From Neoechinorhynchus agilis (lineage: Eukaryota > Animalia > Acanthocephala), in the NCBI GenBank assembly GCA_051530055.1, contig CM121342.1, positions 3,533,489-3,597,488 on the forward strand: a stretch of 64,000 bases of DNA, given 5' to 3'. The notes under the pieces were generated by a model. The model did no database searches. It had not been told where the DNA came from and saw only the letters and a list, made by a program, of their open reading frames with translations. The position numbers and the translations under genes are program-made. Shown here one piece after another: positions 1-64,000 of this stretch (its first letter is position 1; every line of letters starts with the position of its first letter).

Positions 1-1190
1 CGGGGGAGTTGCGAGGTTGCTGGAATGGTAGGGATCAGGTTTCAGATCGCCCATAGGCCCCGGCCCTTCGAGTGTGGCTGAGCGCCTCTAAAGTGTGTTA
101 GCTGGCCAAGTCTCCCCCAAAATGAACGATAAAAGATCCCAAAAGACAGCGCCGTAAGGCCATGAGATTATGCGATTTAAGATAACCCAGGAATAAATGA
201 AGCAAATTCACAAGCGCGTTCAAACTGCGCTCGGTTGATCGCTAGTTAAAATCCACTGGTTGCTGGGTTCCACGGGGGAGTTGCGAGGTTGCCGGGAATG
301 GTAGGGGTCAGGTTTGGAGATCGCCCATAGGGCCCGGCCCTTCGAGTGTGGCTGAGCGCCTCTAAAGTAAAGAAGGCCGGCCTCCCAAAAAACAACGATA
401 AAAGATCCCAAAGACATGCCGTAAGGTCATGAGTTTATGCGACGGAGATAAATCATAAATAAATGAAGCAAATTCACAAGCGCGTTCAAACTGCGCTCGG
501 TTGATCGCTAGTTAAAATCCACTGGTTGCTGGGTTCCACGGGGGAGTTGCGAGGTTGCTGGAATGGTAGGGATCAGGTTTGAGATCGCCCATAGGCCCCG
601 GCCCTTCGAGTGTGGCTGAGCGCCTCTAAAGTGTGTTTAGTTGGCCAAGTCTCCCAAAATGAACGATAAAAGATCCCAAAGACATGCCGTAAGGCCATGA
701 GATTATGCGATTTAAGATAAATCAGGAATAAATGAAGCAAATTCACAAGCGCGTTCAAACTGCGCTCGGTTGATCGCTAGTTAAAATCCACTGGTTGCTG
801 GGTTCCACGGGGGAGTTGCGAGGTTGCTGGAATGGTAGGGATCAGGTTTGAGATCGCCCATAGGCCCCGGCCCTTCGAGTGTGGCTGAGCGCCTCTAAAG
901 TGTGTTTAGTTGGCCAAGTCTCCCAAAATGAACGATAAAAGATCCCAAAGACATGCCGTAAGGCCATGAGTTTATGCGATTTAAGATAAATCAGGAATAA
1001 AGGAAGCAAATTCACTAGCGCGTTCAAAGTGCGCTCGATCGCTAGTTCAAATCCACTGGTCGCTGGGTTCCACGAGGGAGTTGCGAGGCTGCTAGAAGGG
1101 TAGGGATCAGGTTTGAGATCGCCCATAGGTCCCGGCCCTTCGAGTGTGGCTGAGCGCCTCTAAAGTGTGTTAGTTAGCCAAGAGGCTCCG
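1..1190. repeat. Tandem array of a ~266-269 bp GC-rich element (~4.4 copies, truncated by window start); monomers of the same family at ~6940-7110 and ~20300-20495 in the opposite orientation
   Basis: Motif ttcaaa(c/g)tgcgctc recurs at 219, 485, 754, 1023. The reverse complement (gaggcgctcagccacactcgaaggg...gatctcaaacc...cgtggaacccagc) matches the two dispersed copies. Confidence 0.93.
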
Positions 1191-1688
1191 TGGTTCGTTC
1201 GGGTGAAGATGTGTCCGTTCGATTGGGAATATCCGGTTTGGTTTTGAAGGTCCGTTCTGGTAGGATTTGGTGTTTATTGCTTGGAGGAGCGCTTATAAGG
1301 TTGAATTGATTTCCTCAGCTTTATTTCAGGTTTTAATAAAGTTTTACTTTTTCCATATTAGCATCGCACTGAAAAATGTCATCACACAAATCAATCTGTA
1401 TCGGCACGTTTAAGTCGTCAGAAAATATTATGGATATTTGCATTTGGTTAAATTAATATTTTCTTCTTAGTTCCACATATGTGTCCCATCGGAAGGCACG
1501 GCTAATCAATTAAGTCGTAACGCAAAGCTATTGCATTCCGACACTCTGATATTTTGCCATTCGTATTGTCTAAACCAGCCAGAAATCGGTGTACTTTTCT
1601 TCGGCCATTGATACAAAAATTTCTTGGATGGATCGTAATTAATGAAAAGGCACATAACACCTTCTAGAAATTAGTGATTTTATTTAAC

Positions 1689-1751
1689 GAGCTGGTTTCA
1701 CAACACGGTATCCAGTTAGGATTGCACTGCATTGGTCATATTAGCCTGCTC
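1689..1751 (-). promoter_or_regulatory. SECIS element (type II) in the GPx 3' UTR
   Basis: Minus strand reads gagcaggcuaau-AUGAC-caaugcagug-cAA-ucc(uaacu)gga-uaccguguug-UGAA-accagcuc. This gives the AUGA/GA quartet, a 10-bp helix II with one mismatch, unpaired AA and an apical mini-stem, about 25 nt after the stop codon. Confidence 0.85.
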
Positions 1752-1776
1752 GTGGTTTTTATCCCGAGTACAGTTT

Positions 1777-2623
1777 TTACTCCAAAAGGTCAATTACATC
1801 TCCTTCGATATCCTATTACGGAAAAACGATTAAAATGAGGTAAAGTATACAAAAGCGTACCTTCGAGTCGACATTTGGGCCGTATCTCTTCATAACGTTT
1901 CCGTTCTTATTTACCAGAAACTTTGTGAAATTCCACTTTATGAAGCTATATATTTAAAACGTAAGCACGGGCAAATACGAATAATTGTTTCTTACCTTCC
2001 CATGAGTCCGCCGGTTTGTGATTTGAGGTATTTGAAGAGAGGATGGGCATTTGTACCATTTACTTCGATTTTCGAAAACATATCGAAATCCGCACCCTTT
2101 TCCTTCACAAACGCCTTAATCTCAGCTTCCGGCCATGGTTCCTACGAAATCGGATCATAAAATGCAACAAATCCTTTTTATGCGTACCTGATTACCGAAT
2201 TGGTTGCAAGGAAATCCGAGAATTCGGAGACCACTTGCAGAATGTTTTTGGTATAACTCTTGGAGATGTTTGTACTCGCGGGATGTAAAACCTCATTTGC
2301 ACGCTACATTGGTTATCACACAAACTTGACCTCTAATGGTTTCATTTTTGAAAAACAAGGGATTCAATTAACACAAAAAACGTACCGATACTTTTCAAGA
2401 TCGACAAAATTGCCGTCGATATCAGTTGCGGCGAAATCATATATACATCTTGCCCTCTTGTAGTCAGCGTTCAATTTAGCCTGTGCCATTGAACTCTGTG
2501 AAATGAATGCTGCAGAACGAGCAATATAATTTTTTGAGAACTTACAAGAGCTCTCAATGGCAAGGTAGGGGAAGATATAAGAAGCTTGGTTTGTCGGAGC
2601 TTATAAAATCCCCGCAACCACAT
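1777..2623 (-). CDS. GPX4: Selenocysteine glutathione peroxidase, phospholipid-hydroperoxide (GPx4-like), with putative mitochondrial leader exon
   Basis: Exons 2623-2546, 2495-2386, 2332-2188, 2141-1996, 1945-1861, 1812-1777 with GT-AG introns and consistent phases. Translation includes ITNVACK-U(TGA 2295-2293)-[24 protein letters not shown] and [10 protein letters not shown] second ATG at 2489 would give the short form. Confidence 0.93.
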
Positions 2624-3332
2624 TGAGTCACTGGTTTATGTGCGGTAACTGTAGCCGTTTAATGGGTGTTCAGTAGCATTGAATCACGGTTGACGTTCAG
2701 TCGACGTTGGCAAATGGAGAAAAATGTGTTTCGTATATAATGGGTTTTTTGTAAGGAAACTATGACTAGAGGGAAAAGTAGCAATGACGAACACTTGGAA
2801 ATAGTAAGACATTAGTGCAGCCGAAGGAATATATCTTTTCGTTGGTGTTTCAAATTTAATGCAACTCGAAATAATAAAAAAGGTCGTTTATTTTACAGTT
2901 TGTTATTCGCCCCTAATGGCCTACTCAATTTTTTCTAATCATAGAAATAAATAATTTTTTATTAGAAACGTTCTGCGAACCTCGTCGGATTTATTTTCGG
3001 TTATAAAAAACGAGAGGATTCCAGTTTATCAATCTCAATTCATCTTCTGTGGGGCGTTTAGATTGATCACGAATATTTCAAATGAACTTACCATAACTCA
3101 TGCCTTCTAAGCTACTTTCATTTTTTATATTAAGAACGTTTCTTTAACTTTGAAAGCATACCCTCACATTGTGACAAGATTCGTAGAAAAACATGAATTT
3201 GAAGATTGAACTATTTCTCTATAAAACAAAGCAATATTCTCAGGATTTTCTAACACGAGTATCAAAACGCTTTCTTAACAATATACTAATAATGTTTGAA
3301 TTGAATACCCCGGATTAAAACGTATTTTATTC

Positions 3333-3377
3333 AAATGAAATATTTCGTAAAAAGAAGCCTTGCATCATCAGTCATTC
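3333..3377 (-). ncRNA. Degenerate minimal type I hammerhead ribozyme motif (Penelope-type)
   Basis: Minus strand GAAUGA-CUGAUGA-(poorly paired stem II)-GAAA-UAU-U-UCAUUU; stem I pairs over 6 bp. Flanks resemble those of the 12609-12648 copy. Confidence 0.55.
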
Positions 3378-3574
3378 AAGAAATTGTTGTTTTTCTACTA
3401 TGAAAAGGAGCAGAATTCTAAAAGACGCCTTGTTCTTAAGGTTTCACATTTCGTGCGTTCAACATCATAGAAGGAAACAGAACTTTAGCTCAAGACGCTA
3501 CCGGCCAGCGAAGTGTATCAATGAAGATACGCGGACGGATATACGGTTACCGAACCTCCGGAGTGGCGATCCCG

Positions 3575-3830
3575 CGAAGTCGAGCATCCCCAGTTGTGCT
3601 CAGGTGGTCAAGTGGACAAAAACTCCTTATCCCTGTTTCAGGGTCAATGGGTTCAAAATCCCTTATCGCCGATAGACCCCAGAACCAAAGGGGACGAAAT
3701 ACCTCGTTGAAGGGAAGATACTGACGAGTCCCGCCTCTTCGGAATTACAAACTCATTACTGTATGGTTAAGAGCCTGATTGATTCAATCACTTAGACGAC
3801 CCAGATCAATGGGCTGTGTGCAGTCAAGCA
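3575..3830 (+). mobile_element. tRNA-derived SINE, monomeric diverged copy
   Basis: A-box-like ggtggtcaagtgg and B-box-like gggttcaaaatcc. Body aaccaaaggggacgaaatacctcgttgaaggg...gagtcccgcctc and 3' tail align with the array at 27286-28890. Confidence 0.75.
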
Positions 3831-4660
3831 ATAAAAATATCAGCAGAGTAAGGAATGTTCATAACCCTTAAAGAAAAGTGTAACCGGCTAGCGAGACTAG
3901 AAGATAATTCAATAATTAGCCTGAGGCATAAAACTGGCAGGTTGTCCAAAAGAGTCCAGCTTCCAGCCAGGCGCCGGACTCCTTCGTCGAGCAAGCCATG
4001 AGTCTCGAACGTGACCTCTCGTCCAGTTGGTCTAGAAGTGATTTGTGAACCTTCTGCACGATCGGTAAGGCCCACGATGACTGCTTTTGGTACTTCTGGA
4101 GTATTGTGGCTTGTCCTACTTTAGAGGTCCATAAGGAGAGAGCATTATTAAAATGCTCTTCGTTAGACTCCGAATAGATCTTAAGGGAGTTCTCTCGACT
4201 AGCCGAAATCGAAGAAAGGCCGGCAATGCGACGTAATCCATGAGTCTGAGTCCTGAACCTCCGTAGTTAGAGGGTAACGTCACTTGTTTCCACGAGGAAT
4301 GGTCGAAATCGATATTGACGATTTGTCTGAGTTTATTCCGAAGAAGATCATTCCGGCTCGACGGATCATCCTTGCACGCAAAGGCGGGTGCAAATCTCAG
4401 TCTGTGCAAAAACTTTGGGACGTAGAGGCGGTTTTTTAATCAAAAAACGGCCTCGTGAGACTTTAGCTCTGAACATCTTTCACATAGCAAACTCAGCGCG
4501 GCAAAGATATTTGCTACGTCCTTCGGAACATTCTCCTCGAAAACGCATGAACCCAGGAGACTGAAGTCGCAAATATTGATTCGTTTAATGCCTGGAGCGA
4601 CATTTTTGAATTGCCCGTGTGGTTGCTTTGTACGTTTAGAAAACAATTCGCTACGAAATA
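3830..4660 (-). mobile_element. Decayed non-LTR retrotransposon fragment, CRE-like (post-RT region)
   Basis: Broken frames give DFSLLGS, LKSHEAVF(L)...PKFLHRLRFAP, WKQVTLPSNYGGSGLR...VALPAFL and AGSW..LP..LCLRL. These match recalled motifs C-terminal to the RT of CRE/RLE-type elements. Confidence 0.6.
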
Positions 4661-4856
4661 TTTATCGGTGAGAAATAATTAAGCATTTGAAAACTAATAT
4701 TGACACCTATCGCCACTCTGTAGAAGGATTCAAACCATCTCACTATAATTTATCAAAATCCAAGAATCCTTCAGTTTTTCTAAGTCGAGAATACTTCAAA
4801 TAAATCGGAAAAAACAAAAATACTTAAATCGTATTGAAAAGATAGTTCATCATTGT

Positions 4857-5040
4857 TTTGTTCGAGTAGAGAAAGTAATTAAATTTAATTAAATTAAATA
4901 TTTCGATCCTCTATCTCGGATCTTCTTCAGTATTGTTTGTAAGTTTTTAGACGAACTCACGTATTAAAAACTTACAAACAATACTGAAGAAGATCCGAGA
5001 TAGAGGATCGAAATATTTAATTTAATCCACTCGAACAAAA
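4857..5040. repeat. Palindrome 1: perfect 62-bp inverted repeat (4888-4949 / 4965-5026, 15-nt spacer) carrying a hammerhead motif in each arm
   Basis: Arms are exact reverse complements; an outer 12-bp match ttttgttcgagt/actcgaacaaaa extends it. Right arm: CTGAAGA(4984-4990)-A-GATCC-gagataga-GGATC-GAAA-TAT-T. Confidence 0.9.
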
Positions 5041-5447
5041 TACTTAAATCTGCATAACATTGTATAGTTTCTGAGAAATCGATCTTTTTCAATAAAAGAA
5101 TTGTAAGAAAGTTAACAGATCAGATATAAAACGCAGAGCTAATTTTGGAAAGATATCTGGACTCTATACATTACAGGTTACGCATAACAAACCTTGTTAT
5201 TTTGTTTTGGAAACAATTCGCTTAAGGGTTTATAAAAGAGCTGATCATATCCAATACGAACAAAGCTACCATGAATAACTCGGGAAAACGTCCTGCAAAT
5301 GCGAATGGGAAAGATATGATAGGATCGAATAGTAGTCAAGACAACGCTCAAATGAAGCACAAGGAGCATCATACTGGTCTCCATCTCCTATCACATAACC
5401 GTCACTACCACCACCACCATCGACAGGCGATTGAAAGTAAAATTGCT

Positions 5448-5798
5448 ATGGATATTAGCAATGAATATTTAAAAATGTTGATGGAAGCGGAAGAGAACGC
5501 TAAATGTACGATCGATAGAGCAAGAGAAAAGTTCAAGAGGCGGAAGGAAGCAGTAGCCGCTGAAGTCAATTCTGAATTGTTAAAATATGAAGACGATTTG
5601 AAGAAGAAGGTGGAGGATTTTAGGGAGGATGCTAATGTGGAAATTGAAGACTTTAAAACGACACATAGTTTGAGACTTAAAGAAGGTCTTGCAAATGTGA
5701 GTGAAGCATACAAGAAAAACAAGGATAATGCAATTAAGTTTTTGGTGCACAAAACGATCACGGTCTCAACAGATCCTAATTTCAAAACCGAAGGATAA
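5448..5798 (+). CDS. ATP6V1G: V-type proton ATPase subunit G-like, divergent and intronless (116 aa)
   Basis: MLMEAEENAKCTIDRAREKFKRR parallels the LL.AEK.A...V..AR.RK..R pattern. A charged helical middle and C-terminal YKKNKDNAIKFLV..TITV follow; length is typical of subunit G. Confidence 0.68.
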   Translation: MDISNEYLKMLMEAEENAKCTIDRAREKFKRRKEAVAAEVNSELLKYEDDLKKKVEDFREDANVEIEDFKTTHSLRLKEGLANVSEAYKKNKDNAIKFLVHKTITVSTDPNFKTEG

Positions 5799-6152
5799 TT
5801 AAATTCATGCATTTACGATAATGTGATTGTTAGTTTTTACAAAAAAACCCGGCAAATTGCGTTTGGTAGGCGTACAAATGAACTTGTAAACTCCTATTCA
5901 CCATTTAAGTTGCAGCCTATAAACTCATAAACTTTCGCTCACAGCATGACTGCCGTAAAACAGGTTTTAACAATAAATTTTAGATTGACGAACGAAATGT
6001 GAGCTCTTCGTCGATACAACTTTGTTTTCAATCCCACTAGAATCCCGCGCATACCATAAATAGCCGTCTAAACGTTTTTAAAGCACGATAATCCGTTTCA
6101 GATGTCACTGGATTCCTGTCTAACATTCTAATTTTACTGTGCTGCCAATTGA

Positions 6153-6398
6153 TTACCAGTGCCGTCCACCAAGAAACGGTAGCCGCCAACCTGGTCTTCT
6201 CCATCCCGGTCTTCTTCTCCATCCCATTCCCCACCCTGGTCTTCTTCTCCATCCCATTCTCATCCCCGGTCTTCTAACTCCGAATCCCGAATTGGGACCA
6301 ACTCCAAGTGGGCGCCCAACTACACTGGCACCCATGTGGGCGTAACCAGCGATTGTAAGAAAGCCGAAAATAAACGCTAAGATTTTTGCGAGTTGCAT
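6153..6398 (-). CDS. Small secreted Arg/Gly/Trp/Pro-rich peptide precursor (81 aa)
   Basis: Signal-like MQLAKILAFIFGFLTIAGYA, then 61 aa with GWRRRPG repeats, 14 Arg, 6 Trp and no acidic residue. TATTTAA lies about 50 nt upstream. Confidence 0.72.
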   Translation of the reverse strand: MQLAKILAFIFGFLTIAGYAHMGASVVGRPLGVGPNSGFGVRRPGMRMGWRRRPGWGMGWRRRPGWRRPGWRLPFLGGRHW

Positions 6399-6939
6399 GA
6401 ACGCTGTGTTGGGTGGCCTAACTATGAGATGCACAAGTTTTCCCTTAAATATTCAAGATTGTTTGCGAGACATTGTTTTTGTGTTGTTCAAGTTGAAGTG
6501 TTTTCAATGTACTGTCGAAATATAGAAAATTGGAACAAGTCAGTTCTTGAGGATATAGTAAAGCTCACCTTTAAGTATTGTTCAATGCAACATTGGATTT
6601 GATAATACTTTTTAAAGATAAAATTCTAAAAGTGGAATAGATAAAGGAAGTGCGATCACAAGGTTTATCTTTTAGTTTTAGATTTTATGCATGATTATAA
6701 CCAATAAGAGTACGAGGACAAATCATTTTTTGAAGTCAGGCCAGCCGATAACTTTTTAAACAGTGTGGCTGATAATTTTATTGCTTGGGTACACAGCTCA
6801 CCGATCTGGTTATTTATTTGATCACATACGCATACTGTTAGTTTATGAGTTGTTTTCTTCAGATTGAGTTGATTGGTCTTACGACATCTTCTTTTGGGCC
6901 TCTCGGCTATATTCCTTTTTTGGGGGCCTTTCGGCTGAC

Positions 6940-7110
6940 TTGCACGCTTCGGATGCACTTAGCCGCACTCGAAGGGACAAGGCCAACCCACTTTGAGGCC
7001 GATGGGTGATCTCAAACCTGACCGCCACCCTTCCAGCAGCCTCGCACACCCGTGGAACCAAGCGACCGGTGGCGTTGAACCAAATCCAGTTCAGCGAAGC
7101 GCCTAAAATC
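6940..7110 (+). repeat. Dispersed diverged monomer of the 269-bp element family
   Basis: gcacttagccgcactcgaaggg...gatgggtgatctcaaacctg...ccttccagcagcctcgcacacccgtggaaccaagcgaccggtgg aligns with the reverse complement of the 1-1190 unit. Confidence 0.85.
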
Positions 7111-7719
7111 ACTTAATACCCGGAATCCACGGTTATTTTAATACCAAATATCATCATTGACGCATTAAGACTTATTAGCCGCTGACGGATTTTTAGAATT
7201 ATATTATTGATCTTTTGAAGCGAATCATAAACATTATAATTTCAATTTAAACATTTTAACGTTCTTTTGTTACGAAGATGTTCCTTCGGTCGCTAAAAAT
7301 GCATGAATTTAGGATAATAACACATAAACCCCGAACTTCAACGATAAAAAATTTAGCGAACGCAAGCATTTCGGCTAAATTATATTTTACACAATGGACG
7401 AAACGGGCAAATTATTCAAAGTAGAAAATCTTCTTAACTGTTCAAGCTTAGATTCGCCGTTTCATTGAAAACTTTTTGAATGGATAAAATTAAAAAATGA
7501 TACAAACTTTCGCTTGCACTAATTTCGAGATCGTTTACTTTGAAATGATAAGTTACAATACAGATCCCAGCAATGTTAAAGAATAAAAACGATTGCGCTC
7601 TATTTTGTTGTTCCGGAATGATTTGATAATGTCATGATGAACGAAGGACATCGAATTATGAATCAATCGATTTTTAGGATGGTTTCAAAATATTTGTCTA
7701 ATGTTCTATGCATAGATTA

Positions 7720-8270
7720 ATAATCCTTGCTCGGAACCGACACCTTGACGTTAAGACGTCTGTTACATTTGTTGCTGGAAGGGTTATCCATGTTGTACAA
7801 ATCTTCGGTGAGGTTCCTGACAAAGGACGGTTCTGCAACACTCCTTTCCCTCCACCGTCGAATTATGGGGAAAGCTGTGCCAAGCAAATGGAAGATGAGG
7901 TAACGCTCTAATTCCACTCTAAGCATTCATGCCAAAGACCTCATTCATTTGGGAAGTACTCCCTTCTAAAGTCTAGTGACTGAGGTAGAGGAAGGTGATT
8001 CCCTGGAAGCCTCTAGTAAGGAACTTCCACATCAGCGGCATCGGCAAGATGGTCGCTGTTTGATGAACCTGGCATCAACATCAAACCTCGGCAGCTGCAG
8101 ATACGTCGAGCACAGCGTAGTACTGCTCTCTCCAAACTGGAGAAGGTCCTAGAAAAGGTGGGCTAAAAAGCTTGATGCCAACAACTACTCGACCAGGATA
8201 CCGTACCTGGCGAAGTTCGCCCTCATTGCGGTCGTAAACGAAAAATCTGTCATCAAACATTCCGAACAAT
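7720..8270 (-). mobile_element. Heavily decayed possible Ty3/gypsy RT fragment
   Basis: Broken frames give GELR, YYAVLDVS, PY*RLP and FQGITFLYL in the order of LTR-RT motifs; the resemblance is weak. Confidence 0.3.
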
Positions 8271-8294
8271 CAATTGGAATATCCGTACCTTAAT

Positions 8295-9447
8295 GGATAA
8301 GGATGATCGTCCTCAACGACATACAGCCTTTATTGCGAAGGAGTTATCGAGAAGCGAAACAAGACGACAAGATGAAGGACAACTCTCCCGAAATTGGAAG
8401 CGGATACACGTTATTTTGGAAAGGCCGCATCAGAACCCTGAATTCATGGCATTGGTTTGGCAGTCAAAACCCCGCTTGTCTCAAGGTACAATCTACAGCC
8501 AACTCATATAAATGAAAGGAATCTATCCGCATCCCTATCCAAAACTACAACCACCCTTACCTTTGCCTTATCCGAGAACGATAAAGCCGCCTTCTATGAG
8601 GATAATACTTGGAGATTTTAATGCTCGCGTTGGTCGAGATCATAAGCTTTGAAAAACATAATCGGAAAGGAAGGTGTTGGAAATGTCAACCACAATGGAC
8701 AACTACTTTTAGGCAAGTGCGCTGAGTTCGAGCTTGTGATCATGAACACTCTCTTTCGACTAAAGAACCGTGATAAGACGACCTGGAAACATTTAAGATC
8801 AGGATATTGGCATCTCATCGACTACGTCATAACCCGACAAAAACATCGATCGGATTTCCTTGTCACAAACTCTCTGGGCGAAGCCGACGATTGTTGGATC
8901 GATCACCGTACTCCTCTTTGCGTTTACTCCTAAAAGCGAAGCGACCAAGGCATTCGAACCCTAGAAAAAGTAGATTCAACATAAATGCTCTCAAAAAAGA
9001 CGAGATCTCAAGATCATACTCGTCAAGAGTTGAAGAATTACTACAGCAATCGCCGCATACATCGGATGGCACAACAACCTCCTGGCAGAATATCAAATCA
9101 GCCATTATAACTCGTAAACATCAAGACTGATTCGATGAGAACGACGACCTGATATCCAAACTCATAAATCAGAAGCGAATCCCTCATCAATGGAAAAAAT
9201 ATTGAATATCGTAAAATAAAATCCGTTGTTCAAGGTCATTTGAGAGAAATCCAAAATAAATGGTGGTGCGATAAAGCAACGGAAAGCCAAGGTACGCAGA
9301 TCGACATGAATCTAGAAATTTTTTCCTGGCTGTACGAGCAATCCATGGACCGAGAAACAATTCCTCTACAGTGATCAAAACTTATGACAATCAAACTGCC
9401 TTGACGGATGAGGCAGACATTCTAGCGAGATGGACGGAGCACTTTCG
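8295..9447 (+). mobile_element. RTE-clade LINE, 5' half (AP endonuclease and linker), degraded
   Basis: DRPQRHTAFIAKELSR, GSGYTLFWKG, GDFNARVGRDH, GKEGVGNVNHNGQLLL, TTWKHLRSGYWHLIDYVI, RKHQD*FDEND, NKWWCDKA, ILARWTEHF. Confidence 0.92.
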
Positions 9448-9459
9448 TGTCAATTCTCT

Positions 9460-10880
9460 TATGTATTTGTCAATTCTCTTATCACGCAAAACCGCTCTAC
9501 CATCCTTGGCACCGACCCCTCGATTGCAATGGGCTCTTTGTCAAATCTAATAGAATCTGCGATGAAGGCCTCCTTTCCTCGCAAAACAATACGAATCTCG
9601 AACCGCGACACTCAATGGTTCTCGCCTTTTCTAAAAACCCTTCAAATGCAGGTCACCAAAGCTTTCCGGTCAGGCAATCCCGCTTACCCCTCCCTCCACT
9701 CCACACTGACAAAACGTATCCGTATAGCCCTCAAATTATTCCTCTCATCTCGTCTCTCGTCTGTTCCCAATCGAAACTTTTGGCGTGAAATAAAAAATGT
9801 CACTGGTCTTGGTAGATCCACCCCCTTCGCATCTCTCCCTAAATCTGATCTCACAATCCTCAACACCACGAATAAAAACCTCTGTCCTCCCCAAACCTCC
9901 TCTCAATTGTTCCAACCTCCCTTCTCCCTTTTTGACCCGTCCAATCATACATGCCCTTCCTTAGTTTCCCCTCTCGAAATCCTAGAGATCCTTAAACGCC
10001 TGCCCCCACATTCTTCCCCTAATTCGACTATCCCAAATCGGGCCATTCGTCTCATCATCCCGGAACTTATCGATCCTCTAACGCACATAACGAACCTTAG
10101 CTTTCTACTGGGCTCTTTCCCATCGTGTCTTAGGCCTCATTGTCTTTATAGAAGATCTTGAATTCGGTTTCAAAGTTTTATAAACGTTTCAATGTTCATC
10201 GTTTATATGTTTGTGTATTGCACTTGCTTTGTATCTGTGTTGCCTTATCCTGTCCGTCAATTTGCATGTAGCCGATTTAGGATTCCTTATAGCTATCCTT
10301 TGGCTTCCCAATTCGCTTTCCGTCCCAATTACTCTCGTTCCGACGCCCTCCTCTGCATCTACGATACGCTTGTGCGTAGCTTAGATTCCAATCCAGAATC
10401 AACCGTCCGTCTCGGGCAACTGGATATTTCCAGGTGTGCTTCCTTTAGCCTCCCAACCTGGAACTCGCTTGGATTTCCTCTTTCCTCTCCAACCGCGAAC
10501 AATATATCCAATGTGGAACTTCTCGCTCCTCTTCTTTGCTCATATTTAAAGGGGTCACCCAAGGCGCCGTACTTTCCCCTCTCCTCTTTGACATTTTTCT
10601 AAATGACCTTCATCCCCTCGCTCCCTCTACCAAAGATTTTCTCTATGCCGATGACCTCACAGTCATTACCATCGCATCTCCCTCTCTCAAAAATCTCTCT
10701 TCCCTCAAGCCCAATCTTTCCTTAATAACCGGAGAACAAGGAAAGACTCCTAATCTGTCATCTCCTGTACAAAGCCTCCGATTGCACATTAAAACTCCTT
10801 CAAAGATTCCCTGCCTCAACATCCGTCATCCATAAACCGTTTAACAAAGATAGATGCTGGCAAGTGTGTGGATCCTGTAT
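9460..10880 (+). mobile_element. CR1/L2-group LINE fragment (linker and RT), degraded
   Basis: KTIRISNRDTQWFSP, NFWREIKNVTG, QFAFRPNYSRSDAL, GVTQGAVLSPLLFDIFLNDL, FLYADDLT. Its end caaagatagatgctggcaagtg is shared with ~17190-17215. Confidence 0.85.
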
Positions 10881-10922
10881 TTTTCCATAAATAAAAACGT
10901 GTTTATATATAATTAAAAATCA

Positions 10923-12174
10923 TTATTCAGACAAAAGATCTTTTAAGATTACACGCGACTTTTTACACATTCCTGCTTTTTGCATATTTAAAAAGAATCC
11001 ATCTTCAGTAGAATGTTCAATTGAATGGTAAGGATCTCCATAAGATGTGGTCAGATACTTTCGCCAAATCTTGATGGCCAATGCTCGCTGAAGGTTGAGG
11101 AACACAAATGGACTTAGTGGAACAATTCGCACACTTCCTTGGCATTCATCTTCGCCGGATTTAGATACGATCTTTAAAAGGATCAATCCACTATTCGTCA
11201 AACGCATTGTTGAAAACAAAACGTTTGATCGGATTCGTCCGATCACTTTTTCCACTTTAATGTATTTTATTAAATGTGTTACCAAATCCGCGAGTATTAG
11301 AAATTGTGAGTGTTCTTCAGCCTTTTCCGAAAGCATAAGACAATATTTGCCAATAAGACATTTTCGATGGCAGTGTAGAAAAAGCGTTCTCTGGAATCGG
11401 ATAAAGGAAATCGAGTCCTGAACTTAGCGAGACAACGAAGAACCCGGAGAACACTTTTGGTACGTTTTTGAATAAACCATCGAGTTTTTCTCGCTTACAG
11501 CCTTTTTCTACACTGTATTCGTGCCAATTGAGTTCCATTTTTGACAAATCGATACTCGCAATCTTGTCCGTGAAAGCACTTTCAGCGTTTTCAAGAACTC
11601 CGCCAAAGACATAAGCCAATCCTTCGAACACTACGACGCACGGAGCCACTCTGTGGAATTTATCCACTTGGTCTTCGCCATGAATTTCATGGTAACAAAA
11701 CGATCGCTTGTAAGTATCGACTTCGACGACTACTTTGGAACATCCTGTTGGAAAACAATATCCGCCAATGACAAATACTGAATTTTCATGAACGACCACA
11801 TCAGGAAGGTAAATAAAGTCTTCAGGTATACAATTAATACAGTCAATTAAACCTCTTCCATCTCGCAAGCTGATTCTATATGAGTTTCCGCTTTCGAACA
11901 CATATTTGAAACTAAATTTGTTTCCAATGAAACTTTTGTCGCTAGACTTTACACTTATTTCCCGATCAGTCTTCGGAATCAAAATACTTGGCATAAAGCG
12001 TTCAAATTCGTAAGTTGTGCTGGAATAACGTAGCATGTCCCAATAGAAAAGGTCTTTGAGATTATCGAGAAACTTATACGGAAAAGAAGACGAAAATGTT
12101 TCTTCTATTTTGGTTTTTCCTTCTTTAATTTCGGATATTGATCCCTCGATATATAAAAATTCGTCAATTCTCAT
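10923..12174 (-). CDS. Two-exon gene for a ~401-aa protein with kelch-like repeats; function unknown
   Basis: Exon 12174-11464 (237 codons), 46-nt intron gtacca...gctaagttcag, exon 11417-10923 joins the two listed ORFs in frame. Kelch-type VFVIGG and AYVFGG motifs are present. Confidence 0.65.
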
Positions 12175-12608
12175 CTCTTTTTGACGCGAACGGCGATTTA
12201 TCTTAAATAATCACAAACAGTAAAATCGATTGAATTTCCCTTCCTTTTAAAATTCATCAACAAAAGATCACACATTGGCTTTATCCTGCCAGCTTACAAA
12301 GCTATAAAATCGAAGTTTTACATACTTAAATTAAGGTGAAATTAAATATTTAATTTTTAAACTCATTTGATCGAATGGCACTATTAAATAAAATGTGAAA
12401 TAGTAAAGTTTTCCTACGAAAACTGCAACCGAGAGAGATATAGAAAGCGGCGAGCACATCTTTGAGAGAAACGAAAACGCTCAAATACTCCAAATATCTT
12501 AGAATTGTACAGAAAATATCTAAAAACCGAAAAGCAATGCTCAATAAAACATTTATTATATTATAATTTTGGTGAACATATTCCCCCGGTAATAGCATAT
12601 TTGATTTA

Positions 12609-12648
12609 TTGGAGATATTTCGCGAGATAACCCCGCCTCATCAGTCAT
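12609..12648 (-). ncRNA. Minimal type I hammerhead motif just 3' of a Penelope endonuclease ORF
   Basis: Minus strand AUGA-CUGAUGA-G-GCGGG-guuau-CUCGC-GAAA-UAU-C-UC; stem II has 5 bp, stem I is short and degenerate. Confidence 0.62.
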
Positions 12649-12723
12649 CTAAAAATACGTTTTTCACCTTAGGGTTTTAAGCTCGAGTGCGCGGGATCAC
12701 CAAACCCGAAGTTCACGGACCAA

Positions 12724-13070
12724 TTATCCGCTCGTTTTTTTCCCATTGATTTCAGTATTGATTTTTAACACGTCTCTGGGTGGAAGTTTCAAGCTAAAAT
12801 TAGCTTTATTTCCTTCCATTGTGTTGGACACAGCGACGTGTAAGGCTTCCAAAAGAAGCCTTCTTTTTAAGTTTTGCTCTATTTCTATAAAGTTGGTGCC
12901 ACCAAAATCCGCTCGATGCTTACATGTCTCTTGATGATTTGAGATTGCCGACGAATGCTCAAATCGACTGGAAGTTTGCTTATGTTGAGCGACCCTCTTC
13001 TCAATGCCTTGCATCGTTTCTCCTATTTAGACTTTCTTAAACTGTTCACAGTGCATTCTATGGATCCCAT
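12724..13070 (-). mobile_element. Penelope-like element GIY-YIG endonuclease fragment (inactivated)
   Basis: IHRMHCEQFKKV*IGETMQGIEKRVAQHK...SAISNH...H.ADF...IEIEQNLKRRLLLEALHV: the C..C...YIGET, R..QH, SA+..H and R..LE motifs, with a stop replacing the Tyr. Confidence 0.82.
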
Positions 13071-14099
13071 GACTCAATTTTACCCTTTTTCTTGAATGTG
13101 CTTCCGAGAGCGATTCCTTTAGTATTGTATAGACGAATTCCAACCTTCTTAACTCATAAAGGAGTAAATCATTTGATTCGTGTCATCTTCAATGAAATGC
13201 ACTCTTTCGAAGCATACAAGCTCTGCAGAAGTCAAATGTGGATCATTTTCAATCCAATTGAAACTTTGGTACTCAATTACTGATGCACTGAAACGAAATC
13301 TTCTAAGGCTTTAGAGGGACAATTCTCTAATCAAATAATCCTAATGAAAAGCCGATAAGGTGGGATTCGCAATCGATGGTACCAAAGCCGCCATCATTAT
13401 GAGCACGACATCGACTGGCTACGAGCTGGGAAGTGATTGATGCCACGAGTAGAACTAAATTAAACGGTACCCAGCGTATATGAATGAGATCATAACGGCC
13501 CCACGGCAACGATGTTTTGTGGCAAATGGCCTCTCAAAGAGTGTAATCACCAACAAAAAACGGAGGATTTTCATCATTCGAATAGTCGTTTCGAGCTTAT
13601 CTCCAGACATTGACGCAGAGGATCGGCGCGCGGATGTTCCATGAACAAAAACGGGAAAACCGATTCCGCGAGCGGTCGTAAAGGCTCAATGATTCCACGA
13701 CATCTAGTTTTAATCAATGGAGGTTCGATTCTAACAGAAAATCTAAAAAATATTGTTCCTTAACGCAAAATACTCTATCCCGCCTCACTGATATTAATCA
13801 ATTTTCAATCACATCAAATATTGACTTTATCACATCGGTGGCAAAAACGAGGACTCCGATGATTATTCTCCTTACATGGAAGAAATCTTATGTCTGGGCA
13901 ATTCCAAATACTGGCCATCCAGGGATAGGAGAAAAATTAAGGAACTACTACCTAATTCTGGTCAGTGGTGGAAAATTGTCTATCGGCGAGAATTGGTTCC
14001 TTGGCGAAAAGCTACTGCCTGGATCAAAAGCTCGGGTTTGATAACTCTGCGGGTACAATCTTCTTCCGATCAAGGCTCAGAATTTCCGATATAGTTAGC

Positions 14100-16740
14100 T
14101 ATTGGAATTCAAAATCTCAAATAATGGACCGTCAGCCTGTTTTAAGGCCAGATATTGCACAAGTCTTCATTCAAGCTCCATCGGGAAGAGTGGACAGAAA
14201 TCAATTTCGCAAAAAGGATCTTCTTAACCAAGCGAGAAGGTGGACTCTGGAGGGGACGTTATTCCCATTTCGAGATCTATCAACGCGTCCTAGGCAAACT
14301 ATTTTTACAATTTGTTTTTATACAATAACTGTATTAGCCCGAGATGTCATGGTTTTTTACCGAATAAGTCAGTGCGCTCGGCAATTTCGGAGATTGTGTC
14401 AAATTTTTAATAATTATCAGAAATCAATGAATGTTTTGATTTCGTTTGATATTTCTAAAGCATTAGATTTTATAGATATTGGAATTCAAAATCTCAAATA
14501 ATGGACCGTCAGCCTGTTTTAAGGCCAGATATTGCACAAGTCTTCATTCAAGCTCCATCGGGAAGAGTGGACAGAAATCAATTTCGCAAAAAGGATCTTC
14601 TTAACCAAGCGAGAAGGTGGACTCTGGAGGGGACGTTATTCCCATTTCGAGATCTATCAACGCGTCCTAGGCAAACTATTTTTACAATTTGTTTTTATAC
14701 AATAACTGTATTAGCCCGAGATGTCATGGTTTTTTACCGAATAAGTCAGTGCGCTCGGCAATTTCGGAGATTGTGTCAAATTTTTAATAGTTATCAGAAA
14801 TCAATGAATGTTTTGATTTCGTTTGATATTTCTAAAGCATTAGATTTTATAGATATTGGAATTCAAAATCTCAAATAATGGACCGTCAGCCTGTTTTAAG
14901 GCCAGATATTGCACAAGTCTTCATTCAAGCTCCATCGGGAAGAGTGGACAGAAATCAATTTCGCAAAAAGGATCTTCTTAACCAAGCGAGAAGGTGGACT
15001 CTGGAGGGGCGTTATTCCCATTTCGAGATCTATCAACGCGTCCTAGGCAAACTATTTTTACAATTTGTTTTTATACAATAACTGTATTAGCCCGAGATGT
15101 CATGGTTTTTTACCGAATAAGTCAGTGCGCTCGGCAATTTCGGAGATTGTGTCAAATTTTTAATAGTTATCAGAAATCAATGAATGTTTTGATTTCGTTT
15201 GATATTTCTAAAGCATTAGATTTTATAGATATTGGAATTCAAAATCTCAAATAATGGACCGTCAGCCTGTTTTAAGGCCAGATATTGCACAAGTCTTCAT
15301 TCAAGCTCCATCGGGAAGAGTGGACAGAAATCAATTTCGCAAAAAGGATCTTCTTAACCAAGCGAGAAGGTGGACTCTGGAGGGGACGTTATTCCCATTT
15401 CGAGATCTATCAACGCGTCCTAGGCAAACTATTTTTACAATTTGTTTTTATACAATAACTGTATTAGCCCGAGATGTCATGGTTTTTTACCGAATAAGTC
15501 AGTGCGCTCGGCAATTTCGGAGATTGTGTCAAATTTTTAATAGTTATCAGAAATCAATGAATGTTTTGATTTCGTTTGATATTTCTAAAGCATTAGATTT
15601 TATAGATATTGGAATTCAAAATCTCAAATAATGGACCGTCAGCCTGTTTTAAGGCCAGATATTGCACAAGTCTTCATTCAAGCTCCATCGGGAAGAGTGG
15701 ACAGAAATCAATTTCGCAAAAAGGATCTTCTTAACCAAGCGAGAAGGTGGACTCTGGAGGGGACGTTATTCCCATTTCGAGATCTATCAACGCGTCCTAG
15801 GCAAACTATTTTTACAATTTGTTTTTATACAATAACTGTATTAGCCCGAGATGTCATGGTTTTTTACCGAATAAGTCAGTGCGCTCGGCAATTTCGGAGA
15901 TTGTGTCAAATTTTTAATAGTTATCAGAAATCAATGAATGTTTTGATTTCGTTTGATATTTCTAAAGCATTAGATTTTATAGATATTGGAATTCAAAATC
16001 TCAAATAATGGACCGTCAGCCTGTTTTAAGGCCAGATATTGCACAAGTCTTCATTCAAGCTCCATCGGGAAAGTGGACAGAAATCAATTTCGCAAAAAGG
16101 ATCTTCTTAACCAAGCGAGAAGGTGGACTCTGGAGGGGACGTTATTCCCATTTCGAGATCTATCAACGCGTCCTAGGCAAACTATTTTTACAATTTGTTT
16201 TTATACAATAACTGTATTAGCCCGAGATGTCATGGTTTTTTACCGAATAAGTCAGTGCGCTCGGCAATTTCGGAGATTGTGTCAAATTTTTAATAGTTAT
16301 CAGAAATCAATGAATGTTTTGATTTCGTTTGATATTTCTAAAGCATTAGATTTTATAGATATTGGAATTCAAAATCTCAAATAATGGACCGTCAGCCTGT
16401 TTTAAGGCCAGATATTGCACAAGTCTTCATTCAAGCTCCATCGGGAAGAGTGGACAGAAATCAATTTCGCAAAAAGGATCTTCTTAACCAAGCGAGAAGG
16501 TGGACTCTGGAGGGGACGTTATTCCCATTTCGAGATCTATCAACGCGTCCTAGGCAAACTATTTTTACAATTTGTTTTTATACAATAACTGTATTAGCCC
16601 GAGATGTCATGGTTTTTTACCGAATAAGTCAGTGCGCTCGGCAATTTCGGAGATTGTGTCAAATTTTTAATAGTTATCAGAAATCAATGAATGTTTTGAT
16701 TTCGTTTGATATTTCTAAAGCATTAGATTTTATAGATATT
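14100..16740 (+). repeat. Seven near-identical tandem copies of a 376-377 bp internal LINE RT segment
   Basis: atggaccgtcag recurs at 14124, 14501, 14878, 15254, 15631, 16008, 16384. The unit encodes ...VLISFDISKALDFID (RT D..KAFD motif). Confidence 0.95.
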
Positions 16741-17220
16741 GAATTCATTATACACATTCTTCCCATATATTCCTATTGCACGAATCAACAATGTTCAAAA
16801 CGATTATTGTTACAAAACGATCTCCCTCGTACTATTTATTTCCAAACGAGATTAGTTCCTCAGGGCTCACCACTTTCCTCGATCTTCGCCTAGCCTCACA
16901 GTTCATAATTCAAAACTGTAAAGTGTGTAAAGACTTCAACCTTTATGCCGATGACATTACGGTTGCAATAAAAGAACCCAACTAACGGCCAGAGAAACTG
17001 CATGAACTATTTATCTGGTTCAACTCTATTCTACCTCAAATGGGTTTCACTCTCAACCCTTAAAAAACACAATTTATTCCCAAATCGAAGTAGGTTGTTA
17101 AGAAACGTCGATTACGGCCTGTAAAACTCTTTCAAAGACAAGTCCCACCTCCCTGCCTAAACATCCGACATCAAGACACCTTCAGCAAAGATAGATGCTG
17201 GCAAGTGTATGGATCGTTCT
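16741..17220 (+). mobile_element. Continuation of the CR1/L2-group RT after the last tandem unit
   Basis: VPQGSPLSSIF and NLYADDIT motifs; same 3' end string as ~10845-10875. Confidence 0.8.
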
Positions 17221-17234
17221 TTTCTTAAATTAAT

Positions 17235-18895
17235 ACTCCTCAATGAGCCCACAAATACCGCGCCAGAATTGCTTGATTGCATCCCCCAGCATCCGGTCCA
17301 ATTACGGATGAATGATCCACCTGATCTAAAGGAACTTGAAGATGCCGTTAAAAGGCTAAAAATGCTGATAAAATGCGGAGGAACAATTCTCCTACGCCTC
17401 CTTCATTCTTTACTTCTGTCAATATGGGAAAATGGAATCTCAAGACTTTCGCAATGCTTCGATCGTCCCGATATTCAAAAAAGATGATCGCTGCCAATGC
17501 GGAAACTACAAAGGAATCTCGCTGCTATCTGTCGTTGGGAAAATATTTACATCAGTACTCGCTCGAAGACTTCAGAACTTCAGCGAACAAATTCTCCCTG
17601 AATCTCAATACGGATTCCGACTAGGCCAAGGAACTTCTTAGATGATTCTGTGAGCACGCCAATTATTGGAAAAAGCAAGAGAACAACAAATACCTATGAT
17701 GATGACATTCTTCGACCTGAGAAAGGCTTTCGACTCGGTCCCTCGCGAAATATATTGACGGTGCTGTCAAAGTTTGGATGTGTGGAGAAATTCGTCAATG
17801 TAATCCAAAAATTTCATGAAGACACCAGAGGTATTGTCTCCTGCATGGGTCATCTTGCTCACCGAGTTTCTCAATTTCCACAGGAGTCAAACAAAGACGT
17901 GTGTTAGCTCCAACTTTATTCTCGATGTATATGGCGGCTGTTCTGTTCCATGTAGGCGATCTTTTTAATCTTCGACGGCTAAAATCGATTTCGAAGACAG
18001 CGTCCACAAATGTGTCGGAGCTGCCATACGCTGACGATAATTGAACTCCAGCAACTACCTTAGAAGCTCTTCAAACGAACGCGAACGCTTTCACTTACGC
18101 ATATAATCTTGGTGGTTTATCAATCAATGTTGATAAAACTAAATACATGGTTCAGGCAACTGCTTCCAGTTACGATCCTAACACATAACTTCGTATTTGT
18201 AATCAAACAGTGGAAAGAGTTTAAAGATTTTGCTACTTTGGAAGCATTATCACCGAGAACAACGATCTCACTCCTGACATCCAAAACAGAATTCGAGCCT
18301 CTCATCTTGCTTACGGTCGCCTAAATAAGCGAGTGTTCAAACAACGGAACCTAAAAATCTCGACCAAACTAAATGTCTATTCAGCTGTTGTTCTCACCAA
18401 CCTTCTCTACGGCTGCGAAAGCTGGACTCTTTACAGGAAAATTATAAACGAGCTGGAACGTTTCCATCAACAAAAGCTGATGAACATTCTTGGGGTGAGA
18501 TGGCAAGAGAGAATACCAAATTTGCAGATTCTGGAGAAAACACAAATGACGAACATCGAAGGCCTCATAATAAAACATCAACTGCGATTTCTTGGACATC
18601 TTAGTCGCAGTTCCATCTCCAGCCTCCCGAAGCAGATTCTCTTCGGTGAAATCGAAAATGGCCGTCGTCGAAGAGGTGCTCCCAAAAAGCGTTTAAACTA
18701 CCAACTGAAAAATTTTCTAAACGGTGTGGCTAAAGACCGTGTAAAATGGAGAGGAGATCATTTCAAGAGTAAAGACATTCGAAAAAATTATCGAGAACTC
18801 ATTACCTAAACCTTCACCGAATATTCGATGCGTCCATTGTGATCGTAAATTCCGGAGTCACCTCGGACTTTACTCGCACAACAAACATCAACATG
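17235..18895 (+). mobile_element. RTE-clade LINE, 3' half (RT and C-terminal zinc-finger-like end), degraded
   Basis: LLNEPTNTAPELLDCIPQHP, DFRNASIVPIFKK...GNYKGISLLSVVGKIF, LPESQYGFR, YADD, KLNVYSAVVLTNLLYGCESWTLY, LPKQILFGE, C..C.RKFRSHLGLYSH. Confidence 0.93.
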
Positions 18896-19219
18896 GAGGG
18901 AAATAAAAAATATAAGTGAATGAACTAATCCTCGTTCCCGGGGAAATAAAAGTCAGTCAGATCAATAATGTAGTCGTTTCAATTTCGTAAATATGAATAG
19001 GATTACAGATATCGATAAGAGCGCGCAATGTATATATTCATGTACAAAAAACAATAATTAATAATCGAATGTCGGCAATCAATCACCCTAATGGAATCGT
19101 CGTACTCCAGCCGAACACACAAAAACATAATGCAGAAGTGTTTATTCGGGAAACAATCTCAATGAGAGACCGTCTCACCGGCTATCTAATATTCTAAAGA
19201 TGATAAATCATTTTGTAAA

Positions 19220-19915
19220 TCACCACCACCATCCACCAAGCCGTCCACATCCCCAACCCCATCCGAGACCGAATCCCCATGGGTATCCAAACCAGCGTTT
19301 TATCTTTCCATTCTTGTCCGTGCTGTTTGATTTCCTCGATGTCTTTTGTTTATCCTTTCCCCCACCTCCCTTCTTTCCATTATTTCTTCCTCCATTTCCC
19401 AATCCATTTTCTCCTTCTGTTATCTCTGCAGAGTCCTCATTGGAAGTATCATCACCGCTGCTCGATTCCTTGGGTGTCGTTTGTTTATCCATTCCATCAC
19501 CTTCCATCTTTTCCGTATTTCTTCTTTGATTTCTCACTTCATTTTGTACTGCTGTTGTCTCTGCAGAGTCCTCATTGGAAGTATCATCACCGCTGCTCGA
19601 TTCCTTGGGTGTCGTGTTTATTCTTTCCCCCACTTCCCTTCTTTCCATTATTTCTTCCTCCATTTCCCAATCCATTTTCTCCTTCTGTTATCTCTGCAGA
19701 GTCCTCATTGGAAGATCATCACCGCTGCTCGATTCCTTGGGTGTCGTTTGTTTATCCATTCCATCACCTTCCATCTTTTCCGTATTTCTTCTTTGATTTC
19801 TCACTTCATTTTGTACTGCTGTTGTCTCTGCAGAGTCCTCATTGGTCCGGTGATTGGCGGACACGGCAACGAAGCCAAGTGCAAATATCAAACCAAAGAC
19901 AATTGCGGATCGCAT
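19220..19915 (-). CDS. Secreted repetitive precursor (signal, acidic A-B-A-B repeats, KR, Trp/Gly-rich 24-aa tail); two small deletions break the frame in this assembly
   Basis: MRSAIVFGLIFALGFVAVSA signal; four ~135-bp units (TTPKESSSGDDTSNEDSAE); ends KIKR-WFGYPWGFGLGWGWGCGRLGGWWW-TGA. A 1-nt loss near 19714 and a 2-nt loss near 19615, relative to sister units, compensate each other but expose a stop at 19688. Confidence 0.68.
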
Positions 19916-19985
19916 TGAAGACTGAGAGATTGATTCGTAGTTGAGAGGAGATGGAGATTTGAACTTTGAGCAATCACGAGCCTCC

Positions 19986-19992
19986 TTATATA
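19986..19992 (-). promoter_or_regulatory. Putative TATA box of the secreted precursor gene
   Basis: ggggTATATAAggagg about 70 nt upstream of the ATG at 19915. Confidence 0.5.
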
Positions 19993-20299
19993 CCCCCAAT
20001 GTTTTCAAACAACTCGTTTTAAGCAATTTGTTGTTTAAAATATTTTCACCAAAACATTTATGTTTTCAAGCCTAATGATTGGTAATGAGGAATCTATCAT
20101 TTGATTATAACAAAACTGCCAAAGTTTATGAGGTTTCATAATAATTTGATCAATGTACTTATTTCACGTTTAGAGCACAAATTAAATGGACTCTTTTGTA
20201 TTGATCGCTGATCTCGCTTCTTAATTTTATTAATAACGCAAACTAACAAAATCAAATGGTCGAAAAAGTTTGGTTTCATTCACATTAAACTTCCATATC

Positions 20300-20495
20300 G
20301 TTTTATTTATCTTAAATCGCATACACTCAAGGTCCCACGGCATGCCTTTGGGAGCCTCTTGGCTAACTTACACACTTCGGAGGCGCTCAGCCACACTGAA
20401 AGGGTCGGGGCCTATGGACGATCTCAAACCCCTCCCCCCACGTGGAACCCAGCGACCAGTGTATTTGAACCATCGACATATCGGGCGCATTTTTT
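20300..20495 (+). repeat. Dispersed, internally shortened monomer of the 269-bp element family
   Basis: tttatcttaaatcgcata...acggcatgcctttggga...gaggcgctcagccacact...gatctcaaacc...cgtggaacccagcgaccagtg...gggcgcattttttt aligns with the 1-1190 unit. Confidence 0.88.
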
Positions 20496-23400
20496 TCGAT
20501 TCAATTTCGTGGATTGTGTAATACCAATGTTTAAATAAACGCGAAATGTGTAAAATAGCACAGAACACTAAAATGTTACTCAGTTGTAGTTTATTTTTAT
20601 AATATTTCTTGGTTCTAATTTTTTGGCTCTCTTGTGTATAGATGAGTTTCAATATTCGATTAAGAGTGACTCCACAATTTAACATCTCGTTGACGGATCG
20701 ACGAATATACGAGAGAGATGCTCCTAGGAAATTGCAGGAATTGGACTCAATGATCTGCGAGTATGAACGAGGGCGGCAACTCGGTCAATTACAATATCTT
20801 TTGCAGGATTATCAAAAACTAAAGGATAGGCCAGACGGCACAACAGGTGATAAAGAACCAAAGGAAAAGCGAGAACGAAGTCGAACTCATCCACGAAGTT
20901 ATTCTCGCAGCGCTTCTCATACTCGCGAGCATTGAAGATAACAAATGTTTGTCGAAATTCGGTCTTCTTGAAATTAATGATTATTTTTTTATTTCGCCAA
21001 CACTAAATCTGATCGAATTTACATTGATTACAAAAAAGTTTCGAAATCCTAAGAATGTGCTCCTGATGCGATGTTCAGTATTATCTGATAATCTCGAATT
21101 TCCATCTTTATACACCACTTAAACAGCGCTAAAATGGTAGCTCGGCAAACAACGATTTATAAATTCGCCCTTTATTGCATTGGTTGAAATATGCAAACTA
21201 TTAGAGTTGAGATCACTAGAAGTATTAAATTGAGAGATAATAACCAAGAATCTGGTAGTAAGGCTTTGCTCGTCTTAGCCTTTAGCATGCGTTTTCGTTA
21301 ATTTTCAACAGGAACGAATCAACTCGGCGATTGGAGAACCAAGATCGACTGGCGCAAAAAATAAGCATTGCGGTGCAGCGGGGCAATGCGGCCAGCATTT
21401 TGGCCAGCGCCGATGATTGGGAGCGTTGATAATCTGAATTGGAAGTATAAAAGTTCATGAGCCGCTTGTTAAATTCGATCTTAAATTTATTGATACATCT
21501 AAAGATCAAATTAACTTTTCTAAAAAATTCAAGGAGATATATTTTAACTTACATTGTTCTAAGAAGTTAATTCGGGGACAAGAGAAGTTATATTCTTAAA
21601 TCTATATACATATTCCGAGAGATACCAGCGTCGAAAATTTTATATAAGAGCTTTATTCGATTGATCGCTTCTTTCCTTAGGGATGTGCTGAATGCGTTTT
21701 CCGCAACTTCTAGAGCTCAAATGGAAAGATTCAATATATTAGTTCAAAGGATCTCAAAGTTTGCTTCAATTTTTTCAATACCTGAGCTTAATTCGAGGAA
21801 GAGTCGTGTAGTGAAGACATTTTTGATGTTATACATTATTTTCGGAAGTTGTTACGAATCGTTTTTATATATGATTAACTCAGATTAAATGTCCAAGTCT
21901 ACAGATTGTAGCTGGATAAAATTCAATCATCTTGTTCGAAAAATCGAGTGTGATGAACCTGAATTACTCAAGTTGAGACATAGTGCCGCATTCCGGAGAT
22001 GCTTTTCTATGAGTCACAAATGTGCTCAGAAAGTTGTCTTCCTTTTTGCCATCTATCGTTAGGTGAAAGGCGGTTCGCATTTTTTGGATCTTAAGCAACT
22101 GAAAGAGTTTTGCTTGAAGAAAAAGGACCAAATGATTCGTTTCGAAATATATTATCAATGCTATTCGAGTACTCTAGTTTCTTTAATTACATGACTTGCA
22201 AACTAGTAAAAAGATAATTTGGGAAAGACTATATTCCCATAAGGAATCTATACCACAATTACGTCTTAAACATAGCTAGTCGCGCAATATTCACTACGAA
22301 TCGAAGAAAAACACGATTTTGAGCGAATAAATCGCTAAATGGAGGTAGTAAAGGATAGAAAAATTGAACTTAGCTGGAGGAATACCGCCGCAAAAGTTGG
22401 AACATGAGTACTTGGTCCAAATGACTACCAACGGACGGTTTTGATCTTCAATTCAGTAAGTAGATCCTCGCAGTAGATGATCTAATTTAACACATATAAG
22501 TGTTGAGGTTTAACGTTCAATGCGATAAAATATTGTCTATAAAATTCAGCATATTTTAGACTTGTAAAAGTTGTGAAAAAAAGCAATCTTAAATAATTTA
22601 ACCAAAAGATAATAAACGATAAATTAACCGTGAAGATGAAATTCGTTCTCGAAATATCCTCTAGACAACACCTACGGCGGCAGTCACATTTCTGTCACCG
22701 ATCGAACATTTCAGATTCGGATGAACGACCTAAGCTGTGGGTTGATAGGTTTGTATTTTTAAAGTGTTCTAACTAAACAAAGATTTGAGTAATTAGATTG
22801 AAATTGCTATTTCAATGTGTTCGCGTATGATCGAATCGAGACTGATAATCTAATATTTTATTAACATTATCCCACGAGCGGACGTAAATATTCTAAGATT
22901 GAGAATGATTCAGTACCGAATCAATCTTTTTTCATGCTTTCAGCTTTGCTCAACGAGGTGGATACATTTATCTTTTACAGATGAACATCGTTCAGGCACT
23001 TATTCTAACCTTTTGCCGCCTTATTTTATATCCAATGATTTACAATTCAGCGCGAGGTGCTTTGATTAAAGATTACTTTTTCACAATACCTTACAGTCGC
23101 AAATGTTAACGGTATTATTAATTCCATAATAAAGGAAAGTCTGATAAAACAAACTTAAACATATTATCTGACGCTTCCGTGAATCTGTCTAAAGCGATTT
23201 TTGCAAAAATAGATGGGTATTCGATGATGTGTTTGGGATAATCTGCAACAAAACGCCTACATATATTCGCATTTTGTATACGATATCAGATATAATAAGT
23301 CTCGAATGTAGCCACGAAATCCAGAAATGTGTTCAAGTCTTTTGTAAGCTTAAAGAAAGATTAATTTTCAATTAAACACTCAAGGGAATTGAAACAACCT

Positions 23401-24374
23401 TTGGGTAATAGCATGTCCAAGGAAAGTGACAGGATATTTTACAAAGAAAGCATACCTCGGTTTCTATATTCCCTTAAACATTGGCCGTAAGCAACCTTTC
23501 ATACAATGTCACTGCTGCCTGTCAATTGCGAAAAGCTAGCAAGTTAACGCTCTTGAAAGGCCTTCGGTTTTTCTTTTTATATTCTAACGGCAATCAGTTG
23601 AATCTCATTCATTTGAACTCATTAGAAGACATCGTAATTCGTGAAGAGACAATGATATTTCGGAAAGCTTTCTTCGAAATGGCAGGTCATCTAACGTAGA
23701 GAATCAGACAAATATGTGACTGGGATAAGTATCTTGAATCGTGAACAATTATATAAGAATGTTTGGAAACCGAAAAAGTTATCATACTTTGATACACAAC
23801 CCAAATCCGACCAAATTTCAAGTCAAAATTTTAAGCATATTAATAAGTGAGTTCAGAACTCCAAATGCTTCGTATGTTCTTCGTCGAGAATTCAAAAAAC
23901 AACTTCACATTGATGAATCAACTCGTTTAATATTTTACGAATTCCCTCGTTAAACTTACATCGTTACAATGAGTTGTTGTAAGTCAATTTGGAGAATCGT
24001 CCAATGTGGTTTTCTCTAAAAAAAAATTCATTGTATATGACTTCTCATATATTTCTATTCGAGCACAGCCTGTCGTCTAGACCTTCTTGAGATTCATTTC
24101 GTTATGGGTACACTTTTTAGTTAAGCAGATTAATTATTAGTCTTAAATGAATAAGAATTAAATAATCCACTTTTCCTCCGTTTCTAAAATATGAACAATA
24201 TGCATGTTTCACATGCAACGAAAAGTTCTAACCCTTTGAACTTTAATATCTTTCCTGTACTCAATCCGGTTATCCTTCCCACTGAAGCATGAAAGGTCAT
24301 ACAGTGCACTAAGTCTCGACTTGCATCTATAGATGTCGCTACTCAACCAACGTCTTTAGTCCTAGGAAACCGTT

Positions 24375-26663
24375 ATGCAAGGTAATCTATAATTCCCATT
24401 CGGTTTCCTTTTTGCAAATCATCATCATCATTAGAGAGCAAACAGTTGTGTTGTTCAACTCGACTAATTGTTGCATTTCTCGTGCTTATTGGAGCTTGCA
24501 TTCAATATTGTCAAAAGATCGATTTAAGTGTCAACATTTTATGTATGGTATCGGGCGGATACTCAAACGAAACCTCAGACACTCTTAAATGGGATAAAAG
24601 TATTCAAGGACTTTTATTGTCTTCCTTTTTCTGGGGTCTTTTGTTCTCGCAAGTTCTGAGTGGCATTCTTGCATCCAAATTCGGACCAAAATGGATCATG
24701 ATTGCAGCAATGACAATGAACGGATTCGCTATCCTTCTTTATCCAACTGCGGCGCGTTCTAGTTATAAGATATTCCTCGCTCTCCGACTGGTCGTAGGAT
24801 TCAGTGCGGTAAGTCAGGTTTCCTCAAAACTATAAACTAACGCTTTGGGATCTGTGTAGGGCGTTATTTTTCCTTGCATTACTCAGATATGGACGAAATG
24901 GGGACCGAAAATTGATCGAAGTACTCTAGTTGGAATATCGGCTTCAGGTTTGTGTAATCTCCAATCAAAAACTACTTGGGGTTTTAGAGTTACTCTAAGC
25001 TTCGTGAACATTTTGATTTTGTGCGTTGGCGAATCCTTTTTCCCGGTGTTTTCGTTACTCATTTATTTTAGAAATATTTCGCAAGGTTTCCCTTGCCTAT
25101 TCTGTCGCTATTGGAACTCGAATATTTAAAAACTTACAAGCAATAGAGACTGAAGAGGCAAGGAAAACCTTGCGAAATATTTCTTAAATAAATGAGTAAC
25201 GAAAACACCGGGGAAAGGATTCGCCAACGCACAATCAAATTCACCCCGAGGACAATGATATATGACATTTTGATTTGTGTTCTTATTTTTGTAATTTGCA
25301 ATTTTTTAGTGATTTTAATAACGGATTTGTGCTGAACAAAAATAGGCACTGAAATAAATCTAAAAGTCAATCAAATAAAGAAAAAAACGAACACTTTTCT
25401 GATTAAATGAGGTTATCATGAAAATATTTTAGGTGCCCATCTCGGCAGTGTAATAACTCTCCCCCTGGGAGGATTTCTTTGCTCTCGATTCGGCAATAAT
25501 GGATGGCCAATGCTATTCTATATCATCGGTGAGTTATGACAAATTGTTTTTCGGTGTGACTTTTAGTGGTGGCTATCAGGATCATCTTCGATTATTTGGG
25601 CGATGGCGTGGACATTTTATTTTTCGAATTCGCCTCGAAGACATCGATTCATCTCGGATAATGAACGAAGATACATTACAACGAACACTCTATTGAAAAA
25701 GAAACAGCGTAGTCGGCACAAAGTAATTTTATCTTCTTTTTTCTTCGTATACTGAAAATGTTTTATGGAGATTCCATGGATTAAAATCCTGACAAATCGC
25801 GCTTGTTGGGCTCAATTCGTTATCCATGCGTGTATGAGCTGGGGTTTTTATACTCTATTAACTTGTATGCCAATGTATATGGCTGAAGTTTTGAAGTTTA
25901 ATATTAAAACCGTTAGTGGGCAGCATTTAAAAATATCTAATCGAAAACCTTCTTTTTTTTCAAGAACGGAATTTTGTCTGCTGTTCCATTTTTTTCGGTC
26001 TGGATTACAACTGTACTGTCAGGACGGATTTCTGATGTATTAATTAAACGTAACTACATTTCGAGAACTCGACTAAGGAAAGCAGCTAATTTATTGGGTT
26101 TGTTGCAACTAGCTAATGAAATAGTGATTTTAAATCTCTTCTTTAGGTTCAGTAATACCAGCGACGTGCGTACTCGGTTTATGCCTAATAAACGCTTCCA
26201 CTAATTATATTGCCGTAATACTTCTCACGGTAGCAAACGCATTTTTGTAAGATTATTTAATCCAAATACGAAACTAAACTCTTTCTCGCAAAAGTGGAAT
26301 AGCGTTTGGTTCAGGATTTATGTGCGTTTGTAATGACCTCAGTTCAAGATTCGCTGGAGTGCTTTTTGGCATCTCTAATACATTTGCTACAATTCCTGGG
26401 ATAATATCTCCTTATTTCACTGCAATGTTTACATACGACGTTAGTGGCTCGAAGACTTTCCCAATGTATTCGACTAGTTTTAGAAATCCGCGGAGAGCTG
26501 GAGAATGGTATTCATTTTACTTGCTTCAATTTGGATTTTCGGCGGCTTAGAATTTTTGGCATTTGGATCAGGCGACGAACAGTTTGATTCTAAAGAGAAT
26601 TGTTCATACAATGAGGACGAAAACGTATCGGGAGAAAAGAGTAGTACACAAGACACAAACTAA
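24375..26663 (+). CDS. SLC17A: SLC17-family (sialin-like) MFS anion transporter, multi-exon
   Basis: Exons encode LKWDKSIQGLLLSSFFWG, ASKFGPKW, LRLVVG, WTKWGPKIDRSTLVGISASG, GSVITLPLGGFLC, GWPMLFY, IPWIKILTNRACWAQF, WGFYTLLTCMPMYM, NDLSSRFAGVLFGISNTFATIPG, WRMVF. Short GT-AG introns; the start exon (MQ) is inferred from phase. Confidence 0.92.
25019..25234. repeat. Palindrome 3 (intronic in SLC17): ~80-bp imperfect inverted arms with a hammerhead motif
   Basis: Right arm AGAGA-CTGAAGA(25150-25156)-G-GCAAGG-aaaa-CCTTGC-GAAA-TAT-T-TCTT; the left-arm mirror has a mutated core (CAGAATA). Confidence 0.9.
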
Positions 26664-27285
26664 TTGTCATGATTGGAGTGTAAATAAAAATCATATTTTT
26701 TTACCTCAACTAAGAAATTCGTACGCTTGTAGTGAGGTTTAATCGTTGCCTTCTGTTGGAAAGATCTTAATAATTGCAAGATATGTAAATCTTTTCCTCT
26801 CTTGTTGAACGTCCTATCTCTCGTCAATGTCTACTCTCTGCTCAAATGAATGAACGGCGAATGAGAATCGGCCAAGTATTCCACTCTTATTGACGTTGCA
26901 CCAAAGAAATGCTTTGAACGAGTTACTGAAACTCTAAAGGACTCATTAATTGAAGTGATGGACACACTTAAGGATGTATTAGTGCGAAATGGAAGCTTTT
27001 AAAAGTGAACAGTTGATCCAAGTGAAGAAGTGCAAAGGGAAAAAAATTACGGTTCATAGAGGCAGACAAAGGTTTCAAATGGGAGTTCTAAGAAACAAAC
27101 TAAAGGTTTACAGAAATCGGCTAGTGAAGCGACCACAAAGGAGAATGCGGTTTTGGTAGATTCCATCAGTATGCCATACTCAAACGAACATTTGTTGGAA
27201 ACGATGGTGTTAAAAAGACTGAGAACATTTCGAAAAAAATTTTGAAGATTAACCAGCCGGAAAAAACTGGCTGAGTTTGTACATT

Positions 27286-28777
27286 CCGTAGTTGCGTCGA
27301 GGTGGTCAAGTGGACTAATGAATGCTCCGAGTCCCAGTTAAGGGTCAACGGGTTCGAATCCGTTACCGCCAATGGCCCATAACCAAAGGGGACGAAATGC
27401 CTCGTTGAAGGGAGGAAACTCACCAATGAGAGTCCCGCCTCCCCGGGAGGTATCTGAGAATTCGAAGGAATGCCCGTAGTTGCGTCGAGGTGGTCAAGTG
27501 GACTAATGAATGCTCCGAGTCCCAGTTAAGGGTCAAGTGGTTCGAATCCGTTACCGCCAATGGCCCATAACCAAAGGGGACGAAATGCCTCGTTGAAGGG
27601 AGGAAACTCACCAATGGGAGTCCCGCCTCCCCGGGAGGTATCTGAGAATTCGAAGGAATGCCCGTAGTTGCGTCGAGGTGGTCAAGTGGACTAATGAATG
27701 CTCCGAGTCCCAGTTAAGGGTCAAGTGGTTCGAATCCGTTACCGCCAATGGCCCATAACCAAAGGGGACGAAATGCCTCGTTGAAGGGAGGAAACTCACC
27801 AATGAGAGTCCCGCCTCCCCGGGAGGTATCTGAGAATTCGAAGGAATGCCCGTAGTTGCGTCGAGGTGGTCAAGTGGACTAATGAATGCTCCGAGTCCCA
27901 GTTAAGGGTCAAGTGGTTCGAATCCGTTACCGCCAATGGCCCATAACCAAAGGGGACGAAATGCCTCGTTGAAGGGAGGAAACTCACCAATGAGAGTCCC
28001 GCCTCCCCGGGAGGTATCTGAGAATTCGAAGGAATGCCCGTAGTTGCGTCGAGGTGGTCAAGTGGACTAATGAATGCTCCGAGTCCCAGTTAAGGGTCAA
28101 GTGGTTCGAATCCGTTACCGCCAATGGCCCATAACCAAAGGGGACGAAATGCCTCGTTGAAGGGAGGAAACTCACCAATGAGAGTCCCGCCTCCCCGGGA
28201 GGTATCTGAGAATTCGAAGGAATGCCCGTAGTTGCGTCGAGGTGGTCAAGTGGACTAATGAATGCTCCGAGTCCCAGTTAAGGGTCAAGTGGTTCGAATC
28301 CGTTACCGCCAATGGCCCATAACCAAAGGGGACGAAATGCCTCGTTGAAGGGAGGAAACTCACCAATGAGAGTCCCGCCTCCCCGGGAGGTATCTGAGAA
28401 TTCGAAGGAATGCCCGTAGTTGCGTCGAGGTGGTCAAGTGGACTAATGAATGCTCCGAGTCCCAGTTAAGGGCCAACGGGTTCGAATCCGTTACCGCCAA
28501 TGGCCCATAACCAAAGGGGACGAAATGCCTCGTTGAAGGGAGGAAACTCACCAATGAGAGTCCCGCCTCCCCGGGAGGTATCTGAGAATTCGAAGGAATG
28601 CCCGTAGTTGCGTCGAGGTGGTCAAGTGGACTAATGAATGCTCCGAGTCCCAGTTAAAGGGTCAAGTGGTTCGAATTCGTTACCGCCAATGGCCCATAAC
28701 CAAAGGGGACGAAATGCCTCGTTGAAGGGAGGAAACTCACCAATGCGAGTCCCGCCTCCCCGGGAGGTATCTGAGAA
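27286..28777 (+). repeat. Head-to-tail array of ~8 copies of the 5' 188 bp of a tRNA-derived SINE; the last copy continues into the SINE tail to ~28890
   Basis: ccgtagttgcgtcgaggtggtcaagtgg recurs every 188 bp (27286 to 28602), with A-box tggtcaagtgg and B-box ggttcgaatcc. The stretch 28790-28870 aligns with 3745-3825. Confidence 0.93.
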
Positions 28778-29179
28778 ACCGGACGAGGATGTACAGACTC
28801 TTTTACCGGATGGTTCAGTGCATTGAGTGATTGAATTACTTCCCTGAACCAAATCGGTGGGTTGCGTGCCCGAAAATGTTTGATAAAAAAAGGCCACACA
28901 TTGATTTCGACAATTATTAGGGGCTTGGTACCACCACCCTCAGGGGGATATTTAGCCTGTAATACTTTATTATTCTAAAACTACTGTGGAGAGTAAGAAA
29001 GTGTGACTGGGATAATAGGCAACGATAGGAAAAGTGATCCAGCTGAAGTAACTACTAAGAAAGCTACGCTCGAACAAAAGGCCGAAGAAACATCTGAACG
29101 AGTAGGAACAATAGCAAAGGGAGGAACAAATAACTATAAGGATATCTTAATTTATGTACGGCAGTCACTACTACACTCT

Positions 29180-29500
29180 TTATCGCCCACTGGCTCTCTA
29201 GAAAACCCTGATTCTCGTTTAGCCGCCAGTTATAAACATGATCATCACATCCAAAATTTTATAAAATTGTTCAACTCTAATATTCACATATTCCACTCCA
29301 GCAACACAAAAGACAAATTCCTTGGCCATGTCCTCCCTAACCTCAATCACGAAAAATTCCCTATCCTCGGCAATTCCCAAGAAATTCATTAGAATCTCTA
29401 ACCGGGACCAACCATGAATAACTCCCCCGTTTTGAAACTTCATCAAATCGCATTCCTTTCCTCTAAAATTCGATCAGGTGGCAATTCAACATGGTGGCGG
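29180..29500 (+). mobile_element. Fragment of the same CR1/L2-group LINE family as 9460-10880
   Basis: PKKFIRISNRDQP*ITP parallels PRKTIRISNRDTQWFSP at ~9575-9625. Confidence 0.6.
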
Positions 29501-29922
29501 GTTCTTGGTCTACGCCTCCTTTTTCAATAAGTTAATTCGATCACATTGAGAGCGAGTTCATTGCCGAGTTAGGAGCATTGAATCAATTAATTTGAATGCA
29601 CTTTTGGACGCCATTCCGATCGGAACACTAAAAACGAATGAGAAACTGTCAAACTATAGTCCCCATCCGAGTTTGATAGTGTCGATTCCACCGGCAGGAG
29701 ATATTCCACACCTATCGCATAACTCATCAGATGGGAGCTAAAGAACTATTTCCGCCAATTCGTAGACACAAACAGAAAGGAGATGCATTCACGCTCCAGC
29801 GTTCATCTTGGGTGCCATATGGGATAGCAGAGGAAACGTTAGAAGAAAAAGGGGATAGATACTTAAGGTGTGTGTCGACAAACGAGTTCGGCTCAACATC
29901 CAGGAAAGTTCGCTGTTTTATA

Positions 29923-32900
29923 GGAAATGCATGAACCTAATTGCGGTGTTGAGTTTCCCCCGGAAATCGTAAGAAAATTAGAAACTAAACGCGTTCAACA
30001 AGGAGACCGAGTTCAACTGGCCTGTACAATTCGTAGTCAACAACCATTTCGCGTGGAATGGTATAAAGGTCATCAGAAATTGAGCGAGAACGACTCGTCG
30101 AGCAGGTATATCATTAGCGTTAAACAGAAAGCTGGGATTCATATGATGACCATTTTAAATGCTCAACGTTCTGATGAAGACTTATATAAATGCAAAGCTA
30201 TTGGAAATGAAGAGTCTGCAACTTCGTCTTGCTATTTACTTGTTGATTGTAAGTACACAATTGCCAGTTTTGTCTATAATTCCTGAAAATATGAATTCTT
30301 TGCCATTATTAAAATCTATTAAAAGAAAATGCTCGAAATTATTTGTTTTTATATGAGGAAATTCTTTAACATATTCGTCCGCGGTAAACATTCTTTACAT
30401 TTTAATCTTTATTGCTTCATTTAAAAGTACGTATTTTTCAGACTTAAAGTCGCCAATAATCTAGCCTTTTCCATATTGATAACCTTTAATTTGGATATCA
30501 TTCTCAATCCGACATAATATGATTTTTACGCCGATGCTAAAATTACGGGGACATAAATATGACAGCAAATAATGCCTTATAGATCATAGAATCTTACATT
30601 ATCGTCGTAGAATTAACACTCACTTCTTAATTAGACTTGTGTCGATTTTTTAGAGTGTGGCAAAACAAAGGATTAACAGTTAAAATTTTAATTCGTTCCC
30701 TTTAGTGGCCTTACAATACTTAAATCAGCTTGTAGTCATAATTTCAATGCGATCTATAAAGCGAATAAAACATTGCACTTCCATGCTAATCGGTGTTTTT
30801 TTGCTAATAAAATCTAAAGTTGAAACTAAATTTTTGTAAAGTGAACTCTAAATCGCTCTTAATCAAAAAGTTCATAATATATTTAATAGTCTTTTTAATG
30901 GATTTGAAATCGTTCAAAAAAACTTAGGTCCCTATAGAATTTACACTATTCTCGATGAAAAATGAATCATGAATTGTCTTTTTAGACTCCAAAATCATAT
31001 CGGCGTAAGTATTTTGATTACTTAGATTAATGCTAAAGATAAAATTCGAATAGAATTTATAAATTCAAGCTTTTACTCTTCATGAATTCAATTAACAACA
31101 ATTTATGATCTTTTGTAAAGGAATTTCTCGAGATATTGAATGCTAACTTCATCGAATATAAGTTCCACATTTATTGTAGGACTTGGCGAAGAAAAATTCT
31201 AATTTATTAACTTTAATTTTCGGCCTGCTCGCTGGCCTTCTTCAGAATTGCTTGTAAGTTTTAAAATATGTGAGAAGCAATTCTGAAGAAGGCCAGCGAG
31301 CAGGCCGAAAATTAAAGTTAATAAATAAATTACAATTTTTCTTCGCCAAGTCCTACGCGAACTTCATCAAAAAATTAATCTAAAACAAAGTATTAAATAA
31401 AAATTATAAAATTTACTTGCATGTAGCCTTGTATCATAACTTATTTTTGCTCGCTTTCATCTTTTATTTCCACAATTAAAAGAATAATATTTTGAAGTTA
31501 AAAACGATTTCAAGGGCAACCTTTTTTGTTAAAATTTGCGAAAATAAACCTAAAATATTTTTACATCATGGCAATGGTTGATTTAGTCTTAACTTTTGTT
31601 TTATCCGTGAAATCACATTTTAGATAACATAATCCGTATGCAATAATTTCTCATTTTCGGAAATTACACTGCTTAAATGCACCATTGTAGAGTTTTCGTT
31701 ACCGCTCTGGAGCATTAAATTCAATTTTACGCATATTTGCCGTGTCCTGGTGTCTAATTAATATCTAATTTCGACATTGATATTTAGCACTTACAAAACC
31801 TCAACGAGCTAATAGTCTCTCACCAACCAGACAAAAGATGGCACTTAAACCAAGCGGTCAGAAAAGAGCTCGTACTCCCCAAATATTGGACAAGGTTACT
31901 GAATGCGAGGAAGTACAAGAAACGTCGGATATTCAGTCCAAATATTCGTCAAGTCTGAACGAAAACTTCCTTGGACATCCTAAAGTCAGCGAAAATGGAT
32001 TTGGAAATAAATTTATCATTCCAGAGGAGGTAAGTTCTTGATTATCTTCTCCAAATAATTTTTAAGGCTTGGTCATATTTATTAAAGACTGTATTAGATT
32101 CTCACTTTAAATTAATTGTAATAAAACAAATATTAACGAAGTAAAATCTTCTGGTCACTCCTTTAATCTCATTCTCAAAACTAATATGATAATAATAGTT
32201 TCTGGTTGCGAAATCCAAAAAAGTTGAGCGCAACAACGTGATGAAGACTATATAATGCTAAAGTCGAAATTTCAGAATACGAAACTCACCTACGAATATT
32301 TCGCTTCTAATTTTAAGTTTTTATGGATGCATTCGTCTGCTGAGTGTGGCCTTTTCTGTTAAAAATTGGAAATCATTTTGAGATATATTGAGAAAAAAAA
32401 TTGCGAGATATTCGGGCACATTATCGATAAGGCTAAGGTAACTAAACAAAAGAAGCAATGATGGCTCGCTAGTGCATCAACCATGGGGCCGGGAAATTAT
32501 AATGGTCCAACAGATCAACGATTATTCAAGTGCGTTCTTTTCTCTGAAAAAATCTTGTATTTTTAAAATAGAATTTTGCGTTCTTTAAAAAAAATCACGT
32601 TGTTCATCGCTGAACGAAACAGTAGAAGGCGATTAATTTTAGAACTAAAATTCATTTGCGAATTCGTTTTTAAAATGGAACTTTAAGAAGCTTTAATATC
32701 GTCATATATATTCGTGTAGATTTGCAAGCGTTCAAAAACAAATTTTAAGAATTGCATAATTCCAAAATTTCCTTTAGATCGATGACGTCTATTCCATAAT
32801 TGTATCCGTGCCGGATTTGCCAGCCGAAGATCCTTCCCAAAAGCAGCTTTCACCCAAGGATGGTTTCTCCCTTGAACCTGGCATTGATACATGTGAGCGA

Positions 32901-35900
32901 CAAGGTAATTGAACGCACTTTTTCAAAAAACAATGAAGCGCATTGTATCACAGAATCAGATAGCATTATGGATATGTCTGGAACTGGCTTCAATCAAAGG
33001 TTTAGTATACACCCTACGTTTTCAAAACATTCGGTTGGTGGGCCTCGAACTCCATTTGCCACAAAACCCACAACGACCGGCTGTAACCCATCTCCTTTAT
33101 GTCGCATGATAAGAGCAGCTCAATGAGGTATTTTTCCAAATGCTTGTGTACGATAGGAGTTATGCAATCGAGAGACCTCCCCTGAGTAAGATGGAGTGGG
33201 CCAACTATTATCGGGCGTCTTAATATTTACTATATATCCCTACATAAGTCTTTTTATTAACACTTTGGAGGATTCAAAACGAGTAATGCCAGCTTACAAC
33301 TTTTCCCAGCGAATTTACCGATCGACAGCCACAATTTTTACTTATAGGCAGCCAAAGGAGAACGTTCATTGGGAAAACTACAGAAGTTCTTACAATGTCA
33401 GGGTTCATGGCGGATCCGTGAGCGGTTAGTTAGTTTCGAATTTTCCTTCTTTTCACGTTATTAGTCGTAGAGGAAAGCGAACAAAACGATAATACGTTTT
33501 CAAGCAATGAGGAAATGTATTTCAAAGATAAATTGTTCAATGGAGACCATTGTATTATCCTGAAGGTCGTTACAAACTTTTATGCAAGCTGGTAAACTAA
33601 AGGATTTTGTTTTTCGTCTTCATGTTTCAATGATTTTTTAATTATTCTCAGACATTGTTGTTCGATTGCATGTAGAAATAAATTAATCTTAAGTTTGGTT
33701 CAGACATTTTGTGTTTTCGTATAAATATTATGCAAAATGCACTAGAGATTAGACAGACCAGAAGACTATAAATCAAAATGGCGACAAAGTAAATATTTTT
33801 AGGGAGCTAATAAATCAAAGGATTAGCCTCAGTGGCTTTTGTTTGCCTGGCTAGTATGTCGACATGTCGGAGCACTGATTATTCTGAATCACCAAAATCT
33901 TTTGTTGTTTATCAGCAAACACAAGAATAAACCAAAATCTCAGTGCAGAAACAGTTTTAAGACAGCTTTCAAATGTTTCATAAATGCTAACAAAAGATTT
34001 ATCTAACTTGCGCAGGATGTGCACTTTTAGAATAAAAATATCCGCATTTTCTACAAATTGATCGAAACATAATCTTCGTTAGTGTAATGATGAGAATTCG
34101 ACTTTAAAAAACAAACAATATTGTTCAAGTGTGAACGTAATTGAAATAAAATGTAAAACTGAAAGCCACCGATATACTCACTTGTCACACATTAATAATT
34201 ATTAATGTGAGTTTTTACTTGCTTAAGTGAAATTTATTTACAAAAAGAGTTTGAACGTAAGGTTCCAAATTTTCTACGTACCAGCAATCCATTTAACACT
34301 CGGCGAATATCCCAGAGGGTCAAAATCGATTTTCGCTACCCGATTTTGACATTGCATGGAAGGTCTTAATCGTTTTGAGTTGTCTAAAGTTTTCTACATT
34401 TAGCGATTTGGAACAGCAAATAAACATTGTAAATTACAAGATTATCTCTTAAATCACTTTTTATCAGATGACAACCATAAATCGTGCAGCCGAGAAATCT
34501 GCTTTGGCCATTAAAGATTCACCTACCCAGTCCGTGTTAATGAAATCTCTACGATTCCCTACTTCTCACGCATTTCTCTTGCTCGAGAGAGGTTGTCATT
34601 TCGGTCAAAAATTTGGCAAGAATTTTACAGCCGGATGTCTTTCCTCACGCCAACCTTCCTCCTTTTCTCTCATCCGGACTATGGACTGTCCTTGGCGGAT
34701 CCTCACAAAAAGGTTTTGAAAAGTTTCAAATTTTGATAAGTCATCATGAGAATATCCTTCTAGCTGCTAAGCCAGACAGTAGTTACCTTTTGACGGATTC
34801 CATTAACCTATAGAATGTCTCAAATGATTAGATGACAAAAAAAAGACGTTGGTAGAATAACTCCCGCAGCGTACAATCAAAAAGTTGCTCCTTTAAGTCG
34901 TATTGTCGGAATGTAAACTCTTTCAACAAAGTAAAAATAACATTGTTCTCTCTTGACAATGCGGACACTTTATATAAGTTTCAATAATAATCTGACCTTT
35001 AGAGTGCTATCATAGGCACTATTATTTACCTAATGGCCCACTTGTGTATTCTTTGAACAGCTCCCTTTGCACTGTAGAGCAGCTTCTCGGAAACACCTAC
35101 CGGGAATGTCCTTGATTTTTACTACTTTCAGCAGTTAAGGTGAAATTTAAATCAAATTCTCGAGAGTTTAGTCGAAATCGATATTTGTACAGTGTTTCTC
35201 GCCAGGGAAACATGAAACCGTGTTCGCCTAAAGGCTCAAAATTTGATATTCTTCTTATCTATTAATTATCAAACAAAAATCCGATACAGGTTTATTTGAT
35301 TTCATAGACCAAATTAACTTATATAAGAATGATTGATCTTCTTGTGCGTTGTCGATGTTATATATATCATCTGGGATGGATTTTCAAGCATGAATATCCA
35401 TTGCAAATGGTTTCTGTTTCTCTTTGTAACCTTCCATTGATCCGAAGGTTAATGCTACACTTGCGGAAAAACAAATAAGGCGTGAAAATCCCGAAAAACA
35501 TTTTAGATTATTAATGATCGTCGATTTTGATATGTGTTGTTCAAAGGCGCAACTTACAAAATATGTAGAAATTAAAGGTTGAATAAAGATAAAATCCATG
35601 AGTATGTGGCGATGGGGAAAAATTATATATCAAAGAATCACTTTAATTGAAATATTTCGTCCAATCTCACTGGACTTGTTCAGTCAACAGATCTAATCGA
35701 TTAGATTTATTTACAATAATTGACTGAAGAAGTCCAGTGAGATTGGACGAAATATTTCAATTAAAGTGATTCTTTGATATATAATTTCCTCCCACTTCCA
35801 CGTATTAAAAGTTGAGAGTTTTGTAACCAATTCTTATTAAGGTCTTCTACGAAAACGGTCCACGAGTTTCTATGATCACTTCTTAAAATTATATTCCTGC

Positions 35901-38900
35901 TTATTTTTTGTACAGCATCGTTGTATCCAGGCGGTGGTATTGAACATTTAATAGCATTTCTAAAGCGACTTTGCTGTAGTTTTTATAAAGTTAAGCGAGA
36001 ACGATATTGGTCCTGGTTGCAAACATTTTTTTGATGTTGAACAATGCAGTCAAATGGAACATCACTTTAAACTCGTCTAGGCTAAAGATAATGCTCGACC
36101 TTTAAAAATTCATACAGTAAATTCGCTTGTTTATTAAAAAGTCAATAATCTCATTTTTATGTAGTCAAAATGAGGTCGGCATTCTGAGGAAACCGCATGA
36201 TTAAAATTTAAATCCCAATAACTCGCTTTTTTTCACGCTGGAAACTTTTTTAATATGAATTCATTTGTGTCTTATCGATCCGTCCCGTTGATTGCAACTC
36301 CATTGATCACGGTGTTTTTTTGTGACTTTGAACGAGGTTTAAAAAGCAAATTAATAAATCTACCGAGCAATTGTATTAAATAGTCAAAAGCCATCGACTG
36401 TACTGGGATTGAGAAAACGAACATTCGATTGTTCCAAAATTCGAGAATGGTTTCCGTCAATTTCATAAAACATGCGATCTCATTAGAGTTGTTAGATATA
36501 ATTTTAAGCCGAATGATTCTTCTATTTGTTATAATAAGGTTGATTGCAAAAAAAACATAAACCCGTACGTTCAAATTAAAAGAATTCTGAGAATGTAGAA
36601 ATCCCAATCGCTATAATGTCATTATCTTAAGATAAGCGAATTGCGTTTGATCGTGAACAGTTCCGACCCACGGAATACGCCCAATAAAAAAAGAAGGAAT
36701 TATGCTGATGACTATGCCACACTTCAGCTGGATGCCATCTCGCGGTCTATTATAGTCAGGTGGTTCAGAATGTGGCTAAATTGATATGCTTAATGGTCAT
36801 CAGAGTCTCTATATAGATTCTAAAGGCCTAAGAAGATCCACGCATTCGTCTCAGTTAATCTACGATTGTGTAAATGTTAGTTTTTCTTGGCTTAAAGGTT
36901 GCGCCAAATTTATGGCATGTTTTTTTGCCCGTGTGTATGTGAATGGGGTTCTTTTACCTGAGCGGAAAAAGGAGCAGCAAACGACACATCCTCGCTGTTA
37001 GAGGAGATTCTCCCACTACTGACGGTGATGGATGCGCCGTGAAAATATAATCATAGACATTGCATACGGTGGAAAGTATCTTTTTCCCTCCAGAAAAGGA
37101 AAGACGAATCCCCTCAGCGACACATGTTACCGTGTGGAGTTATCCTGCAACTGTAACGGGGACTAGACACCAGCAGAGAAGATGAAAATGTGCTTGCAGA
37201 AAAAACTGCCTTAGTTTTTGCTTAGGTCCGTCAAATTTCTTACACCGACGAACGTTAGAGCTGTCAGCTTCTTTACAACTGCTACCGAAAATTCGATGCA
37301 TGCCTTTTAGATAGAAGAAGAGAAAGGACCAAGACGCATCTCCGTAATTCCACAGATATTATCATCTTTATTGCCTCGAAGTAGGCCGATTGCTTCGTCG
37401 ATAAACTTACCACCAACAACGCTTGTTTAGAATTCACTAATCAGCCTGTCGATAGCACGGTCGCTTGAACTATCAAGACCGGATACCGTTTAATCTATAA
37501 AGGAAATTTAAGAGATGAGTGCGTTCAGTGCAGGAAGCTCTACCGAGGTCAGTCATCGATCTTCACTTTTTTTCAAGACATTTTTTGAAAGTCCACTCAG
37601 CTTAACCTAAAAACAGTTCTGTCGATTTAATTTCCCATCTCTTATATGTCTCGATAATTATTGAGGACTGGACGATTGTGTTACAAGCAGGTGTATCCAT
37701 TCAGACAGTACAGGAGACTAAATAGACATTCAAGCAATTTATCTTTAGCCGTCGTTACCCCCAAAAGTCCTCAAACATCCATTCTTGAAGCACTAGGATT
37801 TGCAGCTGGGCCGGATCATATAACGATTAATCTCATTTTAAGACTTGTCGATCATAGACTCAACCTAACGACCATTTCGATCGACTATAAGCACCTAAAT
37901 TGATAAGATTAACATTTTGATATTTAGAATTTTTAAGTTTTTTGACCAATAAGCCTTTTTTGCTAGGTTTCCTAAATTTAGGGAAACTTATTTAATACGA
38001 ACAAGCTATATCTTATGATTTTATCACAGTTTAATTTGTCCATTTTTGACTCAGTCGATCAAGTAAAACTTTTTGCAGTCTTCAATGCCAAATTAATACG
38101 AACAAACTATATCTTATGATTTTATCACGGTTTAATTTGTCCATTTTTGACTCAGTCGATCAAGTAAAACTTTTTGCAGTCTTCAATGCCAAATTAATAC
38201 GAACAAACTATATCTTATGATTTTATCACAGTTTAATTTGTCCATTTTTGACTCAGTCGATCAAGTAAAACTTTTTGCAGTCTTCAATGCCAAATTAATC
38301 GACAGATAATGTTTAGGCAATTTAATTTTTAAACTAAAATGTCTTGGAGCGTTATTTTAGTGTTCCTCCAAAGAACGACGAAAAATGCTCGAAATTGTTT
38401 CTAAATTTTATTTTTATTGGCTAGGGCAAACTCCATTTTCAGTACCTGATCGTTCAAGAGCCACTTGTAAATCGCTGCTGAAATAAAGCTTCAATTTTTA
38501 GAACGAAGAAATATATCACTCAGTATGCGAATACGCTGCGCGTGATACAGACGAGATTTCCTTAAGCGAGGATGAACCTGTTAATATTCTCGACCAAGGT
38601 GATGCGGCATACTATCTTGTAAGAAGTCTGAAACAAAAAGCGAAGCGTATTGGATGGGTTCCGATTTGTATACTCGAGAAACGTATTCAGTCAACTACCG
38701 TGAGTTTCATGCATAATTTAACAGTTACAAAAAATGCAAAGTTTAAAGGGAGATCGAAGACTTTCTCTTGAAAGTTCCTTAACTGGCTTGAGTGGAACGG
38801 ATATTTCGAATCGAGAAAGGGCGACAATTGAAGATCTTTTTGAAGGTGAACGAGATTATGTTGGAGAACTTCAATACTTCACCGATACTATATCTACGGC

Positions 38901-41900
38901 AATCGACTCCGATCCAAATTGTCCCACAAAAGTAAAACAATGTAAAATATTGATATTATCAACTACCAAGGAACTTTTGAAGTTTCATAGAACGTAAGTA
39001 CACTTGAGAAACATCTCTAATTGAATCAAATATAAATAGATACTTATTAAACGATTTTTATCATTCAAATCACAATTCACAAAGCATCGCGCGTGCGTTC
39101 TTAACACATTCGGACCAGTTCCACCTTTATGTCAGCTATTTTTCGGATATGAACTTATGCGAGACGACATTTGACAAAAACCCGGAAATCGTTAATTATA
39201 TCGACGTAAGATGATTTGATTTTGATAATGTTTGACATGTACAAAACAGAATGCTCTTCTAAGACATGGAGGAACTCCAGAAAAACCGCTTATGTATTAT
39301 TTAACTAGACCGATAGAAAGATTAGAAGTCTATCGAGAATTTCTAAAGGCTAGTTCATCTTTAATTTCTTTAAAAACCTCACCATTTAATTTTTTAGGAC
39401 ATCGTGAGATTCACAGGACGTCTAAATTCCGATGTAAAGAGTATAGTTTGGGCATTTGGTGCAATCAATAATATTTTCAATCAAATACGATTCAGGGATG
39501 TAATCGCTACAATATCCTGCCTGCCACCTGAATGGCGTTCTTGGGGCGATGTGGAGCGGCAGGTTAGATTCTGATTTGTATAATTTCCTAAAAATGATTT
39601 TTTTAGGATAATGTAGAAATTCTTGAAAATAATAGTTGGCTACGAAAAGAAATTTTAATTTTTAAAGGTCATATTGTCATTTGCGACGTAGTTCAATTCA
39701 AATGGGATGAAAATACAAAGCTTAATTATGACCGCGCAATGCCGGTAGGCTTATACGTTTTTTCGTTGATGATTTGCCACAAGATTAATAGTTGGTCGAA
39801 ATAAGATTTATCCGGGACAATTTTCCTGACCAACGAGAATTTCAACTGTCAACAAAAGACCTGAATGTTCGATTTCGAGCGATAAAACAGTTTACTAGGG
39901 CGGCAATTCTACGAAGACTTCGGTTAAACCTAAATGCACTTGGACTAGAAATCAACGGCGTTGGCATTCAGAGCGTTTTGCCAATTCATAACGTGGAGAA
40001 CATTACAACAAGCAAACGTAAGTCTTAAACCCACCTTTTTTTCAAACTCATAGTTATCGGGGATTCCACACCATTTCAATCAAAATCCGAAATCTTGATA
40101 TAGAAGTCAAATAATTCTCAGATTCCAACATAAATTTAACAATACATCCAAGGAATTTATAAAAGTTCCGATTGGAATTTAGGAACATCATTATCCTCCA
40201 TTGCCCCGAGGTTCCAGCATTCCCTTCTGGATCGCTGATTCTCTGATAAAAATTAGTTGGCTGCACTCTTTGGTGTTATTGTGACTTACACTTTTTCCAA
40301 CTTTGGTTAAAAATTCTGCTTGGTCTGACGGCACCATTTCTCTAAATGGTTAGAGAGGTTATAAAAAGAAAATCGACGGATCGAGGCATTGGTATGAATT
40401 AAGCTTAAGCAAATACATTTAAGGAATTTATAAAAGTTCTGACGTGAATTTAGGAACATCTTTATCTTCCATTGCCTCGAGGTTCCAGCATTTGAATTTA
40501 GGAACATCTTTATCTTCCATTGCCTCGAGGTTCCAGCATTCCCCTTCTGGATCGCTGATTCTCTGATAAAAATTTGGTGTTATTGCGACCTACACTTTTC
40601 CAACTTTGGTCAAAAATTCTGCTTGATCCGACGGCACCAATTCTCCAAATGGTTAGAGAGGTTGGAAAAAGAAAATCTTCGGATCGAGGCATTGGTATGA
40701 ATTAAGCTTAAGCAAATACATTTAAGGAATTTATGAAAGTTCTGACTTGAATTTAGGAACATCTTTATCCTCCATTGCGATCCAGCATTCCCCTTCTGAA
40801 TCGCTGATTCTCTGATAAAAATTTGGTGTTATTGTGACTACACTTTTTCCAACTTTCGTTAAAAATTCTGCTTGGTCCGACGGCACCATTCTCTAAATGG
40901 TTAGAGAGGTTAAAAAGAAAATCCGGATCGAGGCATTGGTATGAATTAAGCTTAAGCAAATACATTTAAGGAATTTATAAAAGTTCTGACGTGAATTTGG
41001 AACATTTTATCTCCATTGCCTCGAGGTTCCAGCATTCCCCTTTCTGGATCGCTGATTCTCTGATAAAAATTTGGTGTTATTGCGACCTACACTTTTCCAA
41101 CTTTGGTTAAAAATTCTGCTCGGTCCGACGGCACCAATTCTCTAAATGGTTAGAGAGGTTGGAAAAGGAAAATCTTCGGATCGAGGCATTGGTATGAATT
41201 AAGCTTAAGCAAATACATTTAAGGAATTTATAAAAGTTCTGACGTGAATTTAGGAACATCTTTATCCTCCATTGCCCGAGGTTCCAGCATTCCCTTCTGG
41301 ATCGCTGATTCTCTGATAAAAATTTGGTGTTATTGCGACTTACACTTTTCCAACTTTGAAAATTCTGCGTCCGACGGCACCAATTTCTAAATGGTTAGAG
41401 AGGTTGGAAAAGAAAATCTTCGGACGAGGCATTGTATGAATTGCTTAAGCAAATACATGAATTTATAAAAGTTCTGACGTGAATTTAGGAACATCTTTAT
41501 CTTCCATTGCCTCGAGGTTCCAGCATTCCCCTTTCTGGATCGCTGATTCTCTGATAAAAATTTGGTGTTATTGCGACCTACACTTTTCCAACTTTGGTTA
41601 AAAATTCTGCTCGGTCCGACGGCACCAATTCTCTAAATGGTTAGAGAGGTTGGAAAAAGAAAATCTTCGGATCGAGGCATTGGTATGAATTAAGCTTAAG
41701 CAAATACATTTAAGGAATTTATAAAAGTTCTGACGTGAATTTAGGAACATCTTTATCTTCCATTGCCTCGAGGTTCCAGCATTCCCCTTTCTGGATCGCT
41801 GATTCTCTGATAAAAATTTGGTGTTATTGCGACCTACACTTTTCCAACTTTGGTTAAAAATTCTGCTCGGTCCGACGGCACCAATTCTCTAAATGGTTAG

Positions 41901-44900
41901 AGAGGTTGGAAAAAGAAAATCGGCGGATCGAGGCATTGGTATGAATTAAGCTTAAGCAAATACATTTAAGGAATTTATAAAAGTTCTGACGTGAATTTAG
42001 GAACATCTTTATCTTCCATTGCCTCGAGGTTCCAGCATTCCCCTTTCTGGATCGCTGATTCTCTGATAAAATTTGGTGTTATTGCGACCTACACTTTTCC
42101 AACTTTGGTTAAAAATTCTGCTTGGTCCGACGGCACCAATTCTCTAAATGGTTAGAGAGGTTGGAAAAAGAAAATCTTCGGATCGAGGCATTGGTATGAA
42201 TTAAGCTTAAGCAAATACATTTAAGGAATTTATAAAAGTTCTGACGTGAATTTAGGAACATCTTTATCTTCCATTGCGATCCAGCATTCCCCTTCTGAAT
42301 CGCTGATTCTCTGATAAAAATTTGGTGTTATTGCGACCTACACTTTTCCAACTTTGGTTAAAAATTCTGCTCGGTCCGACGGCACCAATTCTCTAAATGG
42401 TTAGAGAGGTTGGAAAAAGAAAATCGGCGGATCGAGGCATTGGTATGAATTAAGCTTAAGCAAATACATTTAAGGAATTTATAAAAGTTCTGACGTGAAT
42501 TTAGGAACATCTTTATCTTCCATTGCCTCGAGGTTCCAGCATTCCCCTTTCTGGATCGCTGATTCTCTGATAAAAATTTGGTGTTATTGCGACCTACACT
42601 TTTCCAACTTTGGTTAAAAATTCTGCTCGGTCCGACGGCACCAATTCTCTAAATGGTTAGAGAGGTTGGAAAAAGAAAATCGGCGGATCGAGGCATTGGT
42701 ATGAATTAAGCTTAAGCAAATACATTTAAGGAATTTATAAAAGTTCTGACTTGAATTTAGGAACATCTTTATCTTCCATTGCCTCGAGGTTCCAGCATTC
42801 CCCTTTCTGGATCGCTGATTCTCTGATAAAAATTAGTTGGCCGCACTCTTTGGTGTTATTGCGACCTACACTTTTTCCAACTTTCGTTAAAAATTCTGCT
42901 CGGTCCGACGGCACCAATTCTCTAAATGGTTAGAGAGGTTGGAAAAAGAAAATCGGCGGATCGAGGCATTGGTATGAATTAAGCTTAAGCAAATACATTT
43001 AAGGAATTTATAAAAGTTCTGACTTGAATTTAGGAACATCTTTATCCTCCATTGCCTCGAGGTTCCAGCATTCCCCTTTCTGGATCGCTGATTCTCTGAT
43101 CAAAATTAGTTGGCTGCACTCTTTGGTGTTATTGCGACCTACACTTTTCCAACTTTGGTTAAAAATTCTGCTTGGTCTGACGGCACCAATTCTCTTAATG
43201 GCTAGAGAGGTTGGAAAATAGAGAGCGAACGATTACAAACCGATTTCATTTAGTCCATTTTGGCAAATGTATAACCTAAAAGTGAAATTTTGAATATTGT
43301 TCAGTCTATTCTAGTGGCTGAATAAAACTTGTTATGTTGCCATTTTTTAATTTCTTATAGCAATCTGCAAAGAGAAACAAAATCTCATTATTTTATACAC
43401 CCGCAAATGAGAACAAGCACCCTTTAAAGCCCTCGAATTGTTACATTTCAAATCTAAATAAATGAGAAGGAAATTAAGGGAAACGAAGCTGTTTTATGCA
43501 AAACTCTATCGATACATAGATTTTAAAACCTACAAGAAGAAAACTATTTTCAATCTAATATTCAAATGCCTATAGCGTCTTTTTTGTAGAGCGAATCCGT
43601 CGAATACTTCCAATTTCGAATCTAGGTTTGGTCGAAGAGTACAGAGTCGTCCATAGTTCATCTACGGAGGACATTCACAGGTCAACGACAACTTTTACAC
43701 AAGGAAAGCGGCGTAATGTGAATTTTGCCGACGAAGTGAGTTGTTTTGTGATCTAAGAATCATAGCGAAAATGATTGTTGAAGTTGAGCCTGGGATCACA
43801 GAAGATGCAAAGATTACAACCGTCCATTGTAGACTTTCCAACAAAGGATATAACAGGATATGCCACAGACTGTAAGTCATTCCGTTCTCCGTTTCTCGTC
43901 AAAAATCTCACGTCAGTTGTGAATTTGATTTCGTTCTAATGGTTAGAACCGTAACGTCTGCAACCATTGTAGCCATGTAAGAGAATATCGCGAAACTTTG
44001 CGAATAGTGCGCCAAAATAGTGTTTCATAAAACCCCATTAAAGAACTTTTAATCATCAACTATTGACCCCTTCTTCTTTTTTAGCAGCCATTTATAAGAG
44101 TTTATGTAGATCGGAAGGTCCGGTACTGAAGGCGATGAATAAATCAGTCCGATTTGCACCACTAAGGAAACCAATGTTTAGTAAAAAATTGAGCGATGTT
44201 CACGCATTAGGTATGTGGTGTCGAGCAGTTCCAACTTAAAAAAGCTGTTATTTCTAGAGGGTACTGAGGTCGTTTTGGACTGCCTTGCAGAATGTGACTA
44301 TGATACGTCCTTCGTTTGGTTGCATAATAATCAACCGATTTCGAACAGAATCGAAAATGGGCAGGATGCCAATAAGTTTTGGCTAAGAATCAATGTTTGT
44401 TTCAATTAAAGTCGCAAATTGTATAAAATCTTGATTTAGAGAGTCACAATGCAGGACGCGGGCACGTATTCAATAAAAGTATCATGCAATGGAGGTTCAA
44501 TAAGTTGCAGTTGCCGGTTGCACATTACGGAAGGTACGTCTGCATGGGGATTGTTTAATTTCACTTTTAACAATATTGAATTTTTCGTGTATCCATCAAC
44601 GGGCTTTAATCGGAAAATGCTTTCCAGCTACATTTTATTGAGAACGCACAAAGGTACCCGTGGTACAATTACCAATTGCAACTTTATTCAAAATTATACA
44701 AAGAACTATATTTTAGATCGAATAAAGGATTGCTCTTGTCGTCCTATTCCAACTTGGATAATCTTATTTTGTAAAAGAACAGAAAATCGAGTAAAATGAC
44801 AGTGTAGTCGTTTTGGTTTCTAGAGGAGTCTAAATCGCTTATTTTTACCTGTCCAGAAATTGAGAAACATCTTTATTAGAGAAAAATTGATTCCCAAGCA

Positions 44901-46140
44901 TTTTCGAATTCGTACCGAACATCCATCAAATGTGGCTTGGGCCCGATAGTCGAATATGCAGCCAATTAGGTTGAGATAACTCGTGTTAGGACGAAAAGTT
45001 GTTTGTGGGGTTGAAGAGATTCCTTTAATATCTTTGCCAAATATTGAAACGACTTCTTTAAATATTCAAAATTAGAGTAAAAAGTCGGGTGAAACGTAAA
45101 ATATCCATCTTTTCTAAAGATGGATATCATAATGTCATCGTCTGGCACATTTTTTATTACAAGATATTACGAGATTGTTCTCCAGAATAAAAACAAAACA
45201 AGATTGCGTCGTTTTTATCTTTTGAGTAGACAAAATATTAGGAGGTATTTCCGTTTTATTGGATATATTTAAGAATTTCTTAACTCTCGATAGGAAACAT
45301 TTTCTAGCCCCCGGTATAATTTTGTTTACCAACAACAACAACAAGAACGAATAAAATATTTTGTTGAATCGTCATTTATGAACATTAAAAGCATCCACTG
45401 AGCTTTATTCGCCCGACAAGGACGTTATAAAGTATAACAGACTTGACTGTGCAATTTTTCATCTGAGTTGAAATGAGTCAGTGTAGAAGAATGAAAAAAA
45501 TAAGAAGCTATGTGGGCGTTTAAGCTAATTTCACGGACTCCTTTTTATTGAGTGTGAAATGCGAAATCATTGAGAGAAATTCTATTGGGCTTCAAATCAA
45601 GCTTTTCCCCGACGTCCAAAATGACCAAAGGCATTGCTGACTAACCTGATCGTAGCTGCTGCTGCTCATCTCGTTTCTCCGGGGAATATTTGTCTCTTAG
45701 AGGAATAGACAACACATCGCTTTCATCAGATCGCAGTGCATCATCGCCATTTATCTATATTTAGTCGCAAGAAGCTCGTCGTCAACAAGAAGCGTTCTCG
45801 CAAGCAGATCTGCTCCATATTTCATCCAGTCTTTGGAAGTTCATCATAAGCCTACTGAACGACGGGCAATCATTGAGTGTAAAGTTAACTGCGAACAGGA
45901 CGCGACAATGCAATGGTGAGTCATTCTTGCGACTACATTTTGCATTGAAAGATCTTTTTAGGTACAAAAACAATGAAGTTATAGTTCCTGACAATCGAAA
46001 ATACGTTGCGATGTTCAATCGGACGTCAAGGTCATTTTCGTTGTCAATTAATGACCTTAATCAGGCAGATGCCGGGATTTATGGAATCAGGGTTTGGGAT
46101 AGGAATGGAGAAATCGGTTCAGCGACGAGTATAACTCAAG
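29923..46140 (+). CDS. unc-89: UNC-89/obscurin-like gene, 5' part (Ig, low-complexity exons, SH3, DH, PH, Ig); exon structure only partly resolved
   Basis: Ig exon 29923-30248 (GDRVQLAC..W.K..DEDLYKC), linker exons ~31789-32030 and ~32778-32903, SH3 38502-38699, DH 38735-39566, PH 39608-40017, Ig exons ~44170-44520 and ~45780-46140. Splice phases agree where checked; the true start was not found. Confidence 0.8.
31176..31356. repeat. Palindrome 2 (intronic): ~78-bp inverted arms with a degenerate hammerhead motif
   Basis: Right arm GCAATT-CTGAAGA(31283-31289)-A-GGCC-agcgagca-GGCC-GAAA-ATT, apparently one nt short in stem III in both arms. Spacer gtaagttttaaaatatgtgag. Confidence 0.88.
35620..35787. 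repeat. Palindrome 4 (intronic): ~68-bp inverted arms with an apparently intact hammerhead motif
   Basis: Right arm AATTGA-CTGAAGA(35724-35730)-A-GTCCA-gtgagat-TGGAC-GAAA-TAT-T-TCAATT; the left mirror has CTGAACA. Confidence 0.92.
35718..35762 (+). ncRNA. Minimal type I hammerhead ribozyme candidate
   Basis: 6-bp stem I (AAUUGA/UCAAUU), complete CUGANGA and GAAA cores, 5-bp stem II, self-complementary AUAU stem III, AUU cleavage triplet. Confidence 0.75.
37992..38299. repeat. Three tandem copies of a 101-bp unit (intronic)
   Basis: ttaatacgaacaa recurs at 37992, 38093, 38194. Confidence 0.95.
38502..40017 (+). other. SH3-DH(RhoGEF)-PH exons of the UNC-89/obscurin-like gene
   Basis: EYAARDTDEISL..DEPVNILD..YYLVR..GWVP (SH3); RATIEDLFEGERDYVGEL and YYLTRPIERLEVYREFLK (DH); RKEILIFKGHIVICD (PH). 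Confidence 0.88.
40150..43220. repeat. Intronic satellite-like array, ~12 copies of a ~255-256 bp unit
   Basis: ggaatttataaaagttc recurs at 41714, 41970, 42225 and onward. Terminal copies are more diverged; scattered indels near 41300-41460 suggest sequencing noise. Confidence 0.93.
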
Positions 46141-46834
46141 GTAAGAAGCGAATAATTGCAGGAGGAGGGGTAGTTCCTAAAGTGTGATTGATCTCCGATG
46201 TGAAGGTGTCGGGTGTGTAAAGAATCATCATCAAGGAATCCAAAATTAGGACGTCAATGATTGTCTCTCCTATAAGTCTAAAGCGCTTTTAATGGGAAAT
46301 TATTGCCGGAAACGGGGTGTGTAATAGCGTCGTGATTCGCTTCTGGATCGCCGTTAAGATCATTAGAAGATGGGATCGCCTGCTTTTTTAACACTAAAAT
46401 CATTGAATTTAAAGAAGTTCTGTATTTTTTACCAGGGCGAGATAAAAATACCTACTTTTTCTTAGTTTTGCTACCCCTTGGATTTAAAAAGTCGCATAAT
46501 TCTGACATTTCCCCAATGTTTATCATTGCTTGCAAGCTTTACACGAACTCGCAAAAAAAACTTAGAAGCAATGACAAACCTTGATAACTTCGAAATTATC
46601 AAATGTGAAGTATCAGATATAAATTAGTGAATTTAAATCATGAATAAAAATAGTTATATTTTTGTTCTTAAATAGTAGAACTAAAATATTTTTTCTTTAT
46701 CTCACCCCTCATCATCAAAACAAACTATGAACATTATCTTTACAATTTTAATTATTTCCTTATATATTTTCTAAACTCTTTTTTTCATTTGGTTTCCTTT
46801 GGATTTAAAAATTCACTGATTTATTTCCTTCCGA

Positions 46835-48495
46835 CATTTCCATAATATTTGACATTATAAATATCAAAAAGAGGTATATTTTCCATATTTTGAAAAGAAA
46901 GCCTTTTTTCTAATTTCATTCTGATTTAAAATTTCAATACTAACTTTTTTCTTAGTTTTGCTACCCGTTTCCGATAATTTACGTTCGATAATTCCGATAT
47001 TTCCCCAATATTTGACATTATAAATATCAAAAAGAGGTATATTTTCCATATTTTGAAACGAAAGCCTTTTTTTCCAATTTCATTCTGATTTAGAATTTCA
47101 ATATTAACTTTTTTCTTAGTTTTGCTACCCGTTTCCGATAATTTACGTTCGACAAATTCCGATATTTATCCAATATTTGACATTATAAATATCAAAAAGA
47201 GGTATATTTTCCATATTTTGAAAAGAAAGCCTTTTTTTCCAATTTCATTCTGATTTAAATTTTCAATACTAACTTTTTTCTTAGTTTTCCCACCCGTTTC
47301 CGATAACTTACGTTCGATAATTCCGATATTTATCCAATATTTGACATTATAAATATCAAAAAGAGGTATATTTTCCATATTTTGAAAAGAAAGCCTTTTT
47401 TCTAATTTCATTCTGATTTAGAATTTCAATATTAACTTTTTTTCTTAGTTTTGCTACCCGTTTCCGATAATTTACGTTCGATAATTCCGATATTTCCCCA
47501 ATATTTGACATTATAAATATCAAAAAGAGGTATATTTTCTATATTTTGAAAAGAAAGCCTTTTTTCTAATTTCATTCTGATTTAGAATTTCAATACTAAT
47601 TTTTTTCTTAGTTTTGCTACCCGTTTCCGATAATTTACGTTCGATAATTCCGATATTTCCCCAATATTTGACATTATAAATATCAAAAAGAGGTATATTT
47701 TCCATATTTTGAAAAGAAAGCCTTTTTTCCAATTTCATTCTGATTTAAAATTTCAATACTAACTTTTTTCTTAGTTTTGCTACCCGTTTCCGATAATTTA
47801 CGTTCGACAAATTCCGATATTTCCCCAATATTTGACATTATAAATATAAAAAAAGAGGTATATTTTCCATATTTTGAAAAGAAAGCCTTTTTTCCAATTT
47901 CATTCTGATTTAGAATTTCAATACTAACTTTTTTCTTAGTTTTCCCACCCGTTTCCGATAATTTACGTTCGACAAATTCCGATATTTCCCCAATATTTGA
48001 CATTATAAATATAAAAAAGAGGTATATTTTCCATATTTTGAAAAGAAAGCCTTTTTTCTAATTTCATTCTGATTTAGAATTTCAATACTAACTTTTTTTC
48101 TTAGTTTTGCTACCCGTTTCCGATAATTTACGTTCGATAATTCCGATATTTCCCCAATATTTGACATTATAAATATCAAAAAGAGGTATATTTTCCATAT
48201 TTTGAAAAGAAAGCCTTTTTTCCAATTTCATTCTGATTTAGAATTTCAATACTAACTTTTTTTCTTAGTTTTGCTACCCGTTTCCGATAATTTACGTTCG
48301 ACAAATTCCGATATTTCCCCAATATTTGACATTATAAATATAAAAAAAGAGGTATATTTTCCATATTTTGAAAAGAAAGCCTTTTTTTCCAATTTCATTC
48401 TGATTTAGAATTTCAATACTAACTTTTTTCTTAGTTTTGCTACCCGTTTCCGATAATTTACGTTCGACAAATTCGGATATTTCCCCAATATTTGT
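46835..48495. repeat. Array of ~10 copies of a ~164-bp AT-rich unit, flanked by a related direct copy (~46410-46520) and an inverted copy (~48525-48620)
   Basis: gacattataaat recurs at 46851, 47014, 47179, 47343 and onward. tttttcttagttttgc in the unit is reverse-complemented as gcaaaactaagaaaaa near 48535. Confidence 0.92.
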
Positions 48496-49109
48496 CATTT
48501 CTTGTAAGATTTTAAATATGAGAAATCCTGGATGGCAAAACTAAGAAAAAGAAAGTATCTTTTTTCCCATGAAGATTAAAATTTCACTATTAATTTCCTT
48601 AGCTGACACTTTTGCAATTGATGTGTTTTTCAAAGAAGAAAAACAAAATTCTAAAAAAGGCAATAATTTCCCGACGTTAAGAAAATTTAACGATAAAGAT
48701 CGATGATATTAGAATAAAGAAGAATTGATTACCAATATTCCATTATTTAAGAAGATTCAATTTGAAATTGTTCGTGAAGTCTCAAACAACTCGGTTAATG
48801 GATAAAATAGATTATACCGACCAGAAGTTGCTTTTGAACGAATTGAACGCATTGCAACAACAACAACAACAACGAAGGCTCTTAATCCGGTACAAATCCT
48901 TTATTTACATCACAAATCTTAGAAGAAGCAAGAAGAACGCATTTTCTTAAGTAGCTGAGATGTTTGCAGCGTCTTTGTTAGGATCTTTTTTTTGGGAGAG
49001 CTTAAATTATTTTTTTTTCGAAACGTATTTTGTTTCGTTTTTCGATAGGAAAATTGTTTTTAATTCGAACAAAGTCTCACATATTTGTAATGGCAGTTTT
49101 TCAGACAGG

Positions 49110-50342
49110 ATGTTAACCCCTGAAGCGGAATATTATCCAGAAGATCAGCCGGAGCTTCCCCCCGATGAAGTTGATTTTCCATATTTTGGAAAAAGTCCAC
49201 TCGAATTAGACAATAAGCCTCGAATTTGTATGATGGGTCTTCGTCGTTCCGGAAAGAGTTCAATACTTAAAGTAGTATTCCATAAGATGTCCGCCCATGA
49301 GACATTATTCCTAAAAAGCAATAAAATCGTCTCATACGACGATATTAACTGGAACGCACTTATTCAGTTTCTAGTGATGGATTGCCCCGGTCATCCCGAC
49401 TTTTATGAACGATGCTTCGACAACGAACTGGCATTTCAAAACTGCAAAGCGATTGTGTTTGTGATCGACGCTCAGGATGAATACATCGAAGCTGTACATC
49501 ATCTAAAGACTACAATTCAAAGAGCGATCAAAATTGTTCCAAACATAAAATTCGAAGTTTTTATCCACAAATCAGACGGTCTAAGTGATGATCAAAAGAT
49601 TGAAATCCAACGAGATATTCACCAGAGAGTGATTGAGGACCTTAACGAACAAATGGCAGCTTCATCTTTGACTGCTACCACGTCTTCAAGTGGTGGAACA
49701 TCGACTCCTCCACAACTTTCATTTCATTCAAGTTCTGTGTACGATCATTCGGTCTTTGAAGCATTTTCTAAAGTCATACAAAAACTTATTCCTCAACTTC
49801 CTCTTCTTGAAAATCTGCTCAATGTACTCATAGGTAATTGTTCAATCGAAAAGGCATTTCTATTTGACGTTGTCTCAAAAGTGTACGTTGCAACCGATTC
49901 ATCTCCTGTAGATATGCAGACCTATGAACTTTGTTGTGATATGATAGAGGTTTTCCTCGATTTAAGTGCGATTTATGGGCGCGAGATCGTAAATGTGATC
50001 GTGACTGACAATTGTGGCTTGTTTTCCGTCAGAAACGATCATAGAGATCACGAAGACGAATGTATGCCCGATTTCGATTCATTATCACAAGCCATTATTC
50101 GTTTGAACAACGGAACTGTTTTATTCCTTCGAGAAGTCAATACGTTTGTTGCGTTGGCTTGTATAATGAGAGAGGAAACATTAGAGAAGCGGGGAATGAT
50201 CGAACATAACTTTCTTCAATTTAAACGAGGAATCCAACGAATTCTGAGTGTTCAAGGATCTTTCACGATGCCTCGGCATAGAAGCAGAGAGGGCAGTTAT
50301 ACAAGCAGTGCCTCGACGACAGCCTTGGGCTCGAGGACTTGA
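49110..50342 (+). CDS. RRAGC: Ras-related GTP-binding protein RagC/D (Gtr2), intronless
   Basis: KPRICMMGLRRSGKSSILKVVFHKMSAHETLFL, FEVFIHKSDGLSDDQKIEIQRDIHQR, SVYDHSVFEAFSKVIQKLIPQLP.LENLL, KAFLFDVVSKVYVATDSSPVDMQTYELCCDMI. The start at 49110 is preferred over 48960; C versus D cannot be decided. Confidence 0.96.
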   Translation: MLTPEAEYYPEDQPELPPDEVDFPYFGKSPLELDNKPRICMMGLRRSGKSSILKVVFHKMSAHETLFLKSNKIVSYDDINWNALIQFLVMDCPGHPDFYERCFDNELAFQNCKAIVFVIDAQDEYIEAVHHLKTTIQRAIKIVPNIKFEVFIHKSDGLSDDQKIEIQRDIHQRVIEDLNEQMAASSLTATTSSSGGTSTPPQLSFHSSSVYDHSVFEAFSKVIQKLIPQLPLLENLLNVLIGNCSIEKAFLFDVVSKVYVATDSSPVDMQTYELCCDMIEVFLDLSAIYGREIVNVIVTDNCGLFSVRNDHRDHEDECMPDFDSLSQAIIRLNNGTVLFLREVNTFVALACIMREETLEKRGMIEHNFLQFKRGIQRILSVQGSFTMPRHRSREGSYTSSASTTALGSRT

Positions 50343-50477
50343 AATGAAATTAAAAAATAAACTACATTCACACCCTGACACCTTCTAGACCATCGCGTTC
50401 GTGAATTTATTACACCTCACTCTTTTCTATGACCCAACCTAAAGAAAACCACTAACCCTTTTCCTCGATGAATTTAG

Positions 50478-53400
50478 CTTTTGCGATTCAACAGCCTGAG
50501 CAATACAACTGCACTGAGAACGAAACAATTACATTACGCTGTCATTGTTCGCGTGGAGGTGCTCAATACTGTTGGACTAAAAACAGTCAGCCAATCGATT
50601 TTAACGAACGTGTTGTTTCGTCTGTTGACGATCAATCATACTCACTTACAATCCATCAAGCAAACTCGCAGGATTCTGGAACATATACAATTTCAATCTA
50701 TGATAGTACCGGTGCGATCTGCGACTCGAATCAATGCAGATTGAACGTTGGAGCGGCTGCTCGTCGTTCACTTCCTCCTGAACGATCTCTAAAATCTCAT
50801 CTACAATATCGACAGCAGCAGCAGCAGCAGTTTAGGAGTGAGATAAGAATGAGTGGCAAAACTTCACGGGCATTTAGTATGCCCCCGCGAGATCAAGTAG
50901 ACAACAGAATTAACCGAATTGTAAAACCATTAAAATCTCAAGAATTCATACCAGGAAAAACAAAACTTGTCTTACTTCATGTTACCACGCTTCTTCCAAT
51001 AAGTCGTGTGGATTTTTTCAAGGATAATAATCTGATAATCCCTTCAGATCCCCGACGAAGAGTGACTGTGCGAGGTTGTTGCGCTGAGTTAGCGCTTACT
51101 AATCCGGATCTACACGACGCTGGGAGCTACGCGTGTCGCATTGACGGAGCTCAAATGTCTGAGTGTTCACTACAACCATTATCGCTCATATTGAACCGTA
51201 AATTGCCTAATAGAATTGACGCTGAAGAAGGCGAACCAATCACGCTTGAATGTGAGTTCAATCAAAGTCCTAGTCAACCAACGAAGTGGTTCAAAGACAA
51301 TCATGAAATTTCAATTGACGAAAGCGGATACAAAATAACTTCTTGTGGTTCTTATCAAGCTCTTACGATCGAGCGAACTGATCGCGAAAAACATTCTGGT
51401 CGATATCGATTATTTATAAACGACCTTGTCGATGAGACGTATTTGATGGTTGTTCCGAAAAAGCAACGTAATCTGGGATTTGCTCGCGAACCACCTGAAA
51501 TAGTTCAATGTGATTCTGTTGGCGACAGCGTTGTCATTCCATGTGAAGTACAGGATCCTAATTGCACAACCCAGTGGTTCATGGGTAATAATCGTCAAAT
51601 ATTTTCTGACGAGAAATCGTTTTCGTTCAATTCTCATGGTATAGATCGGTCACTGACTGTTCGACGCGTATCTACATCGGGACAATCGTTTAAATGTGTT
51701 ATAAATGGTGCTAATGAAGAACAAATTGAACGTACAACTCGTGTAAGTGTGAAATCTTCCCACGTTACAGCATTCGCGACGTCTCCTGATCAGCAATCTC
51801 ATCGAGTTCATCGAGTTCTCGAAGGAGATACCGTTACTATTGCTATATCCGACGCCAAACTTGGCGACCGAGACATTCTATTACTCAAAGATGGGTATCC
51901 ATTTGAGCGGAAGCGTGTAGGCACGAATACAATTATTCTAGAGGATCTCGAGTTGGAGGACTCGGGATATTACTCTTTTGTGAGCGATAATAGCATAGAA
52001 CATCCTATTGGACAAATTATAGTGGACCGTAGACCGATTCAACGCGAATTTATGAGTCTACCTAGGTCCAGTTTTGTGGCTGGTGAGACTATTTATTTAG
52101 AATGTGAATTTCAGAATGAACCGCGGCATCCGGTTGTATGGCACAAGAACTCGATTCCTTTGTACTCAAACGATCATGCTATTATTCGCAAAGACGGACT
52201 CATTCATTCTTTGACAATCCATAACTGCGCCCGTTCGGACGAGGGAACGTACGAACTTAGATGTGGAAGTTTTATCTTAACTACTCCTTACATCAACGTA
52301 ATTGACCCGCTCGACCAGAAAAACGTTCAAATTCTTAAAGAAGGCGACACTCTGAACATTGACGTCAAGACAAATACTCTTCTGGATGCGGATTGTGCGT
52401 CTCTTCGTCTTTTCCATGATAATGACGATATAACCAAAAATCAAAACGTTTTGATTGATATAAAGAAGTCTTCGCTTGCGATATGCATCCAAGACGTTAC
52501 TTTTGCTGATTCCGGTTCTTATTATATGGAGACAGACGGATGTAGACTTCATCTATGTACTGTTCAAGTTGTCACACCTAATCCACGTGTTCGATATGTT
52601 CCAAATCCTTTTCTGACGAAAAATAAGGAGCTACAAAGAGTTCCATGCGGAAGTGATTTCGATGTAGTATTCGAGAGTTCGACTGCTGTCCAAGGTGACC
52701 CGGTTTGGATTAAGGATGATCACGAGTTAAACTTGTTGGAAAGTCGCTATAGCACAGAGGTAAAACAAAACCGATTAATTCTTACAATCAATGGTCTTCT
52801 ATCTATTGATTCCGGGACGTATGGTGTTCGAACTAGACAAGGAGTCGAGATCTACGCTCCTCCACTTCATGTTTACGAGTCCGAAGTACGAAAAATACTT
52901 GAAACCCGAACTGCGTTTGTTGACGATCGGATCGAAGTGGAGATTGGAAATGAAGACGGGCTTGTAAAGGAGGTTACGGTGCTAAAGAATGGAAAACCAG
53001 TGGAGGATAGAAGTCGATTTCATCTTGAATGTGCTCCGAATCGAATTAAATTCACGATAAGTTCACTCAAACTTTCAGATGCTGGACTATACGAAATTTC
53101 AGTTGGTGACAATTCCTCGAAAGCGCATTACATTTTTACTGTGAACGTTGAGCCGCGTAAATCAGTTCATGTTCAGAAATTACGTCTTGATCGAAGTGAA
53201 TTTAACGAAGGTGAAACAATCACAATAGATTGTGTATTTGAACGTGCTCCTTCTGAGGATTTGCATTGGTATAGAAATCAGAAAATTATTGATGAAAATG
53301 ATTGTCATTATTGTGTGAGGCATGTGGATCCGAAAACTTTTACTCTTGTTATTAAGAATTGCTCTCGAGATGATAATGGCGTTTATCAACTTAAAAATGA

Positions 53401-56400
53401 GACGACGTGTTTCGAGACACCTTTTCTTAAGATTAAACCAAGCACAGTAATGACAGAAAGTCTTGGTGTAATGAAGATTTCCCCACAACCGACAGTAACG
53501 AAAAATCGACCGACGTCTCAGCCGGAACAGCTTCGATATAAGGTGGCAGGTGGAGTTGGTGCTCCGGAATCAGTTGTTACTGGAAAGATTGTTGAAAGGA
53601 TAATTGGTGATGGTGCTGGACGATGTGCTAAATTAGTTGAAGCTAAGGAAGGTGAATCGATTAATATTCAACTAGATACAAAAGGAGAATTGCTCAAGGA
53701 CGAAGACGTGTTCCTTCTTCATAATGGACAACGAGTTTTTAAAACAGATCCACGGGTGATGTGGGTGATTGAGAACACATCCTTAAGTGTTACCATATCG
53801 GACCTTGTGTTGAGCGATGCCGGATTGTGGGCTATTGTTTTAAGAGACCAGATAATTCCGGCGATTGATCTCGTGGTAAATGAACGTCCTCGACAAGTAA
53901 AACTTTTACATTTGAAGAAAACGGTGTTTCAGGTCGATGAAACTTTCCGTCTCGATGTTGAAGTGAAAGGAAGATTGAGTGGGACTCCAATCTGGAGAAA
54001 AAATGGGAAAATCATCAAGGACGGTGATCCTATTCAGCTGGAGCATAACGATAAATCTGGTCAATACACTCTTTTGATTCCACGTATCCAAAACGAACAT
54101 TCTGGAATATATTCACTCACGTTGGACAATCTCGAACTTTTAACACCTCCAATCACAGTAAGGCAAAGAAAGACAATTATTCAAAAGTCAGATCAACCCC
54201 CATTAAAAATTATTCATGCAGTGGAAGGCGATACCGTCACTCTCAAACTACCTGCTTCATGGATGCAAGAAGATGTTCGAATTTGCAAGGATCATCGCAT
54301 TGTTGAGAATGTCGCATTTGAAACTGAAGGTGATTCGGTTGTGGTTCGACTAATGAACGTAGGATTGAACGATAGTGGCGTATATTGTCTCACTGAACTT
54401 GGAAATCGGACAAACGTGCCATTTGTTGAACTTAGGGTCACAAAAAAGGCACCTACAAAGTTCTGCCAACTTCAGCTCGTAAAGACCTTATACCAAGAAG
54501 GTGAAACCTTATCGATTCCATACAAGATTCCATCTCAAATCAACGATTGGTCCCACAATGGTCAACCTCTTGCTTCCATGGATAGAGTTCATATTGACGA
54601 ACAAGCAATGCACGTCGAAGAGCTCAATTTGGACGATGCTGGGATATATTCCATCATCGATCCTGATGGTACTCTTCACAGTACGTCATCAATCACAGTA
54701 CGACCTGGGAAACCTCACGTTACTGTTCAATGTATTGAAGCCTATGAGCATGAGAATATTCAAGCAACTCTAAAGCTTTCGTCTGATATGAAAAGCTTTA
54801 TTAAACCGACAAATGTGATCTTACGAGAAGGCATTGTTACTGATAAAGCTCAAATTCACTCTCTTTTGAGTGATGATACATTTCTCATAAAGATAAGTCA
54901 TCTTCAACTTGAGGATTCCGGTCTTTATGAAATTCAATTGGACGACGGTGATCGATTGCCTTTTCTAAGAATGAATGTCATGAAAAGACCAATGATATAT
55001 AAGAGACTTGAGTTACCGAAGACGATTTTTACCGAAGGCGATACTCTCGTTATAAAGCTAGAGCATGAGTCGGTTATTGGTGAAGTTCCAGTTTGGACTA
55101 AAGACAATAAACCTCTTAATCCTGACGATAGAGTTCGTTTATCGAGTACAGGCGACCAATCGACCCTCACAATATCTCCCCTTCGTGTATCTGATGGAGG
55201 AGATATATCCGTTTCGATAGGAAATGTAATGTTCAACGCAGATCCCCTTGTAGTACATTCAGCAAGTTCGGTAAGTGTCACTGCTGAGGACGAAGATGAT
55301 CTAAAGTTCGTGATTCCGTTTCATTTGGCGATTAAACCCGAACGACGTGGTGATACAGCTGAATTTCGATGTTCATTTAATCGAAAAGTTGATCCAAAGC
55401 AAGTCGCAATTGTCCGTGAAGAAACTGAGACCACTTGTGATGCACGTTTTAATGTAATGACAAGTGAAGGTGGGAAATGCTTTACTTTCCGAATGACTGA
55501 TACTCAACCTAAAGACGCTGGTGCCTACCAATGTTGTGCGCCTCCATTATTAAGTCAGCCGGTTTATTTGAAACTGAGATCAAGTATCCCGGTAGATATT
55601 CCATTCGTCCGTTTATCAACACATCGCAATCATGTGATTGAAGGTGAGACTATCGAAGTGGAATGTGACATTGGAAAAGGAATCGACATAACTAGTGTTT
55701 CTCTGTTCAAATCCGATCAAGCAGTCAATGACGCCAAAGCAGAGATAATTTCGAAAAGCAGAGCAATATTTAGAATCCCATTTTGTGAGTGGGGAGTTCA
55801 CGACGGGGATTACCACGCATGTGCAGAATATAAGGGAGTTACTGTTGAGTCCGGAAAAGTAAATATCCAAATTGAAAAAGAAGGAGGGTTCGTTTCTAAA
55901 CTTGGTATTTCTGATACTCATCCAAACGAAGGCGATATGGTCGAGTTGAAGTGTAAAATCAAAGGAGCGGAAAGGGTCCATGTGACCAAAAATGGTTTAC
56001 CAGTAAACGATCGACCTTTAGGAATTTGCGTTCAAGGCGACACCGTAAGTGTTAAGATTCCTGAGGTGAACTCGACTGATATTGGCGAGTATCGACTCGT
56101 AATTCCAAACACTGACTCTATAACGTCACCTGCAAAAATAATCGAAGTAAAGAAACCTTCCGTCAAGTCTCCTTTGATTCTATCAGCAAATAAACTCACG
56201 CTAAATTCTGACGAAATCTTGATTTTGAATTGTCAAAGAGGCATTGAGCAGATTCGTTGGATGAAAGGAGGAACTGAACTGGATGGAGATTCGAGATATA
56301 AACGTGAATTGATAGATAGTTCAATTGAGATTTTTATTGTTAGTGATCTAAAATCGAGTAAAGACACTGGGGATTACTATTGTGAAACTGTGAATGGCGT

Positions 56401-58445
56401 TCAAAGTAACGTGCTCCATATTGAAGTAATCGATCAACCGACAAAACGTGATCTAAAATTCATAAAACCTCTCACAGCTAATCAAAATGTTCTTCGAGAA
56501 ACCGAGGAGTTAGTTTTGAGTTGCGCTTTAAGTTTGCCTGAGCAACGAGTAGTTATCATGAGAGATGGAATGGATGTGAGTGATACTATGAAAGTTATCA
56601 ACGGAACGGACTACGTTTTGCGAGTACCCAGTGTACGAGTCACCGATTCGGGTTCATATCAGGCAATTGTGAACGATGGGGAGTTGGTTGGTACGACTGT
56701 GCCCATACGGATTGATCCAATATCACCAGAAATCCGTGCAAATGGGTATTCTTTTAAACCTGGAACTATGATTGAACTTACATGTGTTCATCCAGACGCT
56801 AAAAGCGTTAAATGGTATAAAGATGGCATAGAATTGCCAGAATACGGCTCTTGTGAACGTCTTGTCATTTCTTCTGCAAAACGAAAAGATGAAGGGCAGT
56901 ATTCATGTTCAGTGAATGGCTTAGAAAGCAATAAAGTCGGTATTAAAGTTAGCGTACTTGAAGATCGACAAGAACTGGTAATTCTAAGAGGCTTAAGAAT
57001 TTCAAATCCAAGACCAGTTGAAGGAGAATCCGTCAGTCTTGATGTAACTCTGAATAGACCTTTGAGAGACAATGAATCGTTTGAAGTTTATAAAGATGGA
57101 TTGATCTATAAACCAGGAAGGATTGATCGATCGACAATATGTCCATCGATTGAAATTCCAGCAGTCACCTGTTCAGATACAGGGGAATTTAAAGTCATTG
57201 TTGACAAAAAGGAAACAAGTGCCCCATTAAATGTTCAAAAACTGAAATCCGTGCTTACCTCAGAAAAGAACGTTCTAAAATCTGGTGAAACATTGAAGCT
57301 TTTTTGTGAGTTCAATCGCGAGTTAAGTGCTGAAGAGCTTTCTCGCGTTGAATTAAAGCGGAATAATGCTGAATTGTTGGCTCACTCACGAAATTTTCCA
57401 GACAAAGAGACAATTGCTTACACTGTTGAAAACATGGAAGTAGGTGACAGCGGAACTTTTATTTGTGAATTGGATGCGTGTCGATCGAATAGTTTGGACG
57501 TTGTGATAAATCCTTCCCAAGGAACTGCACTTCAATTCGCATCTCCATTAATAGCTAATAAATCTTTCCTCCAAGCAAAAGAACGTCTTGTTCTGTCTCT
57601 AAAGCTGAATAGAACTGCATGTTTTGAGGACATTCAATTCCTAAGAGACGGGAAACTGTTACAGCCAGATCGACTCTACCTCCGACCATCCAACGAACTT
57701 TGTTATGTGATTGAAGAAGCATCAAAGACGGATGGACCTGGCTGTTACGAGTGCAAAATCATACCTACTGGTCAGACAAGCAATAGCGTTAGTGTCAATT
57801 TCGACGATAACGCTTTAAGTATTATTGAACCTCTACAAGATACCACGGTTTCATCAGGATCTTCTTTGAACTTATTTTGCCGATTCTCAAAGCCTCTCCC
57901 TCCTTCAACAGTTTTCAAGTGGTTAAAGGACGATAAGGAAATTGAATTGGTTAATGGCGTTCAAGCATTTATAGAAAACGACCTTGTTCAGATCAAAATT
58001 CTCCATGCAAATCCATTAAGTCATCAAGGCGTATGGCGATGTATGGTGACTATTGACAATCACATTCCGTTGATGTCTGAATGTGTGGTGAACGTAAAAA
58101 GACCAAGTGTAGCTGCTCAGGGATTTGCTCGTCTACTTCCTGCTTCGATGTCCGTACCTCTAAGTAGTACGCTAACGCTTGAGTGTGAGACTCTAAAACC
58201 CGAGAAAGACGTTAAATGGACACGAGATGGAAAACCGATTGAACCTTCGGAGAATGTTTCGATTGACTCTTCTCGAGACAATCGAGTACACAGATTAGTA
58301 GTTGGGAAGAGCAAACCGGAAGATGGAGCCCTTTATGCATGTGTGCTTCCGATCAATAGTCAGCAAACCGCTTGCAAAGTAAATGTTGCTAAAGAGCCGA
58401 TAAATCTCTTGAGTGGATTTCCAGCGGAGATTACCGCTGTTCCTG
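50478..58445 (+). CDS. Giant (~8 kb) exon of tandem Ig-like domains, probably an internal exon of the UNC-89/obscurin-like gene
   Basis: Uninterrupted 2662-aa ORF with repeated EG+.+.L.C...W.K.G...D.G.Y.C motifs. Acceptor tttag at 50477 with actaac upstream is phase 1; donor gtatgt at 58446 is phase 1. Confidence 0.92.
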
Positions 58446-58610
58446 GTATGTCTTAGATCAGTGAGTTTGAGTGCAACCGCGTGAGTGTTAGCTAGTGTAG
58501 ATGTTAGACAACAATTTGAGTATTGCATGAGGACGTGGAGGTATGTGAGTGCATGTGATTGATATCTTCCATAAATTTAGACAAGATATTTACTTTTTGC
58601 CCGATTTAAG

Positions 58611-59963
58611 GTGACCGAGTGAACCTTTCTTGTGTACTGTCAGCCCCGCACGTTGCGGATATTGTTCTTGAAAAGAACGGAGAACCAGTTGACTCATTAG
58701 CTGGCACAAATGTTCAACGTGTGGATTCCGATGATGATAACGTCGTTAGTTTTATGATCAAACCCGTCCGGAAATCAGATGCCGGTTTATTCACGCTTTT
58801 GGGACCGGATGGTATTCGAACTCAATGCCAGTTGAAGGTTTTAGTCGACGAACAACCTCGAATTACGAAACCGTTGGTCAGTAAGACGGTCAATGTGGGA
58901 TCAACCGTTTGCTTTGAAGCTCAGACGAGCTCTGCGTTAGCGCCAGTTTTCTGGAAAAAAGATGGGAAACCAATCAATTCTGAAGGAGATGCTTTGATTT
59001 GCTCTAAAGGCAATCAACACCAACTCATATTGAATAATGCCCAATTCGAGGATACTGGAACTATTAGCTTTGAAATTGGAGAAGATATCTCAAAAGCAGC
59101 CCTTCAAGTAGTTCAAGATAAATCTCCTGAAGTGTTCATTGATTCAACGATCCGAATCAATCCTCAACCAGCTATGGAAGGCGATGATATTGAAGTCAGT
59201 TGTACAATAACTGATACAAGAGAAGCTAAGCCTGTGTGGTGGCGAGGGACAGCGAAAAATCCTGTGAATTCCGACCGATGTGAACCGGAGATTGTCGATC
59301 AGCACCACGCTCGTCTTATGATTAGAAAGTGTATTAAGGAAGACGAAGACGTCTATGGAGTTCGACTTGATAATGGAGATGAGATATCAGGTGTTGTTGA
59401 GATTGTCGAAAGTCCATGCAGATTCGTTAAGGAATTGGAAAACGTTAGAGCTGCAAAAGGCGACCGTATTGTATTAAAAGCTGAAACCAACAAGGAAGTG
59501 GCTGTTCAGTGGTTAAAAGACGGAAAGGTTGTGCAGAAATCAGGGCCTAAACAACGCCAGCATTCTTTTGAAATTCCTTCCGTTGAAAAGGATGCAATTT
59601 ACAAATGTATGGTCAATGATCGTTTATTTACGACCGGACGAATCTCTGTTGCTCCTGAGCAATCGGCTATCAGCATTATTAGAAAACTCCAAGACGTTTA
59701 TCTGAACGAGGGGGAACCATTGCTTCTTCAAGTAGAACTTAATAGGAAACCTAATAGTGATCCATTGTGGAAAAGAGATGGTAAGCCGGTTGACGGCGCA
59801 CAAACCACTGCTGATAATAATGAATTTAACTTGACTAAGCCGTCGATGAATGCTTCAGATAGTGGAACCTATGAATTTGATGTTGATGGTGTATCGTGTA
59901 TTTGTAAAGTAGTCGTAACTAAAAGTCCATTGACTTTGTTACGGCCTCTGGCACTTGTTACCG
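58611..59963 (+). CDS. Next Ig-array exon
   Basis: Phase-1 acceptor tttaag then G-DRVNLSC, several Ig repeats, and a donor gtgagc at 59964. Confidence 0.88.
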
Positions 59964-60344
59964 GTGAGCCTCTAATGTTTGGATTCTTTTAAGGTTTTGT
60001 TGTCCTAGAAGGGGAGAAAATTGCATTGTTACTTCTCATAGAATTTCTTAATCTGTATATATCTGAAAATGCAACAATTACATCTTAGGGAAAAAAGTGA
60101 CTCGTCCAGTTGGATTTTGGAACGAGTTTTTAATGGTCGAAATCATTTTTGAGAGGGAATGTAAAAGTAAACATGTTAGCATATTCAACCCGTTCTTGAA
60201 GGAAAAGCAGGGATAATCTTTTTTACTTCGAGCTGAATAAAATATTTTGAGCGTAAATTTTAGTGTTCTTCGTGTTTATGATCTGAAATACAGGGAAGGT
60301 ATTCTTGTTTTATTATTTTGCCGGCATCTTGCTCATGTATCTAG

Positions 60345-63300
60345 AATTCAAACAATAAAAGGTCACAAGGCCGTCCTCCGATGTGCGTTTTCTCGAAAAC
60401 CATCAAAACTGAAATGTATAGGTCCACAGGGAATAGAAATTCCAATTATTGGACAAGCTAATGGTTTTGCTGACGTTGTGATCGACTCTCTTGATATATC
60501 TGACAAGGGAAAATATCGCGTAGAAGCCATCGACGATGACACCAAGGTTCACACATCATACATCTTGAACCTAAGCGATTCTGAAGTAAAAGCTGATCTC
60601 GAAGGACCCACAGAAGTTGACGTTGGTGATTCAGTAGAACTCATATGCAGTGTAAACGTTCCTTTATCGGGAAAAGAATTCGAATGGAAATTCCAGGGGC
60701 AAACACTGAAGAGCAGTCCCAACCTGCGCATTTCCCATCAATCACAGCAATCGAAATTATTGATACCGAAATGTACGAAACAAAACCATGGATTGTATGA
60801 GTGTGTTGTAGCGGGAAAACCACTTACCAAACACGTTAATGTCACTGAACGTTCGATATCAATTTTAGAACCATTGGAACTTTACGGAACAATATTAGAA
60901 GGATCCGACGTGAGTCTGCAAGCTAAACTTGATCGCCCAGCAGATTCTGTAAAATTCTATAAAGATGGTAAACCGATTGATGATGCCAATGTGTGGAATC
61001 GTGGATCCTTGGTCGGCTTAGATCTTAGTAATCTAACTCCCGGCAAAGACGAAGGCGTTTACGAAATTGAGGCGGATGGAATTCGTTCACAATATTCATT
61101 GCAAGATATTCCAGTTGAACAAAAAGAGGTTCTAATTCCTCTGAGACTGGAAAGGCCACTGTTCGCAGATAAAGCTCGTCCTAACAAAGGTGAGAATGTA
61201 ACACTTAGATGTAAACTGAATAGAAGGCCTATCGATGAACGATGTGAGTGGTTTTTCAACGACAAGCCTATCAGTATTGACGGAATCAAGTATATTGTTG
61301 ATTATGGTCAAAACGGGGAGATCAGTTTGAAAGTAAATGGATGTGATGAATGTGATGGAGGACGGTATTGTTTAAAGGTAGCAAATATTTCTACCAATGC
61401 TCAAATAGAGGTTATTGGAATTTCAAATATTTTGTCTCCTTTAACGTATACGCCTCAACCTGTCAAAGAATCGGACAATCTTCAATTAAAATGTAAAGTC
61501 GATCCAAAGGCGGAACCGAAATGGTTGAAAGATGGAAAACCATTGAAAGGAGGAAAAGTTAGTTCGGATGGCTTGGCCGTTTTTGAAATCCCAAAGTGCA
61601 AGCAGGACGACAGTGGTGTTTATGAACTGGTTGTAGGCGATGAGAGCTCAAAATGTAGTGTAGAGGTCCTGCCCAGTGTTCTAGCTAATCAATGGGTGAA
61701 AAAGTTGTTTTGTGGTCCTTTAAAAATGGGCGAAGTATTTACTTTAAGTGCCCAATCTAAATTTCCATGTAATAAAGTTGAATGGGAACTGAATGGAAAA
61801 CGAATAATAGCGAAGACAAAAGTTGAAGGCTGTGTATACACGATTGAAATTCATCCAAAATCGATTGTTGACTATGGTGACTTTGTCATTAAAGCGGATA
61901 ACCTCAAAGATTCTTTGAATGTGCAACCTCAAAATGAGTTCACTAAGTCCCTTGAAGAACGAGACGAGTCAGTTTTGTCTTGCTGCACTTTGTTGGGAGG
62001 GACTGTTACATGGTTTAAGAATGGTCAACCTTTGAACGAAAAAGAGTACTCAATTAGAAATGATGTACTTGAGAATGAAGTCCGGCATTCTCTGACTATT
62101 CCATCCGGTTTTGAACGAGAAGGTGAATATGTGTGCCAAGTGGACGATTTGAGTGACTCGTGTAAACTTGGAAGTGCTATTAAAATCGGGGAACCCGTGA
62201 TTGACGGTGCATGCGATGAAGGAAAACGAGTTAAAGTTCGTGCAAGGTGTAATGGAAAACCTGGTATGAAGGGAAAGCTAGTCGACCAATCAAATGGAAA
62301 AGTTTTGGCTGAAGGCGTTTTAAAAGATCGTGAGCTTGTCGTCGAAACCGCACCCCTTCAAATAGAAGACAGCGGAAAATATGCACTTGTTATCGAGGGT
62401 TCGAAATCTCCCGTTGTTCAATTAAAAGTTAAACCAAAACCACTTCAATTCGCATCCGCACAACTTAAGGTCAATCCAGAGATCATTGATGAAGGCGAAC
62501 GAACAAAGGCGGTCGCTATTTTCAACAAACCTGTAAGCTTGGGAGATTGTAAATGGAAACTTAATGGGATCCCTGTCGAACTCGACGATCGTCATCGTGA
62601 ATGCCTTGAATCTGATACAAGTATTTCATTGGAAATGACCAATTGTAAAGTAACGGATTCGGGACGAATTGTTTGCGCGTTGTCTGACTCTGAGATCGAC
62701 GGTAGGTTAAAAGTTAATCCGAAGAAAAAAGAAACTGTCGAAGAACCCTTACAACTAATCAAAGCACTTTCAATCGTAGGCGAACCAATCGTAGGATCGA
62801 CAATAAAACTAAATTCCACTTTTTCGAGGAAACCAAAATTCTTTAAGTTCTTTAAAGACGACGACCAAGTCGACGCATCCCGCTTGAATCTTGTACAAAC
62901 AGCTGATGGCAAAATCAACTTCGAACTCACCGATTGTACTGAAAATGATTCCGGAGTGTATAAGGTAGTAGCCGAGGACACTGTTGAGTCAATATGCCTC
63001 GTTAGAGTCAAGAAACAACCACTAAAAATAGTGAAGGAACTGCATTTACTTAAACGACCGGTTTTGGAAGGTGATCCGGATTGTTATTTAAGCGTTCAGT
63101 TAAACCGAGAACCAGTGTCTTATAAATGGCTCAAGAATTCGGAACCAATTGATATTGGTGATAAATTCATGGAGAAACAAGTCGCTCCTAATGAATATCA
63201 ACTTATGGTTAAATCTCCAAATTCATCAGATTCCGGAAATTATGAGTTTCTTGCCGGTGAAGGGAATGTAAGAAGTGTGGAGGCAGTTCAAGTTCGATCA

Positions 63301-64000
63301 CCACCTCTGCAATCATTGACTCCGTTGCATTTCGAACCAGCAAATCCCTTGGCCAACGTTGAACCAGCCATACTCTCGCTCACGCTGAATCGTTTACCGA
63401 CAGGAAAACCGAGACTTTTAAGAAACGGAAAGCCGTTGACAGCTGAACCTGTAGTGAGTGACGGTTATGCTCCAGGGAGTAAATGTTTTACTTATGAATT
63501 CCCCAAACTGGTTCGGCCGGATGACGAAGGAGTTTACACGTTTGAAGTGGATAATTTTGGCGAAAATGTTCCTCTCAACCTAAAGGAAAGCGAACCGTCT
63601 CGAGTAATATCAGGACCTCCGAAACAGTTAGAAATCAAGCATGGTGATAGAATTTCTCTTTCATGCCTACTTTCAGAAGGTCCCCCTCTTAACGTGGAAT
63701 GGATTTCTCCTGACAACATCTCTCTGAAAAAGGACTTTGCACCTCAGACAACATTTAAATCGATTTTAGAAGTTCCAAATGTGGTCGAAGATTGTGTATT
63801 TAAGTGCAAAGTGGGCGATGAAGCAGAATTCGAGACACGAGTGATTGTACGAAAACCTCCTAAAGAACCAAAAGTCGACAAATATGAATTTGTTGTGCCT
63901 CTTTCGAATAGGACACTTACAGTTGGTGCCGGTATCCAACTGAGTTGTATATTAAACCGTGCTCCAACTGAGAAGCCAGTTTGGAAACTGAACGGGATAC
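60345..64000 (+). CDS. Further Ig-array exon, open at the window end
   Basis: Reading frame IQTIKGHKAVLRC...GDSVELIC..EWK..HGLYEC continues with Ig motifs to the last base. The 5' splice junction and phase to the previous exon are unresolved. Confidence 0.85.

Follow-up and report, generated by a model that had tools for sequence, protein, structure and literature searches.

Minimal hammerhead ribozymes (min-HHRs) of metazoan Penelope-like elements (PLEs) were described as type I motifs built on a CUGANGA and GAAA core, in which one nucleotide 5' of stem II (between A9 and G10.1) stays unpaired and G10.1-C11.1 is invariant; helix II spans 4-7 bp, helix I is short and variable (2-7 bp), and helix III is made from a palindromic tetranucleotide (Cervera & de la Pena, 2014; PMC4209133). 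They were found as many divergent copies per genome, in families with high variability and compensatory changes, mostly solo or in opposite-strand pairs ~100-700 bp apart outside full elements; the monomer was inactive and dimer activity was low (PMC4209133). Dimer cleavage by min-HHRs is credited to Lunse et al., as cited in PMC6765202. Craig et al. (2021; PMC8557442) described PLE insertions in which a 5'-truncated copy lies inverted and one end bears a 30-40-bp tail. The protein of the Anolis Poseidon element (PAc) cleaves and extends both strands in vitro (Frangieh et al., 2024; PMC11167929). Its reverse transcription starts internally, at an AC-rich stem-loop ~85-92 nt 3' of the hammerhead cut site, and the stretch separating two start sites forms the tail; the PAc ribozyme depends on protein and loses its activity upon a G8C change (PMC11167929).

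Newt satellite 2, Schistosoma Sm-alpha and non-LTR retrozymes (PMC7229834) share with the motif described here the core, a short palindromic helix III and the logic of working as a dimer. These canonical type I ribozymes differ in having a 6-bp helix I, a 4-bp helix II and loop-loop tertiary contacts, and in being direct tandem repeats with an Rfam Hammerhead_1 match, neither of which applies to the present motif. In non-LTR retrozymes, units of ~170-400 bp follow one another directly in tandem and each contains a canonical type I hammerhead (Cervera & de la Pena, 2020), an arrangement absent here. A base inserted between A9 and G10.1 is likewise tolerated in viroid hammerheads (De la Pena & Flores, 2001, as cited in PMC4209133). 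Those have a stable helix III, whereas the insertion here is a family-wide purine. Amniote HH9 and HH10 (De la Pena & Garcia-Robles, 2010, as cited in PMC4209133) are also sense-strand hammerheads within an intron (here a putative one). These are single-copy, orthologously conserved and monomer-stable, whereas the present locus appears to be a dispersed TE copy, predicted to be incompetent as a monomer and masked by an antisense arm.

The DNA analyzed (the window) was a 64-kb stretch of Neoechinorhynchus agilis contig CM121342.1 (GCA_051530055.1). A first-pass annotation had quoted a hammerhead string with a perfect 6-bp stem I and intact core on the plus strand, and an antisense mirror carrying one core substitution. 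The string was read exactly so in the window sequence, which also bore out the stem and core; the mirror core is CUGAACA, the plus strand having g at 35678 where a perfect palindrome needs c (G8->C). The features of this locus were as follows.

35718-35762, plus strand: minimal type I hammerhead, core intact
35718-35723 with 35757-35762, plus strand: stem I, 5' AAUUGA with 3' UCAAUU
35724-35730, plus strand: core C3-A9, CUGAAGA
35731, plus strand: extra A between A9 and helix II
35732-35736 with 35744-35748, plus strand: helix II, GUCCA/UGGAC, loop GUGAGAU
35749-35752, plus strand: G12-A15.1, GAAA
35753-35755, plus strand: UAU (U16.1 at 35755), followed by U17 at 35756
35756/35757, plus strand: scissile bond predicted by hammerhead numbering
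35639-35695, minus strand: hammerhead copy with dead core CUGAACA (G8->C at 35678), covariance model (CM) match 87.4 bits
35571-35582, no strand: left TSD copy ATTAAAGGTTGA, 11/12 match to 35804-35815
35583-35602, minus strand: one-sided 20-nt tail between left TSD copy and left arm
35603-35698, minus strand: left arm, 5'-truncated element copy, 3' end outward (left)
35691-35706, no strand: centre of twin, perfect 16-nt palindrome, AGATCTAATC/GATTAGAT-type junction (ATCTAATCGATTAGAT)
35699-35804, plus strand: right arm, 5'-truncated element copy, 3' end outward (right)
35804-35815, no strand: right TSD copy ATTAAAAGTTGA, adjoining the right arm end

The plus-strand copy has the general hammerhead core, with C3-A9, G12-A14, an A15.1-U16.1 pair and an H17 that is not G, and its CM match was 89.3 bits. 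Folded as an isolated 57-mer, it formed stem I and stem II (-12.8 kcal/mol, z = -3.4). Helix III consists of the single pair A35752-U35755 around a 2-nt loop, and the AUAU self-duplex was calculated at ~ -2.8 kcal/mol. A stable helix III closing the three-way junction is, by these calculations, absent in the monomer and would be possible only as a dimer.

The two hammerhead copies lie in an inverted repeat with 85-nt arms (35603-35687 / 35720-35804; 91% complementary), whose inner 68 nt differ by a single base, the G8->C position. Relative to the right arm, the left arm has a ~10-nt deletion just 5' of stem I; the final 25 nt of the right arm are C-rich (9 C, 1 G). The TSD was identified as the highest-scoring local match between the left and right flanks (2.8% of shuffles equaled its score), and the tail lies inside it and outside the inverted repeat. 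The sequence organization of the locus is that of two 5'-truncated copies inverted head-to-head, a ~230-bp double insertion. If so, an empty orthologous site in a related species would show a single ATTAAARGTTGA.

Ten motif copies were found at six loci in the 64-kb window, ~1 per ~6 kb. The locus at 35571-35815 is hereafter C, A, B and D are the other twins, E and F are solo copies, and _L and _R denote left and right arms.

4831-5036, no strand: family member A, twin; inner arms 4888-4949 / 4965-5026, 100% identical
4886-4941 (minus strand) and 4973-5028 (plus strand): A hammerheads, both cores intact, helix II GAUCC/GGAUC
4817-4830 / 5037-5050: A TSD AAAATACTTAAATC, perfect 14-nt; ~29-nt tail at left
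31157-31356, no strand: family member B, twin, in the same putative intron as locus C; arms 31176-31253 / 31275-31356
31209-31256 (minus strand) and 31273-31319 (plus strand): B hammerheads, helix II GGCC/GGCC, helix III AAUU
31142-31156 / 31357-31371: B TSD, 13/15 match; 19-nt tail at left
25019-25264, no strand: family member D, twin; arms 25019-25113 / 25141-25234
25142-25194, plus strand: D right hammerhead, intact, helix II GCAAGG/CCUUGC
25064-25115, minus strand: D left hammerhead, core decayed (CAGAAUA)
25008-25019 / 25265-25276: D TSD ACATTTTGATTT, 0.2% of shuffles equal its score; 30-nt tail at right
12602-12651, minus strand: family member E, solo, core intact (CUGAUGA-G), helix II GCGGG/CUCGC
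3327-3383, minus strand: family member F, solo, core and stem I (GAAUGA/UCAUUU) intact, helix II decayed

All four twins are head-to-head, with the minus copy left, the plus copy right and the 3' ends outward. Inverted partners of E and F were looked for and none was found. A full core is present in 7/10 copies; C_L, D_L and F have broken cores or helices.

Enrichment was assessed with a descriptor comprising CTGANGA, 0-1 nt, a helix II of at least 4 bp, and GAAA. It gave 7 matches in the window, representing 5 independent sequences, whereas 200 dinucleotide shuffles averaged 0.245 and never exceeded 3. Three features undemanded by the descriptor were present in 7/7 matches: A9 is followed by one additional purine, G10.1 pairs with C11.1, and UAU or AUU comes directly after GAAA, which yields a self-complementary AUAU or AAUU. 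The extra purine is A in families A, B and C and G in D and E; G10.1-C11.1 is GC in 10/10 copies; and A15.1 with the next 3 nt is palindromic in all intact copies (AUAU in A, C, D and E; AAUU in B). A CM built from the two arms of locus C alone recovered the other 8 copies. After retraining on all ten, members scored at least 40.6 bits and noise at most 16.6 bits, and a second-round CM search of the window found no further copies.

Covariation was scored on a CM-guided alignment, a MAFFT alignment having misplaced helix II. Helix II, of which five different sequences occur among the 10 copies, was 100% paired with changes on both sides in 4/5 pairs, and its covariation score was 0.428 compared with 0.099 shuffled and at most 0.106 with the partner slid. 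The alignment was fitted to the structure, and twin arms are not independent; the ten copies represent ~six independent lineages. Helix I was 91% paired, with compensatory changes in 3/7 pairs. Rfam hammerhead models gave no match at the gathering score in the window, or at E<=10 in 801 nt or in 65 nt. The bare CTGANGA..GAAA pattern was not enriched (13 against 8.95 expected), a signal emerging only once helix II was required. The last two results speak for a chance resemblance to the hammerhead consensus in AT-rich DNA. That reading is refuted by the descriptor enrichment, the helix II covariation and the clean gap in CM scores, together with the unrequired features common to all matches, and its probability is negligible. 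Judged on these sequence features, the candidate at 35718-35762 is a genuine member of the hammerhead-ribozyme family.

The TSDs of the four twins measure 14 nt (perfect), 15 nt (13/15), 12 nt (11/12) and 12-16 nt, with 60-79% A+T; those of B and C are individually marginal (4.2% and 2.8% of shuffles, respectively, equaled their scores). An extra segment separates TSD from arm on one side only in 4/4 twins (29-30 nt in A and D, 19-20 nt in B and C). Comparison of the four tails found short shared words only and no convincing homology. Loci are homologous to one another only across the ribozyme, over ~20 nt on its 5' side and in a 3' block, ACCGGGG...TTCRCCAA, present in D, E, F and partly B. 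No direct repeat was found at locus C, and the tandem arrays of the window coincide with no hammerhead copy. Separately, the tandem arrays and a tRNA scan of the window showed no relation to the family.

The unit is an inverted repeat almost throughout and has a direct repeat at its flanks, and it was therefore also considered as a foldback or MITE-type DNA transposon with a fortuitous hammerhead-like string in its arms. Sub-threshold Rfam matches to hairpin-miRNA families derived from such elements point the same way. Variable TSD length and an asymmetric tail inside the TSD are not produced by DNA transposases. Here TSD length varies (12, 14, 15, ~16 nt) rather than being fixed, and 19-30 nt separate one TSD copy from the arm. 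Between loci the ribozyme and its immediate flanks are conserved and the termini are not, and the compensatory helix II changes indicate selection on RNA structure. A DNA transposon is accordingly a highly improbable source.

The combination of twin, TSD and one-sided tail is, judging by sequence organization, the known PLE insertion signature. We regard 35583-35804 as probably (roughly 80%) the product of one old insertion, derived from the 3'-terminal ~100 nt of a PLE or from a short PLE-mobilised element and comprising two head-to-head 5'-truncated copies, each with a minimal type I hammerhead. The window family shares with PLE min-HHRs (PMC4209133) the type I topology and core, the unpaired nucleotide and invariant G10.1-C11.1, the dimensions of helices I and II, the palindromic-tetranucleotide helix III, the divergent families with compensatory changes, and the occurrence as solo copies or opposite-strand pairs outside full elements. 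It differs in its spacing, with 53-67 nt between the C3s of pairs whose cores are both intact and near-perfect palindromes, compared with the ~100-700 bp known. It differs further in that no full PLE was found in the window. With PLE insertions (PMC8557442, PMC11167929) it shares the head-to-head inverted copies, a tail-like segment confined to one end, TSDs of variable length at AT-rich target sites, C/A-rich arm 3' ends and a ribozyme tens of nucleotides upstream of the unit 3' end. Known elements have pseudo-LTRs, whereas both copies here are extremely truncated, with neither an ORF nor a direct pseudo-LTR, and the tails are 19-30 nt rather than the published 30-40 bp. Some copies of the PLE class are expected in repeats that flank an element encoding an RT and a GIY-YIG endonuclease. 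Among 20 window ORFs scanned, none combined RT and GIY-YIG, and the sole RVT_1 match was a tandemly repeated fragment at 16384-16890; the proposed link to an autonomous PLE is therefore one of signatures.

By analogy with published PLE biochemistry, a GIY-YIG endonuclease/RT would nick both strands of an AT-rich target and reverse-transcribe the RNA 3' region from both nicks, starting internally, at C/A-rich sequence ~45-75 nt 3' of the ribozyme. One arm begun at a distal site would give the tail, and joining of the two cDNAs in the middle would give the palindrome. In the parent element, the hammerhead would work only when two sense (tandem) copies pair through the palindromic AUAU to form helix III, probably with protein assistance, and would process multimeric element transcripts.

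Arms end 8-36 nt upstream of C3 in every case, a pattern not predicted if a ~3-kb element were simply truncated at random from its 5' end. The twins are also similar in size (~175-245 bp), and a leader block AAAACUUACAAGCAAU is conserved in A, B_L and D_R. These observations would fit a dedicated ultra-short non-autonomous element, mobilised in trans by PLE proteins and integrating regularly as a palindrome. A 25-36-nt leader, the min-HHR and a 45-75-nt RT-entry tail would together make up its template of ~110-150 nt, and symmetric priming on both target strands would produce the palindrome. Non-autonomous PLE derivatives are known, for Chlamys (PMC8557442) and for retrozymes (bioRxiv 10.64898/2026.07.22.740005). 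The sample, however, is four twins and two solo copies only, and the shorter arms end variously (8, 12, 15 and 19 nt), as truncation would give, so that such an element is possible but rather doubtful. It is a refinement of the PLE-insertion explanation, not an alternative to it.

The host context was evaluated from Pfam matches to flanking ORFs, on which the intron assignment rests. A strong I-set exon was found at 29927-30283 on the plus strand (5e-17), followed on the same strand by a weak RhoGEF start at ~38.7 kb and weak Ig fragments at 44.4 and 45.9 kb. The ORF domain scan found no domain-bearing ORF between the I-set exon and these downstream domains, and a search through the Ig exon for an annotated product containing the 29.9-kb exon retrieved none. 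The first-pass placement of the motif on the sense strand of an intron of an obscurin-like gene is plausible but provisional.

It had further been proposed that cleavage after 35756 could affect the host pre-mRNA unless masked by the upstream arm. The masking caveat proved apt. In any transcript crossing locus C the complementary left arm comes first and would pair into a ~85-bp hairpin. This hairpin was calculated at -125.4 kcal/mol (z = -20.6) and the best ribozyme-competent fold at -71.4 (ddG +54), with an ensemble probability of the hammerhead pairs at locus C of 0 to eight decimals. Only one further sense copy lies in this putative gene, at 31283 on the plus strand; it carries AAUU rather than AUAU, and dimer helix III could therefore not form between the two. 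Because the monomer has a 1-bp helix III and an antisense left arm, the plus-strand ribozyme, although it keeps every catalytic residue, is predicted to be effectively inert in place and is unlikely to cleave.

The view that an intronic hammerhead is functional here, with self-cleavage of obscurin-like pre-mRNA after 35756 modulating host expression, would draw on the intact core on the strand of the Ig exon, on the stem I and stem II of the isolated 57-mer, and on the amniote intronic hammerheads as cited in PMC4209133. Set against these are the 1-bp helix III of a class reported inactive as a monomer (PMC4209133), the absence of a compatible sense partner in the same putative gene, the 54 kcal/mol advantage of the left-arm hairpin with no probability left to the hammerhead pairs, and the origin of the locus as a TE insertion; a dispersed TE family with decaying copies (C_L, D_L, F) argues against host-level selection. 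Cleavage of the host pre-mRNA is for these reasons judged very unlikely.

As modeled, the most likely effect of locus C on host RNA is a long intronic double-stranded hairpin, not self-cleavage. The near-perfect ~85 bp and the stability given above would also suit a hairpin co-opted as a small-RNA source (hairpin-RNA or miRNA-like), whatever its origin, which is compatible with a PLE insertion. Sub-threshold matches to long-hairpin miRNA families were obtained for MIR860 (57.4 bits, gathering threshold 89), MIR2934 (49.2/100), MIR4372 (46.3/100) and MIR2118 (39.7/85). All Rfam matches, however, fall below gathering, involve unrelated plant and animal families and reflect hairpin shape only; these and the sub-threshold snoRNA matches were rejected as hairpin-shape artefacts. 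The same structure recurs at three other loci as a mere consequence of the insertion mode, and co-option is improbable.

For annotation, hammerhead matches of this kind are to be read as probable PLE fragments, not host regulatory ribozymes. Because Rfam models miss them, standard pipelines would overlook them even at a density of one per ~6 kb. For PLE biology, four compact twins with TSD and one-sided tail would be clean natural examples of the inverted-copy and tail signature, and they agree with the recent in-vitro finding that both target strands are nicked and extended. A dedicated short element, if real, would supply genomic evidence for two-strand extension, so far seen in vitro only, and its ribozyme would automatically be masked by its own antisense copy; such self-masking could explain the tolerance of sense-strand copies inside introns. 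For the host, the family would amount to a set of long, perfectly paired intronic hairpins, possible substrates of dsRNA pathways, rather than to RNA self-cleavage.

The hammerhead string proposed in the first-pass annotation was matched exactly on the + strand at 35718-35762, with the following parts read from the sequence:
35718-35723 (+), stem I 5' strand, AAUUGA
35724-35730 (+), core, CUGAAGA
35731 (+), additional A after the core
35732-35748 (+), helix II, GUCCA-gugagau-UGGAC
35749-35752 (+), GAAA
35753-35755 (+), UAU
35756 (+), U17
35757-35762 (+), stem I 3' strand, UCAAUU
By hammerhead numbering, the predicted scissile bond would be 35756/35757. The plus-strand copy retains all catalytic residues. 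The mirror with one core substitution, also noted at first pass, was read on the minus strand as CUGAACA (G8->C; g at 35678 on the + strand). The two copies form an inverted repeat (locus C) with 85-nt arms (35603-35687 / 35720-35804; 91% complementary) and a perfect 16-nt palindrome centre (35691-35706); over their inner 68 nt, the arms differ solely at the G8 position.

Bare boxes (CTGANGA...GAAA) were not enriched in the window (13 matches vs 8.95 expected), and an obvious helix II, differing in sequence, was present in 5 of the 13. A stricter descriptor (core, 0-1 additional nt, helix II of at least 4 bp, GAAA) gave 7 matches, or 5 independent sequences, against a mean of 0.245 and a maximum of 3 in dinucleotide-preserving shuffles (n = 200). 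All 7 shared traits not demanded by the descriptor: A9 is followed by exactly one additional purine, helix II is closed by G-C on the core side, and UAU or AUU comes directly after GAAA, which makes A15.1 plus these three bases AUAU or AAUU, both self-complementary. A covariance model trained solely on the two arms of locus C and run over the window with filters off retrieved ten copies at six loci:
Locus A: 4886-4941 (-), 4973-5023 (+)
Locus B: 31209-31256 (-), 31273-31319 (+)
Locus C: 35639-35695 (-), 35712-35768 (+)
Locus D: 25064-25115 (-), 25142-25194 (+)
Locus E: 12602-12651 (-)
Locus F: 3327-3383 (-)
Retraining on all ten copies added none in the window and left a clean gap between the weakest member (40.6 bits) and the best noise match (16.6 bits). 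In the model-guided alignment of the ten copies, helix II was paired in 100% of cells, 4 of its 5 pairs carried both-sided changes, and G10.1-C11.1 was invariant. The covariation score, from an alignment itself fitted to the structure, was 0.428 vs 0.099 shuffled (0/500 shuffles reaching 0.428) and at most 0.106 with the 3' partner slid out of register; the arms of one twin are not independent, so the ten copies represent about six independent lineages. The motif is genuine and part of a family; chance resemblance to a hammerhead was excluded.

Loci A-D are head-to-head twins (4/6 loci), minus copy left and plus copy right; E and F are solo copies. Each twin is flanked by a direct repeat (target-site duplication, TSD), one copy of which is set off from the arm by a short additional segment (tail):
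Twin A: TSD AAAATACTTAAATC, 4817-4830 / 5037-5050, perfect over 14 nt (0/500 shuffles as good); tail ~29 nt, left side
Twin B: TSD 31142-31156 / 31357-31371, 13/15 match; tail 19 nt, left side
Twin C: TSD ATTAAAGGTTGA (35571-35582) / ATTAAAAGTTGA (35804-35815), 11/12 match; tail 20 nt, left side
Twin D: TSD ACATTTTGATTT, 25008-25019 / 25265-25276, 0.2% of shuffles as good; tail 30 nt, right side
Similarity between loci was detectable by BLAST in the ribozyme alone. Alignment revealed a conserved leader (AAAACTTACAAGCAAT) directly 5' of stem I in A, the left arm of B and the right arm of D, and a 3' block (ACCGGGG...TTCRCCAA) common to D, E and F. C is abundant in the outermost 25 nt of the arms, and G is scarce there in A-C. 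Arms within a twin (35603-35804, 25019-25234) are 98-100% identical, and TSD copies 87-100%. The rare arm differences concentrate in the catalytic core, in just one copy per twin (left arm of C, G8->C; left arm of D, U4->A and G8->U). The palindrome arms may have evolved in concert or, the numbers being small, the pattern may be due to chance.

Minimal hammerheads of metazoan Penelope-like elements (PLEs) were defined by Cervera and de la Pena (PMC4209133). In these hammerheads, a nucleotide 5' of stem II is left unpaired, the G10.1-C11.1 pair is conserved, positions 15.x-16.x are palindromic, and helix II is longer and helix I shorter; they are extremely variable within one genome, with compensatory changes, and the majority lie outside full elements, some as opposite-strand pairs (PMC4209133). 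PLE insertions are highly 5'-truncated; often a second copy, inverted and likewise 5'-truncated, adjoins their 5' end, and a tail of 30-40 bp is confined to one end (Craig et al., PMC8557442). All sequence-level features tested at locus C fitted this description except tail length and tail homology: the tails of B and C are 19-20 nt vs 30-40 bp (PMC8557442), and homology among the tails of the four twins was sought but not demonstrable. A defining trait of PLE hammerheads is that some copies sit in the repeats on either side of an element encoding RT and GIY-YIG; no ORF of this type was found among the 20 scanned in the window. As judged from these features, locus C is an inverted twin insertion carrying a minimal hammerhead of the PLE type. 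Inverted arms would also be present in a MITE or foldback DNA transposon, but such an element does not fit, since TSD length varies between twins, the tail is asymmetric and the covariation is of RNA type. Within the PLE reading, the arm ends (every twin arm ends 8-36 nt upstream of C3), the similar twin sizes (4831-5036, 25019-25264, 31157-31356, 35583-35804) and the shared leader are not accounted for by random 5' truncation of an element of kb size; the arm ends and sizes would fit a possible but less probable refinement, in which the twins go back to the very short template of a dedicated non-autonomous element.

The isolated 57-mer of the plus-strand copy folded into stems I and II (-12.8 kcal/mol) without a stable helix III, and the AUAU self-duplex was put at about -2.8 kcal/mol. 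The putative host gene contains just one further sense copy (B, 31283), whose AAUU cannot pair with AUAU. A transcript across locus C folded to a hairpin (-125.4 kcal/mol, z = -20.6), vs -71.4 kcal/mol for the best fold retaining the hammerhead stems; to eight decimals, the ensemble probability of the hammerhead pairs was 0. Because stable helix III and a complementary sense partner are lacking and the hairpin is stronger, the ribozyme is most likely unable to act. Cleavage of the host pre-mRNA after 35756, as suggested at first pass, is thus unlikely, and masking by the upstream arm, raised there as a caveat, is the expected outcome. A host-regulatory intronic ribozyme is unlikely on the same grounds and because family copies decay freely (cores broken in the left arms of C and D; helix II lost in F). 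Co-option of the locus C hairpin for small RNAs is possible but finds no support in Rfam, where every miRNA match was below threshold.

Domain matches and ORFs placed the loci as follows:
5271-5798 (+), V-ATPase-G-like ORF, twin A ~240 bp upstream
11317-12174 (-), Kelch-repeat ORF
24446-24835 and 25765-26550 (+), MFS-transporter exons, twin D between them
29927-30283 (+), I-set exon, strong match
near 38.7 kb (+), RhoGEF start, weak match
44.4 and 45.9 kb (+), Ig fragments, weak matches
49110-50342 (+), RagC/D GTPase gene, intronless, 410 aa
50468-58456 (+), uninterrupted Ig-domain ORF, 2662 aa
58619-59992 (+), 457-aa ORF
Locus C has the Ig exon to its left and the RhoGEF-like ORF to its right. 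The ORF domain scan detected no coding sequence around it, so an intronic, sense-strand position in a putative Ig/RhoGEF-like gene is plausible. The RagC/D gene has Ig/RhoGEF-like exons on its left (29.9-46.2 kb) and the giant Ig ORF on its right. These may form one UNC-89/obscurin-like gene that hosts the RagC/D gene within an intron and for which the assembly's gene call begins only at 50468. The 2662-aa and 457-aa ORFs are parts of a called 5132-residue product with an unusually long exon. The window belongs to chromosome CM121342.1 (assembly GCA_051530055.1) of an animal without a close relative in the protein collection searched, where the best RagC matches were ~55% identical.

Other repeats were also recorded. 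A 377-bp unit (x7, 99% identity; 14096-16747) carries a ~125-aa ORF, extended in the final copy to 169 aa (16384-16890) with a weak RVT_1 (reverse transcriptase) match, and resembles a retroelement fragment amplified in tandem. A 188-bp unit (x7.9, 99% identity; 27286-28777) with a tRNA B-box-like GGTTCGAATCC, in which ARAGORN called no tRNA, may represent a tRNA-derived SINE that was amplified in tandem. Five further arrays did not overlap the hammerhead copies:
1-1182, period 269 bp
19340-19845, period 135/267 bp (inside overlapping repetitive ORFs on both strands)
37992-38299, period 101 bp
40493-43218, period 256 bp
46829-48499, period 164/329 bp
ORFs 9430-10602 (+) and 18333-18809 (+) resembled LINE-type retrotransposon fragments by eye and had no Pfam match at E<=0.01.

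In work on the purified Anolis Poseidon protein, both strands of AT-rich target sites were nicked and extended by it. Reverse transcription began at internal positions, namely a pair of neighbouring sites in an AC-rich stem-loop ~85-92 nt 3' of the point of hammerhead cleavage, and the stretch separating these start sites is the tail (Frangieh et al., PMC11167929). Motif, family, covariation, twin, TSD and tail were observed at locus C, and for its insertion history we infer a comparable course. A PLE ribonucleoprotein would have nicked both strands at an AT-rich site and copied the 3' ~100 nt of the element RNA from both nicks; one copy would have begun at the distal start site, giving the tail, and joining of the two cDNAs in the middle would have given the palindrome. 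In the parent element, the ribozyme would act when two sense copies pair via AUAU, building helix III, probably with protein assistance. PLE minimal hammerheads are inactive in vitro as monomers and weakly active as dimers (PMC4209133), and the Poseidon ribozyme depends on protein and loses activity with G8C (PMC11167929). Rfam misses PLE-type minimal hammerheads, which gives these copies annotation value, and the twins are tidy natural examples of the PLE signature of inverted copy plus tail.
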